Shown in pieces: positions 1 through 61,091 of a DNA stretch of 61,091 nucleotides. Location: NCBI GenBank assembly GCA_964581795.1, contig CAZOPW010000003.1:1-61091 (forward strand), written 5' to 3'. The stretch comes from an uncultured Thermoplasmatales archaeon (lineage in GTDB: Archaea; Thermoplasmatota; E2; DHVEG-1). The translations under genes and the position numbers were made by a program. The notes beneath the pieces are model-generated. The model was not told where the DNA came from and searched no databases. It saw nothing but the letters and a program-made list of their open reading frames with translations. Every line of letters starts with the position of its first letter. Positions within the stretch are counted from its first letter, which is position 1.

Positions 1-1258
1 TATCTAAATCAAGGTAATACTTACAACCAAAAGGTGATTTAACATATAACATATACATGTTTTTATCGAATTCTTTTAACCCTATACTCACTCCAGCATA
101 TGGTTTGCCAAGTACAACTACACCTGAAGCCTTAATTTTATTATCAAGCAGTGTCGAAAGCACCTGTTGGGTCTCAGTAGTTCCATATGCATTATGCATC
201 TTAATTCCAAAAATATTCCTCACGGTATCTGCAATATGATCATTGTAATCAGCTCCAGTAGAAACAATCGTTTTTAGATTTTGAAAAACGGTTTTTTTAA
301 TTTCAGGTATTAATTTAACAGATTCAAGTAAAAAATCAATTGATGAGGGGCCAAGTGTTATAGTTTCAGGTTTCATTTCCATGATTATAGGTAAAGTTTT
401 TTGAGGATACCGTAAAATCCAATCTGATGTAAGAATACATATTGCATAACCTGTCCACAATGCATTAAACAAGGAACGAATGCTAATGGTGTGAGGTAAG
501 ATATCAACGATACTTCGACCACCAAGTTTATTTTGATCATACATCCCTGATGCTTGCCAACTATAACAATTACGTATGAAACCTCCCTGAGAATAAACCA
601 CAAGCTTTGACCGACCTGTAGTCCCAGAAGTAGTAAAAATGACAGCTTCAGTTTCTAGATTCGTATTTTTTATCGAATCATAAATCAATTTTGTTTTCAA
701 ATCTGAATACTGATTTTTCTGATTTATTAAAGATAAAGTATTGAAACCTTGATTGACATCATAAGTTGAAATTCCTGACCTTCTTGCTATACTTTCTATT
801 TCTTCAATAATTCTTTTTTCTTTACTATATTTTATACCTAAACTCTCAACTTCTATTTTTGGATAAACAATACATGATGTATTTGTTATCTTCAACCACT
901 CTTCCAATTCTGAAGTTTCAACAAACATAGGAAAAAAAACACGTACTCCATAAGATGTTAATGCAATCAATAAAAGAGCAGTTAATAACTCGTTATTAAC
1001 AAATAATGTTGACAGTAAAACAGTGTCACCAACATGTATGTTATTATTTTCAAATTCCTTATAAAGAGAAGAAACAATTAATCTGAGTTTTTTTAATGTG
1101 ATTTTAAAAATGGTTTCGTTTATATGACTTATCAAAATAATGCTTTCTTCATCTCTGAACGAAATGTCTGAAAATATTAATTCAGCTAAATTATTTATTT
1201 TGATATCTGGTAAATCGCATTCCGATTCGATTGTCACGGTAAAATCCTGTGAGATCAT
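1..1258 (-). CDS. AMP-dependent synthetase/ligase (acyl-CoA synthetase family); C-terminal part runs off the left edge
   Basis: Absent from the ORF track because it is edge-truncated. Hand translation of the minus strand is open from ATG at 1258 to position 1. It contains adenylate-forming motifs FTTSGTTGRSK (about 605-640) and YGTTET (about 170-190). Confidence 0.75.
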   Translation of the reverse strand, partial: MISQDFTVTIESECDLPDIKINNLAELIFSDISFRDEESIILISHINETIFKITLKKLRLIVSSLYKEFENNNIHVGDTVLLSTLFVNNELLTALLLIALTSYGVRVFFPMFVETSELEEWLKITNTSCIVYPKIEVESLGIKYSKEKRIIEEIESIARRSGISTYDVNQGFNTLSLINQKNQYSDLKTKLIYDSIKNTNLETEAVIFTTSGTTGRSKLVVYSQGGFIRNCYSWQASGMYDQNKLGGRSIVDILPHTISIRSLFNALWTGYAICILTSDWILRYPQKTLPIIMEMKPETITLGPSSIDFLLESVKLIPEIKKTVFQNLKTIVSTGADYNDHIADTVRNIFGIKMHNAYGTTETQQVLSTLLDNKIKASGVVVLGKPYAGVSIGLKEFDKNMYMLYVKSPFGCKYYLDLD

Positions 1259-1399
1259 CTGTTCGATGTCACCTTTCAATTTCTCCCTCTTTATCGAGTG
1301 TGTTCTTACATTAGATAGATAAAGTATACAATTCAATATCTAAAGTGATATACTCAAATTTTTCCCTCTCAAACAAGGTAAGTTATGAATAAAAAAATA

Positions 1400-1473
1400 T
1401 GGACTGAGCGGGATTTGAACCCGCGGCCTCTACCTTGCGAAGGTAGCGATCTTCCGAGCTGATCTATCAGCCC
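1400..1473 (-). tRNA. tRNA-Ala (anticodon CGC), no intron, CCA not encoded
   Basis: Reverse complement folds by hand into a 74-nt cloverleaf. Acceptor GGGCTGA/TCAGTCC carries the G3:U70 alanine identity pair. D stem GATC/GATC, anticodon stem CTACC/GGTAG with loop TTCGCAA, T arm GCGGG-TTCAAAT-CCCGC, discriminator A. Confidence 0.93.
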
Positions 1474-1550
1474 AATACTGATAGAGGAAAGGAAAAAATA
1501 AAAACATGGTATTTGATTGTTTCTACAATAAAAAAAATCAATTTTGATTT

Positions 1551-2789
1551 TTATTGATTGACAACAGGTTGTTTAATTTTAGCTTGTTTTAATGCTTCTA
1601 ACACTGGCAGTTTTTCGCCCATCATGAATTTTTCAAGACTTCCACCACCAGTACTAATATGGGATATTTTATCTTGCAAATTGAGTTGTTTTACTGCAGC
1701 AACAGTGTGTCCACCGCCAACAATCGAAAACGCATCAGAATCACTAACGAAAGTAAAAATCTCTTTTGTTCCTTTCATAAAGATATCTTGCTCAAACACG
1801 CCACAAGGACCAGATAAGAAAATAGTCTTTGCTTGTTTTAGGACATGTTTGTAATGATCAATTGTCTTTTTTCCTATATCAAATAACGGTTTTTTACTTG
1901 GTAAATCATCAAGCGTGATTTCTTTTCGTGAACCCTTCTCATCTATAGCAAAATCAGTTGGAAGAGTGATAGCATCATCATAATTTTGCATAAGGGTTTC
2001 AATTTGAGAAAATAATGATTCATTTCCTTCATCAGCTAACGCTTTTTCATTTTCCGCCCCTAACGGTTTTCCTTGCGCATGTAAAAAAGCATTTGCTGGA
2101 AGCCCTGTTAATAAGATTTGATCTGCTGTGTTATTTTGTAGTACTCGTTCGATCGTAATAACAATATCAGAGAATTTTGCACCACCAAACAAGAATACAC
2201 ATGGTTTCTCAGGGTTTTGAATAACTCTTGAAAGCGTAGTCACCTCTTCTTCCATTAATCGACCTGCACATGAAGGAAGAAGTGGTGTGAAACCAATAAG
2301 TGAGCATTGAGACCTATGAGCTGCAGCAAAGGCATCATTAACAAAAATATCTCCAAGAGGTGCAAGTGTTTTGATAAATGGAGTTTTTGCATGTTGCTCA
2401 GCAGATTTTTTCTCTGTTTCATAATCAAGCTTTCGAACATTATCTAAAAATAATACGTCTCCTGGATTAAGTGAAGAAATCGCTTGTTGAGCTTTTTCAC
2501 CATGTATGTCTTCAACGAATAAAACTTCTGATCCAAGCAAATCTCCAAACACTTCAGCATGTTGCTTTAAAGATGTAAAATCCCAACTTCCTTTTCTTCC
2601 TTGATGAGCGATAACAACAGTTTTTGCTTGTTTTGAAACAAGTTCTTTAACTGTTGGAAGTACCCGTTTCATTCGAGTTGTATCAAGAATAGTTAATGAT
2701 TTTTTATCAAGGGGCATGTTAAAATCGACACGTAAAAAAACAGTCTTTTTTGTAACGTCTACATCATCAAGTGTATTAAATTCCATCAT
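1551..2789 (-). CDS. pgk: phosphoglycerate kinase, archaeal type
   Basis: ORF-track protein has PGK hallmarks (FLRVDFNMPL, AHQGRKG, C-terminal STGGGSLEKF). The track start at 2807 is TTG. ATG at 2789 is preceded by GGAGG/GAGGT and is preferred. Confidence 0.93.
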   Translation of the reverse strand: MMEFNTLDDVDVTKKTVFLRVDFNMPLDKKSLTILDTTRMKRVLPTVKELVSKQAKTVVIAHQGRKGSWDFTSLKQHAEVFGDLLGSEVLFVEDIHGEKAQQAISSLNPGDVLFLDNVRKLDYETEKKSAEQHAKTPFIKTLAPLGDIFVNDAFAAAHRSQCSLIGFTPLLPSCAGRLMEEEVTTLSRVIQNPEKPCVFLFGGAKFSDIVITIERVLQNNTADQILLTGLPANAFLHAQGKPLGAENEKALADEGNESLFSQIETLMQNYDDAITLPTDFAIDEKGSRKEITLDDLPSKKPLFDIGKKTIDHYKHVLKQAKTIFLSGPCGVFEQDIFMKGTKEIFTFVSDSDAFSIVGGGHTVAAVKQLNLQDKISHISTGGGSLEKFMMGEKLPVLEALKQAKIKQPVVNQ

Positions 2790-2896
2790 ATACCTCAATG
2801 CCTCCAAAGCACTGTTATGGTAATCAAGAAAGCGTTATTTAAAAGTATACATCAAATTATAAAAAATTAAGAAATATTATAAAAAAAATAAAAAAA

Positions 2897-3955
2897 TTAT
2901 ATGCTTTGTTGAGCTATATTTACTTGTTTTTGTTGGGCTTCAGTATTATACAAATATTGAATGAGGTCGACTAATCGGTTTGAATATCCCCATTCATTAT
3001 CATACCAACTTAATACTTTAATAAAACTACCGGAGTCTCCAATCATTTTTGTACTTAATCCATCGATAATTGAAGAATGTGGATTACCTATAATGTCAAC
3101 ACTGACAATAGGTTCTTCGGTATATTCCATGATACCTTTAAGAGTTGTTACTGAAGCATGTTGTAATGCTTGATTGACTTCATCTCTTGTAACTTCTTTT
3201 GAAAGTCTACAGGTTAAATCAGTAAGAGAACCATCAGGGGTTGGTACACGAACAGCCATGCCATCAAGCCGTCCTTTTAATGATGGAAGAACTGTAGTAA
3301 CTGCTTTTGCAGCTCCAGTGGTGGTTGGAATGATACTTGTCGCTGCAGCTCGTGCTCTGCGAAAATCTTTGTGTGGAAAATCAAGGATTCGTTGATCTCC
3401 TGTATAAGAATGAATAGTAGTCATTAATCCTTCTTCAATCCCAAATGTTTCATGAAGGACTTTAATCGGTGGAGCAAGGCTGTTTGTCGTACAGGATGCA
3501 TTAGAAATAATGCGATGGTTTTCCTGGTTATACTCATGTTCATTAACACCAAGAACAACCGTGAAATCAGGATCTGTAGCAGGTGCTGAAATGACTACTT
3601 TATCTGCGCCTGCATTCAAATGTTTCATTGCTCCTTCCCTTTTTCGAAATAACCCTGTTGATTCCACGACAACATCAATATCATACTCCTTCCATGGTAG
3701 TTTTTCAGGGTTAACTTGAGAGAAAAATTTGATGAATTTATTATTAACTCGTATTCCATCTTCTTCTTTTTCAACTGTTCCGTTAAAACGACCGTATACA
3801 GAATCATATTTGAGAAGATGGGATAAAATGTCAACGTTTCCTAAGTCATTGACTGCTACAATTTCAAACGTTTTCCCATATTGTTCATGTGCTACTGCAG
3901 CACGAAGAACATTTCGTCCTATTCTTCCAAATCCATTAATTGAAACGCGAATCAT
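2897..3955 (-). CDS. gap: glyceraldehyde-3-phosphate dehydrogenase, class I (bacterial/eukaryotic type)
   Basis: INGFGRIGRNV Rossmann start and catalytic SNASCTTNSLAP signature. WYDNEWGYSNR lies near the C-terminus. The start is taken at MIRVSINGFGRIG (ATG 3955), since the longer track ORF overlaps the upstream gene. Confidence 0.93.
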   Translation of the reverse strand: MIRVSINGFGRIGRNVLRAAVAHEQYGKTFEIVAVNDLGNVDILSHLLKYDSVYGRFNGTVEKEEDGIRVNNKFIKFFSQVNPEKLPWKEYDIDVVVESTGLFRKREGAMKHLNAGADKVVISAPATDPDFTVVLGVNEHEYNQENHRIISNASCTTNSLAPPIKVLHETFGIEEGLMTTIHSYTGDQRILDFPHKDFRRARAAATSIIPTTTGAAKAVTTVLPSLKGRLDGMAVRVPTPDGSLTDLTCRLSKEVTRDEVNQALQHASVTTLKGIMEYTEEPIVSVDIIGNPHSSIIDGLSTKMIGDSGSFIKVLSWYDNEWGYSNRLVDLIQYLYNTEAQQKQVNIAQQSI

Positions 3956-3986
3956 CCCGTCCACCGACCAACTAATATCATTATTT

Positions 3987-5240
3987 CTATTTAAGCATTC
4001 CGACGAGATATGCTTCAGTTGCATCACAAATTTCTACTGTCCTTTTCACTCCTAAAGGAACAGGTGTTTTGATGATAACTGGTTTATAATTATTAGAACG
4101 AGCAAGAATCGTATCTTGTTTGCCTTTTTGTACCGTGAGAACAGAGAGTGTTTTCCCAATGTATTTTTTATTTCGTTGACCTGTCAAATATTTAGAAATC
4201 TTTGAAATTTCTTGAGATCTTTGCTTAACGATTTCTGTGGGTAGACGTCCATTCATGTTTTTGGCTTTTGTAAATGGTCTCGCCGAGAATCTGGTGATGT
4301 TTACAATGTCTGGTTGTATTTGTTTTAGTAGATTGATTGTTTTGTGATATTGATCATTTGTTTCTGAGGGAAATCCAACAATTACATCTGTTGAAATAGA
4401 TAATTCTGGTATACTTCTTCTAGCTCGTTGAATAATGGAAACTCCTTCTTCAATTGAATATCCTCGATTCATAAGGTTAAGTATATGGTTATCTCCTGAT
4501 TGTAGTGGGAGATGCAAAAAGGAAAAGACATTATTATATTGATAGATGTTTAGTAATTCAGGGAAAATGTTTTTTGCTGTTCGTGGATTCATCATTCCGA
4601 TACGAATCATAAATTCTCCTTTGATTTTCACGATTTTTTTTATTAACGCAGGAAGAGAGGACCCTCGATCTAATCCATAGGATGCAGTGTCTTGTGCAGT
4701 AAGTTGAATTTCCTTACATCCCTGTTGAACTGCGTCTTTCACTGCACAAATAACGTCGTCTTCTGGATAACTATAAAGTTTTCCTCGTGCAAGATGAGTG
4801 ATACAATATGAACAAGAAAAAAGACACCCTTCAGCAATAGCAATCGGTGCTATAAGATGGGAGTATTGTTTTGGAGCTTTTGCTTTTTGTTCCAAGCTTT
4901 CTTGTGTTTCTTTATGATTTATTAAATCTAAAAGATGATGTATCTTTCGAGGAGGTATAAGAAAAGCCTCTGGAAATGTATTTTTCAGTTTTTTTTGTTG
5001 AATTGATGCCATACAACCAGCGATTACAACTTGTTTGTTCAATTTTGTGAGTTCAGTTAAACGGTGAAGCATACGTTGTTCTGTCGTTGAAATCACAGTA
5101 CAGGTTAGAATAATGAGTAAATCAGCTTCTTCAACTGTAGAAACTAGGAAGTGATGAGGATGTGATATAATTAGACCTTTGACCAGATTAGCATCACTTT
5201 TATTTGCGGTACATCCATATACTTCAACGTAACATTTCAT
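3987..5240 (-). CDS. radical SAM tRNA methylthiotransferase, MiaB/MtaB (CDKAL1-like) family with TRAM domain
   Basis: N-terminal MTTase domain (YVEVYGCTANKSD), radical SAM cluster motif CLFSCSYC, C-terminal TRAM-like segment. The track ORF N-terminus overlaps lysS, so the start is set at MKCYVEV (ATG 5240). Confidence 0.85.
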   Translation of the reverse strand: MKCYVEVYGCTANKSDANLVKGLIISHPHHFLVSTVEEADLLIILTCTVISTTEQRMLHRLTELTKLNKQVVIAGCMASIQQKKLKNTFPEAFLIPPRKIHHLLDLINHKETQESLEQKAKAPKQYSHLIAPIAIAEGCLFSCSYCITHLARGKLYSYPEDDVICAVKDAVQQGCKEIQLTAQDTASYGLDRGSSLPALIKKIVKIKGEFMIRIGMMNPRTAKNIFPELLNIYQYNNVFSFLHLPLQSGDNHILNLMNRGYSIEEGVSIIQRARRSIPELSISTDVIVGFPSETNDQYHKTINLLKQIQPDIVNITRFSARPFTKAKNMNGRLPTEIVKQRSQEISKISKYLTGQRNKKYIGKTLSVLTVQKGKQDTILARSNNYKPVIIKTPVPLGVKRTVEICDATEAYLVGMLK

Positions 5241-5268
5241 TATAAAAAAAGAGAAAAATAGCTTATAT

Positions 5269-6819
5269 TTAACTGCTTGCTTCTGTAAATCGGTTGATAA
5301 CAAATGATTTATCAAGATTTGATAAAAAGAATCCTGCACGTGGTCCACGTTTTTCACCAAGAATGGCTTTGTACACTGCAGTGAATGCTTTTTTTGGAGA
5401 AATTTTATGTTGTTCACTGATTTGATAAATCAGATTGTGAATGTTTTCAGCAGACCATGTGGTTTCTTCAGCATACTGGGCGATGTCATAAAGTAATTGT
5501 TGTTCCTCTTTGGAAAATGAAATATTTGGTAGATTTTTTTTCACCGTGAATCGAACTGCTTTTGGGGCAAAATGACTAAGCCAATACGTTGCATGTTCCT
5601 TTCGTTGACGAAGATGTTTTTCATCTTCTTTACTGATTGTATTGGGTAATTGTCCAGTTCGATGCAATATTTCTTTTACTTCTTCCCATGAATCTCCAAT
5701 TTGAACTACAGTAACTAAATGACGGAATGGTATTTGATACGGTATTGAAGTTGGAATTTCACCTGGTTGGGAGAGTTCATAGATTGCATCTAAATCTTTG
5801 TAACCCTTAATACGTTCTTCTTCTCCAAAATACATTCGTTCAACTTGATCGTATTCATCAACTAGGGTGAGTAATCCAAATCCTGGATCAAATGTAATAT
5901 GTTTTGATGGTTGATTTCTCATGATCAAGAATCGTAATACTTCTGGAGGAGTCATTTGTAACATTTCATTAGCGCTCAATGCTGTTCCTTTTGAACTATG
6001 CATCGCTCCTTTGCCTTTAAGCAAAATAAACTCATACATCGTAAAATCAGGGGCGGGGTAATCATAGATTTTTTCCACGATTTCCTCACCAGTTTCTCTA
6101 GCACCACCAGTTGTTCCTAAATCTTTTCCAAATGGTTCAAACGTAACGTTTAAAAGTTTCCATCGAGCAGGCCAATCAACTCTCCACGGTAGTTTACCGA
6201 CTCCATCTTTTCGAATATCACATTTACCTGAATATCCACATTCACAAGAGTACTCGATAAAAGGGTATTCATATAATTCCGGTTTCGTTGTCGTTAACCG
6301 TTTGCAGTTCTGGCATTGGACATTAAATGGTAACCATTGTTTCGGAAGAGTACGCTTGGATATTCGTTCGATGATCTCTTTAATATCATCAGTTCGCTCT
6401 AATGCAGTTTCAATTGCCTCATGATACACACCAGTTTTATACATTTCATTTGCTCGAAACACCCGTGGTTCAATACCTAGCTCTTCTAACGAATCAAGAA
6501 AAGCGAACAAATAATGATCAGCGTAACTATCATGTTTACCACATGGACATGGAATTTCAGAAATTGGTTTTCCTACATATTCTTCATATGATGGGGGAAG
6601 ATATGGATATACTTTTCTGAGATGATCAAAATCATCAGCAATGTAAATGAGTTCTGCGTCGGCTCCAATTTTTATCAAAGATCGATATACAGCATCTGTG
6701 GTAAGAACTTCCCTCATGTTTCCAATGTGAATCGGACCTGAAGGTGTAATTCCTGTTGCTAGTACATGATGATCTGCTTTCGGAGCAAGTTCTTTTGCCA
6801 ATACATCAGCCCAATGCAT
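5269..6819 (-). CDS. lysS: lysyl-tRNA synthetase, class I
   Basis: 516 aa. HIGN motif in TGITPSGPIHIGNMREV and the overall archaeal class I LysRS layout. Confidence 0.9.
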   Translation of the reverse strand: MHWADVLAKELAPKADHHVLATGITPSGPIHIGNMREVLTTDAVYRSLIKIGADAELIYIADDFDHLRKVYPYLPPSYEEYVGKPISEIPCPCGKHDSYADHYLFAFLDSLEELGIEPRVFRANEMYKTGVYHEAIETALERTDDIKEIIERISKRTLPKQWLPFNVQCQNCKRLTTTKPELYEYPFIEYSCECGYSGKCDIRKDGVGKLPWRVDWPARWKLLNVTFEPFGKDLGTTGGARETGEEIVEKIYDYPAPDFTMYEFILLKGKGAMHSSKGTALSANEMLQMTPPEVLRFLIMRNQPSKHITFDPGFGLLTLVDEYDQVERMYFGEEERIKGYKDLDAIYELSQPGEIPTSIPYQIPFRHLVTVVQIGDSWEEVKEILHRTGQLPNTISKEDEKHLRQRKEHATYWLSHFAPKAVRFTVKKNLPNISFSKEEQQLLYDIAQYAEETTWSAENIHNLIYQISEQHKISPKKAFTAVYKAILGEKRGPRAGFFLSNLDKSFVINRFTEASS

Positions 6820-6897
6820 AATGGTGCACCATTCATCTTTATTTTAAATGTTTTACTGATAAAAAAGAAGAAAAAATAAAGAGATATCAGTGTATCA

Positions 6898-7479
6898 TTA
6901 TATAACACGGGCTCTAATAAGTGCTCGTAAAGGAACCTTGCTGATATCATCTTGTGCTCTTTTGTTAAGGATTGCAAGGCACAACTGGGGGTTTCCTTTT
7001 TCTTCTTTTGTAGAATTTATCGCTTTTTTAAATGTTTCACCAGTTCCAACCATGTCATCTACTAAAACAACGTTTTTATCTTTGACTGTTGCAAAATTTG
7101 ATGAGAACAACCCTGGTGTTTCATAATGAGGTCGAAATACTGCGAGTTCAAGCCCTAATTTCTCAGCAACAAAGGTAGCATAAGGAATACCGTTTAATGC
7201 GATGCCAACTACCGTATCAATTTCCAATTCATTTTTCTCCATTTCTTCAAGGAGAACATCACAAAGAGCATCAGAAATGAAACTCATTCGGGTAGGGTAA
7301 ACACCAACGCTTGTCCATCCTATCTTTACGTCTCCTTCTGGTTTTTTATCTTTTCCTTTGTTAAGAAGCCATACTGCGGTTTCTTTGGAAACATTAAGAT
7401 CATCAGCAATTTCATGATCAGTAAGACCATTTTCTTTTAATTTCAAGGCCTTTTTTATTAGCGTATCAATTTCTTTCAT
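6898..7479 (-). CDS. HTH domain fused to a phosphoribosyltransferase-like domain (orotate PRTase-like regulator, GfcR-type)
   Basis: N-terminal HTH (GLTDHEIADDLNVSKETAVWLL). PRTase PRPP-binding loop VVLVDDMVGTGET. Confidence 0.75.
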   Translation of the reverse strand: MKEIDTLIKKALKLKENGLTDHEIADDLNVSKETAVWLLNKGKDKKPEGDVKIGWTSVGVYPTRMSFISDALCDVLLEEMEKNELEIDTVVGIALNGIPYATFVAEKLGLELAVFRPHYETPGLFSSNFATVKDKNVVLVDDMVGTGETFKKAINSTKEEKGNPQLCLAILNKRAQDDISKVPLRALIRARVI

Positions 7480-7598
7480 AAACTATCTCACCCTTTCTGG
7501 TATGTATGAAAAAACATTATTTAGATTTTTGCTCAATAAAAGCAGGATAATGATTTAGACTAATCAATGATTTCATAAATAAAAAACGAGGAGAAAAA

Positions 7599-7606
7599 CA
7601 TAAATA
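7599..7606 (+). promoter_or_regulatory. TATA-box-like element (CATAAATA) upstream of the Sec61-beta gene
   Basis: About 55 nt upstream of ATG 7661. Confidence 0.3.
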
Positions 7607-7660
7607 ATGGTTGTAGATGTAACTGGATAATAGAGAATTCAATAAGGTTGATGAATATAC

Positions 7661-7828
7661 ATGGCAAAGAAGAATAAAGGCGAAGGTTTTCATTCATCTG
7701 CAGGACTTATAAGATATTTTGATGCAGAAGAAAAATCATCAATTAAAATTCCTCCATGGTTTGTTGTTGCCATGAGCATTGCGACAATGATAATTATTAC
7801 CGTTGCCCATTTGACAATTCAATTTTAA
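7661..7828 (+). CDS. secG: preprotein translocase subunit Sec61-beta (archaeal SecG)
   Basis: 55-aa ORF below the track cutoff, hand translated as MAKKNKGEGFHSSAGLIRYFDAEEKSSIKIPPWFVVAMSIATMIIITVAHLTIQF. It has the characteristic SSAGLIRYFD motif plus a C-terminal TM tail anchor. Confidence 0.85.
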   Translation: MAKKNKGEGFHSSAGLIRYFDAEEKSSIKIPPWFVVAMSIATMIIITVAHLTIQF

Positions 7829-7873
7829 ATCACTACAAAAATGATTGATCAAACTCAATTTTTCTACTAAATT

Positions 7874-10615
7874 TTATTCCTTTTTAAGTTCATCAATAGT
7901 CATTTGTTTTGCTTTCGCTAAAGCTCCATCAATGTTTTCTTTTTTTGGCCCACCACTCTGAGTCATTTTTGGACGACCACCACCACTTCCACCAATAAGC
8001 TTTCCAACCGTAGGAGCTATCTTTTCTCCTAAATCAATGTCTACATCTTCAGATGCAGCAGAAGTAATTTTCTTTCCATCGTAAATATGAACGACAATAG
8101 AATCTTGTTGGATAAGTGCTCCCGCAGTAGCATTCGCTTCGGTTTCTGTTTTTGCAGTCAGCACTTTTGTATTAGTTCCAGGAATGAGTTCCGCTTGATT
8201 TAGTAAATGTGAAATTTTTTCCTCAGAAATGGATTTTTTCTTTTTCTTTGTTTTTTTCCAAATAGCGAATAAATCCTCACCTGCTTTTGAAAGAGTCAAT
8301 ACTTTTTTATTTGTTGGTAAAGAATCTTTTGCTTCATTAAGAAATCTTTTCAAGGTTTTTGGAAGTTGATCAACAGGTACGGAGAACTGGCTTGATACGT
8401 TTTCAAGTTGTTCAGAAATATGATCATGTTGTTGAATTTGATAGGCATGGTCTAATATAGATACAATGGTTTCATACATGTTTTGTTCTTCTTTTTGATA
8501 TTCATCAACCATGGAGCCAGCCGCAAAAACCAATCGATTTACTCCATCTTGGATTCGTTCTGATTTCAAAATCCGTAATTTTTCGATTTCTTCAATATTA
8601 TTCAAATGTGTTCCACCACAAGCTTCGACATCTACATTGGGAATATGAAGAACACGAATGCTATTGCCTGGAGGAACACCTCCTTGATATAATCTAAATC
8701 CATATTTTTTTTCAGCTGTGTTTCTATCATATACCTGTTTTTCAACAGGGATTTTTTCTCTGATAAACTCATTTGCTTTTTTCTCAATTTCTTGAATTTC
8801 CTTTTCAGATAAACTCTTGTAATGAGTGTAATCAAAGCGAGCGTTTTTCACAGCAAGTTGTGAACCTGCTTGCCAGACGTGATCACCAAGAACATGTTGT
8901 AATGCACCATTGACAACATGAGTACCTGTATGATGCTTCATAAGTTGATACCTTCTGTTCCAATCGATGCAACCATGGATGGTATCTCCAACTGACACTT
9001 CTCCATCAATATGATGAAGAATCGCATTATTTTCTTTTGTTGCAGCAGTCACCGATAAGTTATTTCCTGCAGAGGTTGTAATAGCTCCCTTGTCACCCGG
9101 TTGACCTCCTCCTTCAGGATAAAACGTTGTTTGATCAAATATTGCAATTGTCCCATTCGTTTTCTTCTCTGTCCATACAACTGTTGCATCGAATTCTTTA
9201 ATGTAGTGATCGGAATAATAAAGCGGTGTCGTTGATGGTAAGTTTCTTTGTTCCTGTTGCTTATGCGTTTGTTTTTCTTCTTTTGAATGAAGATTAGCTA
9301 CCATTGATTCAAAATTCTTAGGAATAGTAACCTTTACATTTTGTTTCTCAGCAATAGACTGAACGATTTTCGGTGGCATACCATGAGTATCATATAATGT
9401 AATCAATGTATCATCATCGATTTTCTTTTTTTCCATTAGAAGACGACGGACCATGTTCTTCCCCTTCTCTAAGGTTTCATGGTATCGTTTTGTTTCTGTT
9501 TGAATCATATCTCGAATTTGTTTTCGTTGGGATGCAAGGGAAGGAAAATCATCTTGTAATAGGTTAATATGCAATTCTATGATATTTTCTAATGGTTCTG
9601 AAAGATCTAGGTGTTCAATGAATCGTAAACATCTTCTAATTAACAACCGAGCAAGATAACCTGCTTTCACATTAGATGGAACAATACCATCACCTAACAT
9701 AAACGCTAAGCTTTTTGTATGATCTGCTAAAGACATAATCAAACGCTTTTCATTTCCATGTTCAGTATGTTTTTTGATCCATTGGATGACTGAAGGAAAC
9801 ACGGTTTCATACACAGTTTCTGTCCCTTGAGTTAACCATGCGATTCGTTCTAATCCATATCCTGTGTCAACGATATTTAGTGGATTCTGAGTATAGGTTT
9901 CGTTTCCAATTGTGTATTCACCATGTTCAGCTTCTTTCATATTCATAAAAACAAGGGTAGCAATTTCAAGACCTCCAGCAAGGACTTCTAAACATGGCCC
10001 AGCGTTGCCTCCACCATGCCAGAGTTGTTCTTTATAGGTGATTTCCTCCCGAGGAATTCCAATTGTATTAACAAAAAAGTCATCGCAATAAAAAACAGTT
10101 TTTTCTTTCCAATAAATTTCATCAATGTTTTTATTGAATGCGTGATGCCCCATCATTTCAAACATGGTGAGATGTCGACCGCTTTTGCCGACTTCATCTA
10201 AATCATTAAGTCTGATGCATGGTTGTGAAATTGCTAATGGATTTGCTGGTGGTGGGACTTCTCCCGAAGTGACGTGAGGTTGAAAATCAGCAATTGATGC
10301 TATAGTAAGATAAATATCTGATCTCCATCGTGCGACAACAGGGTATCGTTCTCCTGTTTTTGGATAATGAAGTCGAGTATGATCATGCTGTTCAAAATAT
10401 GAAAGAAAGGCTTCTCTAACCTCATGCAAAGTTAACTTTTTTGAACCGATTGGATTTCCAATAAAGTGAAATGGGACACAAGGTTGATCACCACATTTTT
10501 CCGCATTGGGATTTAGTGTCCAAAAGAAGGCACCACACTGAGAGCATTGTTTCCTAATATACCCATGGTCATGAAAATATTGTAAATCTAATTGTTCTTT
10601 GAGGAATTCATTCAT
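7874..10615 (-). CDS. alaS: alanyl-tRNA synthetase
   Basis: 913 aa. It has the archaeal AlaRS N-terminal catalytic domain, the editing-domain metal motif HHTGTH...CGGTH and a C-terminal DHHA1-like region. Confidence 0.95.
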   Translation of the reverse strand: MNEFLKEQLDLQYFHDHGYIRKQCSQCGAFFWTLNPNAEKCGDQPCVPFHFIGNPIGSKKLTLHEVREAFLSYFEQHDHTRLHYPKTGERYPVVARWRSDIYLTIASIADFQPHVTSGEVPPPANPLAISQPCIRLNDLDEVGKSGRHLTMFEMMGHHAFNKNIDEIYWKEKTVFYCDDFFVNTIGIPREEITYKEQLWHGGGNAGPCLEVLAGGLEIATLVFMNMKEAEHGEYTIGNETYTQNPLNIVDTGYGLERIAWLTQGTETVYETVFPSVIQWIKKHTEHGNEKRLIMSLADHTKSLAFMLGDGIVPSNVKAGYLARLLIRRCLRFIEHLDLSEPLENIIELHINLLQDDFPSLASQRKQIRDMIQTETKRYHETLEKGKNMVRRLLMEKKKIDDDTLITLYDTHGMPPKIVQSIAEKQNVKVTIPKNFESMVANLHSKEEKQTHKQQEQRNLPSTTPLYYSDHYIKEFDATVVWTEKKTNGTIAIFDQTTFYPEGGGQPGDKGAITTSAGNNLSVTAATKENNAILHHIDGEVSVGDTIHGCIDWNRRYQLMKHHTGTHVVNGALQHVLGDHVWQAGSQLAVKNARFDYTHYKSLSEKEIQEIEKKANEFIREKIPVEKQVYDRNTAEKKYGFRLYQGGVPPGNSIRVLHIPNVDVEACGGTHLNNIEEIEKLRILKSERIQDGVNRLVFAAGSMVDEYQKEEQNMYETIVSILDHAYQIQQHDHISEQLENVSSQFSVPVDQLPKTLKRFLNEAKDSLPTNKKVLTLSKAGEDLFAIWKKTKKKKKSISEEKISHLLNQAELIPGTNTKVLTAKTETEANATAGALIQQDSIVVHIYDGKKITSAASEDVDIDLGEKIAPTVGKLIGGSGGGRPKMTQSGGPKKENIDGALAKAKQMTIDELKKE

Positions 10616-10772
10616 TTGCTTTCACCGTCTACGAAGTAAGTTTTAAAGTCGGATAAACCAGGGTAATTATTGTTCCCTCTTTAATAGTTGTCCCCTTCAA
10701 GAGGTTTGAATTAAGTTAAGCAAAAATACTGGGAGTTATGATGAAAAAATTGGGTGTTAAATATTGAAGTAT

Positions 10773-11144
10773 TTATTCTAAATCAATATTTATTTTTTCT
10801 TCACGAGCAAGCCATCCGACTGCTTTATATACCTCTTGGGTAGGTAATGAAGATTCCTTGATGATATGATGAACACTTGATTTACCTGATTGATGTAGCA
10901 GATGCCAGAGTACACCTGCGTTTGTGCCAATACTTGTGGTTAAATTCGTTGGAGAAAGAGAATATTTTCCCTCATCACATGAGATTTTATCTTCTCGTGC
11001 TAACCATCCAATTGCGATTTCAGTTTCATACATTCTAAGATTGGTCTTTTTCGCAATTTCATCAATTGGTAAAGGTCCTTCATCGGCAAGTAAATCCCAC
11101 ACTCTGCCTGCGTTTCTCCCAAATTGATTAATTGTGTTAATCAT
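10773..11144 (-). CDS. tandem winged-helix protein (DUF2582-like)
   Basis: Two internal repeats end in GWLAREDKI and GWLAREEKI. Each is preceded by a VW(D/H)LL helix. Confidence 0.6.
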   Translation of the reverse strand: MINTINQFGRNAGRVWDLLADEGPLPIDEIAKKTNLRMYETEIAIGWLAREDKISCDEGKYSLSPTNLTTSIGTNAGVLWHLLHQSGKSSVHHIIKESSLPTQEVYKAVGWLAREEKINIDLE

Positions 11145-11407
11145 ATTTTTTTATTCACCACCATTCATGACTATGTAAACAGTGTTTTCTATTTAAAAAT
11201 ATTTTTATTGTTTACGTGATATAAATTATTTCTTTCTCGATGTGAATGAACAGAAATACCAAAGATATATATAGGTAAAGGATTATAATATTGGCTTAAC
11301 TTCCATATCACAACATTTATAAGTGGTTAAATGGTAAATCACTCGAAATACTTAAGAAAGAAATCTTATTTTACCCTAAAGTTAAAACACATAATTAGAG
11401 GTTTGTC

Positions 11408-12277
11408 ATGGCCGAAACGATTGAACAATTGAAATCAAAAAGAGATGATTTGCAAAAAATTGCTAATGAACTCAAAGAAAAACGAGATAATTTACACAAA
11501 AAATCCAAACAATTAGCTGAAGAACGAGATAATTACAATGCTACCATTCGTTCACTTCGAAATCAAATAAATGAACATAAGAAAAAAAGAGATGATCTCA
11601 ACGATCGTGTTCAACATGCGAAAGATCAGCGGAATATACTTAATGAAAAAAGCAAGGATATGAAAAAAGAAATCCGTTCATTGGAAAGAAAACGAACTTC
11701 TGGGAGCGGAGAAAATCTTGCGAAACTTCGGAAACAATTACATGTATTAGAAACAGAACAGATGACACAAGCAATGTCGCCTCAAAAAGAAAAGAAACTT
11801 ATTGAAACCATCTCAGAGATTCATACAAAAATAAAAAAACAGGAAGACGAACTCAGTAAAGATCCTAAGTTAAAGAAAGCATTTGAAGAAAAGGAAATAT
11901 TCAAACAAAAAGCAGAAAAACAGCATGAGACAGTAGAAGAATTAGCCTCAAGAGCACAAAAAGAACATGAAGAAATGATTAAACTCATTAATAAACTTGA
12001 AAATCACATAAAAAAGGTTAATCAGATTCAGGAATTAATCGTGAACACCAAGATTCAAGCTGACGATGTCCATAAAAACTTTATCGCTCATGTTGATAGA
12101 ATTCATGAAATCGAACGTGAACTTGTATCAATTAAAGAAACATCATATCGAAATAAAAAGAAAGCAGAGAAAACCTCGATGCATAAAGAAGCAAGTGATA
12201 TTTTCGAACGATTTAAGAAAGGGGAAAAACTCAGTACTGAAGATTTGATGACTCTTCAAAAAGCTGGCTTAATATAA
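11408..12277 (+). CDS. archaeal coiled-coil protein (COG1340-like), K/E rich
   Basis: 289 aa of near-continuous heptad-like charged sequence. No enzymatic motifs recognised. Confidence 0.55.
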   Translation: MAETIEQLKSKRDDLQKIANELKEKRDNLHKKSKQLAEERDNYNATIRSLRNQINEHKKKRDDLNDRVQHAKDQRNILNEKSKDMKKEIRSLERKRTSGSGENLAKLRKQLHVLETEQMTQAMSPQKEKKLIETISEIHTKIKKQEDELSKDPKLKKAFEEKEIFKQKAEKQHETVEELASRAQKEHEEMIKLINKLENHIKKVNQIQELIVNTKIQADDVHKNFIAHVDRIHEIERELVSIKETSYRNKKKAEKTSMHKEASDIFERFKKGEKLSTEDLMTLQKAGLI

Positions 12278-12402
12278 TAAGATAAAGTGGTTAAAAGAAA
12301 CAATATAAATTATGAACAGCACCTTGCTATATTATAAATTCAATTCTTGTGGTGTGATAAAATAATTAAATCAAAATTTTGATGTGTGGAGTGGGAGATT
12401 AG

Positions 12403-12882
12403 ATGCAATGTGAATTATGTGGAACGGATTGTGGTGGACATTGTAAACCTGCAATGGTTGATGGTGTTAAAATGATGCTTTGTCCAAGTTGCATGAAACA
12501 TGGAAAAGGCGTTAAGGAAGTCCGTGGAACACCTGAACATGTCCATCGATCTTTACTTAGAAGACAAAGACGTCATCGAGAAAAAGATGTATATCAAAAA
12601 ATGGATAGAGAAATCATTTCTGATTGGGGACAAGTCATTAAAAAAGCTCGGCAGAAAAAAGGATTAACTCGTGAAAAACTAGGGTTCAACATTGGTGAAC
12701 GTACAGTAACTGTTTCAAAAATTGAAAATGGTGAATTACGACCATCCGATGATGTTGCAAAAAAACTTGAAAAGGAATTATCAATTGAACTTTTTGAGGA
12801 AGTTAAAGAAGTCCACACTCCGGTTTCTCAAAATGCAGATAAAGGTCTTACCCTCGGTGACTTCATCAAAAAAGAAGATTAA
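12403..12882 (+). CDS. mbf1: multiprotein bridging factor 1 (zinc ribbon + Cro/C1 HTH)
   Basis: N-terminal CELCG...CPSC zinc ribbon. C-terminal HTH_3 segment LTREKLGFNIGERTVTVSKIENGELRP. Confidence 0.85.
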   Translation: MQCELCGTDCGGHCKPAMVDGVKMMLCPSCMKHGKGVKEVRGTPEHVHRSLLRRQRRHREKDVYQKMDREIISDWGQVIKKARQKKGLTREKLGFNIGERTVTVSKIENGELRPSDDVAKKLEKELSIELFEEVKEVHTPVSQNADKGLTLGDFIKKED

Positions 12883-12887
12883 CGCTC

Positions 12888-13487
12888 ATGAATGAAATTG
12901 ATATTATTCATGCTGTTGAAGCGATTAAGAATCAAAAATTAATCGTGTACCCAACAGACACGTTGTATGGATTAGGTTCAACAATTAATAGTGAAAATGC
13001 AATCCAGTCTATTTTTACTGTTAAACATCGTCCTTTTTCAATGCCTTTGCCAGTAGCAGTATCAGATAGAAAAATGCTTTCAAATTGTGTTGAATTAACC
13101 CCATTAGCACGTCATCTCGCTGAAGCCTTTTTTCCCGGTAAAATTACGCTTGTTTGTCAGAAAAAAAAGAATATTTCAGATCTTATTACATCAAATAAAA
13201 ACACTGTTGCAATTCGTATCCCCGATGATGAAATCGCATTACAATTGATTAGTAAAACAGGTCCGTTAATTGCGACAAGTGCAAACATACATGGTAAGCC
13301 AACACCGGCATTTGTTTCTGAAATTCGCAAGTTGTTTAAACCTTCAGTTGTTGAGGTCTTTGTTGATGATGGACCTCGACAAGGTCAGCCATCTACGATT
13401 ATTGATGTTACAGGCTCTCACCCGGTTATTCTAAGAGAAGGGAGTATTCCTGCATATATTATTCAAAAGATGAGTGAGACTTTATGA
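12888..13487 (+). CDS. tsaC: L-threonylcarbamoyladenylate synthase (YrdC/TsaC domain only)
   Basis: YPTDTLYGLG, AIRIPD and ATSANIHGKP motifs typical of the YrdC/Sua5 family. Confidence 0.85.
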   Translation: MNEIDIIHAVEAIKNQKLIVYPTDTLYGLGSTINSENAIQSIFTVKHRPFSMPLPVAVSDRKMLSNCVELTPLARHLAEAFFPGKITLVCQKKKNISDLITSNKNTVAIRIPDDEIALQLISKTGPLIATSANIHGKPTPAFVSEIRKLFKPSVVEVFVDDGPRQGQPSTIIDVTGSHPVILREGSIPAYIIQKMSETL

Positions 13488-14401
13488 ACGATGATGTGTT
13501 TGAAAAGTATATGAAAGCTGGAGAAATTGCAGCAACTGCTCGAGACAAAGGTGCATCTCATATTAAAGCAGGAGTGACCTATAAAGAAATTGTTAATGAG
13601 ATTGAACATTTAATAATGGATAACGGAGCAGGAATTGCGTTTCCAACAAATATTGCCGTTAATCATATCGCAGCACATTTCACACCTCCTCTTGATGATG
13701 ACCATGTATTTCGTGCAGGAGACCTTGTAAAAGTCGATGTTGGTGCTCATATAGATGGCTATATTGCAGATACTGCACTAACTATTGAAATCGAAACTGA
13801 TGAGCAAACGGATTTACGTCAGGCTTCAGCGGATGCGTTGGATCAAGCTATTAGCTTGATGAAACCAGGTGTAAAACTTTCTGAGATTGGTAAAAAAGTA
13901 GAACAAACGATTCAAGGTTATGGATTTAAACCAATTGATAATCTCACGGGTCATAGTTTAAATCGATATAATCTTCATTCTGGGATGTCAATACCAAGTG
14001 TTTCTTCTATGTCATTTCATCGAAAACCCCGAAAAGATGATGTGATTGCTGTTGAACCTTTTGCTACGACTGGTTCAGGTCATGTTGTTTCAGGAAAAGG
14101 AAGTCATATTTATTTATTGAAAAGCGGGAAGAACTTTCGCAGACTTCGTGATCGTCGCAGCCGAGTGATGATGAAAAAATTACAGCATCATTTTCGCTCG
14201 CTTCCGTTTGCTTCAAGATGGTGTGAGGGCATAGTACCAAATGTACCGGTGTCATTAAATTGGTTAGAACAAAAAGGAATGATCCATCATTTTCCACAAT
14301 TACTTGAACAAAATACAGGATTGGTATCTCAAAAAGAACATACTATGATCATCACCGAGGATGGATGCCAGGTGACTACGTATGGAAAAAAAGCAGATTA
14401 A
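13484..14401 (+). CDS. map: methionine aminopeptidase, type 2
   Basis: Pita-bread fold metal ligands are in context (VDVGAHIDGYIAD, LTGHSL, EPF). It has the archaeal-type insertion. 4-nt overlap with tsaC. Confidence 0.9.
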   Translation: MNDDVFEKYMKAGEIAATARDKGASHIKAGVTYKEIVNEIEHLIMDNGAGIAFPTNIAVNHIAAHFTPPLDDDHVFRAGDLVKVDVGAHIDGYIADTALTIEIETDEQTDLRQASADALDQAISLMKPGVKLSEIGKKVEQTIQGYGFKPIDNLTGHSLNRYNLHSGMSIPSVSSMSFHRKPRKDDVIAVEPFATTGSGHVVSGKGSHIYLLKSGKNFRRLRDRRSRVMMKKLQHHFRSLPFASRWCEGIVPNVPVSLNWLEQKGMIHHFPQLLEQNTGLVSQKEHTMIITEDGCQVTTYGKKAD

Positions 14402-15272
14402 TAAAAATGAATCACTGGAGGATTCAAAAGAAAAAAAGGATTCATTTATACGTTTTGATCAACTATCTTGGACACAAATTAATCAGTTATCTCGTCGCCA
14501 TACATTGTTTTTTCTACCAATCAGCCCTTTAGAAGAACATGGCCCTCATTTACCTGTTGGAACTGATTTGTTAACCGCCCAGGATACAGCAGTTGCTGCT
14601 ATGAAACAGATTAAGAAAAATCATCCTACATACACCTGTGTTCTTCTACCGGCAATTCCACTTGGTTTTGCAGGGTTCAACATGGATTTTCCAGGTACTG
14701 TATCTGTTTCTTCTAGGGTAGTTAAAAACGTTTTGTTTCGTTATGGGTCAATGTTAGCAAATCATGGTTTTCGCCATCTTATGATTTGTACGTATCATAT
14801 GGCTCTTGGTCATCTTAAAGGAATTTATAATGCCATGAATCTTCTTCGTAGAAAATATGACATGATAATTTGTGAACCATGGAGCCCTCTTTTTTATAGT
14901 GAAATAATCGAAAAAAAGGAACCTCGTATTGATTTTGATACAAGTAAAGAAGTCCATGCGGGGTTTAGAGAAACATCGTTGATGAAGTATACACACCCTT
15001 CACTCGTCAGTGAGGAGTACAAGAAATTACCTTTTGTCTTTAATGAAAAAGTAATGACACCTGCAGTGTTATTTAAATCGTTTAAACAACTCGGTTTTTC
15101 TGATGGATATATTGGTTCTCCTTCTAAAGCAGATGCGTCTTATGGAAAATGGTTTTTTCATTTTACTATAGATAGTTATGTTTCTGCTGCTGAACACATG
15201 ATTCATCACAAACCATTACCTGATTTACCGAAAAAAGTGAAACGAAGAATGAAGTTATTGTTTTGGCTGTAA
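14382..15272 (+). CDS. creatininase-family amidohydrolase
   Basis: LEEHGPHLPVGTD motif and the overall creatininase/ArfB-family pattern. The specific substrate cannot be assigned. Confidence 0.7.
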   Translation: MEKKQINKNESLEDSKEKKDSFIRFDQLSWTQINQLSRRHTLFFLPISPLEEHGPHLPVGTDLLTAQDTAVAAMKQIKKNHPTYTCVLLPAIPLGFAGFNMDFPGTVSVSSRVVKNVLFRYGSMLANHGFRHLMICTYHMALGHLKGIYNAMNLLRRKYDMIICEPWSPLFYSEIIEKKEPRIDFDTSKEVHAGFRETSLMKYTHPSLVSEEYKKLPFVFNEKVMTPAVLFKSFKQLGFSDGYIGSPSKADASYGKWFFHFTIDSYVSAAEHMIHHKPLPDLPKKVKRRMKLLFWL

Positions 15273-16208
15273 TCTTTCGAGTAATGATCCAACCATAAGG
15301 GGCATGATCACTGTTGCATCTCCCTCTATCGTAATGTTATCGGAGTGTTCTTTGATTTTTCCCCAGGAAATCGCTTCTCTTGTTTGTGCCCCACTTAAAC
15401 TTCCATCGTATTCAACTGCAGTTGTGATATACACCGTGTAGTCTAAGCCATCTTTGAATTGATTCCACCAAATCGTGTGATGTTTACTGATACCTCCACC
15501 AATGATAAAAGCACCACTTTTTTCAGCATCAAATACAAGATCAGAAAGGTCTTGTTCATCGTGTAAAAGGTCTACGGTGAAATCACGATGAGTTTGATAA
15601 AACATCCAGAGTTGTGATCCAAATGCACCATCTGTGATACCAGGTACAAAAACAGGTATGTTTTTTTTCCAAGCCCAATATAAAATTGATTCCTTTGCTC
15701 GAGGTTCAGATGAAAGACGTTTGCCAAATTCCATACTTAGTTCTCTTGTTGACCACGTTTTTTTCTGATTGTATAGCTCCTGAAGAATTGGTTGCATTTT
15801 TTCTTCAAGAATACTACCATAACATTCATTTGGAATGAATATATTCCCTAGTCGATTGATCCCTTGCCGGTGTAGTTCATTATCATCCGCGATAAATGTT
15901 CCATGATAATAATCACGCCATACTCGCGCTAAATCATGATCTAGGGTTCCTGCAGTGGTGATAATAACATCTACAAGATCATTTTTAATGAGGTCTTTGA
16001 TAACTCCTCTTGTACCTGTTGAACAGATACAAGCAGGAAAGGAAAGAAAACGAACACATTTTTTCTCTTTATTCATGCGTTCAAGAATGTTAACGCCAAT
16101 CCCAATCTTTTTTGCGGTGAATCCGCCTGATGATTGCAAGGCGGAAACAAAATCATTTAATGATTGAATATCTGACAATGAGATATCCGTGATAGGTGTA
16201 AGATCCAT
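15255..16208 (-). CDS. dys: deoxyhypusine synthase
   Basis: 317 aa with the DHS-family blocks TAGTLDHD, GGGISKHH and WGKI. Confidence 0.9.
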   Translation of the reverse strand: MDLTPITDISLSDIQSLNDFVSALQSSGGFTAKKIGIGVNILERMNKEKKCVRFLSFPACICSTGTRGVIKDLIKNDLVDVIITTAGTLDHDLARVWRDYYHGTFIADDNELHRQGINRLGNIFIPNECYGSILEEKMQPILQELYNQKKTWSTRELSMEFGKRLSSEPRAKESILYWAWKKNIPVFVPGITDGAFGSQLWMFYQTHRDFTVDLLHDEQDLSDLVFDAEKSGAFIIGGGISKHHTIWWNQFKDGLDYTVYITTAVEYDGSLSGAQTREAISWGKIKEHSDNITIEGDATVIMPLMVGSLLERLQPKQ

Positions 16209-16214
16209 GGTTTT

Positions 16215-17126
16215 TCATTTCCCTTTTTGTCTTGTAACAGCAACCGCTGCATATCCAACACAAGTGTTACTGTCTGAGCAGGTGTCATATGATGTTCCAT
16301 ATTTAAGCAATTCTACTGTAGAATCTGGATACTTGTTTGCAATAGTAAGAAGTGAAATGACTGGACCATATCCACACATTGATATACCATGTTCTTGTAT
16401 TGCCTTATATAATGCCTGGGGATTTTTTTTGTTGATAGCATCAATTGCATGGTGATCTTGTTTTCTAGCAAATTGGTCTGCTGTTAATCCTGAAGGTGGG
16501 AATCGACCATATGAATATCCTTCATGTGAAAAATCACTACTTGCAATTATTGTGATATGTTTTGATTCATTTGCCATAATATTTGCTATATGCTCTCCTA
16601 TTTGTTGACTGTTTTTCAAGTCCTGCTGAGCCATGACAATGGGAACAATGGAACAATTTTTTTTTAGATGTTTACTAAGATATTTGATGAATGGTAGTTG
16701 AACTTCAAGACTATTTTCTTGTTGATGAAGTGTAGCTTCATCTGCAGTAATACGATTTGAGCTGACAAGTTGTTGGACGAGATCTTCATCAATAGGAATT
16801 GGACCAAGAGGCGTCTCCCATTCCCCTGATGGATCAACGGCAGCTGCTGGTCCCATACCACTATGATTTGGACCAATGAGAATGCAAGTTTCAGGTAATC
16901 CATGTTCAGCAAGTTTAAAAAAAGAATGGGCTGCAAAAGGACCTGAACACGTAAGACCTGCATGGGGGACAATGACTCCGAGGAGTTGTAGCTCTGTTTC
17001 TTTTTCTTTCGGAATTGATCCTGGACCAAAGTCATGAGTGAAACAATTTTCCAATTGCTCTTCTAATCTGTTTGCATTTTGTTCATAAAACATACCCGCG
17101 ACAGTTGTTTTTCTTTTCTCGTTCAT
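16215..17126 (-). CDS. MEMO1-family protein (AmmeMemoRadiSam system protein B)
   Basis: VPHAGLTCSGP and SSDFSHEG motifs. The start is set at MNEKRK (ATG 17126). The 59 codons upstream in the track ORF look like non-coding read-through. Confidence 0.8.
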   Translation of the reverse strand: MNEKRKTTVAGMFYEQNANRLEEQLENCFTHDFGPGSIPKEKETELQLLGVIVPHAGLTCSGPFAAHSFFKLAEHGLPETCILIGPNHSGMGPAAAVDPSGEWETPLGPIPIDEDLVQQLVSSNRITADEATLHQQENSLEVQLPFIKYLSKHLKKNCSIVPIVMAQQDLKNSQQIGEHIANIMANESKHITIIASSDFSHEGYSYGRFPPSGLTADQFARKQDHHAIDAINKKNPQALYKAIQEHGISMCGYGPVISLLTIANKYPDSTVELLKYGTSYDTCSDSNTCVGYAAVAVTRQKGK

Positions 17127-17240
17127 TCTTCCACAACAATTAATGATATAAACAATGTTTCTTGATAAGGTTTGTCTTTCAAAACATATAAATACAAGTG
17201 ATGAATACGGCAATGAAATACTTAGAGATTGGGAGAGAAC

Positions 17241-17399
17241 ATGGAAACGGTTTGTCATATTGAAATAGTGAAAGATGGCCGTGATTTTGTTGCCCGGGTT
17301 CATCTTTCGGACGGTTCAACAAAAGAATATCGTCATAGTGTATTTGAAGATGCACTTACAGAAATGGTTATCGATTTACAAGAAGAACTCGCAGAGTAA
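17241..17399 (+). CDS. small conserved protein (52 aa), paralog of 28749..28970; possible HicB/UPF0150-like fold
   Basis: Hand-translated as METVCHIEIVKDGRDFVARVHLSDGSTKEYRHSVFEDALTEMVIDLQEELAE. A GGGAGAG lies just upstream of the ATG. It aligns without gaps to the 73-aa ORF at 28749..28970. Confidence 0.6.
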   Translation: METVCHIEIVKDGRDFVARVHLSDGSTKEYRHSVFEDALTEMVIDLQEELAE

Positions 17400-17424
17400 A
17401 ACACTAAATTTATTCTTTTTCTCA

Positions 17425-17607
17425 CTATTGAAGTAAAAACAAAATAACAATTACAGCAATGAGAGCATACATGGCATACACCATGAGCTTACGTCTCTTC
17501 ATCATGTTATTATATTTTTGTTTGCATTCTTCTGAACAAAACGTTTCAGAAACAGGGATTGCTTTGCCACAAATTTGACAATGTGAATGTGGTGGGACGT
17601 CATTCAT
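17425..17607 (-). CDS. DUF2116-family zinc-ribbon protein with C-terminal TM helix
   Basis: CQICGKAIP...FCSEECKQKY motif followed by a hydrophobic tail. Confidence 0.7.
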   Translation of the reverse strand: MNDVPPHSHCQICGKAIPVSETFCSEECKQKYNNMMKRRKLMVYAMYALIAVIVILFLLQ

Positions 17608-17670
17608 TTTTCAATGATTCCTCCTTAACATTTACGGTCCATACCATGTACTATGTTAAAAATATTGTTA

Positions 17671-18246
17671 TTAATCAGCATCAATATCTATTAAAACTTC
17701 ATTTTCAGAAACTTGAATGTGAACAAGAGATTGAATAGGAATTCCTGTCTCTTGAGTTAAGTTCTTCGCAATAGTTCCTTTATCTACCGCAACAAAAACA
17801 GCTTTTACTTTTACCCCCATCAACTTAAGAGTATGTAAAACTGCTTTTAATGTTCCACCAGTACTTAATACATCATCAACAATAACGACGGTGTCATTTT
17901 CTTTTAATCCATTAATGAATAATGTTGCCTTTGAATATCCAGTGCATTGTTTCACTGATTGTTCATCAGGTAAACCATAACAACGTTTCCGAATAATAGT
18001 AAATGGAATGTTCATTTCTAGACTAAGAGCACTTGCAAGAGGTATTCCCATTGCTTCCATAGTTACCAATTTGTCAAATGGAGTAAATGAACTTATTTTT
18101 TCTTTTAACGCCTGTGTAACTTCAGAAAGTAGATCAGGAGTTATCTCAGGTATTCCGTCTGTTATTGGGTGAATGACGTAATTATATTCTCCCTTTTTCA
18201 CGATGGGTGATTGTTTTAATGATGTAATCAGTTTGTCTAGATTCAT
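17671..18246 (-). CDS. hpt: purine phosphoribosyltransferase (archaeal hypoxanthine/guanine PRTase type)
   Basis: PRPP loop VVIVDDVLSTGGT. The length and layout match archaeal Hpt/Apt-like enzymes. Confidence 0.8.
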   Translation of the reverse strand: MNLDKLITSLKQSPIVKKGEYNYVIHPITDGIPEITPDLLSEVTQALKEKISSFTPFDKLVTMEAMGIPLASALSLEMNIPFTIIRKRCYGLPDEQSVKQCTGYSKATLFINGLKENDTVVIVDDVLSTGGTLKAVLHTLKLMGVKVKAVFVAVDKGTIAKNLTQETGIPIQSLVHIQVSENEVLIDIDAD

Positions 18247-19400
18247 AGTTCTCCGACTTCCTTACATGTTTTTTCTAGTACCGGTATGAACTCTTCAATT
18301 ATTGATTTTGTTATCTGAGGCATTATGACAATTCGAAAACCTGAAAGATGTTCTACTTTGTTTACTTTCCAACCATGTTCTTCTAACTTATTCACAATAT
18401 CATTTAAATGGTTAACTTTAACAGTGATGACATTAAGGGTAGGTTTTGTTACTGTATTTAATCCAATTGCCTTAATTTTTTGAAGTGTATATTTTGTAAG
18501 ATCCATTACGTTTTTTACCAGTTCTTGGTAACCTTTGATTCCTAAATGATGAGCGACAGCATAGCCTGCTGCTATAGGGGCTCCAGAACGAGTTCCCAAT
18601 ATACCTGCTTGTTTCTCTGTACTGATACATTGTGACTTCACACTGATTTCTTCTAACCATGTTTTATCTCTGATTACAAGAGTTCCTAATGGGATAGCGG
18701 CATATCCCATTTTATGAGCATCAAGAGAAATTGTGCTAATTCCAGGGAGTGTAAAATCAACACATGGTAAATCATAACCGATTTGCCTTAAGAATGGAAT
18801 GATGAATCCTCCAAAGGCAGCATCCACATGTAAAAAGATATGTTCTTCCTCACAGATTTCTGATAATTCTTCAATAGGATCAATTGCACCAACATCAGTT
18901 GTACCAGCAATACCAACCAGTGCCGCTGTTTCTTTTGTTATCTTTTTTTTAATTTTGGATGTATCCATTGTTTGGTTCCTTGTGACTGGTATTGTAGTTA
19001 GATTCATGTTCATTAATGATGCAATTTTTTGAAATGAGAAATGTGCTGATTTTGGAAGTATGATTTCTTTTTTTTCAGTAAGTTGTTTTGCGATCCACAT
19101 CGCGGCAATATTTCCTTCCGTTCCGCCACTGACAATGTGACCTGATGCAGTTGAGGGTGCATTTAAAAATTTTAAGATAAAAGAGAGGAAGTGTTTTTCA
19201 ATTTCTTTTGTACCGGGGAATAATCCTGGGTCACCAATATTTGTTTCTAAAAATTGATAATATGCTTTTTTTGCAATTGGGTGTGGTTGACTACACATTG
19301 ATCCAAGGACACGACCGGAACTGAAATTATAGTCTTTTTTTTGAAAATCTGCAAGTTTTTTTATGACTTCTTCGCGTGTATCACCAGTTTCTGCAGACAT
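18243..19400 (-). CDS. mfnA: PLP-dependent L-tyrosine/L-aspartate decarboxylase
   Basis: Group II decarboxylase pattern with PLP lysine context SLDAHKMGYA. 4-nt overlap with hpt. Confidence 0.85.
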   Translation of the reverse strand: MSAETGDTREEVIKKLADFQKKDYNFSSGRVLGSMCSQPHPIAKKAYYQFLETNIGDPGLFPGTKEIEKHFLSFILKFLNAPSTASGHIVSGGTEGNIAAMWIAKQLTEKKEIILPKSAHFSFQKIASLMNMNLTTIPVTRNQTMDTSKIKKKITKETAALVGIAGTTDVGAIDPIEELSEICEEEHIFLHVDAAFGGFIIPFLRQIGYDLPCVDFTLPGISTISLDAHKMGYAAIPLGTLVIRDKTWLEEISVKSQCISTEKQAGILGTRSGAPIAAGYAVAHHLGIKGYQELVKNVMDLTKYTLQKIKAIGLNTVTKPTLNVITVKVNHLNDIVNKLEEHGWKVNKVEHLSGFRIVIMPQITKSIIEEFIPVLEKTCKEVGEL

Positions 19401-20026
19401 ATTTTATCACCAAAACCACACCAGTTAATGTATAATTAATATTTCGGCTTTATTTTCTACATATAGGTCATAAATTAATACTTTGAGTTATAGAAAACTC
19501 ATACATTTTTTTTAAATTTATTTCTTCTGGATTCTGCTAATTTTTTTACCATATATGATTTGAAAAGTCTGTATTTACGATGTAATTAATTAAGTTATTA
19601 TGAACAAACATAGGTTAAAATTTTGCCTCTTCTCCAAATTTAGGTAAGGAAATCTAACGATTTCCTCCAGAAAGGATTAGAGGAAGAAAAATGTTGGTAA
19701 TTCTTTGAAAAACAACAATCAATCATTGGTCATAATGGGGATTAATTCAAACGGGATCTTTGAATCATCTCTTTTGATGGTAATATACGAATGGAAATAG
19801 GGCTGAAATGTCATTTTCTCGAAGAAAATACAACTACCTAAGAATAGAGAAGAATCAATATAATTAATTCAAAATAAAAAATTTAAATAAAAAAGAGGAA
19901 AAATTAGTTTACCTGCTATTAATGTGTATAATTCAAAAGTCCTATAAAAAAATTTATTTTTCATCACTGTCTTTCTCTAAAGCTTCTTCCTAAAGATTTT
20001 AATACTCGAAAATCTATTTTGGTTAC

Positions 20027-20344
20027 ATGATGGAAAAAAAGGATGCGGCTGAGGAGGTTACTACGTTTTTAAAACTTCCTGTATACACCCGATCTGGTGA
20101 TTATGTAGGACATATTCGTAATGTTTTTCTAGATATGGAACAAAAACGTGTAAGTAGTTTACTTGTAACAAATACGAATGCTTCAATTGTTGAAGGATCT
20201 GTCGATGTTGCAGTTCCATACCGATGGGTGAATGCAGTAGGAGATATTGTCATTTTATCATATTTTCCCGAACGAGTAACCACTCAGAAGAAGGAAGAAC
20301 CTACTGAAGAAGAAAATCCTGATGATATTGATATCATAGAATAA
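20027..20344 (+). CDS. PRC-barrel domain protein
   Basis: 105 aa. Pattern VYTRSGDYVGHIRNVFLD...VPYRWV is typical of PRC barrels. Acidic C-terminal tail. Confidence 0.6.
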   Translation: MMEKKDAAEEVTTFLKLPVYTRSGDYVGHIRNVFLDMEQKRVSSLLVTNTNASIVEGSVDVAVPYRWVNAVGDIVILSYFPERVTTQKKEEPTEEENPDDIDIIE

Positions 20345-20350
20345 CCAGAT

Positions 20351-20357
20351 TTTTTTG
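20351..20357 (+). terminator. oligo-T tract (T7), the loop of the small AACCA...TGGTT hairpin after the PRC-barrel gene
   Basis: It begins 7 nt after the stop at 20344. Confidence 0.3.
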
Positions 20358-20604
20358 GTTATTTTCTGATTTTTTATTCAACTCAATATATAGTTTTGAT
20401 TTCGCCTTCAATTTTTCTGAAACAACCACATTACGTTGATATGTTTTCTTTCAACTAAATAGAAATATTTTTATTCTTCTAAGGAGTTATAATCAATGGT
20501 AAAAAGTTTTAAAAGCAAATCCTTTTATATAATGAAGTTTATATTTTATTAATGGATGTTTGCCTATCTCAAAGATGTTGTTTCACCACAATTGTACAAC
20601 AATC

Positions 20605-20612
20605 TTTAAATA
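20605..20612 (+). promoter_or_regulatory. TATA-box-like element (TTTAAATA) upstream of envelope gene A1
   Basis: About 51 nt upstream of ATG 20663, with an AGGTGA SD-like element between. The spacing is about the same as for A2. Confidence 0.4.
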
Positions 20613-20662
20613 GGTTAATAACAAAAAACATCTACCGGGAATAACGAATAATAGGTGAAAAA

Positions 20663-21676
20663 ATGGTCAAACGAAATGGACTGATAACAACAGGTGCACT
20701 TGTTTTACTACTGCTAAGTATTGCAATCATGGGTCCTGTTGTTTCTGCTGAGGATACGGCTACGACCGCAGATCAAACAGATCAGAATCCAAAACTGTTT
20801 AGCTTTAATTCTTACATTCAAATTTATTATGATACTGCTCCATTAAATGAAAATTTGCAGATTGATGAATCTAAGAACGTTCCGATTACCATCACATATA
20901 AAACGGATGTACCTTCTGACTTTTTGAGAATTTTGCCATGGCAATTGAGAAATATCTTACTATACGGTAGTATGATTGGTCCAATGCAACAAATTTCATT
21001 GGAAATATTAGATGAACCAGAATGGGCGGATATTACGCTTGCAAAAAAGGATATTTTAACAGATATTCCAGTTCAAGGAAGCCCTACTACGGAACAAACA
21101 AGTCTTATTCTTTCACCATATGAAGAAGCTCCTGCTCAACCTTATACGATTACACTTAGAGCATCTTGTGGCCAGATTGGCCGGGTTAATGGATTTAGCA
21201 CTGCAGTTGATATTGTATTTACTCCTTCATTCGTTCCGACAGTGACTATTGTTCCTGAAAGACCAACAAGAACGGTTGGACCTCGTGAATCTGTTAACTT
21301 CGAAATAAGAGTTAAAAATGAAGCGAATAAAAAAGCTCGAATTACTCCAAGACTCAATACATCTGCCCCAGATTGGAGTCCAACAATCAATCCGCCGTTC
21401 TTTGATGTCTTGCCAGGATCTGAAGAAAAATTTACTTTTTCAGTTTATACACCATATGATTTTGGTTGGCATAATGAAATCCAGTCATTTCAAATTGATT
21501 TCACAACTCGAATCTTTCCATTACAAGAAGATGCAGCTGTTGGAGGACCATATGCAATCTATCTTCGAATTAATAATTATGGATTCTCTACACCAGGATT
21601 TGAACTATTGCCAATACTTGCGGCTATTGGTATTGCGTTAATACTCGTAAGAAATAAGTATCTTGATAAAAAATAG
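20663..21676 (+). CDS. secreted envelope protein A1 with PGF-CTERM sorting signal
   Basis: N-terminal signal peptide (LVLLLLSIAIMGPVVSAED). It has an Ig/CARDB-like segment VNFEIRVKNEANKKARITP. C-terminus is STPGFELLPILAAIGIALILVRNKYLDKK. Paralog of 23583..24704. Confidence 0.8.
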   Translation: MVKRNGLITTGALVLLLLSIAIMGPVVSAEDTATTADQTDQNPKLFSFNSYIQIYYDTAPLNENLQIDESKNVPITITYKTDVPSDFLRILPWQLRNILLYGSMIGPMQQISLEILDEPEWADITLAKKDILTDIPVQGSPTTEQTSLILSPYEEAPAQPYTITLRASCGQIGRVNGFSTAVDIVFTPSFVPTVTIVPERPTRTVGPRESVNFEIRVKNEANKKARITPRLNTSAPDWSPTINPPFFDVLPGSEEKFTFSVYTPYDFGWHNEIQSFQIDFTTRIFPLQEDAAVGGPYAIYLRINNYGFSTPGFELLPILAAIGIALILVRNKYLDKK

Positions 21677-21717
21677 ATTAATTCAATTTCAAAAACAAAA
21701 ATATAGGGGAGTCATAA

Positions 21718-23451
21718 GTGCGCTTAAACCGATGTACAGTTATATTCATCTTATTGCTCTTTTCTTCTTTAGCATTAATTACACCAGTTTTAGCTCAAGA
21801 TGAAGAGGTGTCAGAAAATGCTGCTGAGATTAATGCAAGGATCATGGGGGATATCCCATCTATTAGAGTTACAGATTGGACTCAAATTAAACTAGAAGTC
21901 ACAGATGCATTTGGAATTGATTATAGGCAGCTCAGTGAACAAGTTCCTCGATTTATCATGGAGTTTCTTTGGCCATTAAATCCTTCGTTTCCTCAACCAG
22001 TAAAACGGTATCTTGGTCCAATGTCCATTCGTTTAATACCTGAGATTTACGACGGTAATGCGAATGGATGGCAATTACGGATGAAAACCTCAACAATTAA
22101 TAACACGTTATCAGGGGATAAACACGAGGTAACATTAGAGGTTTATGTTGATGATTCTTCCATTGATAATTCAGTTGTCGTTGGAATAAGATGTATTAGA
22201 TTGGACACTTTCGGCGATCCAATAGGTGAGTCTTGGATTTATGTTCCTGTAAAAGCATCTCCAACGAATTATATTAAAATGGAAACTCTTCAGGATAGTA
22301 GAAAAACTACTGCTCCAAAGACACTGGTTGATTTTAAGTTAGATATAAAAAATGAAGGATATTATAAGGACGTATTTGAATTTGAGATTGAGGAAGAAAA
22401 TGGGTTAATGGCTTTAATGAATCAACAAGCTGTCACTTTGCTTCCAGGGGAAACAAAACGGCTCACTCTTGAAATTTTAACACCTGAAAAATTATTTGAT
22501 CCGGGGACTCCAAACGAAATACAAATTTACGTTCGTTCAACTGGAAATACCACGAAAACACTTGTAGGAACACTTATTGTGATCACTCAAGGCGTTCATA
22601 TCTCACCACTTTTTGCAATCATTGCTATTCCAATTATTGTTTTGATAGTAGGTTTCTACATTGGTTTTGTATGGTATAAGAATAAAAAAGACCGCGAATT
22701 GTATGGAAAACCTAATAAACCATGGAATATCCCAGAAGAAAGTCAATATTTAAAAGAAATGAAGAAAAAGGATTCTGAGAAATATAATCAAGTTTTAGAC
22801 ATGATGAAGCAGGAATATGAATCTGCACTTCTTTGGTGGAAAAGTGAACAAAAACATAGTGAAGGAAAACAATCTTTTTCATTATCTGATAAATTTTCTC
22901 ACATTTTTTCAAAATCAAAAGAAGAAACTGAACGGCCCAAAGAGGAAACAAAAGAGGAAGCTGCTGAAAAAAAGAAAGAAGAAACGGAAAAATCAGTTAA
23001 AAAAAAGAGTAAACAACCCAAAAAAACAACGAAGAAAAAAGAAGAAGAGGAACCAAAAGTTGAGGAAGAAAAAAACGTAGAGAAAGAAAAAAGAAATCAA
23101 ACTGGTGAATCTTCAAAACAAAAAAAGGCTTCGCTATCTGATAAAGTAGTAACTGGATTAAAAAAATGGTTTACAGTTCCAAAAGAAGAAAAACAAAAAA
23201 AACAAAAACCTGAAAAAGAAACAAAAATAAGTGAAACAAAAGAATCAGATAGAGAATCTGCTACTGAAGAAAATGTTCAAAAGGAAAAACTGCCTGAGGA
23301 TGATTACGAAAAAGAACTCAATCAAATTGAGGAAGAACATCGAAAGAAAAGAGTCCGAAAACAAAAGGAACAAAAGCAATTAGAAAAACAAAAAACAATG
23401 AATAAAATTAAGCGTGCTCAGGAAAAACAGCGGCAAAAATTAAACAAGTAA
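21718..23451 (+). CDS. secreted, single-pass membrane envelope protein B1 with long K/E-rich cytoplasmic tail
   Basis: GTG start after AGGGGAG. It has a signal peptide (FILLLFSSLALITPVLAQDE), a CARDB/NEW3-like segment (DIKNEGYYKDVFEFEI...LLPGETKRLTLEILTPE) and a TM helix at about 22600-22680. A tail of about 255 aa follows. Paralog of 24701..25693. Confidence 0.8.
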   Translation: MRLNRCTVIFILLLFSSLALITPVLAQDEEVSENAAEINARIMGDIPSIRVTDWTQIKLEVTDAFGIDYRQLSEQVPRFIMEFLWPLNPSFPQPVKRYLGPMSIRLIPEIYDGNANGWQLRMKTSTINNTLSGDKHEVTLEVYVDDSSIDNSVVVGIRCIRLDTFGDPIGESWIYVPVKASPTNYIKMETLQDSRKTTAPKTLVDFKLDIKNEGYYKDVFEFEIEEENGLMALMNQQAVTLLPGETKRLTLEILTPEKLFDPGTPNEIQIYVRSTGNTTKTLVGTLIVITQGVHISPLFAIIAIPIIVLIVGFYIGFVWYKNKKDRELYGKPNKPWNIPEESQYLKEMKKKDSEKYNQVLDMMKQEYESALLWWKSEQKHSEGKQSFSLSDKFSHIFSKSKEETERPKEETKEEAAEKKKEETEKSVKKKSKQPKKTTKKKEEEEPKVEEEKNVEKEKRNQTGESSKQKKASLSDKVVTGLKKWFTVPKEEKQKKQKPEKETKISETKESDRESATEENVQKEKLPEDDYEKELNQIEEEHRKKRVRKQKEQKQLEKQKTMNKIKRAQEKQRQKLNK

Positions 23452-23461
23452 ATTAAACCTG

Positions 23462-23471
23462 TTTTTTTTTT
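23462..23471 (+). terminator. oligo-T tract (T10) after envelope gene B1
   Basis: It begins 11 nt after the B1 stop. Archaeal transcription terminates at oligo-T runs. Confidence 0.4.
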
Positions 23472-23522
23472 CATATAAATTTATTAAAATTTATAATATA
23501 TTTATTTTGATTTATTTAGAAA

Positions 23523-23530
23523 TATTTAAA
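23523..23530 (+). promoter_or_regulatory. TATA-box-like element (TATTTAAA) upstream of envelope gene A2
   Basis: About 53 nt upstream of the TTG start at 23583. GGAGGATTAAGGAGAGG lies between. Confidence 0.4.
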
Positions 23531-23582
23531 TTTGTTTTTTTCATTACAATCTCTAAATTGGGAGGATTAAGGAGAGGTAGTA

Positions 23583-24704
23583 TTGATTCAAAACAGGAAA
23601 TTAATTATAATTTCAGTAATTATTTTCTTACTACTCTTCCCTATATTGAATTCTGCTAGGGCAGAAGAGGATGTAAATATTTTCATTAAAGCATTCAGAT
23701 TTGGTTTAATGAATCAAAGATTTGATCAATACGTGGAATTTGAATATAATAATTCTTTGATTAATGAGAGTTTGCGTGTTGATCAATCACTTAATCTTCC
23801 GATTACATTGAAATATTGGACGAGTGTACCAGATTCATTGTGGACAATTGGTGTATGGGGATTTGGACTTTTAGATCCTATTCGAAGATATGCATTCATG
23901 GCTGCAAATAAAATAGTGTATGGAATGAGTATGCCCCAGCAATTTATTCAACTAAATATCACATCAAAACCATCCTGGCTCGAGTGTTATTTCACAAAAA
24001 ATAGATTTCCAATAAATTTTACAACATTTAATGATTCTAATAATGATCGAGGATCATTTCTATTTCCACAAAAACAAACTGGTAACCCTGGTTTTGCTAA
24101 AGAATGTTCAGATGACAATAAAAGCATTTTACGAACAAGCCTAATTATTTCGCCGTTAGCTGAGGCTCCTGCTCAAGAATACACAATAGATATAGAAGTG
24201 TATCTAGCCCCGCATGGAATGATTACTAAGGGAGTATACAAGGAATCAATAACGTTTACTCCTTCATTTTTTCCAAAAATTGATTTTTCAGTTAAAAAAC
24301 CAGTTCAACTAATTACACCTCAGCAACCTGTAAATTATCAAATTCAAGTTACAAATACTGCAAATAAGAAAATTAAAGTATTTCCAGTATTCAATAATCT
24401 TTCTTCCTTTCAGGGTGATATGAATCCAGAATTTCTTATTCTTAATGCAAACGAGTCATCTCAATTCTTCTTTTCCAAATTTACAGAAAAAGATTTTGGC
24501 TGGTATGACAAAACTAAAACATATCCTCTCAATTTTTATGTAACATTAGCACCATTCACAGATAATGAAATGTATGGCCCTTATTCAGTGAATGTAACAT
24601 TAAATACATACGGATTTTCAACTCCGGGTTATGAATCATATTTTCTTCTAATCAGTTTTTGTGTGATTATTTTTATAATGCGATTATTTGGGAGGAAAAA
24701 ATGA
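23583..24704 (+). CDS. secreted envelope protein A2 with PGF-CTERM-like (PGY) sorting signal
   Basis: TTG start after GGAGGATTAAGGAGAGG. Signal peptide present. Blocks shared with A1 include SPLAEAPAQEYTI, FTPSFFP, VNYQIQVTNTANKK and YGFSTPGYE, plus a hydrophobic and basic tail. Confidence 0.8.
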   Translation: MIQNRKLIIISVIIFLLLFPILNSARAEEDVNIFIKAFRFGLMNQRFDQYVEFEYNNSLINESLRVDQSLNLPITLKYWTSVPDSLWTIGVWGFGLLDPIRRYAFMAANKIVYGMSMPQQFIQLNITSKPSWLECYFTKNRFPINFTTFNDSNNDRGSFLFPQKQTGNPGFAKECSDDNKSILRTSLIISPLAEAPAQEYTIDIEVYLAPHGMITKGVYKESITFTPSFFPKIDFSVKKPVQLITPQQPVNYQIQVTNTANKKIKVFPVFNNLSSFQGDMNPEFLILNANESSQFFFSKFTEKDFGWYDKTKTYPLNFYVTLAPFTDNEMYGPYSVNVTLNTYGFSTPGYESYFLLISFCVIIFIMRLFGRKK

Positions 24705-25693
24705 TGAAAAATCTAAAAAGAATATTTATTGGTCTTATTCTACTATCATTTTTTATACTTCCTTCTGTCATAATTATAGATGCAGAAAAATTGGAACAAG
24801 CTGAAATCAATGCATATGTTCGTGGCGAATTACCTAGTATTCAGGTAAATGAATGGACTCCAATTAATTTAACAATTGAGAATAGGTTTGGCATTGATTG
24901 GAAAAAACTTCAAGAAAATGTATTGAAAGTTATTATTGAAGTATGGTGGCCATTAAATCCAGCTTTCCCTCAGCCAGTAAAACGGTTTTTAGGTCCTACC
25001 TCTTTGAAATTAACTGGTTTTGTTAATTCAGATAATAATGATGGATGGCATTTTGAATTTGATCCAGATTTATTCAATGGAAGTTATACCGGGGATTCAC
25101 ATAATCCTACGATGTTCGTTAAAGTTGATGATAATGCGATTAGTTACAATGAAACAGTGATTATTAATTGTACTCGTATAGATGCTCTGGGGATGAACTA
25201 TGGGTATTCCTGGATTTATTTACCATTAAAAGTCGCTCCTGAATCATATCTTTCAGTATCGAATTTAGAACAAAAAATAACTGTTACACCTAAATCATTG
25301 AATACAATTACATTTCACTTAACAAATGAAGGTTATTACAAAAACGTGTTTTATTTGAATACAAGCAGCTCAACTCAATTTTTTTACACTCAAATCCATG
25401 AACAATCAGCAGTTATTGAACCCGGAGAAACCCGTGAAGTGAAACTTAGTTTTCTAACACCTGAGAGATTCTATGATCTTGGCACCCCCCATACTATTAA
25501 TGTATTTGCTCGTCATTCACAAAACGATTCATTCGTTCATATTGGGTCTTTAACAGTGGTTACAAAAGGATTATTTTTATCTCCTTTATTCTTCATTGGT
25601 ATTCTAATATTAACGTTAATTATTTTGGTTAGTTTGATATTATTCATTTTATATCGCAGATACAAAAAAAGGTCTAAACTATCATTAATTTAA
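24701..25693 (+). CDS. secreted, single-pass membrane envelope protein B2 (no cytoplasmic tail)
   Basis: ATG at 24701 overlaps the A2 stop (ATGA) and follows GGGAGG. Blocks shared with B1 include WPLNPAFPQPVKRFLGP, SWIYLPLK, NEGYYKNVF and PGETREVKLSFLTPE. C-terminal TM helix plus YRRYKKRSK. Confidence 0.8.
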   Translation: MMKNLKRIFIGLILLSFFILPSVIIIDAEKLEQAEINAYVRGELPSIQVNEWTPINLTIENRFGIDWKKLQENVLKVIIEVWWPLNPAFPQPVKRFLGPTSLKLTGFVNSDNNDGWHFEFDPDLFNGSYTGDSHNPTMFVKVDDNAISYNETVIINCTRIDALGMNYGYSWIYLPLKVAPESYLSVSNLEQKITVTPKSLNTITFHLTNEGYYKNVFYLNTSSSTQFFYTQIHEQSAVIEPGETREVKLSFLTPERFYDLGTPHTINVFARHSQNDSFVHIGSLTVVTKGLFLSPLFFIGILILTLIILVSLILFILYRRYKKRSKLSLI

Positions 25694-25702
25694 TTGACAA
25701 GA

Positions 25703-25710
25703 TTTTTTTT
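25703..25710 (+). terminator. oligo-T tract (T8) after envelope gene B2
   Basis: It begins 10 nt after the B2 stop, in the convergent gap with the M50 protease gene. Confidence 0.35.
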
Positions 25711-25741
25711 ATGATCAAACATTTTTTCTTATCTACAAAGG

Positions 25742-26479
25742 TTACAATAATAAAGTTGGTATAATTTGGAAAATGACACTGATAAGAACTAGACTACTAA
25801 TGAACAATACGGCCCATAGCCATTTATTCCATTTATAAATAAGAACACCATCAAGTGGGCCAAATGGTAATATATTAAAAAAACCAAGGACTGCATTAAT
25901 CACAAAAACAAACCCGATAGCTGTTGAAATAAAGGAGTTCTGATTAACAAAGAAGAGTTGATATACAATAATAAGAAATGCAGCAAGGATAATATTAGCA
26001 CTAGGGCCAGCAATAGCAATACGAGCTTGTTCAAATGGGCGTGGTTTACCTCGAAACATGACTGCTCCAGGCGCTGCAAGAACAAAACCAGTAATAATTG
26101 AAAGGAATAAAGAGATCAGCAATCCTTTTGGATACATTCGAAATTCCGACCAAAGACCATATTTTTGAGCCATGAATTTATGGGCGATTTCATGAACGAC
26201 AAACGCAAATAAAACTCCAAGAAAAGAAAGAAGTAATCCAAGACTTAACCGTCCAACATCAAAATTTAACTGAAAAAGAAACATCATCAACAGACTACTT
26301 TGAGATAATGCAAAAGAAAACCCGATTGTTAACACAATGATAGCACTTAGTAGATGTTTAATTTCCATTCGGCTGAATTGGCCGGGTTTTCCCATTTTAA
26401 GAGTACCTTTTGGAAAATACATGTATTCTCTTGGAGAAAGTGTATGATATGATTGATACTGTTTCCGTTGATCCGGCAT
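25742..26479 (-). CDS. M50-family (site-2 protease-like) integral membrane zinc metalloprotease
   Basis: HEIAHKF (HExxH) sits inside a TM helix. There are multiple TM segments and a downstream NILPFGPLDG motif. Confidence 0.8.
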   Translation of the reverse strand: MPDQRKQYQSYHTLSPREYMYFPKGTLKMGKPGQFSRMEIKHLLSAIIVLTIGFSFALSQSSLLMMFLFQLNFDVGRLSLGLLLSFLGVLFAFVVHEIAHKFMAQKYGLWSEFRMYPKGLLISLFLSIITGFVLAAPGAVMFRGKPRPFEQARIAIAGPSANIILAAFLIIVYQLFFVNQNSFISTAIGFVFVINAVLGFFNILPFGPLDGVLIYKWNKWLWAVLFISSLVLISVIFQIIPTLLL

Positions 26480-26579
26480 GCTATCAAGTTCTCATCCAAA
26501 AACAAATACAAGCTTTATCAACATTTCTTAATAATCTAATCTGAAGAAAAACATGAAAAAATGATGTAACATCATTTAT

Positions 26580-27740
26580 TTATAAGAATGAAGAAGCAAT
26601 ATAAGGGAAGGCCACAACTGTACCAATCATACTACCAATATTTGCCAATGCTACAACCATGAGTAACCGAACTACTCGATTATTCCAAAAGTCACTTAAA
26701 CTTTCCAGTTTGCTTAATTCTTGGAAATCCCGGATGACTGGAGTTCGCATTTTCGCTTCAACGTAACCTGCGACCCAACCAGCAGCGATAGCAGGATTTA
26801 GCGAGGTTATTGGTGCTGCAACAAATGCAGTGATAATTGAAAACGGATGCCCACGTGCAATTAGAGTACCAAGAGATGAAAAAGCTCCATTAATTAAAAA
26901 CCAATACGCAAACATTCGAATTGACTGCTCAGGGCCACCAATAAAAAAACCATACACGATTAACGCAACAAATAAAACAGGTATTAAATACCCGATTACT
27001 TTCAAAACACTAAATCGCTTCTTTGGTACTTGTTCAAGATCTTTGATATCTGCTTGAAATGAAGGATTGTTTACATGTTTCTTAATGCCCTGTAAATGTC
27101 CTGCTCCAACGACAGCAACGACTCGTTTCCCTTGTTTTCGTATTCGATTAATCTTTTCAGCAATATATTGATCTCGTTCGTGGATTAATACTTTGGTGAC
27201 ACTAGGAGCAATTTTCCCGAATTCTTCCATCATCGTAGAGATCAGATCCTGATCTAATAATTCATCAATATCAATATCTTCTAATTCTTCTTCATCAAAC
27301 CCAATCATCGATTTTAAAAATTCCCAGAACACCCGGAATTTTTCAACAAATCCCATTTTCTTCCAGGCACGTTTCAGAGTCACAGCAATGTCACGATCAA
27401 CGAGTTCTATATCAAGCTCATATTCCTTTGCTTGATTCATCGCTTGAATCATTTCTGAACCAGGTTGCACACCATGATCTTTACCTAGTTTCCGTTGAAT
27501 AGATGATAAAAATGTTTGTGCAAGTAAATAATATGCATTATTCGATTTAAGCATTGATGTAACTGGTGTATTCTCCCATTGATCTTTTTTTGTAAGGGAA
27601 TCATATCGTCGTTGACACAGTTCAACAGCAACTACATCAGGATGAAAAGATTCAATCGCCTGTTTAACTTCATCAACACTTTTCTGGGAGATATGTGCAG
27701 TTCCCACTAGAATTAAATCATCATTGATTTTTTCAAGCAC
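26580..27740 (-). CDS. TraB/PrgY-family protein with C-terminal membrane domain
   Basis: GTAHISQKSVDEV...VAVELC and HERDQYIA...VVAVVGAGHLQGI blocks of the TraB family. Hydrophobic C-terminal third. GTG start. Confidence 0.75.
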   Translation of the reverse strand: MLEKINDDLILVGTAHISQKSVDEVKQAIESFHPDVVAVELCQRRYDSLTKKDQWENTPVTSMLKSNNAYYLLAQTFLSSIQRKLGKDHGVQPGSEMIQAMNQAKEYELDIELVDRDIAVTLKRAWKKMGFVEKFRVFWEFLKSMIGFDEEELEDIDIDELLDQDLISTMMEEFGKIAPSVTKVLIHERDQYIAEKINRIRKQGKRVVAVVGAGHLQGIKKHVNNPSFQADIKDLEQVPKKRFSVLKVIGYLIPVLFVALIVYGFFIGGPEQSIRMFAYWFLINGAFSSLGTLIARGHPFSIITAFVAAPITSLNPAIAAGWVAGYVEAKMRTPVIRDFQELSKLESLSDFWNNRVVRLLMVVALANIGSMIGTVVAFPYIASSFL

Positions 27741-27824
27741 AAAGACACCTTATTTTTTATGGAATTTGAACTAGTAATAATTAATAGAATAAAAAGGTAC
27801 ATGGAATAAATGAAGAAGAAAAAA

Positions 27825-28475
27825 TTAGATTTCAGCTTCAAAATCTTCAACTTCAGGTTGAAAATCATCGTATGAATCAATTTTACCTTTCACTTTATAG
27901 ATTTCACGAGTTAAAAGCCAATACACTAATGCTAACGCTCTTCTTCCTTTGTTATTTGTTGGAATGATTACGTCAACAAATTTCGTTTCATTATTTGTAT
28001 CGCATAATGCTACAACGGGGATTCCTACGTTTCGTGCTTCACGAAGTGCTTGCGCATCAGCTAATGGATCTGTTATTATCAGGACTTCAGGTTCTAAATA
28101 CCCTCGTGCGTTTGGATTTGTAAGTGTTCCTGGTCGAAATCGACCGGCTAACACCTGAATGTTTGTGTATTCACCTAGTTTCCGAATTGGTTGTTGCCCA
28201 TATTGACGAACCGAAACAACAAGAACATTCTCTGGTTTGAACTTGGAGATGAACTGTGCAGCTACACGGACACGCTCATCTGTTTTGTTCACATCGATGA
28301 TGTATAAACCATCATTTCGAACTTTGTAAATGTATTTGGTCATATCAGATGTTTTCTGCCGTGTTCCAATGTGAACACCTGCTGTCATATAGGTTTCTTC
28401 AGAAGTAATTTGATCAGCTGCTACTTCCTCTGTAGTTTCCTTGGTTTGCTCTTCTGTTTCTGCCATGTTTTGCAT
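27825..28475 (-). CDS. rps2: 30S ribosomal protein S2 (uS2)
   Basis: AGVHIGT, the DGLYIIDV-type block and the IPVVALCDTN block. Acidic N-terminal extension. Confidence 0.93.
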   Translation of the reverse strand: MQNMAETEEQTKETTEEVAADQITSEETYMTAGVHIGTRQKTSDMTKYIYKVRNDGLYIIDVNKTDERVRVAAQFISKFKPENVLVVSVRQYGQQPIRKLGEYTNIQVLAGRFRPGTLTNPNARGYLEPEVLIITDPLADAQALREARNVGIPVVALCDTNNETKFVDVIIPTNNKGRRALALVYWLLTREIYKVKGKIDSYDDFQPEVEDFEAEI

Positions 28476-28503
28476 CCTTCTTTTTCACAATCTTTTCTTT
28501 TTC

Positions 28504-28677
28504 TTATTGATCGCGTTTAACTGTTATCGGGATTGCCCCTTCTTTGAATTCAAGCATTGCGATGTCAATAGGGAAAATGATTCCTTTTGGAATCTTAATT
28601 AAGGATGGTGCACCCATTGATATTTGCAATGCGCGTGCACCTATAATCCGTGCTTTTTCAAAGCGAGTATATTTCAA
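28504..28677 (-). CDS. rpoK: DNA-directed RNA polymerase subunit K (Rpo6)
   Basis: 57-aa ORF below the track cutoff, with a TTG start. Hand translation is (M)[56 protein letters not shown]. It matches the Rpb6/RpoK core. Confidence 0.88.
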
Positions 28678-28748
28678 ATATATCGACCAACTATGCTTTT
28701 CTAGTTAACTGAACCACCAAATACGGATAACGTTTAAAAACATTACCC

Positions 28749-28970
28749 TTACCAACTCTGTTGTTGCTCCTGTAAAACTTCAGATAAACCAGCTTGCCTA
28801 CTTCCAAATTCATCTAAAGCCAGTTGCATATCAATTGTGATATCACGTAACAATTGATCTAAATGTTCACTACGAAATTCTTTTACCCCATCTGCATCTG
28901 AAAATATTTTTCCAACATAATCATTGTCCCTTCGATGAATTTCAATATCGTATAATGTCTCTTCTTCCAT
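28749..28970 (-). CDS. small conserved protein (73 aa), paralog of 17241..17399
   Basis: The ORF-track protein core YDIEIHRRDNDYVGKIFSDADGVKEFRSEHLDQLLRDITIDMQLAL aligns gaplessly with the 52-aa ORF at 17241. Confidence 0.6.
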   Translation of the reverse strand: MEEETLYDIEIHRRDNDYVGKIFSDADGVKEFRSEHLDQLLRDITIDMQLALDEFGSRQAGLSEVLQEQQQSW

Positions 28971-29071
28971 GGACTTATCTCCCTCTAAGCAATTTCATAC
29001 CCATCCTTGTTATAAAAACGTTTTGAACAAATATGTTTTCTCTTTTATTTTTCTTTTCATCTCTCATATTC

Positions 29072-29536
29072 TTACAGCATACGATTGATAAGTGTATTGA
29101 TTTCTTTTGACCGATATCCAAGTGCTCCATTGTTAACAAATGATCGTTTGATTCCTTCATATCCTTTTACTGGAGGATGAAGACGAAATACTGGTTTTAC
29201 TTCAGGTATCTCAGTTAATTGCACTTTACCAGAAGCAATATCTTTTGCTAATGATTGAAACGTTTTGTAGGATGAAACATTTTGTAAGAACTTTTCTGTG
29301 AGCTCTGTATCCCCTGGTCCTTTCCCTCGTTTTTCAAGTAACTGGGTGATGGTTTCATCGTTGACTTCTCCCCAGGTTACGTAATCTTTTGCGACCTGTA
29401 ACATTCCTTTCACATTTTTATTTTCAGGGAGAAGGACACAATGATTCGCCCGAGTTAAATTCAAGAGTTCAAGGGTTTTTTTGATTTTCGGATGAACATT
29501 CACATGTCCCCGAATTCGAACAGCTGCATATGCCAT
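29072..29536 (-). CDS. rpl30: 50S ribosomal protein L30 (uL30)
   Basis: MAYAAVRIRG start (ATG 29536; the track start at 29545 is TTG). It is the last gene of the conserved cluster. Confidence 0.93.
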   Translation of the reverse strand: MAYAAVRIRGHVNVHPKIKKTLELLNLTRANHCVLLPENKNVKGMLQVAKDYVTWGEVNDETITQLLEKRGKGPGDTELTEKFLQNVSSYKTFQSLAKDIASGKVQLTEIPEVKPVFRLHPPVKGYEGIKRSFVNNGALGYRSKEINTLINRML

Positions 29537-29541
29537 ACGTC

Positions 29542-30291
29542 TCAAGACACCTCCTCAGTTACCGTTGTTTCTTCATTTTCCTCTGGTTCTGTTTCCCCAG
29601 ATACAATACCAATGCGTTGTACTGCAGTAGGAAGCACTCGCATTTCAGTATTTTTCTTTAAAGCGTTAAAGACAGCTTTTGCATAATTAACTGTCGTCCG
29701 TGTTTGTCCATCGGTAAACGCCCAACAATCTTTGATACCAGCAAGTGATAAGATTTTCTTTGCGACTTCACCGGTAGCCAAACCGATTCCTTGCGGTGCT
29801 GGTTTGAACGTAATTTCAACAGAACCACTTTTTCCTGTGATTGCAAACGGAACGGTATGTGCCGTACCACAGCCACATTCCCATGAGCCACAACCACGTC
29901 GAATTTCAATGATTTCAAGTTTTGCATTTTCAATTGCTTTTCGGATACTAGCTCCTACTTCCTTTCCTTTTGCTTGTCCAAGGCCAACATACCCATCTTT
30001 GTTTCCAACTACTACAGTAATAACGAATTTTACACGTCGACCTGAATCAGTCATCCGCTGTACCATATTCACATCAAGAACTTCATCAGCAAGATCAGGA
30101 AGTAAAATATCAACAACTTGTGGTTCGCGAAGAGGAAGTCCTGATTGTAATGCATCATGCATCGTCGTAATATTTCCTTTTTTCACTTCTATACCAAGTT
30201 TCGTTTTTGGACTCCATTCCACAATCATAGCTTCTTTACTTCGTCCTTTCTTCCGTCTGCCACCTCGACCTCGACTTCTTCTCGCAGCCAT
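29542..30291 (-). CDS. rps5: 30S ribosomal protein S5 (uS5)
   Basis: S5 dsRBD and C-terminal domain blocks ([17 protein letters not shown]). Cluster position supports the call. Confidence 0.95.
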
Positions 30292-30803
30292 TATTCACTG
30301 TCACCTCCAGTGATTTTCTTTTTAATCTTAATTACATCTTGTTTTATTTTTTCATCGATATGTTTTCCATGTAATCGATCTTCTTCAGGGATCATTTCTT
30401 CACCATACGGGCAATCGATTCCCGCATCAACTACTCCTTTCAATGCCGCAAAGACTTTACTTCCTTTCACTGGGACTTGCCGTCCGATATCAAGGACACC
30501 TGAGGTTACTCCATCTTTTTTCGCTTGGGATCCAGCAAGTAAACCAGTAAGATATGCAGCAGGTACATTGGAACAGGAGTGTTTCCAATTGTATTGTTTT
30601 GTTAAATCAGATCCTAATGCTGAAGCAACGACTTTATCTCCTTCTTCAGCGTATTCAATGAATTGTACTCGAATATTTTTTAAAGAACGGCGAACGACTA
30701 TTCGATGTTCACCTGATTTAAGTAATGCTAATCGATGACGATAATCTGTTTTCCCTTCTCGTCTCCTTCGTGGTTTAATCCGATATCGTGGTCCTTGATT
30801 CAT
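30291..30803 (-). CDS. rpl18: 50S ribosomal protein L18 (uL18)
   Basis: [17 protein letters not shown] start. Cluster position supports the call. Confidence 0.95.
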
Positions 30804-31264
30804 TATTGTTCCTCCTTCTGTATGACCCCATCAGCGATCATATGGGATTTCATATGACGGCGACTTCGAAATTCACCACCTTTTGCTTTCAAATAATATC
30901 GTCGATAAATTGTTGGAGTAATTACTTCTTCACTTCGTAATTCTTTGAGTAACGATCGAAGTGGCCGAATGGTTTTAATCCATCGTCGTTTCCGTGGAAA
31001 CCGTGCGTATTTCGCTCCTTTCCGTGACCCATGACCGCGACGTCTTCCTTTTTGTTTTTGGTTCATCACGTATCGTTTCCTTCCTTTGGAAATGCCTATT
31101 TTTTGTTTTGATTGAATGGCATCACCTTTGATTAACACTCGAATATCATCTTTGGTAACTGCTTGAGCGATTTCATCTAATCGATCCTGATCCATCCACA
31201 CGCGGTTTTTCCCACATTTAAGGATGGATGCGGCCATTCTTCGTTGATTCCTAAGATCAGTCAT
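30803..31264 (-). CDS. rpl19e: 50S ribosomal protein L19e
   Basis: LRNQRRMAASILKCGKNRVW start. Basic protein. Confidence 0.95.
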   Translation of the reverse strand: MTDLRNQRRMAASILKCGKNRVWMDQDRLDEIAQAVTKDDIRVLIKGDAIQSKQKIGISKGRKRYVMNQKQKGRRRGHGSRKGAKYARFPRKRRWIKTIRPLRSLLKELRSEEVITPTIYRRYYLKAKGGEFRSRRHMKSHMIADGVIQKEEQ

Positions 31265-31287
31265 ACCTCGTAACCCTCTTTATCTTA

Positions 31288-32073
31288 TTATTTATTCAAC
31301 AGTCGGATATCTAATTCCTTTGCTTTTTCAGTAATTGCAACACGTTTTTTCGTTCCAACTGTGGATCCAATACGTGCTGCTTGCTTTTCAGCATCAATTT
31401 TTTCTAAATCTGAAACATTATATACTAGTATTTCTTCAAAACCGGATGGATGACGTCCTCGGACATGTTTTGGACCTCGAAATCCAACACGAACTTGTGG
31501 TAATCGATATTTTTTATTCATTCGCATTTTCGAAGTGATTCCATCTGGTTTATGCCAGTTTTTTGGAACCCGTTTATAACGAAACCATTCTTGGCGAAGG
31601 AAATGCGGTGTCTTTTTCTTTTTCTCTTTTCGAACTGAGAGAAAATGATGGTCATCTTTAGAAAGTGATGGTTTCTTTTTGACTATGTATCCTTCAGGTG
31701 TTTCAGTTAGTTCCTTTTCTTTTTTCTCTGGTTTCGTTTCTTTTTTAACAGTGAGTTTGGTTTCTTTTTTTACTTCTTTTTCCCTTTTAGGTTCTTTTGG
31801 TTCTGTTGCCGGTTGTTTTTGTTTTTCTTCAGTTTTCTTCGGTGTTTTTGATTTCGGTTTGGCTTTTGGTGCTTTTTTACCTTCACCAAGTTGATCTTTA
31901 ATTGTAGTTGCAACAGAATCACTAACGCCATTCACTTTACATAAGTCTTCAATTGAAGCCTCTTGAATCTTTTTCGTACTGTCAAAGCCTGCTTCAATGA
32001 TTGCTTCGGCTTTTACTTTACCAATACCTTTCAGTGAGGTGAGTTTCTTTAAGATATCTTCTTTCTCAGCCAT
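31288..32073 (-). CDS. rpl32e: 50S ribosomal protein L32e with N-terminal (HhH)2 module and K-rich linker
   Basis: The C-terminal ~130 aa is the L32e core (FLRQEWFRYKRV...WHKPDGITSKMR). The N-terminal ~65 aa is LTSLKGIGKVKAEAIIEAGF...EDLCKVNGVS. About 65 aa of K/E/P linker lies between them. Confidence 0.9.
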   Translation of the reverse strand: MAEKEDILKKLTSLKGIGKVKAEAIIEAGFDSTKKIQEASIEDLCKVNGVSDSVATTIKDQLGEGKKAPKAKPKSKTPKKTEEKQKQPATEPKEPKREKEVKKETKLTVKKETKPEKKEKELTETPEGYIVKKKPSLSKDDHHFLSVRKEKKKKTPHFLRQEWFRYKRVPKNWHKPDGITSKMRMNKKYRLPQVRVGFRGPKHVRGRHPSGFEEILVYNVSDLEKIDAEKQAARIGSTVGTKKRVAITEKAKELDIRLLNK

Positions 32074-32075
32074 GC

Positions 32076-32618
32076 TTATACACCGCCTCTGCTAATCCGG
32101 TAAATTCCATCTTGAAAAACTCTGATGTCTCGACGTTTTACTGAAGTTGCTCGTTCAATGTTTGCAACAGTTTGCCCTACTTTTTCTTTGTTTGTCCCTT
32201 TTACGGTGATATCATCGCCTTTTGCTTCAACAGTGACACCATCTAAAATGAGTGCTTTTCGAGGTGATCGCTCACCAAGAAAGTTTTGAATAACAAACGT
32301 GTTTCCTTCAACATTTGTTTTGATTGGAAAGTGAGAATATACGGTCTTCATCTTATATTCAAATCCTTCTGTTACACCATGAATCATGTTGTTAATGTGA
32401 GCGACAAAAGTGCCAAGTAACGCTTTATGTTCCCGTCGAAATTTAAAGCACTGAATACTGATTTTACCATCTTTTACAAAGAATTTGAAATCAGGATGAG
32501 AGAATATTCTCGTTAACTCTCCATTCTCTCCAGAAATATGAAGTGTAGTATCCTCATATGATGCTGTAATTGCATCAGGTAGTGAAATGTCATGTTTGAT
32601 CTTTGCTTCTTTCGCCAT
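32076..32618 (-). CDS. rpl6: 50S ribosomal protein L6 (uL6)
   Basis: Two-domain L6 pattern. Cluster position supports the call. Confidence 0.95.
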   Translation of the reverse strand: MAKEAKIKHDISLPDAITASYEDTTLHISGENGELTRIFSHPDFKFFVKDGKISIQCFKFRREHKALLGTFVAHINNMIHGVTEGFEYKMKTVYSHFPIKTNVEGNTFVIQNFLGERSPRKALILDGVTVEAKGDDITVKGTNKEKVGQTVANIERATSVKRRDIRVFQDGIYRISRGGV

Positions 32619-32641
32619 CGTTTTTCACCTTTTCATTGATT

Positions 32642-33031
32642 TTAATAAATATATGCAAGGACTTTCCCACCAATACCCTGTTTTTTTGCTTCATTATGAG
32701 AAAGAACACCATTGGTGGTGGTTAGAATCAACAATCCAAAGTCACGAGCTGGTAGATATCGTGCTTCCCATTTCTCTAAGTCTTCTCTTTTTACAGGATA
32801 TCGTGGTTTGATAACGCCACAATTATTTATGTTTCCTTTTAACGTCACTTCAAATGCACCTGCTTTTCCATCATCGATGAATTCAAATTCACTGATATAT
32901 CCTTTTTCTCGGAGTAAATTAAGAATGCCACCAATTAATTTAGAAGATGGTTGAATACGGCAGACACCTTTTCCTCGGTGTTCAGCGTTTTTCATTAATG
33001 AAAGTGCATTTGCTAATGGATCATTTAACAT
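32642..33031 (-). CDS. rps8: 30S ribosomal protein S8 (uS8)
   Basis: [17 protein letters not shown] start. Confidence 0.95.
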
Positions 33032-33048
33032 GTAATCGTCAATCCTCC

Positions 33049-33204
33049 TTACGAGTATTTTTTAAACCCCATTTCTTCAGCTTTTTCTCTGAAGCATTGT
33101 CGACAAATATGAAGACCGTACGCACGAATAAGACCGCGTTTTCGTCCGCATCGTTCACAACCATGAACTCGTCCATACTCTCGCTTCTTCTCTTTTATTT
33201 TCAT
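33049..33204 (-). CDS. rps14: 30S ribosomal protein S14, zinc-binding type Z (uS14)
   Basis: 51-aa ORF below the track cutoff. Hand translation is [51 protein letters not shown]. It contains CxxC...CxxC. Its ATG overlaps the rpl5 stop (TAATG). Confidence 0.92.
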
Positions 33205-33731
33205 TATTCAATCACCTTCACGTCAAATGTATCTGAAATATAGTTCATTGCTTCCTCTCTGCTCACTTGATGCTTATGAGGAACTTTTCGTTGTTTTACC
33301 CGTCTCTTTTTGATTCGATACCCCGGTTTTTCCATGGTTATACAGATGTCCATACCAAAAATACCAATATCTGGATCATATTTTTGATCCTTAAACAAGG
33401 TATGATCTGGAATGCCAAATGAAAGATTACCTTGGTCATCAAAAGCATAATCAGCAATCCGGTTTTCACGAGTATCCCATGCTTTTTTCAAAAAATCAAT
33501 AGCATCAGAACCTCGTAAGGTAACTTTACATCCAATAGGCATTCGTTTCCGAATACCAAATTCTCTGTTGGTAATGGTTGAAAGGGTTTGCACGGGTTTA
33601 TGATGTGTGATGTTTTGAAGCACAGATTCAGCTTTTTTTAATCGTTCCCCTGCTTCTCCGACACCAATGTTGACCGTGACTTTCTCAATTTGTGGTTTAG
33701 TCATTGGATTCTGCTTTGCTTTTGCACTCAT
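33204..33731 (-). CDS. rpl5: 50S ribosomal protein L5 (uL5)
   Basis: L5 family blocks. Cluster position supports the call. Confidence 0.95.
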
Positions 33732-34450
33732 TGAACTTTCACCTCAGGGGTTTTGATCACAGGTTTTGTTTTCCCTATTGGAAAGACGTATTGTTCAAGT
33801 GTCATAAACGGTTGGTCACCAGTCATTTTCGCAACATTTGGTTTTGATGATTTAATCACAGAGATTTCATCAAGGGTTGCCATTTCCCCAACGTGGCTTC
33901 CACCAATGATAAATGAAATTGTGCCTTTATCACGAGGGTATACATCAGTAACACTGTGGTCTTTCAATTTCATTTTTAACACGTCACCAACATGATATGA
34001 TTCTTTTTCTGCAATCATATTGGTTCCATCATGAAAATTAATCTGTGTTTTATTTTTCTTCAACGTGCTTTTCTTTTCAATACGACGTAATTTCCATTCA
34101 GCATCAGCTGAGGAAATTGGAACTAAGGCTAGATTCCCCCGTTTATTGTAGACAAGTCGATAATATTTCTTAGCGGTAGGAATTGAGATGATATCCATTA
34201 ATCCAACAGGGAATCGTAAGTCTCTTCGAATGATACCATCAACAAGGATATTGCCTTGACTAAGGATTTGTCGTGCTTCCCGACGAGTATCACAAAGATG
34301 TAAATAATCACGAATCAAAACACCGAGTGGAATCGACTGATTACCAGAATGTGGTCCTGCTGATGGACGTATTGTCCAAGTTTTTTCCTTTCGGTGTAAT
34401 TGGAGAGTACGAGGTGAATTTAATCGTTTCATATGATGATTGCTGCTCAT
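33728..34450 (-). CDS. rps4e: 30S ribosomal protein S4e
   Basis: HMKRLNSPR start. S4 and KOW-like domains. Confidence 0.95.
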   Translation of the reverse strand: MSSNHHMKRLNSPRTLQLHRKEKTWTIRPSAGPHSGNQSIPLGVLIRDYLHLCDTRREARQILSQGNILVDGIIRRDLRFPVGLMDIISIPTAKKYYRLVYNKRGNLALVPISSADAEWKLRRIEKKSTLKKNKTQINFHDGTNMIAEKESYHVGDVLKMKLKDHSVTDVYPRDKGTISFIIGGSHVGEMATLDEISVIKSSKPNVAKMTGDQPFMTLEQYVFPIGKTKPVIKTPEVKVQ

Positions 34451-35217
34451 TTTTTCTCCTCCTCTTCATCTTTTTGTGTTTTTCCCTCTGTTTTCTTTTT
34501 TGCCTGTTTAGATGTATTTTGCGATTTTTTTGGTTTTTCAGATGATTCTTTTGAAGGCTCTTCTTTTTTCTTCTGTTTTTGACTTTGTTTTTTTGCTGAT
34601 TGTTTCTTTTCTTTACTTTCTTCAGTTTTTTTATCTTGTTTTTCTTCTGATTTAGGTTCTTTTTTCTTTGGTTCTTCCTTGGTTTCTGAAGATTTCTCTG
34701 AAGATTTAGAAATTTCTTCAACTGGTGTTTCCTCTGTTTCTTCCTCTTGACCCGCTTCTTCTTCCTCGCGTTTTCGTCGTTCCTCTTCTTCTTCGCGCTC
34801 TTTTTCCAGTTCTTTGATCTGATCACTTGCTTCCTGTTCAATTTCCTTTTTCGCTTCAGAAGATAATCCTTCTTCAAGGCGTTGGCGTCTCCACTTATCC
34901 GTTAGATTAAGTTTCGTGATGAGAAGATTACTAGGATGAACCGCTTTTGCTACTTGTTTTCCATCAGCTTTAGTAACAGTTATACCTTCGACTTCAACGA
35001 GATGTTTTTTCAAATGAACAGAGCTAACTTTATTCTCATGACCTTTGAACGCACCACGCATAACCTTCACAGTATCACCAACAACGACAGGCATCCGTCT
35101 TTTATCATATTTTAATAACAGATTTTCTTCTAAATGAGCACCAATCTGTTTTCTTCTTTGATGTAATGGTGCGTTGAAAAACGCCTTCCTTTGTTTTCGT
35201 GCTTTACTTGATTTCAT
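34447..35217 (-). CDS. rpl24: 50S ribosomal protein L24 (uL24) with ~135-aa K/E-rich C-terminal extension
   Basis: The N-terminal ~118 aa is the KOW-containing L24 core (VVVGDTVKVMRGAFKGHENKV). The remainder is low-complexity E/K/S sequence. Confidence 0.92.
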   Translation of the reverse strand: MKSSKARKQRKAFFNAPLHQRRKQIGAHLEENLLLKYDKRRMPVVVGDTVKVMRGAFKGHENKVSSVHLKKHLVEVEGITVTKADGKQVAKAVHPSNLLITKLNLTDKWRRQRLEEGLSSEAKKEIEQEASDQIKELEKEREEEEERRKREEEEAGQEEETEETPVEEISKSSEKSSETKEEPKKKEPKSEEKQDKKTEESKEKKQSAKKQSQKQKKKEEPSKESSEKPKKSQNTSKQAKKKTEGKTQKDEEEEKK

Positions 35218-35237
35218 AGGTCATTCACTCAATTATC

Positions 35238-35636
35238 TTACACAATTATTGATGCATTCGCTGCAATCCGGGGCCATCGTTCAGCAGCCTCCAGTGCAAC
35301 AGGTCCTTTTATCATAGACCCTTTTGTTTCACCAGTTTCGGTCACAATAACCGCTGCGTTATCTTCGAATTGTACCATGGTTCCATCTGATCGGCGGAAT
35401 GGCCGTTTTTGTCGAACAATCACTGCTTTCAGTAACTGACGTCGCATATCCGCAGCTCCTTTTTTGACACTGATAATGACGAGATCTCCTACACCAGCTT
35501 GTGGGTATCGACGATGAGTCCCCTTCAACTTTGGTGTAGCTACGATTTCAACGATTTTTGCTCCTGTATTGTCAATGCATTCCAACCGAGCACCGGTTGG
35601 TAATCCTCTCATTGTTCTCCCAGCGATTCCTTTCAT
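35238..35636 (-). CDS. rpl14: 50S ribosomal protein L14 (uL14)
   Basis: Start taken at [13 protein letters not shown] (ATG 35636). The longer track ORF would overlap rps17. Confidence 0.95.
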
Positions 35637-35649
35637 ATCTTCTTCTCCA

Positions 35650-35988
35650 TCATAACTTTTCAATCGCCACAAATGAAACACTTTTACTCAGAGGGCGACA
35701 TTCTGCAATACGGACTTTATCACCTGGTTCCACTTCTAGACATGGTGGACAGTGAGCCGAATACATTGATGTCCGTTTCTCATAACGTTCATATTTTGGT
35801 ACAAGATGCATGTATTCACGCTTGACAAGAATGGTATGAGTCATTTTATTTGATGATACAACCCCAGTAATAATTTGTCCTCTCACTGATAATTTCCCAT
35901 GAAATGGGCAATGTTGATCAGTACATGTTTTTTCAGGCGGGGTTACATTAATCCCAATGTTTCGTACCTCGGTTGTTTTTTCAGCCAT
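35650..35988 (-). CDS. rps17: 30S ribosomal protein S17 (uS17)
   Basis: [13 protein letters not shown] block. Cluster position supports the call. Confidence 0.95.
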
Positions 35989-35997
35989 ATGCTTTTT

Positions 35998-36261
35998 TCA
36001 CCTTGCTTTTTTTATCCGTTCTTCAGGTCGATACATGATCTTTGATCCATGTATTCGAATTGTTTTTTCAGGTAATGTTACCTGAAAGATTGCTGTTTTT
36101 TTTTCAATTTTTTTAATTGTATTATTGATATCGATAAGGAAGAGATGTTTTGTTTCATCGATGATGATTCCTCGTTTTCCAATCCAGGTTGGATCGGTAC
36201 AGTGTTCAATGATGACAGAACATCCAATGAACTCTTCTTTGTTTGGAGGAATCTGTTTCAT
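35998..36261 (-). CDS. rnp1: RNase P protein component 1 (Rpp29/Pop4)
   Basis: 87 aa. The Sm-like GKRGIIIDETKHLFLID block and the conserved position between SUI1 and rps17 support the call. Confidence 0.85.
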   Translation of the reverse strand: MKQIPPNKEEFIGCSVIIEHCTDPTWIGKRGIIIDETKHLFLIDINNTIKKIEKKTAIFQVTLPEKTIRIHGSKIMYRPEERIKKAR

Positions 36262-36310
36262 ATCTATTCCTCATCAGATGCGAATGTAATTTATTATTGA
36301 TAGGGAATTG

Positions 36311-36610
36311 TTACGTTACTTCAACGATAAATCCCATATCTTCAAGTGTTTCTTTTACTTTCGACCGGTGGTCCCCTTGTAATTCAATTTTTCCGTCTTT
36401 GATGGTTCCACCGCTTGCACATTTTTTCTTTAATTTCGTTATTAATGAATCTAGATCAAGTTCATTTGGGTTGATACCATCAACGATGGTCATCATTTTA
36501 CCATATCTTCGTTTGTCAACTGTGATTTCGATTTTCTGCTGCTCTCTTGCAATGTCTTCACAGACACACAATTCTTTTGGAAGACCACATTTTGGACATA
36601 TTTCACTCAT
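36311..36610 (-). CDS. translation initiation factor aSUI1 (eIF1 homolog)
   Basis: N-terminal [13 protein letters not shown] zinc knuckle and the SUI1 core [13 protein letters not shown]...[16 protein letters not shown]. Confidence 0.9.
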
Positions 36611-36811
36611 TTATTGCTCTCCTTCCTCCCGCATTATTGTTAATAAACGGGCGATGGATGTTCGTAACTGCCTGATCTTTCCGGGCGAGGGAGGTGATCC
36701 ACCCATAGCAGCTACACCTCGTTCGTGCATTAATTCACGTTTTAATTCTTCGAGTTTCTCAATTCTTTCATCAGGAGTGAATTCACGGATTTCTTTTGCT
36801 TTTAACACCAT
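36611..36811 (-). CDS. rpl29: 50S ribosomal protein L29 (uL29)
   Basis: 66 aa helical protein. Cluster position supports the call. Confidence 0.93.
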   Translation of the reverse strand: MVLKAKEIREFTPDERIEKLEELKRELMHERGVAAMGGSPPSPGKIRQLRTSIARLLTIMREEGEQ

Positions 36812-36830
36812 TTATTTTCACCCATTTTTT

Positions 36831-37739
36831 TTATTCAATTATCTTTTTTAATTCTTTAATGATAGTTTCAGCAGTTTTTTCACCGATTCCTTCAATAGAT
36901 GCTAAATCTTCTGCGTCCATTTCAAAGACTTCTTCAAGGGTGTGAACACCTGCTTTCTCGAATTTTTTAACGATAGAGGGGCCAATACCAGGGATTTCAG
37001 TTAACCTATGTATGTCGGGTTCTTTTTCTTTTGAAGGCTCTTCTTTTTTCTTTTGTTTTGTCTCTGTTTTCTCTTTAGCTGGTTCTTTCTTTTCTTTTTT
37101 CACTTGTTTTTTCTCTTCTTCTTTTTCTTTTTTCTCAGATTTCGGGGTTAGTATTGCGATTTCATCAGGTAATTGTGAATCAGGTTTCATAATTCCAACT
37201 TTTACTCCAAGCACGCCCGCTTTTAATTTGGAGACAGCGAAACCTCGGTCCATGACCTCTTTAGCGGTTTCACCACAATATTTAATGTGTCCTTGAGCAA
37301 ATTTTTCAGTTCGATGGCGGGATCCAGTGAGTTTACCTGCAATGACGACTTGACATCCTTTTGCTCCAGCACCCATGATTCGTCGAACGGTAGAATGACC
37401 CGCTCGACGGAAATGCCACCCTCGTTCTAACGCCTCAGCAAGTTTTTCTGCCATTATTTGAGCATTCAATGATGCAGAACTACCTGCTTCTTGAATTTCA
37501 ATTTGAGGATTATCAACGTCAAATTTCTCACGGATATCAGAAGTGATCTGCTTGATTTTCGAACCGCCTTTCCCAATAACCATACCAGGTCGTTCCACAA
37601 TGATATTAATCCGTGTTCCCATTGGAGTTCGTTGAATGGTCATACCGCCAAAGCCGGCTCCTTCAACTTTCTTGATGAGAAATTCTTTAATCAGGATTCG
37701 GTTCGTGCTTTCTCTGATAAACTTACGTTCGCCTGCCAT
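36831..37739 (-). CDS. rps3: 30S ribosomal protein S3 (uS3) with K/E-rich linker and C-terminal (HhH)2 module
   Basis: KH-domain S3 core over the first ~195 aa. A linker of about 45 aa follows (KSEKKEKEEEKKQVKKEKK...). The C-terminus is LTEIPGIGPSIVKKFEKAGV...EDLASIEGIGEKTAETI. Confidence 0.92.
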   Translation of the reverse strand: MAGERKFIRESTNRILIKEFLIKKVEGAGFGGMTIQRTPMGTRINIIVERPGMVIGKGGSKIKQITSDIREKFDVDNPQIEIQEAGSSASLNAQIMAEKLAEALERGWHFRRAGHSTVRRIMGAGAKGCQVVIAGKLTGSRHRTEKFAQGHIKYCGETAKEVMDRGFAVSKLKAGVLGVKVGIMKPDSQLPDEIAILTPKSEKKEKEEEKKQVKKEKKEPAKEKTETKQKKKEEPSKEKEPDIHRLTEIPGIGPSIVKKFEKAGVHTLEEVFEMDAEDLASIEGIGEKTAETIIKELKKIIE

Positions 37740-38185
37740 TACTCTACCTCTTCAATGATTATTTCAACATTCGTTGTCATTTTATTTTTATCAGTAGCCC
37801 GACCTTGCGCTCGAGGCATGAAACCACGAATGGTTCGTCCTCTATAGGCTGACATATGTTTGATGCGCATGTTCTCTACATCAAATCCTTTATATTCTGC
37901 ATTGTTCTCTGCATTTTTCACTATCTTTAACAGATATGTCGCTGCTTTTTGAGGAAATTTTCCAGGACCAGTACCTTTTTGATGACTGATTTTCCGTTTA
38001 TGGTAAATAGCAGGGACTGCTCGTTTCAAAGCAATAACTTCTTCTAAATACGTTTTTGCAGCTTCTACCTTCATTCCTCGGAGCGCATAAGCTAAGTTTT
38101 TCGCATCTTTTGGTGAGCAATGCAGCTCATACCCATATGCTTTTGCAGTTTTATCCGGATCTGATTCAGTTGAATATCTTTGCAT
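37739..38185 (-). CDS. rpl22: 50S ribosomal protein L22 (uL22)
   Basis: L22 family pattern. Cluster position supports the call. Confidence 0.95.
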   Translation of the reverse strand: MQRYSTESDPDKTAKAYGYELHCSPKDAKNLAYALRGMKVEAAKTYLEEVIALKRAVPAIYHKRKISHQKGTGPGKFPQKAATYLLKIVKNAENNAEYKGFDVENMRIKHMSAYRGRTIRGFMPRAQGRATDKNKMTTNVEIIIEEVE

Positions 38186-38191
38186 ATATCA

Positions 38192-38626
38192 TCACTTCAA
38201 TGGCATAAATTTAGAGGATCGTGTTGCTCCTACACCTGGTCCTGTATGTTTCACTTTCTTTCTAGTTAACGCAAATTCTCCAAGATAATGGCCGATCATA
38301 TCCGGCTCGATTTTTACTTCTTGAAATTCATTTCCATTATGAATCGCAATTTTATGCCCTACAAAATTTGGTAGAATCACCATATCTCGGACGTGAGTAC
38401 GAATCACCGTATCTTCATTTGCCTTTTGAACATCTTTAAATAATTTATTTTGACGTGGAGTAAACCCTCGTTTGATACTTCGTCGCATTCTTGAGGGAAG
38501 AAGGGGTAATAATTCATTCATCGATAATTTTTTGACTTCTTCAATAGTCAATCCATGAAAGCGGTACTCCTTCTTTTTCACTTCAATTTTCTTACGCCTT
38601 CGTTTCCGTTGTGATCTTGTCACCAT
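38192..38626 (-). CDS. rps19: 30S ribosomal protein S19 (uS19)
   Basis: HNGNEFQEVKI and GHYLGEFALTRK blocks. Confidence 0.95.
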   Translation of the reverse strand: MVTRSQRKRRRKKIEVKKKEYRFHGLTIEEVKKLSMNELLPLLPSRMRRSIKRGFTPRQNKLFKDVQKANEDTVIRTHVRDMVILPNFVGHKIAIHNGNEFQEVKIEPDMIGHYLGEFALTRKKVKHTGPGVGATRSSKFMPLK

Positions 38627-38628
38627 GT

Positions 38629-39339
38629 TTATTTCCTCCCCGTTCGTTTCGCTGCTACACTTCCTACTTTTCTACCAGGGGGTGCTCCTCGTTTTACGGT
38701 GGATGGTTTTCCAACATGTTGATGACCACCACCTCCATGTGGATGGGCAACAGGATTCATTGCGACACCTCGAACAACTGGATGTTGTTTTCCTCTCACA
38801 CGGAATGCAATGTGTTTCTTTCCAGCTTTTAAGAATGGTTTGTCTTTTCGTCCACCACCGGCAACTGCACCAACTGTGGCTCGACAAGAGGAGGGAATTG
38901 TTTTAAATCGACCGGATGGTAAGCGAATCACTGTTTTATCTGCCGTGTGAGACACGACTGTAGCGCTACTTCCTCCCGCCCGGACTAATTTACCTCCATC
39001 TCCTGGTGCAAGTTCAATATTGTAAATTGGATATCCTTCTTCAATTTGACCAATTGGAATAATATTTCCTGGTTCAACATCTTCAACATCATTAGAAAAT
39101 TTAATGATATCTCCAACTTTGGTTCCTTCTGCAGCAATGACCTTTATCGTACGATTATTTTCCATCCTTACAATAGCTAATGGTGCAGTACGACCAGGAT
39201 CATGGATTAAATCTTCAACGACTCCTTGTTGTGTTAGTGTACTATGATGATATCGCACTTTTCCATGATATCGGTGTGATGGAATCGTGTATCGGCCATT
39301 GAATCTGCCTCTTCTCTGTTGGATTAATCTTTTTCCCAT
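38629..39339 (-). CDS. rpl2: 50S ribosomal protein L2 (uL2)
   Basis: Start at MGKRLIQQRRG (ATG 39339). GVAMNPVAHPHGGG block. Confidence 0.95.
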   Translation of the reverse strand: MGKRLIQQRRGRFNGRYTIPSHRYHGKVRYHHSTLTQQGVVEDLIHDPGRTAPLAIVRMENNRTIKVIAAEGTKVGDIIKFSNDVEDVEPGNIIPIGQIEEGYPIYNIELAPGDGGKLVRAGGSSATVVSHTADKTVIRLPSGRFKTIPSSCRATVGAVAGGGRKDKPFLKAGKKHIAFRVRGKQHPVVRGVAMNPVAHPHGGGGHQHVGKPSTVKRGAPPGRKVGSVAAKRTGRK

Positions 39340-39352
39340 GTTGTTTTCACCT

Positions 39353-39610
39353 TTAGAACACACCTATTCTCATGCCTATATCTTCAGCATCATAATCTGG
39401 AGTAAATCTGACGATGGCATGTTTTCCATTTTTTGAAATTTTTGTGTTAACATGTTCAACTTCAACATCAAATAATTGTTCAATTGCTTTCTTTATCGTT
39501 TGTTTAGTTGCAGTTCTTCGAACGATAAATTCAAGTGCATTATTATCTTCCATGAGATTCATGGTTTTTTCAGTGACATATGGATGAAAGATGATGTTAT
39601 ATGGATCCAT
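39353..39610 (-). CDS. rpl23: 50S ribosomal protein L23 (uL23)
   Basis: 85 aa. L23 pattern. Cluster position supports the call. Confidence 0.95.
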   Translation of the reverse strand: MDPYNIIFHPYVTEKTMNLMEDNNALEFIVRRTATKQTIKKAIEQLFDVEVEHVNTKISKNGKHAIVRFTPDYDAEDIGMRIGVF

Positions 39611-40371
39611 CAGGCATTACCTCCTAATGCAGTTAAAGCTGATTTTGTAATAAGCGTTAGTCTTCCACTTTCTCCGCCTGGAGCAAGATGTTCGATATTT
39701 ACTTCTTTTGGATGAGCGATGTCAATACCGGTAAGGTTTCGTGATCCCTTGATAAGAGTTGGGTTGGAAGTGATAATGAGAAGTGATTTTGGTGTTCTGT
39801 ATTTTCTTCCTCTATTTTTGCCTTTTCCGGCACGAATATGTTTTCCATTTTTTGCTCGGAGGAGATCCTCATACACTCCAAGGTCTTTCAATGCACTGAT
39901 GACTTCTTTTGTTTTCGATAATTTCTCAAATTCGTCATCAACAATGAGTGGCAAGGTAATTTTATCATCGAATTTATGACCTCGTTTTGAAACGATTTCT
40001 TTATTTGCTGTTGCTGCTAATGCAGAATAACATGCGATTTTTTTCTCTTTTTTATTGATTTTTTCATGCCAGTTTCGTTCTGGCGTTGGGGGGTGAGCGC
40101 GTCTTCCACCAACAACACAAGGTGCCAATGCTGCTTGTCTTCCTTGTGTTAATCGTGGAACCCGTGACATACCTCTTCCTTTTCCTGCTGAGGCAGTAGC
40201 ATGTTGTGCTCCTGCTCTTCGGTAAGGCCCATAAGGTTTTCGTTTATTTGAAGTAAGTATACTGAATGATTTATGAATGATGTCTGGTCTGAAGGGTGTT
40301 TCAAATATTGAAGGTAGTGTTACTTTTTCTTTCGAAGACCCGTCGATTCCATATACATTTACTTTTACCAT
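39610..40371 (-). CDS. rpl4: 50S ribosomal protein L4 (uL4)
   Basis: L4 family blocks (GKGRGMSRVPR). Cluster position supports the call. Confidence 0.95.
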   Translation of the reverse strand: MVKVNVYGIDGSSKEKVTLPSIFETPFRPDIIHKSFSILTSNKRKPYGPYRRAGAQHATASAGKGRGMSRVPRLTQGRQAALAPCVVGGRRAHPPTPERNWHEKINKKEKKIACYSALAATANKEIVSKRGHKFDDKITLPLIVDDEFEKLSKTKEVISALKDLGVYEDLLRAKNGKHIRAGKGKNRGRKYRTPKSLLIITSNPTLIKGSRNLTGIDIAHPKEVNIEHLAPGGESGRLTLITKSALTALGGNA

Positions 40372-40376
40372 GGTGT

Positions 40377-41372
40377 TCAGACTCCTTGTTTACTTGTTGT
40401 TGAAATGTAACTGATCTCTGGTTTTTTGACTTCAACACCTCGTCGATATCGAATGGCATCTCTCATGCTGACCACTCGTTTTGTTGGTCCAGGTATGGAT
40501 CCATGTATGAGAACATATGAGTTGTTTATATTTCCGTAATGAGGAAATCCACCAGCTGGAGTGATATCTTCACCGTTTTCTCCTATTTTTAGTACACGTT
40601 TGTTGTACTCTGTTCGTTGGTGATATCCCATTTGTCCTGCTTGTGGAACAGTTGCTTGAATCCAGTTAGGATGCCAGGAACCAGCAGTTCCAATCATCCG
40701 GCGGTGTTTTGAATTTTTATGAGAAAGTAATTTTACGCCCCATCGTTGTACGTGACCTTGAAATCCTTTTCCTTTTGTGATAGCAAGGAAATCAACCATG
40801 TCTCCTTCCCTAACGACATCATTTATGGTGACTTCTTTACCGAGAATATCTTTGACGTAATTAATTCGTTCTTCTATATTTCCGCCACTGATTCTCATTT
40901 CTCTGAGTTCTGGTACTTTCTTTGGGATTGATTTCACTTGTTTTGGTTGAGTGTATACGAGCACTCGGACATCATCGGAATTTTTGAATTGATCCCATTT
41001 TTGTTTCTTTGATTTTTTTGGTAGTGATAATCGCTTTGCAAGTTCTGCATCAAGTTTATCGCTCCAAATTTCACCAGTGGTTTGAAGACCTTTATTAGTT
41101 TCTTTATAGAATCGAGCAGCCGCAATTTTCATTGGGGGGGTTTCAACAACGGATACTGGCATGATGACTTCTCGTCCTGATGTTGTTGATGTTGGTCTGT
41201 AATCTACGACGAGCGCATGGGTCATTCCCGCTTTATATCCCATAAATCCTTGGATTTTTGGGGTGTCTCCACCTCTATGTGGCCAATGTCGGATATGAGG
41301 GATTTGCGATTGTGCTCTTTTTCGTGGCGAATACGCCATTGATCCTCTTCTTGGATGATGTCTTTCTGGCAT
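40377..41372 (-). CDS. rpl3: 50S ribosomal protein L3 (uL3)
   Basis: HPRRGSMAYSPRKRA start and FQGHVQRWGVK block. It is the first gene of the cluster. Confidence 0.95.
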   Translation of the reverse strand: MPERHHPRRGSMAYSPRKRAQSQIPHIRHWPHRGGDTPKIQGFMGYKAGMTHALVVDYRPTSTTSGREVIMPVSVVETPPMKIAAARFYKETNKGLQTTGEIWSDKLDAELAKRLSLPKKSKKQKWDQFKNSDDVRVLVYTQPKQVKSIPKKVPELREMRISGGNIEERINYVKDILGKEVTINDVVREGDMVDFLAITKGKGFQGHVQRWGVKLLSHKNSKHRRMIGTAGSWHPNWIQATVPQAGQMGYHQRTEYNKRVLKIGENGEDITPAGGFPHYGNINNSYVLIHGSIPGPTKRVVSMRDAIRYRRGVEVKKPEISYISTTSKQGV

Positions 41373-41465
41373 TGTATATCATCTCAGCTAACTGTTTTTT
41401 ACTAGTTCAGATGAAGGTAACTTTTTTTAAGTTTGTAATCACTTTGTTCATACCGTGACATGTTT

Positions 41466-41502
41466 TTAAGCAAACGAAAATACTTTTTGGGTGTTTGCTT
41501 AA
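41466..41502 (-). promoter_or_regulatory. 10-bp stem hairpin in the putative rpl3 operon leader
   Basis: TTAAGCAAAC...GTTTGCTTAA inverted repeat with a 17-nt loop, read directly from the sequence. Confidence 0.35.
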
Positions 41503-41573
41503 TTTCGGGGTTCTCTTGGGAATTGCCCGAGATGTCTGGTATAAACGGGGAATCTACGGATGATAAAAATGGT

Positions 41574-41581
41574 ATTTAAAT
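41574..41581 (-). promoter_or_regulatory. palindromic TATA-like element (ATTTAAAT), candidate promoter of the rpl3 operon
   Basis: It is the only good TATA match I see in the 249-nt gap upstream of rpl3. It implies a leader of roughly 170 nt. Confidence 0.3.
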
Positions 41582-41620
41582 GTTGTCCCTGATTTCGGTA
41601 AAATGGGTCTTGTTCTTTTA

Positions 41621-42094
41621 TTAAAAGAGATGGGGGATCAGTCTCCAGGGTGTTTGTTTCATGTATTTTTTGTATTCATTACCATATTGTTTGATTAATC
41701 TTTTTTCCTCATCAATGATGCTTATAATCATTATGGGAATAGCAATAGTTGCAAGAAGAAGTGCTGCCGTTGAATAAAAAAAGAGTGCAAGACCATAACC
41801 AATGATGAGAAGTGAAGTGTAGTGGGCATGTCTTATTGTTGAGCAGATGCCGGTGGTGACGAGTTGACCGTGATATGTTTTGTGCCAAAAGATTTCCCAT
41901 TTGAAATAAAGTAAGGTCCCAGCAAAAAAGATGATACTTCCGGTAACGATTGTTGGAAGTTGGGGAAGGGGTAGTTGGAAGACTTGAAAAAGAGCGGTTA
42001 ATGGGCCTATCATTATAATTAATAATAATGGTGAATAATGTATAATGAATAATGGTCGAAGGGTTTTTGGTGGTTTATATGGAAGAAGTGACAT
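41621..42094 (-). CDS. isoprenylcysteine carboxyl methyltransferase (ICMT)/PEMT-family membrane methyltransferase
   Basis: Multiple TM helices. C-terminal RHAHYTS...EEKRLIKQYGNEYKKYMKQTPWRLIP block is typical of the ICMT/PEMT superfamily. Confidence 0.65.
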   Translation of the reverse strand: MSLLPYKPPKTLRPLFIIHYSPLLLIIMIGPLTALFQVFQLPLPQLPTIVTGSIIFFAGTLLYFKWEIFWHKTYHGQLVTTGICSTIRHAHYTSLLIIGYGLALFFYSTAALLLATIAIPIMIISIIDEEKRLIKQYGNEYKKYMKQTPWRLIPHLF

Positions 42095-42103
42095 AAAAAA
42101 AAG

Positions 42104-42859
42104 TTATTGAAGTGTGATACCATTGTCTGATATCGTAATGTTTTGTGGTTTTAATGAGTGTTTGGTGTTTCTCATTTTGATAATGGATAGTTTTCTTCGA
42201 TCCATGGTGGTATCATAACTTAGGGTGATGACGCCATCAGCAAGAAATTCTGAGATGCCGTCTCTGGATAATGAAGTTGATCCGAGTTGAAGTTCTGAGG
42301 TGACAACAGATGTGGCTCCTGAGCTTTCTAATGCATTCATGATGTATCTGAGATGTCGTCGTTGTGGGGTTTTTGCTTGTGCTTGGTTTTTTGAGTTGAC
42401 GATACTGTAATTTGGTGGAGTGTATTCAGGGTTTCGGATATACATGGGCATTTCGGAAAGAGGGGTGATTGAGTCTAGGACGATTCGGTCGTAGTTTCCT
42501 TGTAGGATTTCTTCGCTCATGCTTTCATAAATCATTTTTTGGTTAATATCAAGATAGCGAAATTTTGCGTTTCCTTGTTCTATTGCATTTTGAAAATCAA
42601 ATCCAAGGTTTTTTGCTTGGAAAATGAGTCCTTCTTCTTGTTTATCTAAAGTTAGGTACAGGACTTTTTCATCGTTCTTAATTCCTTCATAGAGAAAGTG
42701 GAAGCAAAAAATACTTTTTCCTGCTCCCGGGGACCCTGAGACAAGAGTTATGGATTGTTCAGGAAACCCGCCTTGTATAAGATTATCTAAATTTGTGATG
42801 CCTGTAGTGATTCGTTGAATACAATTATTTGATTGTTTTGCAAAGATTTCATCCATCAT
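42104..42859 (-). CDS. KaiC-like RecA-superfamily ATPase (single domain)
   Basis: TGITNLDNLIQGGFPEQSITLVSGSPGAGKS (Walker A) and RIVLDSITPL (Walker B). Confidence 0.8.
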   Translation of the reverse strand: MMDEIFAKQSNNCIQRITTGITNLDNLIQGGFPEQSITLVSGSPGAGKSIFCFHFLYEGIKNDEKVLYLTLDKQEEGLIFQAKNLGFDFQNAIEQGNAKFRYLDINQKMIYESMSEEILQGNYDRIVLDSITPLSEMPMYIRNPEYTPPNYSIVNSKNQAQAKTPQRRHLRYIMNALESSGATSVVTSELQLGSTSLSRDGISEFLADGVITLSYDTTMDRRKLSIIKMRNTKHSLKPQNITISDNGITLQ

Positions 42860-42991
42860 GTTTATCCCATCCTATATTTGAACAAGTAGTATATCTGCTT
42901 TGAGTTTTTAGCTGTTATGGTCAAATAAAGATGTCGGTTTTTTTAAAAAAATGTTCTTGTTTATAAGCTTTTAGGAGAAGAAAAAGAAATA

Positions 42992-42999
42992 TTTATATA
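42992..42999 (+). promoter_or_regulatory. TATA-box-like element (TTTATATA) upstream of the 77-aa ORF
   Basis: About 50 nt upstream of ATG 43049. Confidence 0.3.
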
Positions 43000-43048
43000 C
43001 TTTGTAGAATAAAAATAATAGTAGGCAAATATTTATTGGGGGCCATAC

Positions 43049-43282
43049 ATGGAAAACAAAAAAACAAATATCTGGATTTGGCTGCAAAACGGGGAATTGT
43101 TCAAATCTGTTTCATGTCCCGACGAAGGAAAGGTTTGTATTTATGATGCAAACGATAAACTTTTGTTAAAACGAAAAGGACTAAATAAATTACAAATTAA
43201 ACAAATCGAACAATACATTCAAAGGTATGGTGCCAAAAAACTCAATAAAAATGCCGAACCATTTAGATTTCTTGGAAAATAA
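43049..43282 (+). CDS. hypothetical 77-aa protein, opposite in orientation to the flanking ATPase genes
   Basis: ORF track only. A TATA-like box lies about 50 nt upstream and a G-rich SD-like element precedes the ATG. No family recognised. Confidence 0.4.
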   Translation: MENKKTNIWIWLQNGELFKSVSCPDEGKVCIYDANDKLLLKRKGLNKLQIKQIEQYIQRYGAKKLNKNAEPFRFLGK

Positions 43283-43303
43283 ATAAAGAATAATAAGTCA
43301 TTA

Positions 43304-44161
43304 TTAAAACGAGATTGGAACGGTTTTTTCAGGATATACGGCTATTCCATTTGATTCAATTTCCATGGAAACAATTTTTTTTAAGTGTTTTCCATATCTC
43401 ATCTTTAATACTTCAATAGCTCCTTGTCGGCCCTGATCTACTTTTACATTATATAAAACAATAATACCATCCGCGAGGAATTCTTCGATTCCTGAATCAC
43501 TGAATCTAGTAGGTAAAGGATCAGTTTCACTAATTAATAATGATGTAGATCCCGTGTCTTCAAAAAAAGTGAATAATTGTTGAAGATATACTCGATAATT
43601 TTTTTCTTTTGTCACTGATGCAGCAATTATTGCAGTGAGTGAATCAACAACAATGACTTCTGGGTTGAATCCCTGGGGGATAACGAGTGGTTTGATTTTA
43701 TAGGATAATTCAGTTGCTGATCCTGATCCGCCAAGTGAACCGAATTTCATACGAAGAATGTCAAGTGGATTTATGTTTTGAATGAGAAAATCTCCTCGAT
43801 CGACTGCATCGGTTACATCCCATCCGAATTCTTTTAAACTTTGTATGATACGTTCTTTTCCTTCCTCGAAACTGACATACATGCATCGTTTCCCTTGTTT
43901 GATTTGGCTGACACATATCTGTCTGCAAAGGGTACTTTTTCCTGTTCCAGGTCCGCCAGCGATCATGACCGCGTTACCTTTTGGAATTCCGCCATTTTCA
44001 AATAGATCATCAAAACCAGGGATATTGGTTTTTAGAACGGATTGTCCATCTGATGATTGAGAAGGACACGTTGAAGTAGAATCCTCATTTTCAGATTCTG
44101 GTTTATCTTGATATGTTATGTCGTTTAATTCCATGTTATTTGAAACCATCCATCCTTTCAA
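43304..44161 (-). CDS. KaiC-like RecA-superfamily ATPase with S/D/E-rich N-terminal extension
   Basis: IPGFDDLFENGGIPKGNAVMIAGGPGTGKS (Walker A) and VIVVDSLTAI (Walker B). The track start at 44161 is TTG. ATG alternatives are at 44149 and 44134. Confidence 0.8.
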   Translation of the reverse strand: MKGWMVSNNMELNDITYQDKPESENEDSTSTCPSQSSDGQSVLKTNIPGFDDLFENGGIPKGNAVMIAGGPGTGKSTLCRQICVSQIKQGKRCMYVSFEEGKERIIQSLKEFGWDVTDAVDRGDFLIQNINPLDILRMKFGSLGGSGSATELSYKIKPLVIPQGFNPEVIVVDSLTAIIAASVTKEKNYRVYLQQLFTFFEDTGSTSLLISETDPLPTRFSDSGIEEFLADGIIVLYNVKVDQGRQGAIEVLKMRYGKHLKKIVSMEIESNGIAVYPEKTVPISF

Positions 44162-44282
44162 CCACTTTCGTGGTGATAAATGTTATATTGATAGAAATGT
44201 ATGTTTTTTTGGGTCCTTATCACACTATGATATGTTCCAAGTCTTAAAAAAACTTGTCACCTCATATTATTACATAATACCA

Positions 44283-45170
44283 TTATTTTACAACAATTCC
44301 GGGTCCAATTTGCGCTCCAATAGATACGAGATTAATTTTTACGGTTAATGATTTTGATCCCGGTTCGATAAGGACATGTGTTGGTGAATCATCTGGATGT
44401 TTTTTTATGGTAATAAATCCTTGATCTAATTCTTCCTTTAGTAACTTTGCAAAGGTTGCATTCCATGCATCAAGATACTCTGAATAAATTTTAATGTAAT
44501 CTGTTGTAGCACCAGTAGCACCGCCATACAAATTGGAAGAGGAATAGTTTGTTCGAATGAAACAATTCTTATATCCTGCTGTGGTGTTTTTGCCTGCTAC
44601 ACTATTAAAGGTTGGAAGAATCCATTCACAATATATCGTTGATGATCTATTTTCAATGGTTAGAGACGGATCGACTTTAATTGATTCGCCGTCATACTGC
44701 CGTAAAATCACAGCGCCTCCTTCAAGAATAAAGTCTTGGTCTAAATAATAGGAATTTTGCCCTTCATACTGAATACGAGTGAGTGGGATGTCACTAGCAA
44801 AGGAAAGATCAATGTGATTATCTGTGAAATCAATAATTGTAACTTGACCGAATGCGCGAACACTGACTAAATAAGGAAGTTCTCTACTGCCAAGTGTTAA
44901 TGGAGACGAAATAGGTACATCTTCTTCGACCATCGATTGTAGATCAACTACTGATTTAAGATAAGAAAACTGGTTTTCAACTTCATCCATGTGCTCAGCT
45001 TCACGCTGCTGCATAATGTCTGGTACATACACGAGTTGAACGGTTGAAATAATAACAGCGACTAATGCAACAAGAAGCAATGCTTCGATAACACCAGCTA
45101 CTGCTATGTGATCAGATTTAAGAGTGTTTTTACCCATCAAATTCATTGTGTTTTCCATCCACCTTAGCAA
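44283..45170 (-). CDS. archaeal type IV pilin-like (Pilin_N / class III signal peptide) secreted protein
   Basis: N-terminus ...KSDHIAVAGVIEALLLVALVAVIISTVQLVYV resembles the archaeal pilin N-terminal consensus (AVSPVIGVILMVAITV...). The rest is predicted beta-rich. The true start may be an internal ATG (MNLMGKN). Confidence 0.6.
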   Translation of the reverse strand: MLRWMENTMNLMGKNTLKSDHIAVAGVIEALLLVALVAVIISTVQLVYVPDIMQQREAEHMDEVENQFSYLKSVVDLQSMVEEDVPISSPLTLGSRELPYLVSVRAFGQVTIIDFTDNHIDLSFASDIPLTRIQYEGQNSYYLDQDFILEGGAVILRQYDGESIKVDPSLTIENRSSTIYCEWILPTFNSVAGKNTTAGYKNCFIRTNYSSSNLYGGATGATTDYIKIYSEYLDAWNATFAKLLKEELDQGFITIKKHPDDSPTHVLIEPGSKSLTVKINLVSIGAQIGPGIVVK

Positions 45171-45311
45171 TATAATATAGATGTTCTGTTTTATATGTAT
45201 TTCTTGGCAATTTCACTGTTTTGATAAACTTAAAGAATGAATGATGCATTCATAAGAAATTACTCAGAAAGATAAGGTATTACTGAGGTGTGGTAAGCTT
45301 AGAGGTGAAAA

Positions 45312-46583
45312 ATGAGTATGGGTTTAACGTTTGCTGAAAAAATTTTAGCTTCATATGCTGGTGAAAAAAAAACCGTTCCTGGTCAGATTGTTACTGTTCA
45401 TCCTGATCATTTATTAACTCATGATAACACAGCAGCCATTATCCAAAAGATACCTAATGAATTAGATACATATGGTATTGCTTCAAATGATCTTCCTGTT
45501 ATTGTTATTGATCATGTAGTCCCTGCGGCTTCTGAAAAAACAGCGATGAATCATAAGAATATTAGGGATTTTGTGAACAAACATCATATCAATCATTTTT
45601 ATGATGTAGGTGAAGGTGTTTGTCATCAAGTCGTCGTTGAGAAAGGACTTGCGCTTCCAGGTAAGATATTATTGGGGAGTGATTCTCATACTTGTTCATA
45701 TGGAGCTGTTGGAGCGTTTTCCTCTGGTATTGATCGAACTGAAGCTGCAGCCTTACTATTGACTGGAAAAACATGGTTGAAAGTTCCGCAAAGTATTCAA
45801 ATGCATTTGGAACAATCCTTGCCAGATGGAGTGTTTGCTAAAGATCTTATTCTTCACATTATTGGTGATATTTCAGCATCAGGGGCCACGTATTGTTCAG
45901 TTGAATATCATGGAGAAGTAGACCAGTTTTCAATTGAAGATCGGTTTACCATTGCGAATATGGGAGTGGAGATGGGAGCGAAAAATTCAGTATTCTTCGT
46001 TGATGACATAACGAAAAAGTATCTTACTTCAATAGGTGTAGCTCTAGATACATATTCACCTGTATATGCAGATGAAGATGCTAAGTATGATCAAACATTA
46101 AATTACGATCTTTCAAATGTTGTTCCAATGATTGCTAAACCACATACGGTAGATAATGTAACTCCTGCTGATTCATTACAAGATATTGATATTCAGCAAG
46201 GTCTTATTGGAACATGTACAAATGGTCGATTATCTGATTTAAAGATTGCAGCGCATATATTAAAAGGAAAAAAAGTTCATCAAGGTGTTCGGTTATTGAT
46301 TCTTCCCGCATCTCGATCGATTCTTAAAGAGGCTCTTGATCAAGGGATTATTCAAACTCTTGTTGAAGCTGGAGCAATGGTTTTACCACCTGGTTGTGGT
46401 CCATGTCTTGGAGCTCATCAAGGAGTGTTATCACCGGGTGAACGATGTTTAAGTACAGCTAATCGGAATTTTAAAGGTCGAATGGGGTCTAAAGAAGCTG
46501 AAATTTATTTAGGAAGCCCAGCTACAGTTGCAGCAAGTTCAATAACTGGTCATATTACCGATCCTCGTGAGGTGATGGACTAA
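45312..46583 (+). CDS. leuC: aconitase-family dehydratase large subunit (3-isopropylmalate dehydratase / homoaconitase type)
   Basis: Fe-S cluster cysteines are in context (GSDSHTCSYG, GTCTNGR, CGPCLG). 423 aa. Confidence 0.85.
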   Translation: MSMGLTFAEKILASYAGEKKTVPGQIVTVHPDHLLTHDNTAAIIQKIPNELDTYGIASNDLPVIVIDHVVPAASEKTAMNHKNIRDFVNKHHINHFYDVGEGVCHQVVVEKGLALPGKILLGSDSHTCSYGAVGAFSSGIDRTEAAALLLTGKTWLKVPQSIQMHLEQSLPDGVFAKDLILHIIGDISASGATYCSVEYHGEVDQFSIEDRFTIANMGVEMGAKNSVFFVDDITKKYLTSIGVALDTYSPVYADEDAKYDQTLNYDLSNVVPMIAKPHTVDNVTPADSLQDIDIQQGLIGTCTNGRLSDLKIAAHILKGKKVHQGVRLLILPASRSILKEALDQGIIQTLVEAGAMVLPPGCGPCLGAHQGVLSPGERCLSTANRNFKGRMGSKEAEIYLGSPATVAASSITGHITDPREVMD

Positions 46584-47071
46584 TGACAAAAGTGTGGAAG
46601 TATGGAGATGATGTTAATACGGATATGCTGTTTCCTGGAAAATATACCTATTCATGTAGCACTCCAGAAGAGATTAAACCTCATTTGTTAGAGGATTTAG
46701 ATGCAGATTTCGCAGAAAAAGTTGAAGAAGGAGATATAATTATAGCTGGAAAAAACTTTGGTTGTGGGAGTAGCAGGGAGCAGCCTGTTGTTGGATTAAA
46801 AGCAGTGGGTATTAGAGCAGTAATTGCAAAAAGTTTCGCTCGTATCTTTTACCGATCAGCTATTAATCAAGGATTGCTTCTAATTGAATCTCCAAAAGCT
46901 GTTGAAGCATATAATGAAGGTGATGAGGTAACGGTGGATGCGGATAGTGGAGTTATAAAGGTTGGTGACGAATCGTTTCATTTCCCGCAGCTTCCTGCAG
47001 AGATTATTGCGATTCAAAAAGCCGGTGGTCTTCTTTCGTATGTTAGAAAAACATTAAAGGAAAAAAATTAA
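46583..47071 (+). CDS. leuD: aconitase-family dehydratase small subunit
   Basis: 162 aa. GKNFGCGSSREQP block. Start overlaps the leuC stop. Confidence 0.85.
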   Translation: MTKVWKYGDDVNTDMLFPGKYTYSCSTPEEIKPHLLEDLDADFAEKVEEGDIIIAGKNFGCGSSREQPVVGLKAVGIRAVIAKSFARIFYRSAINQGLLLIESPKAVEAYNEGDEVTVDADSGVIKVGDESFHFPQLPAEIIAIQKAGGLLSYVRKTLKEKN

Positions 47072-47111
47072 AAGAAGATTTGATAAAAATTTAAAAAATA
47101 TTTCCTTTTTT

Positions 47112-47621
47112 TTATTTTTTATATTCAGGATATGTTCCATTTATATATTCTTTTACTAAATGCTGATAGATTTTAGCGTTTTTATGACCTTGTTTCTGAT
47201 AGGTTTCATTTTGTTTGACAACTTTACCTGGTACACCGAGAACAAGACTGTTTTCTGGGATAATAGTGTCTTGGGTGACAAGTGCGTTTGCTCCGATGAT
47301 TGAGCCTTTTTTGATGACTGCTCCACTTAATACTGTAGCATGAATGCCGATAATGCAGTCTTCTTCAATTGTTGCTCCATGAATCATTGCGTTATGACCA
47401 AGGCTTACATTATTAGCTATTTCAACTCCATGACGTTCATCGACATGGATCACACAGCAATCTTGAATGTTTGATCCATTTCCAATAATAATTGAGTTTT
47501 CATCTCCTCGGAGTACTGCTTGAGGAAAAACTCCGCAATGTTTTCCTATAGTTACATCGCCAATAATTGAAGCGGTATGATGAACATATGTTGTACTATC
47601 AATAGATGGTTTTTTCGTCAT
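47112..47621 (-). CDS. gamma-class carbonic anhydrase-like / hexapeptide-repeat (LbH) protein
   Basis: Repeated hexapeptide pattern with the histidines of the gamma-CA family (RGDENSIIIGNGSNIQDCCVIH...GHNAMIHG). Confidence 0.8.
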   Translation of the reverse strand: MTKKPSIDSTTYVHHTASIIGDVTIGKHCGVFPQAVLRGDENSIIIGNGSNIQDCCVIHVDERHGVEIANNVSLGHNAMIHGATIEEDCIIGIHATVLSGAVIKKGSIIGANALVTQDTIIPENSLVLGVPGKVVKQNETYQKQGHKNAKIYQHLVKEYINGTYPEYKK

Positions 47622-47816
47622 ATGAAAAACGTTGATTGGGGATTTACTTTTTAATTTTTTGTGAGCTTCATAATCGAATTTAACTGTTTAATTAAGTTAT
47701 TTAATTTAATAAAATATTTAAAATATAAAATTAATGAAACTTATATTACAAATATATAATAAAATGACAAGTAAAATATTAATAGGGCCAATTTATAAAT
47801 CTTAATACTAAAATTT

Positions 47817-48521
47817 GTGAAAAACATCGGAGGGATTTTCATAACCAATACAACTAAAAAAATTGTAGAGTCAATTAATTCAGAAATAAAAAATATCATG
47901 TCATATATCAAAAAAATGGAGAAAACAGGCTATATAATTCTAATTTTTACATTACTCATGGGCTTGGCAATTGGACTAGTATTTGGTTCCCTGTCTTGTT
48001 CGCCCACTGAAGAAAGCTTTTATTATCCTATAGAACTAAGTTCAGAAATAGATAGATTACGCAATGTTATCGATGGAAAAGATGAAGAGATTGGAATGCT
48101 AAATTCAGCAATGAGTATCATGGAAAGTGGAGGACATATAAACATCAACGTTGTAGAATGTAATTACATAGATGACTACATCAGATTAAAAGTTGAAAAT
48201 AAGTTGCCCATACAAGCTGAAGTACAATGCGTTGGAATAATAGGGGATTTTGTATACACCGAAGATTGGTTAGATGATTACAGTGATGATGCAAGTGGTT
48301 TAATCCCTGCAGGCGGATCAAGAATCTTAATATGGAATGATAGCGAGGCACAATCACTAAACTTAGATCATTCTTCAGGAAGTATTGTGATGAATAACTC
48401 AACGGATGGTGAAGATGAAAGGTATCAAACTGAATTTTTTGAGGGTGATAGTTATGTCGTTCGGGTTAAATGTAGTGATGGAATAATTTATTATACAAAA
48501 ATAAAAGGTGAATTGGAATAA
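47817..48521 (+). CDS. hypothetical membrane-anchored extracytoplasmic protein
   Basis: ORF track. One N-terminal TM/signal-anchor (GYIILIFTLLMGLAIGLVFGSLSC). The rest is acidic and beta-rich. No family recognised. The start is uncertain. Confidence 0.5.
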   Translation: MKNIGGIFITNTTKKIVESINSEIKNIMSYIKKMEKTGYIILIFTLLMGLAIGLVFGSLSCSPTEESFYYPIELSSEIDRLRNVIDGKDEEIGMLNSAMSIMESGGHININVVECNYIDDYIRLKVENKLPIQAEVQCVGIIGDFVYTEDWLDDYSDDASGLIPAGGSRILIWNDSEAQSLNLDHSSGSIVMNNSTDGEDERYQTEFFEGDSYVVRVKCSDGIIYYTKIKGELE

Positions 48522-48749
48522 ATCTATCTTTGAAAGAAGAACGTAACCACGTATTTTTAACATTGTTACGAAGATTTGTCAGTTTTATTTAAAAATTAGA
48601 TATGATCAATTTTACTTACAAACTTTGATTCAATAATCAAAATGAATTTCTATAAAAAATGAAAGGCATAATTTTTTTTAGAAACAAATAGTACAATCAA
48701 TTCTTGTAAAATCAAAAATTAAAAATATGACAAATGATATCAAGATACT

Positions 48750-49460
48750 TTGGGTCTGGGATTGGATAGCCTCAAGGTGAGTAAAAAGGTCATCGTTCCA
48801 CCAAGGAGAAAAACGTGGTGGTTACCTGTTTTACTAGTGTGTACTTTATTTCTTCTAGGTTCTCAGACTACATTTACTTCTGCTCAAAGTCATCCACCTG
48901 TCTTTGATTACGTGTCATCTCCAAATGTACATCTTCTTGATAATAATATAACGTTCAAATGTGTTTTTTCACCAATAAATAATCCAACACAAGTAAGTGT
49001 TCACATTGACTATCCAAATTCATCTACTTGCACATTTGATATGATTGAGACGAGTCAAGGCAAATATGTAAACATAACCTCGTTTAATTTAACTGGCCAA
49101 TACTCTTTTGTTATATCTGCAATAATTGATAATCAGTTTGTCTATAGCATCTGCCGGTCTTTTTGGATAACAACTTCTTTATCTGATCAAGATAATGATA
49201 AAATGCATGATGATTGGGAACGATTTTATGGGTTAAATTTTTCAAATCCAATGGATGCATTTGGAGATATTGACAATGACGGTTTCAAGAATTTAGATGA
49301 ATTCACCATGAAAACTGATCCATTGGAAGCTGATTACATCGAATTCATCGTATTTTTCATTAATTCTCATTTCCGTTTTATCATTTTAACCATGTTCTTT
49401 TCACTTATTGCATTATGTTGTTCTTTAATTGGTCTGAGGCGATCCACCAGATGGATTTAA
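48750..49460 (+). CDS. secreted protein with Ig-like region, thrombospondin type-3-like Ca-binding repeats and C-terminal TM anchor
   Basis: Signal peptide (WWLPVLLVCTLFLLGSQTTFTSAQS). DQDNDKMHDDWE and DIDNDGFKNLDE repeats. Hydrophobic C-terminus + RRSTRW. Non-ATG start (TTG 48750 or GTG 48777). Confidence 0.6.
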   Translation: MGLGLDSLKVSKKVIVPPRRKTWWLPVLLVCTLFLLGSQTTFTSAQSHPPVFDYVSSPNVHLLDNNITFKCVFSPINNPTQVSVHIDYPNSSTCTFDMIETSQGKYVNITSFNLTGQYSFVISAIIDNQFVYSICRSFWITTSLSDQDNDKMHDDWERFYGLNFSNPMDAFGDIDNDGFKNLDEFTMKTDPLEADYIEFIVFFINSHFRFIILTMFFSLIALCCSLIGLRRSTRWI

Positions 49461-49978
49461 AATGGAAAGTAGGATTTGCTGTTACAGCTTTTGCCAGTAG
49501 TTTACTGTTACTTATCATGCTTTATGATATTATTGCGATGCAGGAACGATTTCATTACTGGCTTTATCTATCCAGTGGTTTATTGATTTTAAGTGTTTTT
49601 TTATTTTTGCTCATGACTCGTTCATCAAGAAAACAAATGGATCCTGTTATGTTATTTGAAAAAACATTGTATGGTGGATTATATCATTTCCAATGTTCTC
49701 GATGCGGAGGCATGTTTGCATTAAAAGAATCCAGAAAAAATGATATTCAAGAGTTAACGTTAACCTGTCCTGATTGTGGAGCAGTTGGAAGGATATCATC
49801 AAGATCGCCGACCATTGTTGATCATATTCCCTCTGAAAAATCCCCTCGGATTTCATTTATTTGCACGAACTGTGGTGAACGACTTAATGTATGGGCAGAA
49901 GGAAAACCTCTCTTCGACCAAGTCTCAATTTTTTCTTGTCCGTATTGTGGCAGTAAAAAACCAATGAAACAACAATAA
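49451..49978 (+). CDS. membrane protein with two C-terminal zinc ribbons
   Basis: Two N-terminal TM helices followed by CSRCGG...CPDCG and CTNCG...CPYCG. The ATG at 49451 overlaps the upstream stop by 10 nt. The track start at 49415 is in the same frame. Confidence 0.55.
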   Translation: MDLKWKVGFAVTAFASSLLLLIMLYDIIAMQERFHYWLYLSSGLLILSVFLFLLMTRSSRKQMDPVMLFEKTLYGGLYHFQCSRCGGMFALKESRKNDIQELTLTCPDCGAVGRISSRSPTIVDHIPSEKSPRISFICTNCGERLNVWAEGKPLFDQVSIFSCPYCGSKKPMKQQ

Positions 49979-49987
49979 AAAAATATT

Positions 49988-51871
49988 TCATTTTTTTATT
50001 TTATGCCGTATATTTACCGCTTCACCGTACGTTCGCTGAGTCATCTCAACTCCATTCATCGTTGCAGATCCCACGCCGAGATATTTCTCACCTTGAATGA
50101 CAAGGACGTCATCTCCTTTTCGAATAATTTCATCAGCACTGATTACTCCAGGAGATAAAATAGATCCTTTAACTGTAAAGCCAGTATCAATATTCACCGT
50201 GTACCTGTTGAGATGAATCATTTTCTTTCCTCCTTCAGCAGTAAGTGAAATAAGCCCCCGTCCATCAGGAATCATACCAAGTTGTTGACCTTCTTTATCA
50301 AATAATTTCAGATATGGGTATTTTCCTTTTATCACACAATTGTTGGTTAATGCGTAAGCAAGTTTTGATCCAAATTGATATGTTGCTATAGCTTGAACCT
50401 GTAGTAAACGTTGATCTGATTTAGATAAAATGGATTCTTTATTTGTTTTAGTCGCGTTTTTAAGAATGGTAGTTAACTTGTTTAATGATGCATAACTAGT
50501 TGCTTTTTCATTTGTTATACTATTCTGCCAGCTTATGTTTAGATGTTTTGGTGGTTGAACAAGATCCGGTGGTAAATGAGAAACGATTGTATCATACTTG
50601 TTTTGTTGAAGAAATTGGTCTAGTTGAGACTGAATCATTTGTTTTTCATCATCATACCATGTTCCAGTAACGGATATATCATATGATGAAGCAGGATAAG
50701 TTAATTCTAATTCCCGTGGAACAAGACCAATTGGAGAAGTAATAATGACTTCATGAATTGATGAATGATTTGATACTTTTGTTATTGCTTGATGAAATCG
50801 TTGATGACTTTTTGAAAAAGAATACGGTTTTTTCGCTGAACATGGCAGAAGAAGGAGTATGTTTTTTCTTATTGGTTTCCGGTATCTATTATGAATCCGT
50901 TGCTGAAATCGTTTTATTTCAGGTCGAAATCCTGCTTCTCTACTTGTTGCTAATAACCTGTAATTTTCAGGCATGCAAACAGGGGTTCGTTGTTCTAAAT
51001 AATCTGAACCAATAGTGTCAATGTATCGTAAAATGTTAACTAATTCTGGTGAATGACGAATCCTTTTTTCAACAAGGTCTCTTAACCTGTTATAATGGAT
51101 TGCCTGACGAACTGTAATTATTTCCAGCTGTAACATGTAATAATTATGATGGAGGAGTTGTGTAAAAGAAAAAGAGGAAGGATGTTTATTGGTCTGTGAA
51201 CAGATTGGGCAAACACATGGATTTTCAATGATTTCTGATACATTTGCTGTTGTTGTATCTGGTAAAAAAAATTTTTTATGACGACTTGCCAAAATTGCGG
51301 TTGTTCCATCAAATAAATCCGCACCAATATAACATAATAGCGCAAGATTTGAAACTGTGGCAATTCGAGGAAGAAACACGATTGAGTCATAATTACTTTT
51401 TTTACGAAGCTTAATTATATAGGAAACAAATTTTTGTGGATGATTCCACAATTGAAACGAATTTGAAACGATATACATGAGTGATGTTTGAGAGGAAACG
51501 TATTCATTGATTGTTTCTTCATCACTTGGTAGAACTTTGAATTCGTCATCGTGTTGCTTATCAAATTGAGTTAAATACGTGTGTACTCTGTTTGGTAAGG
51601 CTTCAGGAACAATAATAAAATCTTGAAGGCATCGTTTTTGCTTAGATTTGTTTTCTTGCGAAAAAACGCTAGATCCAATTTGTAATAATGAATGATTAGT
51701 TTTATCATTTGATTCAATTGTACAATTTGAAATAATTGCTTTTGGAGTAAATGAAGGTTGATAGTGACTATTTGATGGAAATAAGATATTTGGAGTTTTT
51801 ATTTTTTGATTATGAACAGTTAGATATCCTATTTGCGCAGGACCATCAGTAGTCTCAAGTTGAAATTGCAT
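49988..51871 (-). CDS. arcS: archaeosine synthase ArcS (TgtA2-type, TGT-like N-domain + PUA)
   Basis: TGT-like N-terminus (GPAQIGYLTVHNQKIKTPN), Zn motif CVCPICS...HH and the ArcS signature PC-X3-KPY (LLLPCSAKKPYSFS). C-terminal PUA-like domain. Confidence 0.75.
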   Translation of the reverse strand: MQFQLETTDGPAQIGYLTVHNQKIKTPNILFPSNSHYQPSFTPKAIISNCTIESNDKTNHSLLQIGSSVFSQENKSKQKRCLQDFIIVPEALPNRVHTYLTQFDKQHDDEFKVLPSDEETINEYVSSQTSLMYIVSNSFQLWNHPQKFVSYIIKLRKKSNYDSIVFLPRIATVSNLALLCYIGADLFDGTTAILASRHKKFFLPDTTTANVSEIIENPCVCPICSQTNKHPSSFSFTQLLHHNYYMLQLEIITVRQAIHYNRLRDLVEKRIRHSPELVNILRYIDTIGSDYLEQRTPVCMPENYRLLATSREAGFRPEIKRFQQRIHNRYRKPIRKNILLLLPCSAKKPYSFSKSHQRFHQAITKVSNHSSIHEVIITSPIGLVPRELELTYPASSYDISVTGTWYDDEKQMIQSQLDQFLQQNKYDTIVSHLPPDLVQPPKHLNISWQNSITNEKATSYASLNKLTTILKNATKTNKESILSKSDQRLLQVQAIATYQFGSKLAYALTNNCVIKGKYPYLKLFDKEGQQLGMIPDGRGLISLTAEGGKKMIHLNRYTVNIDTGFTVKGSILSPGVISADEIIRKGDDVLVIQGEKYLGVGSATMNGVEMTQRTYGEAVNIRHKIKK

Positions 51872-51945
51872 ACAATCTTCCTAAAAGCTTTTTCTTCTTC
51901 TTATGATTTCCCATTATAAAAAAAGTAATGAGAATGACTGTTTTT

Positions 51946-53496
51946 TTAGTGTCTAAAATACCGTTGACCCGTAAACACCATCGCAATATTTTTTTCGTTA
52001 GCTGCAGCGATTACTTCTTCATCTCGAATGCTTCCACCAGGTTGAATAATAGCCTTTACACCTGCTTCAGCAGCTAAATCCACGGCATCACGGAAGGGGA
52101 AGAACGCATCACTAGCTAGAATTGATCCTTTGATGTCCTCCTTTCCTTTGTGTGTTGCAATCCATGTTGCATCAACACGAGCGGTTTGTCCCCCACCGAT
52201 CCCAACGGTTTGTGTGTCTTTCACGAATACAACAGAATTTGATTTCACGTGTTTCACACATTTCACTGCAAATTCCATAGATTTTAATTGGCTTTTCGTA
52301 GGTTTTTTATTCGTGACGATTTTCCAATCACGTTGTGGAGTCATATGAACATCTCGTTGTTGTGAAAGCATTCCGCCAACGACACTACGAAATATCATTC
52401 CTGACCGATCGATTTGTTCGTCAATTCCAGGTAGTGAAAGAATACGTAAATTTTTCTTATTTGAAAAAATCTTTTTCGCATCAGTTGTATAATCTGGAGC
52501 AATAACCACTTCTAAGAATAATTTTCCAAGTTCCTGAGCAACTTCCTTTCCTACCTTCCGATTGAATGCAACAATTCCACCAAAAGGAGAATATGTATCT
52601 GTTGAAAATGCATCTTTCCAAGCTTGAAGTAAATTTTTTGCACTCGCAATACCACAAGGAGTTGCATGTTTAATGATCACACAAGTTGGTTCATTGAATT
52701 CTTTAATAGCTTCGATAGCTCCATCACTATCAAGAACATTATTGTATGATAATGCCTTTCCTTGCAATTTGATTGCATTGGTAATACAAGGTTCACTTGT
52801 TTCCGGTAGAACTTGATAGAATCCGCCTTTTAAATGAGGGTTTTCTCCATAACGCATATCTTGTTTTTTTCGAAGTGCAATGGTGTTATTTTTAGGTAAA
52901 CATTCATTTGTCCATCTTGATCGAAGGTATGATGAAATAATAGCGTCATACTGTGCAGTGTGAGAATACGCATCAAGAGCAAGTTGCTCCCTGTCTTCTA
53001 ATGTAATATCCTTTTTTTGTTGTAATTGCTCTGAAACTAGTTGATATTGATTTGGACTAGTAACAATGATGACATCTTTGTAGTTTTTAGCTGCAGATCG
53101 AATTAAGGTTGGACCACCAATATCAATGTTTTCAATGACTTCATCAAAAGAAACATTAGGTTTTTTTATGGTTTCTTCAAAAGGATAGAGATTACAGACA
53201 ACAAGGTCAACAGGTGATATATCATGTTGTTGCAAGGTTTGCATATGATCATTTTTTGTTCGTTGAGCAAGGATTCCTGCATGAATACGAGGGTGTAATG
53301 TTTTTACTCGGCCATTAAGCATTTCTGGAAAACCGGTTACAGAAGAAATTGATGTATGAGGGATATTATGTTTTGCCAGTAAAGCAGCTGTTCCACCAGT
53401 AGAAATAATTTCTATATCTAAAGTGATTAAGGTTTCTGCAAAAGAGTCTACACCTGTTTTATCTGAGACACTTATTAATGCTTTTTTCACACTCAT
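51946..53496 (-). CDS. purH: bifunctional AICAR transformylase / IMP cyclohydrolase
   Basis: MGS-like N-domain (ALISVSDKTG...STGGTA) and AICARFT domain. ATG at 53496 is preferred over the TTG at 53523. Confidence 0.93.
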   Translation of the reverse strand: MSVKKALISVSDKTGVDSFAETLITLDIEIISTGGTAALLAKHNIPHTSISSVTGFPEMLNGRVKTLHPRIHAGILAQRTKNDHMQTLQQHDISPVDLVVCNLYPFEETIKKPNVSFDEVIENIDIGGPTLIRSAAKNYKDVIIVTSPNQYQLVSEQLQQKKDITLEDREQLALDAYSHTAQYDAIISSYLRSRWTNECLPKNNTIALRKKQDMRYGENPHLKGGFYQVLPETSEPCITNAIKLQGKALSYNNVLDSDGAIEAIKEFNEPTCVIIKHATPCGIASAKNLLQAWKDAFSTDTYSPFGGIVAFNRKVGKEVAQELGKLFLEVVIAPDYTTDAKKIFSNKKNLRILSLPGIDEQIDRSGMIFRSVVGGMLSQQRDVHMTPQRDWKIVTNKKPTKSQLKSMEFAVKCVKHVKSNSVVFVKDTQTVGIGGGQTARVDATWIATHKGKEDIKGSILASDAFFPFRDAVDLAAEAGVKAIIQPGGSIRDEEVIAAANEKNIAMVFTGQRYFRH

Positions 53497-53543
53497 TACT
53501 GTTACCCAACAGGCATATACCAACAGCTCATAAACATTTGGGT

Positions 53544-54374
53544 TTATTTTTTTCGTTTTTCTTTTTTGATGGCCTCTTGCAAACTAATTTTTCCTTCTAA
53601 CACCTTTTTTGCTTGTTTTTGATTTATAGAGAATCGACCATCAGTCATCTGTCTGCTTTTCTCCTGAATATTTCGTATTGCTCCTCGTGTTGGTTTTAAT
53701 GGTAAACGACGTTGTACTCGTCCACCACTAAGCATTGCAATTGCAGCTGCTGCCTCCCGGTCTCGATGTGCTCGTTGTGTTTGTTGCGATGAGGTTGTTT
53801 TACTTTCATCTACGATTTCAATAGGAATCTGAAGAGGGATCAAAGAATTGATGATTCGGTTTCTAATCAGAAGGGATCCATGACCAATTCGAAGGAAGTA
53901 TTCATGAGCAGGGTATTCACGGATAAATCGTTTCACGTTTTTTGCAACGTTCTCTGGTGTTTTCACTTGAGTTTTTAAAATAAGGATATCATCGCCAACA
54001 AGAGCAATGCCAGGTTTTTCACCAGGATCAATACCGATGTAAACGGTATGATAAAGTTCTTTGCCGATGAGTAAATGTAATGCTTTATCAATTGCATGTT
54101 CAATGGATTCATAAGCATCTGCAGCAACAACTTTGGGCTTATTGACTTCATGAACATATGCATGTGAAGTTATAATCACACCTATACGATTGGGTATATG
54201 ATCAAGAGATGTAAGGGATACATAGGAAATATTTCTTCTTTTAAGTCCTTGCACAAGGTCATGATATAATCTAAAGTCTTTGGTGTAAATACCGATTGTT
54301 TTGTATGGAGATTTATTTTTCACTATTGTTTTTTCCTCCAAGGAATCAATACACTTTTTTGTTATCGTTCCCAT
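53544..54374 (-). CDS. hypothetical protein with possible RNase H-fold (RuvC/YqgF-like) core
   Basis: ORF track. VYIGIDPGEKPGIALVGDDILIL resembles the first strand and acidic residue of RuvC/YqgF-type folds, followed by IEIVDESKTT. Basic C-terminal tail. The call is weak. Confidence 0.35.
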   Translation of the reverse strand: MGTITKKCIDSLEEKTIVKNKSPYKTIGIYTKDFRLYHDLVQGLKRRNISYVSLTSLDHIPNRIGVIITSHAYVHEVNKPKVVAADAYESIEHAIDKALHLLIGKELYHTVYIGIDPGEKPGIALVGDDILILKTQVKTPENVAKNVKRFIREYPAHEYFLRIGHGSLLIRNRIINSLIPLQIPIEIVDESKTTSSQQTQRAHRDREAAAAIAMLSGGRVQRRLPLKPTRGAIRNIQEKSRQMTDGRFSINQKQAKKVLEGKISLQEAIKKEKRKK

Positions 54375-55729
54375 GGATTCTTATCATCAAGATAGTCTGT
54401 CCAAAACGTGGTAAGTTCCGGTAGAAGTAATTCATCCTCGGAAAGAATCGAATAATCCTGTGAAATAATTGAATCAAGATGTTTACCAAGACTTAAATCT
54501 GCTAAATTATCTTGTAAGTAATCTTTTAAGTATCGATATGATCTTTTCACTGTGACATATAACCTATTCTTATGTTGAAATGGTTGTTTCACAGTTGCAG
54601 GATGTTTTTTCCATTTATCTATAAATTCCTGAGCATTTTTTTCTAGGTGTACTGGTGGGCCCATATGTACAAATGTTTTTGATAAAGGTGAATCATTTGT
54701 TTTTATGATAATATACACCTTATCTAATTTGTTGTTTATGTGAAAACGAATATCATAAATCGTAAAATCTTCTTGCTTACTTGCTTTTTTAATTGCGTTA
54801 CATGCTTTTCGAAGTTGTGGGAACAGATTTTCATTTATAATGTGAGGTTTTTTAAACGTAATCCCAAGATAGGAAGCTTGCTGATTTGATATTTTCTCCC
54901 TTATTTTTTCAATGGACCATGGAATTACTGGATTTGGAAAGAAAAACGTTTTTTTTGGATTGTGCAAATATGCTTTGCTTGCTAGTATAAACCGGTGAAA
55001 TGTATGAGGGGCAACTGCTGCTGCCACATTCCGTTCTTTATCTACAGGGTCAATGAAAATTAATGGATCTTCAAAATCTGGAATTGGATAGGAAGTTAAT
55101 GAACGTTTTATTCCTTCTTTCCAAGTAGTAGCATCCCTGAGAAGTTGATGAAAATCATCGTATTTTATTATAAGAAGTTCACAGAGATATCCTGAAAAAC
55201 CTTGTATCTCTGCTTCTGCTCCATAACAGCCTATACCAGTTAGAAATTGTTTGAGCAATCGAACATCTTGTTTTTGATGTTGTTGTAAATGTTTTTTTAC
55301 ATAACGTGTATGTAATGGGGTTCGGTCAACTGCTGAGATTTTTTCTGATGCATCAGAAATCTGATAACAAGGGACTAGTTCTACTTTATATTTTAAAAAA
55401 TTCCCTCGGATATATGGATGTTCTGCATAGCATTCTTCAGTGTTAGCTAGTATTTCACGACCAATTGATATTGTTGTCTTTGCAATGATTTCCTCAGGAA
55501 CGATGGGTGGAAAAATAATGAATAAGTCAATATCTAAATTATGTTTTAGAAATGTATCTTTTGCTGTACTTCCTACTAGTTCAATAGTTGGCTGTTGATG
55601 GGTTTCTTTTAGTTTCTCTTGAACGGTTTCTATAAGAATAGTGATTGTTTTTTGTAGTTGATTTCTATCTGATTCTGAAGGTGTGATTTTTTCAAGAATT
55701 TGCTGTTCTAAACTAGTAAATTGATTCAT
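54362..55729 (-). CDS. cca: CCA-adding tRNA nucleotidyltransferase, archaeal class I
   Basis: 455 aa. GSTAKDTFLKHNLDIDLFI nucleotidyltransferase motif and the archaeal CCA enzyme layout. Confidence 0.88.
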   Translation of the reverse strand: MNQFTSLEQQILEKITPSESDRNQLQKTITILIETVQEKLKETHQQPTIELVGSTAKDTFLKHNLDIDLFIIFPPIVPEEIIAKTTISIGREILANTEECYAEHPYIRGNFLKYKVELVPCYQISDASEKISAVDRTPLHTRYVKKHLQQHQKQDVRLLKQFLTGIGCYGAEAEIQGFSGYLCELLIIKYDDFHQLLRDATTWKEGIKRSLTSYPIPDFEDPLIFIDPVDKERNVAAAVAPHTFHRFILASKAYLHNPKKTFFFPNPVIPWSIEKIREKISNQQASYLGITFKKPHIINENLFPQLRKACNAIKKASKQEDFTIYDIRFHINNKLDKVYIIIKTNDSPLSKTFVHMGPPVHLEKNAQEFIDKWKKHPATVKQPFQHKNRLYVTVKRSYRYLKDYLQDNLADLSLGKHLDSIISQDYSILSEDELLLPELTTFWTDYLDDKNPWER

Positions 55730-56414
55730 GATGGTTCATCCATTTGATTGTTTTCTGTGATAAATATATCGCCAAAAGGGCAACTATGATTCCCCCAATA
55801 ACATCTAGGATCCAATGAATGGATAAATACAGGACAGATATAATAACAGTTACCATTACAAATATACCTAGGTATTGAAATCGTTTATTTTCTGTTAAAA
55901 AAATTGTTCTAGTGATGATAATAATCATTGCAGTATGAAGTGAAGGAAAACAATTATTTTGTGTGGTGGTTGTATAAAAAAATGTTTCAATATCAGGGAT
56001 GAAAGAATTTAACGCTGAAGGGAGATCGTAATGAGTATACACATTAGTAATTGGGAAGAATAAATAAAATGGAAGAGCAAAAATATAAAGAAAGAAAAGG
56101 GAAAAACCAAGAGTTTTCAACATGATTTTTTGATTTGTTATTATTGAATACAACGGAGTGAACCAAAGAGTGAATGGATAAAAAATGATATAGATGAATA
56201 CAAAAAATATTATAATAGCAGGAATCCAAAATGAAGAGAATGCTGCAATGACATCTGCTTCGATACCTGCTATCCAACTGGTAAAATCAGAACAGACGAA
56301 TTCTGTTGTTATAGGATCAATGACATTTACTTCAAAAAGATGAAACAAAACCACGCCTAAAATGAGAAGAAGAGGATAACGAGCCGAATACGTGTTTTGA
56401 ATGGTTTTTTTCAA
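55713..56414 (-). CDS. PAP2-superfamily integral membrane protein (PAP2_C / lipid phosphate transferase-like)
   Basis: Multi-TM protein with FPSLHTA and SIHWILDVIGG (C2/C3-like PAP2 motifs). Confidence 0.6.
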   Translation of the reverse strand: MKKTIQNTYSARYPLLLILGVVLFHLFEVNVIDPITTEFVCSDFTSWIAGIEADVIAAFSSFWIPAIIIFFVFIYIIFYPFTLWFTPLYSIITNQKIMLKTLGFSLFFLYIFALPFYLFFPITNVYTHYDLPSALNSFIPDIETFFYTTTTQNNCFPSLHTAMIIIITRTIFLTENKRFQYLGIFVMVTVIISVLYLSIHWILDVIGGIIVALLAIYLSQKTIKWMNHHESIY

Positions 56415-56527
56415 TGGTTGTTGAAAATATTTTTTAGGTAAAACAAGGAAACTAACTATGAAAAAAAGAATGACTTGTGAAACGATAAAGATGACTAACC
56501 AATCTAACGCGTTTATCCGCTCCTATA

Positions 56528-57088
56528 TCATTCTTCTAGTTGAACCGTGGAAAGTGTTTCATAAATCGGCCCGTTTGGAGTAAGAGTACTCTTTTTCAAA
56601 TTGATACTATTCACAGGAATTTCAGCGAAGCAGATATCATGATATTTTTGTAACAATGAAATGATTTCATCTTTTCCTCGAGCACTTTTCATTCGACCGA
56701 TGGTTAGGTGTGCGGAAAATCCTCTTTTGTCTTTTTTCACTCCAATTTTTGTACATTGTTCATTTAAAATATCTGCGATAGTACTGAGGTGTTCAGCTCC
56801 TTTGATGCCTAACCAAATAACTTTAATGTAATTTTCATTTGGAAACACGCCGGTTCCTTCTAATCGTAACATATGAGGTTGAATTGATTTTACAGCATCT
56901 TTCATAATTGATTCAATTGCTTGAATTTGATTTAAGGGAGTATCCCCAAGGAATTTAAGCGTTATATGAATGTTTTGTGGTTCTACGAGTTTAACATTTG
57001 CATTAGATCGTTGAATATCTATTTGAAATTGTTCGATTTGATTTGAAACAGGGACTTCTACAGCAATAAATCCTCTAAATGTTTCCAT
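56528..57088 (-). CDS. thpR: RNA 2',3'-cyclic phosphodiesterase (2H family, ThpR/LigT)
   Basis: Two HxT motifs (HITLKFLG and HLTIGR) at the expected spacing. Confidence 0.88.
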   Translation of the reverse strand: METFRGFIAVEVPVSNQIEQFQIDIQRSNANVKLVEPQNIHITLKFLGDTPLNQIQAIESIMKDAVKSIQPHMLRLEGTGVFPNENYIKVIWLGIKGAEHLSTIADILNEQCTKIGVKKDKRGFSAHLTIGRMKSARGKDEIISLLQKYHDICFAEIPVNSINLKKSTLTPNGPIYETLSTVQLEE

Positions 57089-57234
57089 ACTATCAATCTA
57101 TCCTTTTCATATCTGATATTGTGTTTTCATACAAAAAAATACTGCAGAAACAAGGCAGAAATTCACTTTTTGATAACAACTGTAAAATAATGTATATAAA
57201 CCGGTTGAAACCAAAAAGAATAGTTGTGAGGTTG

Positions 57235-58152
57235 ATGAGAACAAATCATCTTAATATTGGTTTAAATAAAGCTTTTTTTTCCTTGATTAGACCCTTTACT
57301 TTAGCCGCTCCTTTTGTGGTTTCAATTAGTATTATGATTGCAAGTTTCTTTTATCAACCAACAAGTCAGGATTTCATCAGTAGCTTTTTCACACTGATTC
57401 TTCCAGCGAGTTTTTCTCTAGCTATTTTAAATGGTGCTTCAAATGCGTTAAATCAAGCAACTGATTACCGGACTGATTCTATTTCTAAACCATATCGACC
57501 TATTCCAAAAGGAATTCTCTCTGTAAATCAAGCAAAAATCATAGCTCTTGGATTGTATGGTATCTCATTTTCCATTGCTTTTTATATCCATCTCACCTTT
57601 TTGATAGTGGTTTCATTAATAACTTTGTTTACAGTAACATATTCATTATTTCCAAGGATGAAAGATAAATTATTTTTCAATCAACTTTGGATTGCAATTC
57701 CCCGAGGATTCTTAGGAATCATTGCATCTTGGAGTGTGTTTGGATCAGTTCTTCAACCCCTCCCTCTTATCATTGCAAGTATTGCAGCATTATTTCTTTT
57801 TGGGGGATCAATTACAAAAGATATCACGGATAGTTCAGCCGATAAACAAACAGGGACTCATACACTTGTGAACACTTATGGGGTTCAAAAAGCTGCTATC
57901 TTAAGTTTTCCTTTCTTATTTTTCCCATTTTTACTTATTCCAGCAGCAATTGATGCAGGAATTTTACAAGAGGAATATTGGGCGCTAACATTTTTAGCAA
58001 TCCCTGGTTTCTTCATATTTACATTACTTGTTAAAGATCAAAAACCAAGTCGATTTTTTGAAAACACATCAGCTTGGGCAGTAATGTATGCTACGTATTT
58101 TATTTACGCAATGATGTTTTCAATTTTGTCACTAATCGTTTCTTTTTTCTAA
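57235..58152 (+). CDS. UbiA-family prenyltransferase
   Basis: Multi-TM protein with NALNQATDYRTD (NxxxDxxxD) and a second Asp-rich motif (KDITDSSADK). The start is set at ATG 57235 because the track ORF N-terminus overlaps thpR. Confidence 0.75.
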   Translation: MRTNHLNIGLNKAFFSLIRPFTLAAPFVVSISIMIASFFYQPTSQDFISSFFTLILPASFSLAILNGASNALNQATDYRTDSISKPYRPIPKGILSVNQAKIIALGLYGISFSIAFYIHLTFLIVVSLITLFTVTYSLFPRMKDKLFFNQLWIAIPRGFLGIIASWSVFGSVLQPLPLIIASIAALFLFGGSITKDITDSSADKQTGTHTLVNTYGVQKAAILSFPFLFFPFLLIPAAIDAGILQEEYWALTFLAIPGFFIFTLLVKDQKPSRFFENTSAWAVMYATYFIYAMMFSILSLIVSFF

Positions 58153-58229
58153 CTATACCTTTTTTAATATCACCAATAATTTAAACAATAAAATATAAAA
58201 AACAATACGTGTTGTTCATGTATTAGTGG

Positions 58230-58535
58230 TTGGGAATGAATTTGGATGAGGATAAACCAATTGATGTCATGGTAAAAACAACGATAAATCAAAAGCTACT
58301 CATACTCAGTCTTTTGGGAATTAGTACAAGCAGTCTCTGTACTGGATTATTACTTTATTTTTTCTCTAGTGGATTTATTCCAACGATGAGTAGTCTTATT
58401 GTTGGCATTGTTCTTGTGTTTTTCAGTATATATTTCCCTTTTCAATCCCCAAATTTTTTTCTTGTAGAAAGTGACATAGTTGATATTGAAGAAGAGGAAC
58501 TTGAGGAATTACAAAGTGTTATGAAACCGTGGTAA
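58230..58535 (+). CDS. hypothetical small membrane protein with acidic C-terminus
   Basis: ORF track. Two predicted TM helices. No family recognised. ATG at 58236 is likely the true start. Confidence 0.4.
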   Translation: MGMNLDEDKPIDVMVKTTINQKLLILSLLGISTSSLCTGLLLYFFSSGFIPTMSSLIVGIVLVFFSIYFPFQSPNFFLVESDIVDIEEEELEELQSVMKPW

Positions 58536-58569
58536 AAAAAATTTAATGAAAAAAAGAAAGGATTAAAAA

Positions 58570-60171
58570 TTAATCCCAATCTGTTGGTAGAACTTGTGTT
58601 TCTGTAATATTTCGTGGTGAAAGCCAACGGAGTAAGTTTAGATATGATCCAGCTTTATCATTTGTTCCAGAGTTTCGAGCTCCACCAAATGGTTGACGAG
58701 CGACTACTGCTCCAGTTGGTTTATCATTGATATAAAAGTTTCCTGCCGTGTATCGAAGCATTGATTCAGCTTTTACAATTGCATACCTATCTTGAGCCAT
58801 GATTGACCCAGTCAGTCCGTATGGTGTTGATTCATCACAGAGTTTTAATGTTTCCTCGAATTGATCGTCGGCATATACATAAATTGTGATCACTGGACCA
58901 AAGATTTCCTCAGTCATCAGTTTTGCTGTTGGATTCGTTGTTTGTACAATAGTTGGTTCTATAAACCATCCTTTTGAATCATCATATCCGCCACCAGTTA
59001 GAATCGTATAATCATTTGATTGAGTTGCTTCATCTATATAGGAAATGATTTTTTGATATGCTGCTTCATCAATGACTGCTCCTAGAAAATTATCAAATTT
59101 TTCTACAGGTCCTTGTGTTAGTTCATTTGTTTTTTCAACAATAAGTGTTTTTATCTGTTCCCATTTGCTTTGTGGAATATACGCACGGGATGCTGCTGAA
59201 CATTTTTGTCCTTGATAACCAAATGCACCGTGTATAATACGATCTGCTGTTTTTTCAACATCAGCGGTGTGATGCATAAAAATAAAATCTTTACCACCCG
59301 TTTCACCTACGATTCGTGGGAAATTCTTATATTTCCTAACATTTTGCCCAATCGTTTGCCAAATCTTAGTTAGCGTTTCATAGCTACCTGTGAAGTGAAT
59401 TCCTGCAAAGGATGGATGTTTTAATACAATTTCTGCATGTTTACTTGAAAATGGAACGAAATTTATAACTCCTTTTGGAAGACCTGCTTGTTCTAGGACT
59501 TTCATGATTTCATAATTAGCAAAGGTTACTGATCGAGCAGGTTTCCATAATGTTGTGTTTCCAACAATTGCTGGTGCTGTTGGAAGATTACCACCAATGG
59601 AGTAAAAATTAAATGGTGGAACAGCAAGAATAAATCCTTCAAGTGGACGCCAATCTAATCGGTTGGCTTCACCATGAAATTGATTAGGTTGTCCTTCATA
59701 GATTTGTTTGGTGAAATAACTGTTGAAATTCCAAAAATCAACTAGTTCAGCTAAATCTATTTCAGCTTCATAAGTGTTTTTGGATTGGTTCATCATGATT
59801 GCAGCGATATTTCGATATCGTTTCGGTCCTTGAAGTAACGATGCAGCGTTTTTAAAAACACCAATTCGATGATACCAATCCATATTTGCCCATTGTTGAT
59901 GAGCGTTTAACGCTGCATCAATTGCTTCTTTGAGTTCTTCTTCACCGGCTAAATGAGCTTTCGCAAGAATCACGTTATGATCGTGAGGTGAACGTATGTT
60001 CATCACAACATCTGTTCTCACTTCTTCTCCATTAATGATTAATGGTATTTCAATCGGTTCTTTTTTGATTTTTTTAAGTTCTTGTTCAAGTTTTTTCCGT
60101 TCTTCTGATCCCTTTTCATAACTCAGGATTTTATCCATATCATTGTCTGGTTCTTCAATATTCCAAATCAT
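58570..60171 (-). CDS. L-glutamate gamma-semialdehyde (1-pyrroline-5-carboxylate) dehydrogenase, ALDH4-like
   Basis: ALDH fold with VGETGGKDFIFMHHTAD and catalytic GQKCSAASR. The context resembles the ALDH4A1/PruA type. Confidence 0.8.
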   Translation of the reverse strand: MIWNIEEPDNDMDKILSYEKGSEERKKLEQELKKIKKEPIEIPLIINGEEVRTDVVMNIRSPHDHNVILAKAHLAGEEELKEAIDAALNAHQQWANMDWYHRIGVFKNAASLLQGPKRYRNIAAIMMNQSKNTYEAEIDLAELVDFWNFNSYFTKQIYEGQPNQFHGEANRLDWRPLEGFILAVPPFNFYSIGGNLPTAPAIVGNTTLWKPARSVTFANYEIMKVLEQAGLPKGVINFVPFSSKHAEIVLKHPSFAGIHFTGSYETLTKIWQTIGQNVRKYKNFPRIVGETGGKDFIFMHHTADVEKTADRIIHGAFGYQGQKCSAASRAYIPQSKWEQIKTLIVEKTNELTQGPVEKFDNFLGAVIDEAAYQKIISYIDEATQSNDYTILTGGGYDDSKGWFIEPTIVQTTNPTAKLMTEEIFGPVITIYVYADDQFEETLKLCDESTPYGLTGSIMAQDRYAIVKAESMLRYTAGNFYINDKPTGAVVARQPFGGARNSGTNDKAGSYLNLLRWLSPRNITETQVLPTDWD

Positions 60172-60172
60172 A

Positions 60173-61091
60173 TTATTTCACTCCTTCAATTTCAAAGGCT
60201 ACCCCTTGAGCAAGTGGGACGTCTTTCCCATAATTAACAGTAACTGTTTGTCTGTGAGCATAAATCTTCCAGGCATCACTGCCGCTTTCTCGTCCGCCAC
60301 CAGTCTCTTTTTCCCCACCAAATGCTCCTCCAATTTCAGCACCAGCAGTACTTGTGTTTACATTTGCTATACCACAATCTGATCCTTTGTGTGATAAAAA
60401 GTATTCTTCTTCACGGATTTTATTAGTGAAAATTGCTGAAGAAAGACCCTGTGGAACATTATTGTGAATCTGTAATGCCTCCTCTATAGTTTTGTATTTC
60501 ATAACGTAAAGAATCGGGGCAAAGGTTTCTTCTTTCACAATATCCATTTCGGGGTTTGCTTCTATAATCGTTGGTTCAACATAAAATCCATTTTCTAAAC
60601 CAGCGATTTGTTTAACATTTCCCCCAGTTATCAGGTTACCTCCTTGTTGTTGAGCGTTTTTCACTGCAGCTTCATAATTTTCTACTGCTTCTTCATCTAT
60701 AAGCGGTCCAACAAGAACGGTTGGATCAAGTGGGTTTCCAATGCTTACGTTCTCATACACGTTTTTAATTTTTTTCAAAAAAGTTTCATAAATGTTATCT
60801 TGTAAAATAAGTCGTCGAGTTGATGTACAACGTTGACCAGCGGTTGCAAGTGCTCCAAAAGCAACTCCTTTCACTGCATTATTGATATCGCAACTATCTG
60901 TGACGATGGCGCCATTGTTACCACCAAGTTCAAGTAATGTTTTCCCTATTCGTTTCCCAACGATTTCTCCGACTTTACGTCCGGTTTTCACTGATCCAGT
61001 AAAGGAAATCAATGGGAATCGTTCTTCATTTAAGAAAACATCTCCTATTTCACTTCCTTTTCCTACAAGTAAGAAAAAGATAGGTTTTAAG
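60173..61091 (-). CDS. aldehyde dehydrogenase, ALDH7 (antiquitin / aminoadipate-semialdehyde dehydrogenase)-like; N-terminus beyond the right edge
   Basis: The frame stays open to the window end (hand translated ...LKPIFFLLVGKGSEIGDVFLNEERFPLISFTGS...). ELGGNN, GQRCTS and an ALDH7-like C-terminus GGGRESGSDAWKIY...NYGKDVPLAQGV. Confidence 0.8.
   Translation of the reverse strand, partial: LKPIFFLLVGKGSEIGDVFLNEERFPLISFTGSVKTGRKVGEIVGKRIGKTLLELGGNNGAIVTDSCDINNAVKGVAFGALATAGQRCTSTRRLILQDNIYETFLKKIKNVYENVSIGNPLDPTVLVGPLIDEEAVENYEAAVKNAQQQGGNLITGGNVKQIAGLENGFYVEPTIIEANPEMDIVKEETFAPILYVMKYKTIEEALQIHNNVPQGLSSAIFTNKIREEEYFLSHKGSDCGIANVNTSTAGAEIGGAFGGEKETGGGRESGSDAWKIYAHRQTVTVNYGKDVPLAQGVAFEIEGVK

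Follow-up and report, generated by a model that had tools for sequence, protein, structure and literature searches.

The window, a stretch of 61,091 nucleotides, holds four plus-strand genes whose open reading frames form two cassettes of the same pair, an A gene followed by a B gene (A1-B1 and A2-B2). The features of the locus, all on the plus strand, are the following.

20027..20344, plus strand: gene for a cytoplasmic PRC-barrel protein of 105 aa whose C-terminus is acidic (Pfam PF05239, E 4.7e-11)
20509..20551, plus strand: 43-nt non-coding block between the PRC-barrel gene and A1, containing two TATA-like boxes
20593..20612, plus strand: cassette-1 promoter element TGTACAACAA-NN-TTTAAATA, a palindromic TGTACA upstream of a TATA box
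20663..21676, plus strand: A1 gene (337 aa, ATG start; open reading frame)
21705..21711, plus strand: SD-like AGGGGAG, 6 nt ahead of the B1 GTG, read from the sequence
21718..23451, plus strand: B1 gene (577 aa, GTG start; open reading frame)
23462..23471, plus strand: T10 run, archaeal terminator-like, after the B1 stop and closing cassette 1, read from the sequence
23522..23578, plus strand: cassette-2 promoter region, with a TATA-like ATATTTAAAT (23522-23531) and an SD-like GGAGAGGT (23571-23578), both before the A2 TTG
23583..24704, plus strand: A2 gene (373 aa, TTG start; open reading frame)
24701..25693, plus strand: B2 gene (330 aa, ATG start; open reading frame)
25703..25710, plus strand: T8 run after the B2 stop, within the 48-nt gap before a convergent M50 gene, read from the sequence

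The four reading frames have the coordinates given in the initial annotation. The start of B2 is placed at ATG 24701, backed by the close strain L021 and by protein P0117; a mechanical list of open reading frames runs B2 back to a TTG at 24659. The tight A-B spacing claimed earlier can be read directly from the DNA, as A1 and B1 are separated by 41 nt which contain AGGGGAG and no T-run, and the A2 stop TGA (24702-24704) overlaps the B2 ATG (24701-24703) as ATGA, with GGGAGG upstream. In L006, L009 and L010 too, the A and B genes of the second cassette overlap by 4 nt.

Each cassette had also been described as having a TATA-like box about 50 nt upstream and an oligo-T tract downstream, and this is borne out: the cassette-1 box TTTAAATA (20605-20612) lies 51 nt ahead of the A1 ATG, TTTAAAT (23525-23531) lies about 52 nt ahead of the A2 TTG, and the T10 and T8 runs follow. 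The element TGTACAACAA-NN-TTTAAATA occurs once in the window and is almost universal ahead of the first A gene, being found there in 14 genome or contig loci and in 23/23 metagenome loci covering that region, even at about 35% protein identity. The TGTACAACAA element was not found in the cassette-2 promoter region, of which L006 keeps GATTTATTTAGAAATATTTAAAT and GGGAGG..GGAGAG. Each cassette has its own promoter-like region, which is kept in relatives. The 43-nt block is identical at 43/43 positions in L002, L006 and L007, though their A proteins are only 73-77% identical, and degenerate copies of it are present in L010, L011 and L013.

The PRC-barrel gene precedes A, in the same orientation, in about 15/20 loci and in about 20 metagenome loci; it is a conserved upstream neighbour of the operon with separate transcription. 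Divergent PLP-decarboxylase and PRTase genes are as syntenic with A-B as this gene is. On the minus strand downstream lie a Peptidase_M50 gene and a TraB-family gene, as noted initially (the latter by precomputed Pfam assignments on orthologues). Both are part of a wider synteny block which is lost in many loci that retain A-B; for example, they do not lie beside A-B in L001, L008, L015, L016 and L018-L020.

A1 comprises a signal peptide (about residues 1-29), two Ig-like domains (about 47-190 and 194-307) and a tail at residues 307-337 (nt 21581-21673), in which GFSTPGFE is followed by a hydrophobic helix and a basic end (...NNYGFSTPGFE-LLPILAAIGIALILV-RNKYLDKK). Its AlphaFold2 model (pLDDT 88.5) has two beta-sandwiches and a C-terminal helix. 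A2 shares this architecture, but has a domain 1 longer by about 35 residues and the tail variant PGYE (...YGFSTPGYE-SYFLLISFCVIIFIM-RLFGRKK). The homologues of A1 (n=116) are all from Thermoplasmatota MAGs or unnamed. Residues G307, F308, S309, P311, G312 and F313 of the tail are invariant in the alignment of the A1-class subset and near-invariant (at least 90%) over all 77 A sequences, and 13-17 hydrophobic residues and then K/R come after the motif.

The initial annotation called this tail PGF-CTERM-type. The tripartite signal (PGF motif, hydrophobic stretch, basic cluster) can indeed be read in A1 and A2, but the canonical PGF-CTERM profile (TIGR04126, curated cutoff 24.5 bits) matched neither at E<=1, and the nearest model is Heimdall-CTERM (NF045529, cutoff 24), with which A1 scores 19.3 bits and A2, with its PGYE, has no match. 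Neither protein of the window reaches the curated cutoff of any sorting-signal model. Among the 77 A members, matches at E<0.1 number 62 for Heimdall-CTERM, 30 for Loki-CTERM (NF033507, cutoff 19.9) and 10 for TIGR04126 (best 5.7e-4; one example 13.9 bits), and Pfam PGF-CTERM (PF18204) weakly matches 5/48 distant members. Some members pass curated cutoffs, such as P0045 (24.2 bits) and the A protein of L019 (28.0) for Heimdall-CTERM and P0034 (20.2) for Loki-CTERM; the named members are all Thermoplasmatota and none are Asgard archaea. None of the polytopic membrane proteins encoded in the 61-kb window or in flanks of about 17 kb in relatives proved to be an archaeosortase or exosortase. By its sequence, the A tail is of the archaeosortase-signal type.

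B is a type-I membrane protein. B1 has a signal peptide (about 1-26), Ig-like domains (about 38-180 and 186-293), a TM helix (about 297-321) and, on the cytoplasmic side, a tail (nt 22681-23448) in which a conserved juxtamembrane motif is followed by a K/E-rich region (pI 9.4); its model (pLDDT 84.1) shows two Ig-like domains and a C-terminal helix. The homologues of B1 (n=47) are mostly 470-590 aa long and conserve GKPxKPWxIPEE..YLxELK..MMxxEYxSAxLWY. B2 has a B1-like ectodomain and TM helix, and its cytoplasmic tail is only short and basic. The CARDB/NEW3 label given earlier to an Ig-like segment of B is backed by sub-threshold matches only. The secretion signals proposed for the four proteins are found in all of them, as signal-peptide-like N-termini together with C-terminal membrane helices.

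A1 and A2 share 28% identity over their full length (E 9e-49) and B1 and B2 share 40% (E 2e-77), similarities far above chance that establish both pairs as paralogs; the ordered motif blocks listed in the initial annotation are all visible in these alignments (10/10). A and B also resemble one another. When their profiles were compared by hhalign, A 147-310 aligned over B 137-295 (about 150 residues; 96% probability, E 2.6e-9), and the two are distant paralogs that share a two-Ig architecture, the two-Ig-domain models having pLDDT values of 84-88. In both, the second Ig-like domain passes without a spacer into the C-terminal membrane helix. Owing to this paralogy, a simple tandem duplication could be how their adjacency first arose. 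Foldseek returned generic tandem-Ig structures with TM-scores of 0.25-0.39, integrin alpha-chain Ig-like and adhesin/pilin Ig domains being among the top matches.

Neither family has a Pfam, PDB-sequence or PHROGs match, and their description as unrecognised still holds, since profile searches give just the sub-threshold NCBIfam choice-of-anchor T model (NF041740, choice_anch_T). Against its cutoff of 70 bits, A1 scores 24.4 and B1 28.8-29.8 bits, and members scored individually reach 38.4 bits at most; the best E-values are 1.9e-11 among the 77 A members and 4e-10 among the 48 distant members. The weak alignment runs through the second Ig domain in 65/77 A and 43/50 B proteins (model positions about 146-243 of 259). 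Membership in this family was rejected because the scores lie under the cutoff and one domain alone aligns, which amounts to remote domain-level homology. No published description of the choice-of-anchor T family was found.

The prediction that A and B co-occur in relatives is upheld from either side of the search. A lies immediately 5' of B in every one of some 40 distinct loci of Thermoplasmatota where the DNA extends far enough, an anchorless A-A lineage aside, with a gap of 0-50 nt or a 4-nt overlap. Starting from A, B adjoins it in each of the 17 loci whose sequence continues downstream, again bar that lineage; starting from B, A adjoins it in 27/27 loci. The exception is a large subfamily of anchorless A proteins that occur as A-A pairs without B, which implies that A-type proteins can function without B. 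A-A pairs or extra single A copies without B are found in L004, L018, L025 and L041, and in L004 the anchorless relatives sit amid secreted peptidases (C25, PKD, beta-helix proteins). Duplication of the pair, also anticipated, has copied A-B as a unit in several lineages: the unit is doubled in the window and in L006, L009, L010 and L021, cassette 2 is missing from L002 and L007, and the NJ trees of A and B agree (pairwise distances correlate with r 0.95). A-B is an uncharacterised, lineage-specific envelope module, encoded by a vertically inherited operon specific to Thermoplasmatota.

The two cassettes differ in several respects. A2 and B2 have 9 and 6 N-X-S/T sequons and the cassette-1 proteins 1 and 2, for A2 9 observed against 3.8+-1.8 expected; per 100 aa this is 2.3-2.8 in cassette 2, 0.36-0.74 in cassette 1 and 0.60 in the window proteome. 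Second cassettes of other loci are likewise richer in sequons. The GC content is 0.31 in cassette 2 as against 0.36 in cassette 1. Relative to strain L021, A2 is 90.3% identical in nucleotides (87.9% in amino acids) and B2 96.3% in nucleotides, whereas neighbouring genes are at 99.5-100%, and the mismatches cluster in sharp patches on the N-terminal domains of A2, B2 and B1. Cassette 2 is a mosaic hotspot of divergence between near-identical strains. Its dN/dS is about 0.3, which does not amount to positive selection. A sequon-rich, lower-GC, patchy and strain-mosaic second cassette lends indirect support to the earlier suggestion of alternative coats or receptors, and a second copy that differs between near-identical strains makes the pair a good candidate for an exposed cell coat or receptor.

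The explanation preferred here, which is tentative and has somewhat less than an even chance of being right, is that the A and B paralogs jointly make up a hetero-oligomeric coat or scaffold on the cell surface, hugging the membrane. A and B would be produced at about 1:1 and would touch on the outer face of the membrane; an archaeosortase-like enzyme would cleave A at the PGF motif to leave it lipid-anchored, and the B1 tail would connect the complex with a partner in the cytoplasm. Cassette 1, with its deeply conserved dedicated promoter, few sequons and near-invariance between strains, may be the constitutive housekeeping form. Cassette 2, with its own promoter, may be an alternative form, probably heavily N-glycosylated and variable between strains, whose membrane-distal domains would be swapped by recombination, as for a surface facing viruses or other biotic selection.

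A pair of surface adhesins or receptors would account for part of the same evidence and is distinctly less probable. Here the ectodomain motifs would bind a ligand (for example detrital polymers, a mineral surface or another cell), the B1 tail would transmit or stabilise as in integrins, and cassette 2 would provide a second specificity. The surface motifs WPLNPxFPQPVxRFLG, NEGYYKDVF, DFGWHN and FTPSFxPT are conserved to a degree unusual in coat proteins, the size of the ectodomains is small, B1 has a long and conserved tail in the cytoplasm, and the L004 relatives keep company with secreted peptidases. However, no ligand-binding domain is recognisable, the integrin and adhesin/pilin matches that would favour this reading are at TM-scores proper to Ig folds in general, and a core pair present in single copy, always at one chromosomal site and behind an invariant promoter of its own, is a better fit to a housekeeping structural role. 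It is also unlikely that A and B are non-interacting tandem paralogous membrane glycoproteins, each acting alone and adjacent merely through duplication and a common promoter. Their homology over some 150 residues and the A copies that lack a B would agree with this, yet order, strand and spacing are strictly kept in the roughly 40 loci down to about 35% identity, the distinct and complementary anchor types of A and B are maintained throughout, and duplications always copy A and B as one unit, the trees showing no exchange of partners.

The neighbouring genes bear on a further and very unlikely alternative, in which B is a substrate of trans-membrane signalling or regulated proteolysis and A its co-receptor: the M50 site-2 protease would free the K/E-rich B1 tail, or the tail would dock the PRC-barrel (CdpB-like) protein and so link the envelope with cell division. 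In its favour, the window and many loci have the M50 gene in convergent orientation directly after A-B, a PRC-barrel gene is upstream in most, the B1 tail is basic and the PRC C-terminus acidic, and PRC-barrel proteins function in archaeal cell division (bioRxiv 10.1101/2023.03.28.534520). Many A-B loci nevertheless have no adjoining M50/TraB, the PRC linkage is no tighter than that of the unrelated PLP-decarboxylase and PRTase genes, PRC-barrel genes often adjoin translation genes, about 300 nt holding a terminator-like T-run and a promoter separate PRC from A, and B2-class proteins are entirely without the long tail. The coat or scaffold also has a far-reaching version, which is improbable as a whole. 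In it, a large uncultured Thermoplasmatota clade would have A-B as its main envelope, in the form of a minimal two-component lattice that hugs the membrane and consists of a lipid-anchored subunit and a TM paralog. The conserved tail of the TM subunit would fasten this coat to machinery inside the cell, perhaps the neighbouring PRC-barrel (CdpB-like) division protein; a clade-wide dedicated TGTACA-type regulator site would drive its expression, and cassette 2 would serve as an alternative coat that recombines and is shielded by glycans, for virus escape.

Among known systems, integrin alpha/beta offers an analogy only, as two type-I proteins with membrane-proximal Ig-like domains and one functional cytoplasmic tail. 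The similarity to A-B is that of the generic Ig fold (TM 0.25-0.3); A and B lack a beta-propeller, beta-I or VWA domain and are not homologous to integrins. SlaA/SlaB of Sulfolobales and Nitrososphaera are, like A-B, an adjacent pair of envelope genes with a TM-anchored partner; they are co-transcribed and their products assemble into a single surface structure, as those of A-B may do, and Ig-like domains are reported for the Nitrososphaera pair. A two-component S-layer of this type was rejected, as A and B each have an ectodomain of about 300 aa with two Ig domains and a membrane helix of their own. Unlike SlaA/SlaB, both are small, membrane-anchored and mutually homologous, there is no large canopy subunit and no coiled-coil stalk in the ectodomain of the AlphaFold2 models, and no sequence similarity exists.

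For archaeal S-layers, PMC8640222 describes arrays of Ig-like domains, a signal made up of PGF, TM and basic parts, a distal domain that diverges, and several alternative SLP genes. A1 and B1 share with S-layer proteins the predicted character of secreted, membrane-anchored Ig-like/beta-sandwich proteins, judged by their signal-peptide-like N-termini and AlphaFold2 models. Counting against a coat, the A and B ectodomains (about 270-320 aa each) are small beside known S-layer proteins, and the near lack of sequons in cassette 1 would be atypical of an S-layer glycoprotein in archaea. The possible origin of the adjacency in a tandem duplication, the sub-cutoff scores of the A1 and A2 tails, the failure to find an archaeosortase in the window and loci, the A-A pairs that do without B and the dN/dS of cassette 2 weigh on the same side. 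By codon adaptation A-B does not stand out as highly expressed, a proxy that is uninformative here because ribosomal genes are spread over the whole ranking. Compared with Haloferax volcanii csg, A-B proteins have two Ig domains in place of six, and A has no Thr-rich O-glycosylated spacer, Ig2 leading straight into GFSTPGFE. Also unlike csg and other ArtA substrates, A misses the canonical PGF-CTERM HMM, has the TM paralog B as an obligate neighbour and shows no detectable sequence homology. The A family resembles choice-of-anchor T in showing a 'choice of anchor', either a PGF-like tail or none. With csg and the ArtA PGF-CTERM substrates A-B has in common a Sec signal peptide, an array of Ig-like beta-sandwiches and a tripartite C-terminal signal and, likewise, a distal domain that is the most divergent and several alternative copies in some genomes (PMC8640222).

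The A and B genes form two consecutive pairs on the plus strand, cassette 1 (A1, B1) and cassette 2 (A2, B2), and the four open reading frames lie exactly where the initial annotation had placed them:

20663-21676, plus strand: A1, 337 aa
21718-23451, plus strand: B1, 577 aa, GTG start
23583-24704, plus strand: A2, 373 aa, TTG start
24701-25693, plus strand: B2, 330 aa

The kinship claimed within each type is beyond chance, A1 and A2 sharing 28% identity from end to end (E 9e-49) and B1 and B2 40% across the ectodomain (E 2e-77), and both alignments together contain all of the shared motif blocks that had been listed. The sequence itself also bore out the described junctions, as A2 and B2 overlap in ATGA preceded by GGGAGG, and the 41-nt spacer between A1 and B1 contains the SD-like AGGGGAG and no T-run. 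The TATA boxes ~50 nt upstream of A1 (TTTAAATA, 20605-20612) and of A2 (23525-23531), the oligo-T tracts (T10 after B1, T8 after B2) and the convergent Peptidase_M50 and TraB-family genes downstream were likewise found as annotated. In a mechanically generated ORF list, B2 begins within A2, at a TTG (24659-24700 extra, 344 aa); homologues and the gene call of the near-identical strain L021 support the ATG at 24701 (330 aa).

The adjacency of the two genes, a further expectation of the initial annotation, extends to the relatives. In the search started from A, B is the next gene on the same strand in 17/17 loci with downstream DNA, apart from the L004/L005 lineage, and in the search started from B on metagenome contigs, A is directly upstream in 27/27 loci whose upstream DNA extends far enough; a few contigs are common to both sets (e.g. 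L026 is L010), and the total is about 40 distinct A-B loci. In the excepted lineage two anchorless A-type paralogs (33% identical) stand in tandem with no B, and this pair lies amid genes of secreted proteins with Peptidase_C25, PKD, NosD beta-helix and CarboxypepD_reg domains (L004 10001-11861, also L005). The gap between A and B is 0-50 nt, and the second cassettes of L006, L009 and L010 share the 4-nt overlap of A2/B2. The named homologues are all from Thermoplasmata/Thermoplasmatota MAGs, with one record labelled Methanobacteriota; the A profile search gave 797 clusters (50% identity) at E<=1e-3 and 108 at E<=1e-30.

Copy number varies among these loci. The A-B/A-B arrangement is found in the window, L021, L006 and L009, and at least A-B/A-B/A in L010, while L002 and L007 have a single cassette though they are otherwise syntenic with the window. 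L007 and L008 derive from one MAG, which has a second A-B pair at another site. For 19 cassettes, the A tree and the B tree built by neighbour joining show matching clades, and pairwise distances correlate (r 0.95); this implies that A and B have been duplicated and passed on together, with no exchange of partners.

Neither family was recognised in the initial annotation, and this still holds. A1, B1, A2 and B2 matched no curated family of Pfam, NCBIfam or PHROGs above cutoff, the A and B family profiles found nothing significant among PDB sequences, and no description of the A/B family was found in the literature on choice-of-anchor T, Heimdall-CTERM, PGF-CTERM/archaeosortase in Thermoplasmatota and Thermoplasmatota S-layers. 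AlphaFold2 models built from family alignments were confident (pLDDT 88.5 for A1 and 84.1 for the B1 ectodomain) and gave a common plan: the signal peptide forms a hydrophobic helix at the N-terminus, a short disordered linker connects it to two beta-sandwich domains, and a C-terminal helix continues directly from the final strand. Searches of PDB and BFVD with Foldseek gave generic tandem Ig/ASH/PapD-like matches only (TM 0.2-0.4), which include HYDIN, the CEP192 SPD-2 domain, integrin alpha-chain Ig-like domains, CfaB, RbmA and phage Ig domains; no specific structural homologue or viral origin emerged from it. The A and B profiles align with each other across domain 2 and the final third of domain 1 (hhalign 96%, E 2.6e-9), which shows the two to be distant paralogs, a kinship absent from the initial annotation. 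Domain 2 of 65/77 A and 43/50 B members also aligns weakly with the C-terminal part of choice-of-anchor T (NF041740), with scores far under the 70-bit cutoff, and this is remote domain homology and not membership.

The two proteins differ in their anchors. Members of the A family terminate in a GFS(T/L/A)PGFE that hardly varies, 13-17 hydrophobic residues and a K/R cluster, in this order, the same tripartite layout as that of the archaeosortase signals described for the Haloferax S-layer glycoprotein (PMC8640222). The PGF-CTERM-type tail proposed at first stands in its layout, although it falls short of the canonical PGF-CTERM model. Of the curated models Heimdall-CTERM (NF045529) fits best, with matches in 62/77 members at E<0.1, a few of which attain the cutoff; for A1 the score is 19.3 bits (cutoff 24), and A2, with PGYE, has no match. 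The tail behaves as a separable module, as about a quarter of the representative A clusters in the exhaustive profile search (P0109, P0111 and P0112 among them) are about 297-300 aa long and end just short of the motif. Among the proteins with >=5 hydrophobic segments in the window and the loci of relatives there was no archaeosortase, these being M50, PAP2, UbiA, Na/H exchanger, lycopene cyclase and similar proteins, so that the lipid anchoring of A is something we infer. The B anchor is a plain TM helix. In the B1 class it is followed by a cytoplasmic tail (22681-23448 in the window), in which a low-complexity, K/E-rich stretch of ~200 aa (pI 9.4) lies between two conserved parts, the juxtamembrane motif GKPxKPWxIPEE..YLxELK..MMxxEYxSAxLWY and, at the extreme C-terminus, IKxxQxKQxxK; such an arrangement suggests a cytoplasmic binding partner. 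B2-class proteins end after a short basic stretch without this tail.

Sequence comparison of the region upstream of A1 delineated two conserved elements, the second across the loci L001-L049:

20509-20551: 43-nt intergenic block TTAAAAGCAAATCCTTTTATATAATGAAGTTTATATTTTATTA, with two TATA-like boxes
20593-20612: TGTACAACAA-NN-TTTAAATA, 5' of the first A gene

The latter is nearly invariant in 14 genome and contig loci and in 23/23 metagenome loci that include the region, is kept even where the proteins are only ~35% identical, and occurs once in the 61-kb window. It is longer than the usual BRE and contains the palindrome TGTACA; TGTACAACAA is probably a dedicated transcription-factor site abutting the TATA box. 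The TGTACAACAA element is absent at cassette 2, which is preceded by a separate TATA/SD region that is conserved in L006. The TTAAAAGCAAATCCTTTTATATAATGAAGTTTATATTTTATTA block is 100% identical in the window, L002, L006 and L007, where the A proteins are ~75% identical. Rfam reported only one tRNA in the window and nothing in the conserved intergenic blocks, this one included.

The two cassettes differ in composition and in strain variability. The ectodomains of A and B carry 1 and 2 N-X-S/T sequons in cassette 1 against 9 and 6 in cassette 2, where the density is 2.3-2.8 per 100 aa against 0.60 in the window proteome, and the sequon-poor/sequon-rich split is seen again in other loci. GC is 0.36 in cassette 1 and 0.31 in cassette 2. 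The nucleotide identity to L021 is 99.6% for A1 and 98.4% for B1, 90.3% for A2 (dS 0.24, dN/dS 0.31) and 96.3% for B2, and 99.5-100% for the flanking genes. The mismatches fall into sharp-edged patches:

21701-22100: B1 domain 1
23601-24100: A2 domain 1
24501-25000: A2 C-terminus and B2 domain 1

Positive selection was considered as the main driver in cassette 2 and rejected; rather, a dN/dS of ~0.3 with raised dS indicates recombination. In these alignments the differences form a recombination mosaic that centres on the membrane-distal domains, as would be expected of an exposed surface under biotic pressure. A divergent distal domain and multiple alternative SLP genes have been discussed in haloarchaea (PMC8640222), and the cassette 2 mosaic parallels both.

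The surroundings of the pair include two further features:

20027-20344, plus strand: PRC-barrel gene, conserved neighbour 5' of A-B, with an acidic C-terminus
27825-41372, minus strand: long archaeal ribosomal-protein cluster, a short way downstream (uS2, uL30, uS5, uL18, eL19, eL32, uL6, uS8, uL5, eS4 and others)

The codon-adaptation proxy for expression took 21 ribosomal-protein genes of the window as its reference, and these do not rank high themselves, which makes the proxy uninformative; their codon usage is indistinguishable from that of the rest of the window. In L018 (1392-2270), L025 (1634-2395) and L041 (219-977) an extra shorter A-like gene precedes the PRC-barrel gene, giving the order A' - PRC - A - B. 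L021 has two additional genes between the PLP-decarboxylase and PRC-barrel genes (2857-5183; 224 aa, and 550 aa with NosD/beta-helix domains) where the window has only a 626-bp gap (19401-20026), a strain-specific indel next to a surface-protein locus. The more divergent loci have another gene than M50 convergent with B, namely that at 5495-8800 in L015 and its equivalents in L016, L018 and L020; its product of ~1100 aa is anchored at the N-terminus, has a CarboxypepD_reg-like domain and ends in five TM segments.

We tentatively favour, at somewhat short of an even chance, the view that the two proteins are made together and build a low-profile hetero-oligomeric coat or scaffold on the external face of the membrane. 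The folds, signals, anchor types, linkage, duplication as a unit, conservation of the promoter and mosaicism between strains are observed. A would probably be lipid-anchored after archaeosortase-type processing, and B spans the membrane, the B1 class extending into the cytoplasm; A and B would contact each other, be abundant and form a lattice. Cassette 1 would be the housekeeping form, and cassette 2 an alternative, strain-variable and probably glycan-rich form.

It is rather unlikely that the two proteins are instead an adhesin or receptor pair, and improbable that they are tandem paralogs which do not interact. A signalling, regulated-proteolysis or division-linked module with the M50 or PRC-barrel neighbour is very improbable. 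PRC-barrel proteins (CdpB, CdvA) do act in archaeal cell division (bioRxiv 10.1101/2023.03.28.534520); however, the PRC-barrel gene was rejected as an operon member, as it has a separate promoter and terminator and as the unrelated PLP-decarboxylase and PRTase genes, which lie further upstream, are just as syntenic with A-B. M50 and TraB are missing from many A-B loci and were rejected as functional partners.

To our knowledge, nothing is known experimentally of the cell envelope of these sediment/hydrothermal Thermoplasmatota, and the clade exists as MAGs only. A-B is a core, single-locus, clade-wide pair of complementary-anchored Ig-domain surface proteins, which makes it a specific candidate for what these cells expose and, by extension, for a role as virus receptor, in contact between cells or in capturing substrates. 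The A tail adds a PGF-like sorting-signal variant beyond haloarchaea, methanogens and Asgard archaea, and the pair adds a case of a presumed archaeosortase substrate hard-wired to a TM paralog. The promoter element and the strain mosaicism of cassette 2 offer entry points to regulation and to the virus-host arms race in metagenomes. On present evidence the finding is solid and useful for archaeal-envelope and virus-host research, and mechanistically unsurprising.

Ig-domain archaeal surface proteins with an archaeosortase-type signal are an already known kind; the obligate TM paralog partner, the duplication as a unit and the clade-wide dedicated promoter are new. By HMM the module falls outside both PGF-CTERM (TIGR04126) and choice-of-anchor T, and its architecture is not that of SlaA/SlaB. 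In gene organisation it resembles a two-component S-layer, and it would work most nearly like a PGF-anchored S-layer glycoprotein of archaea.
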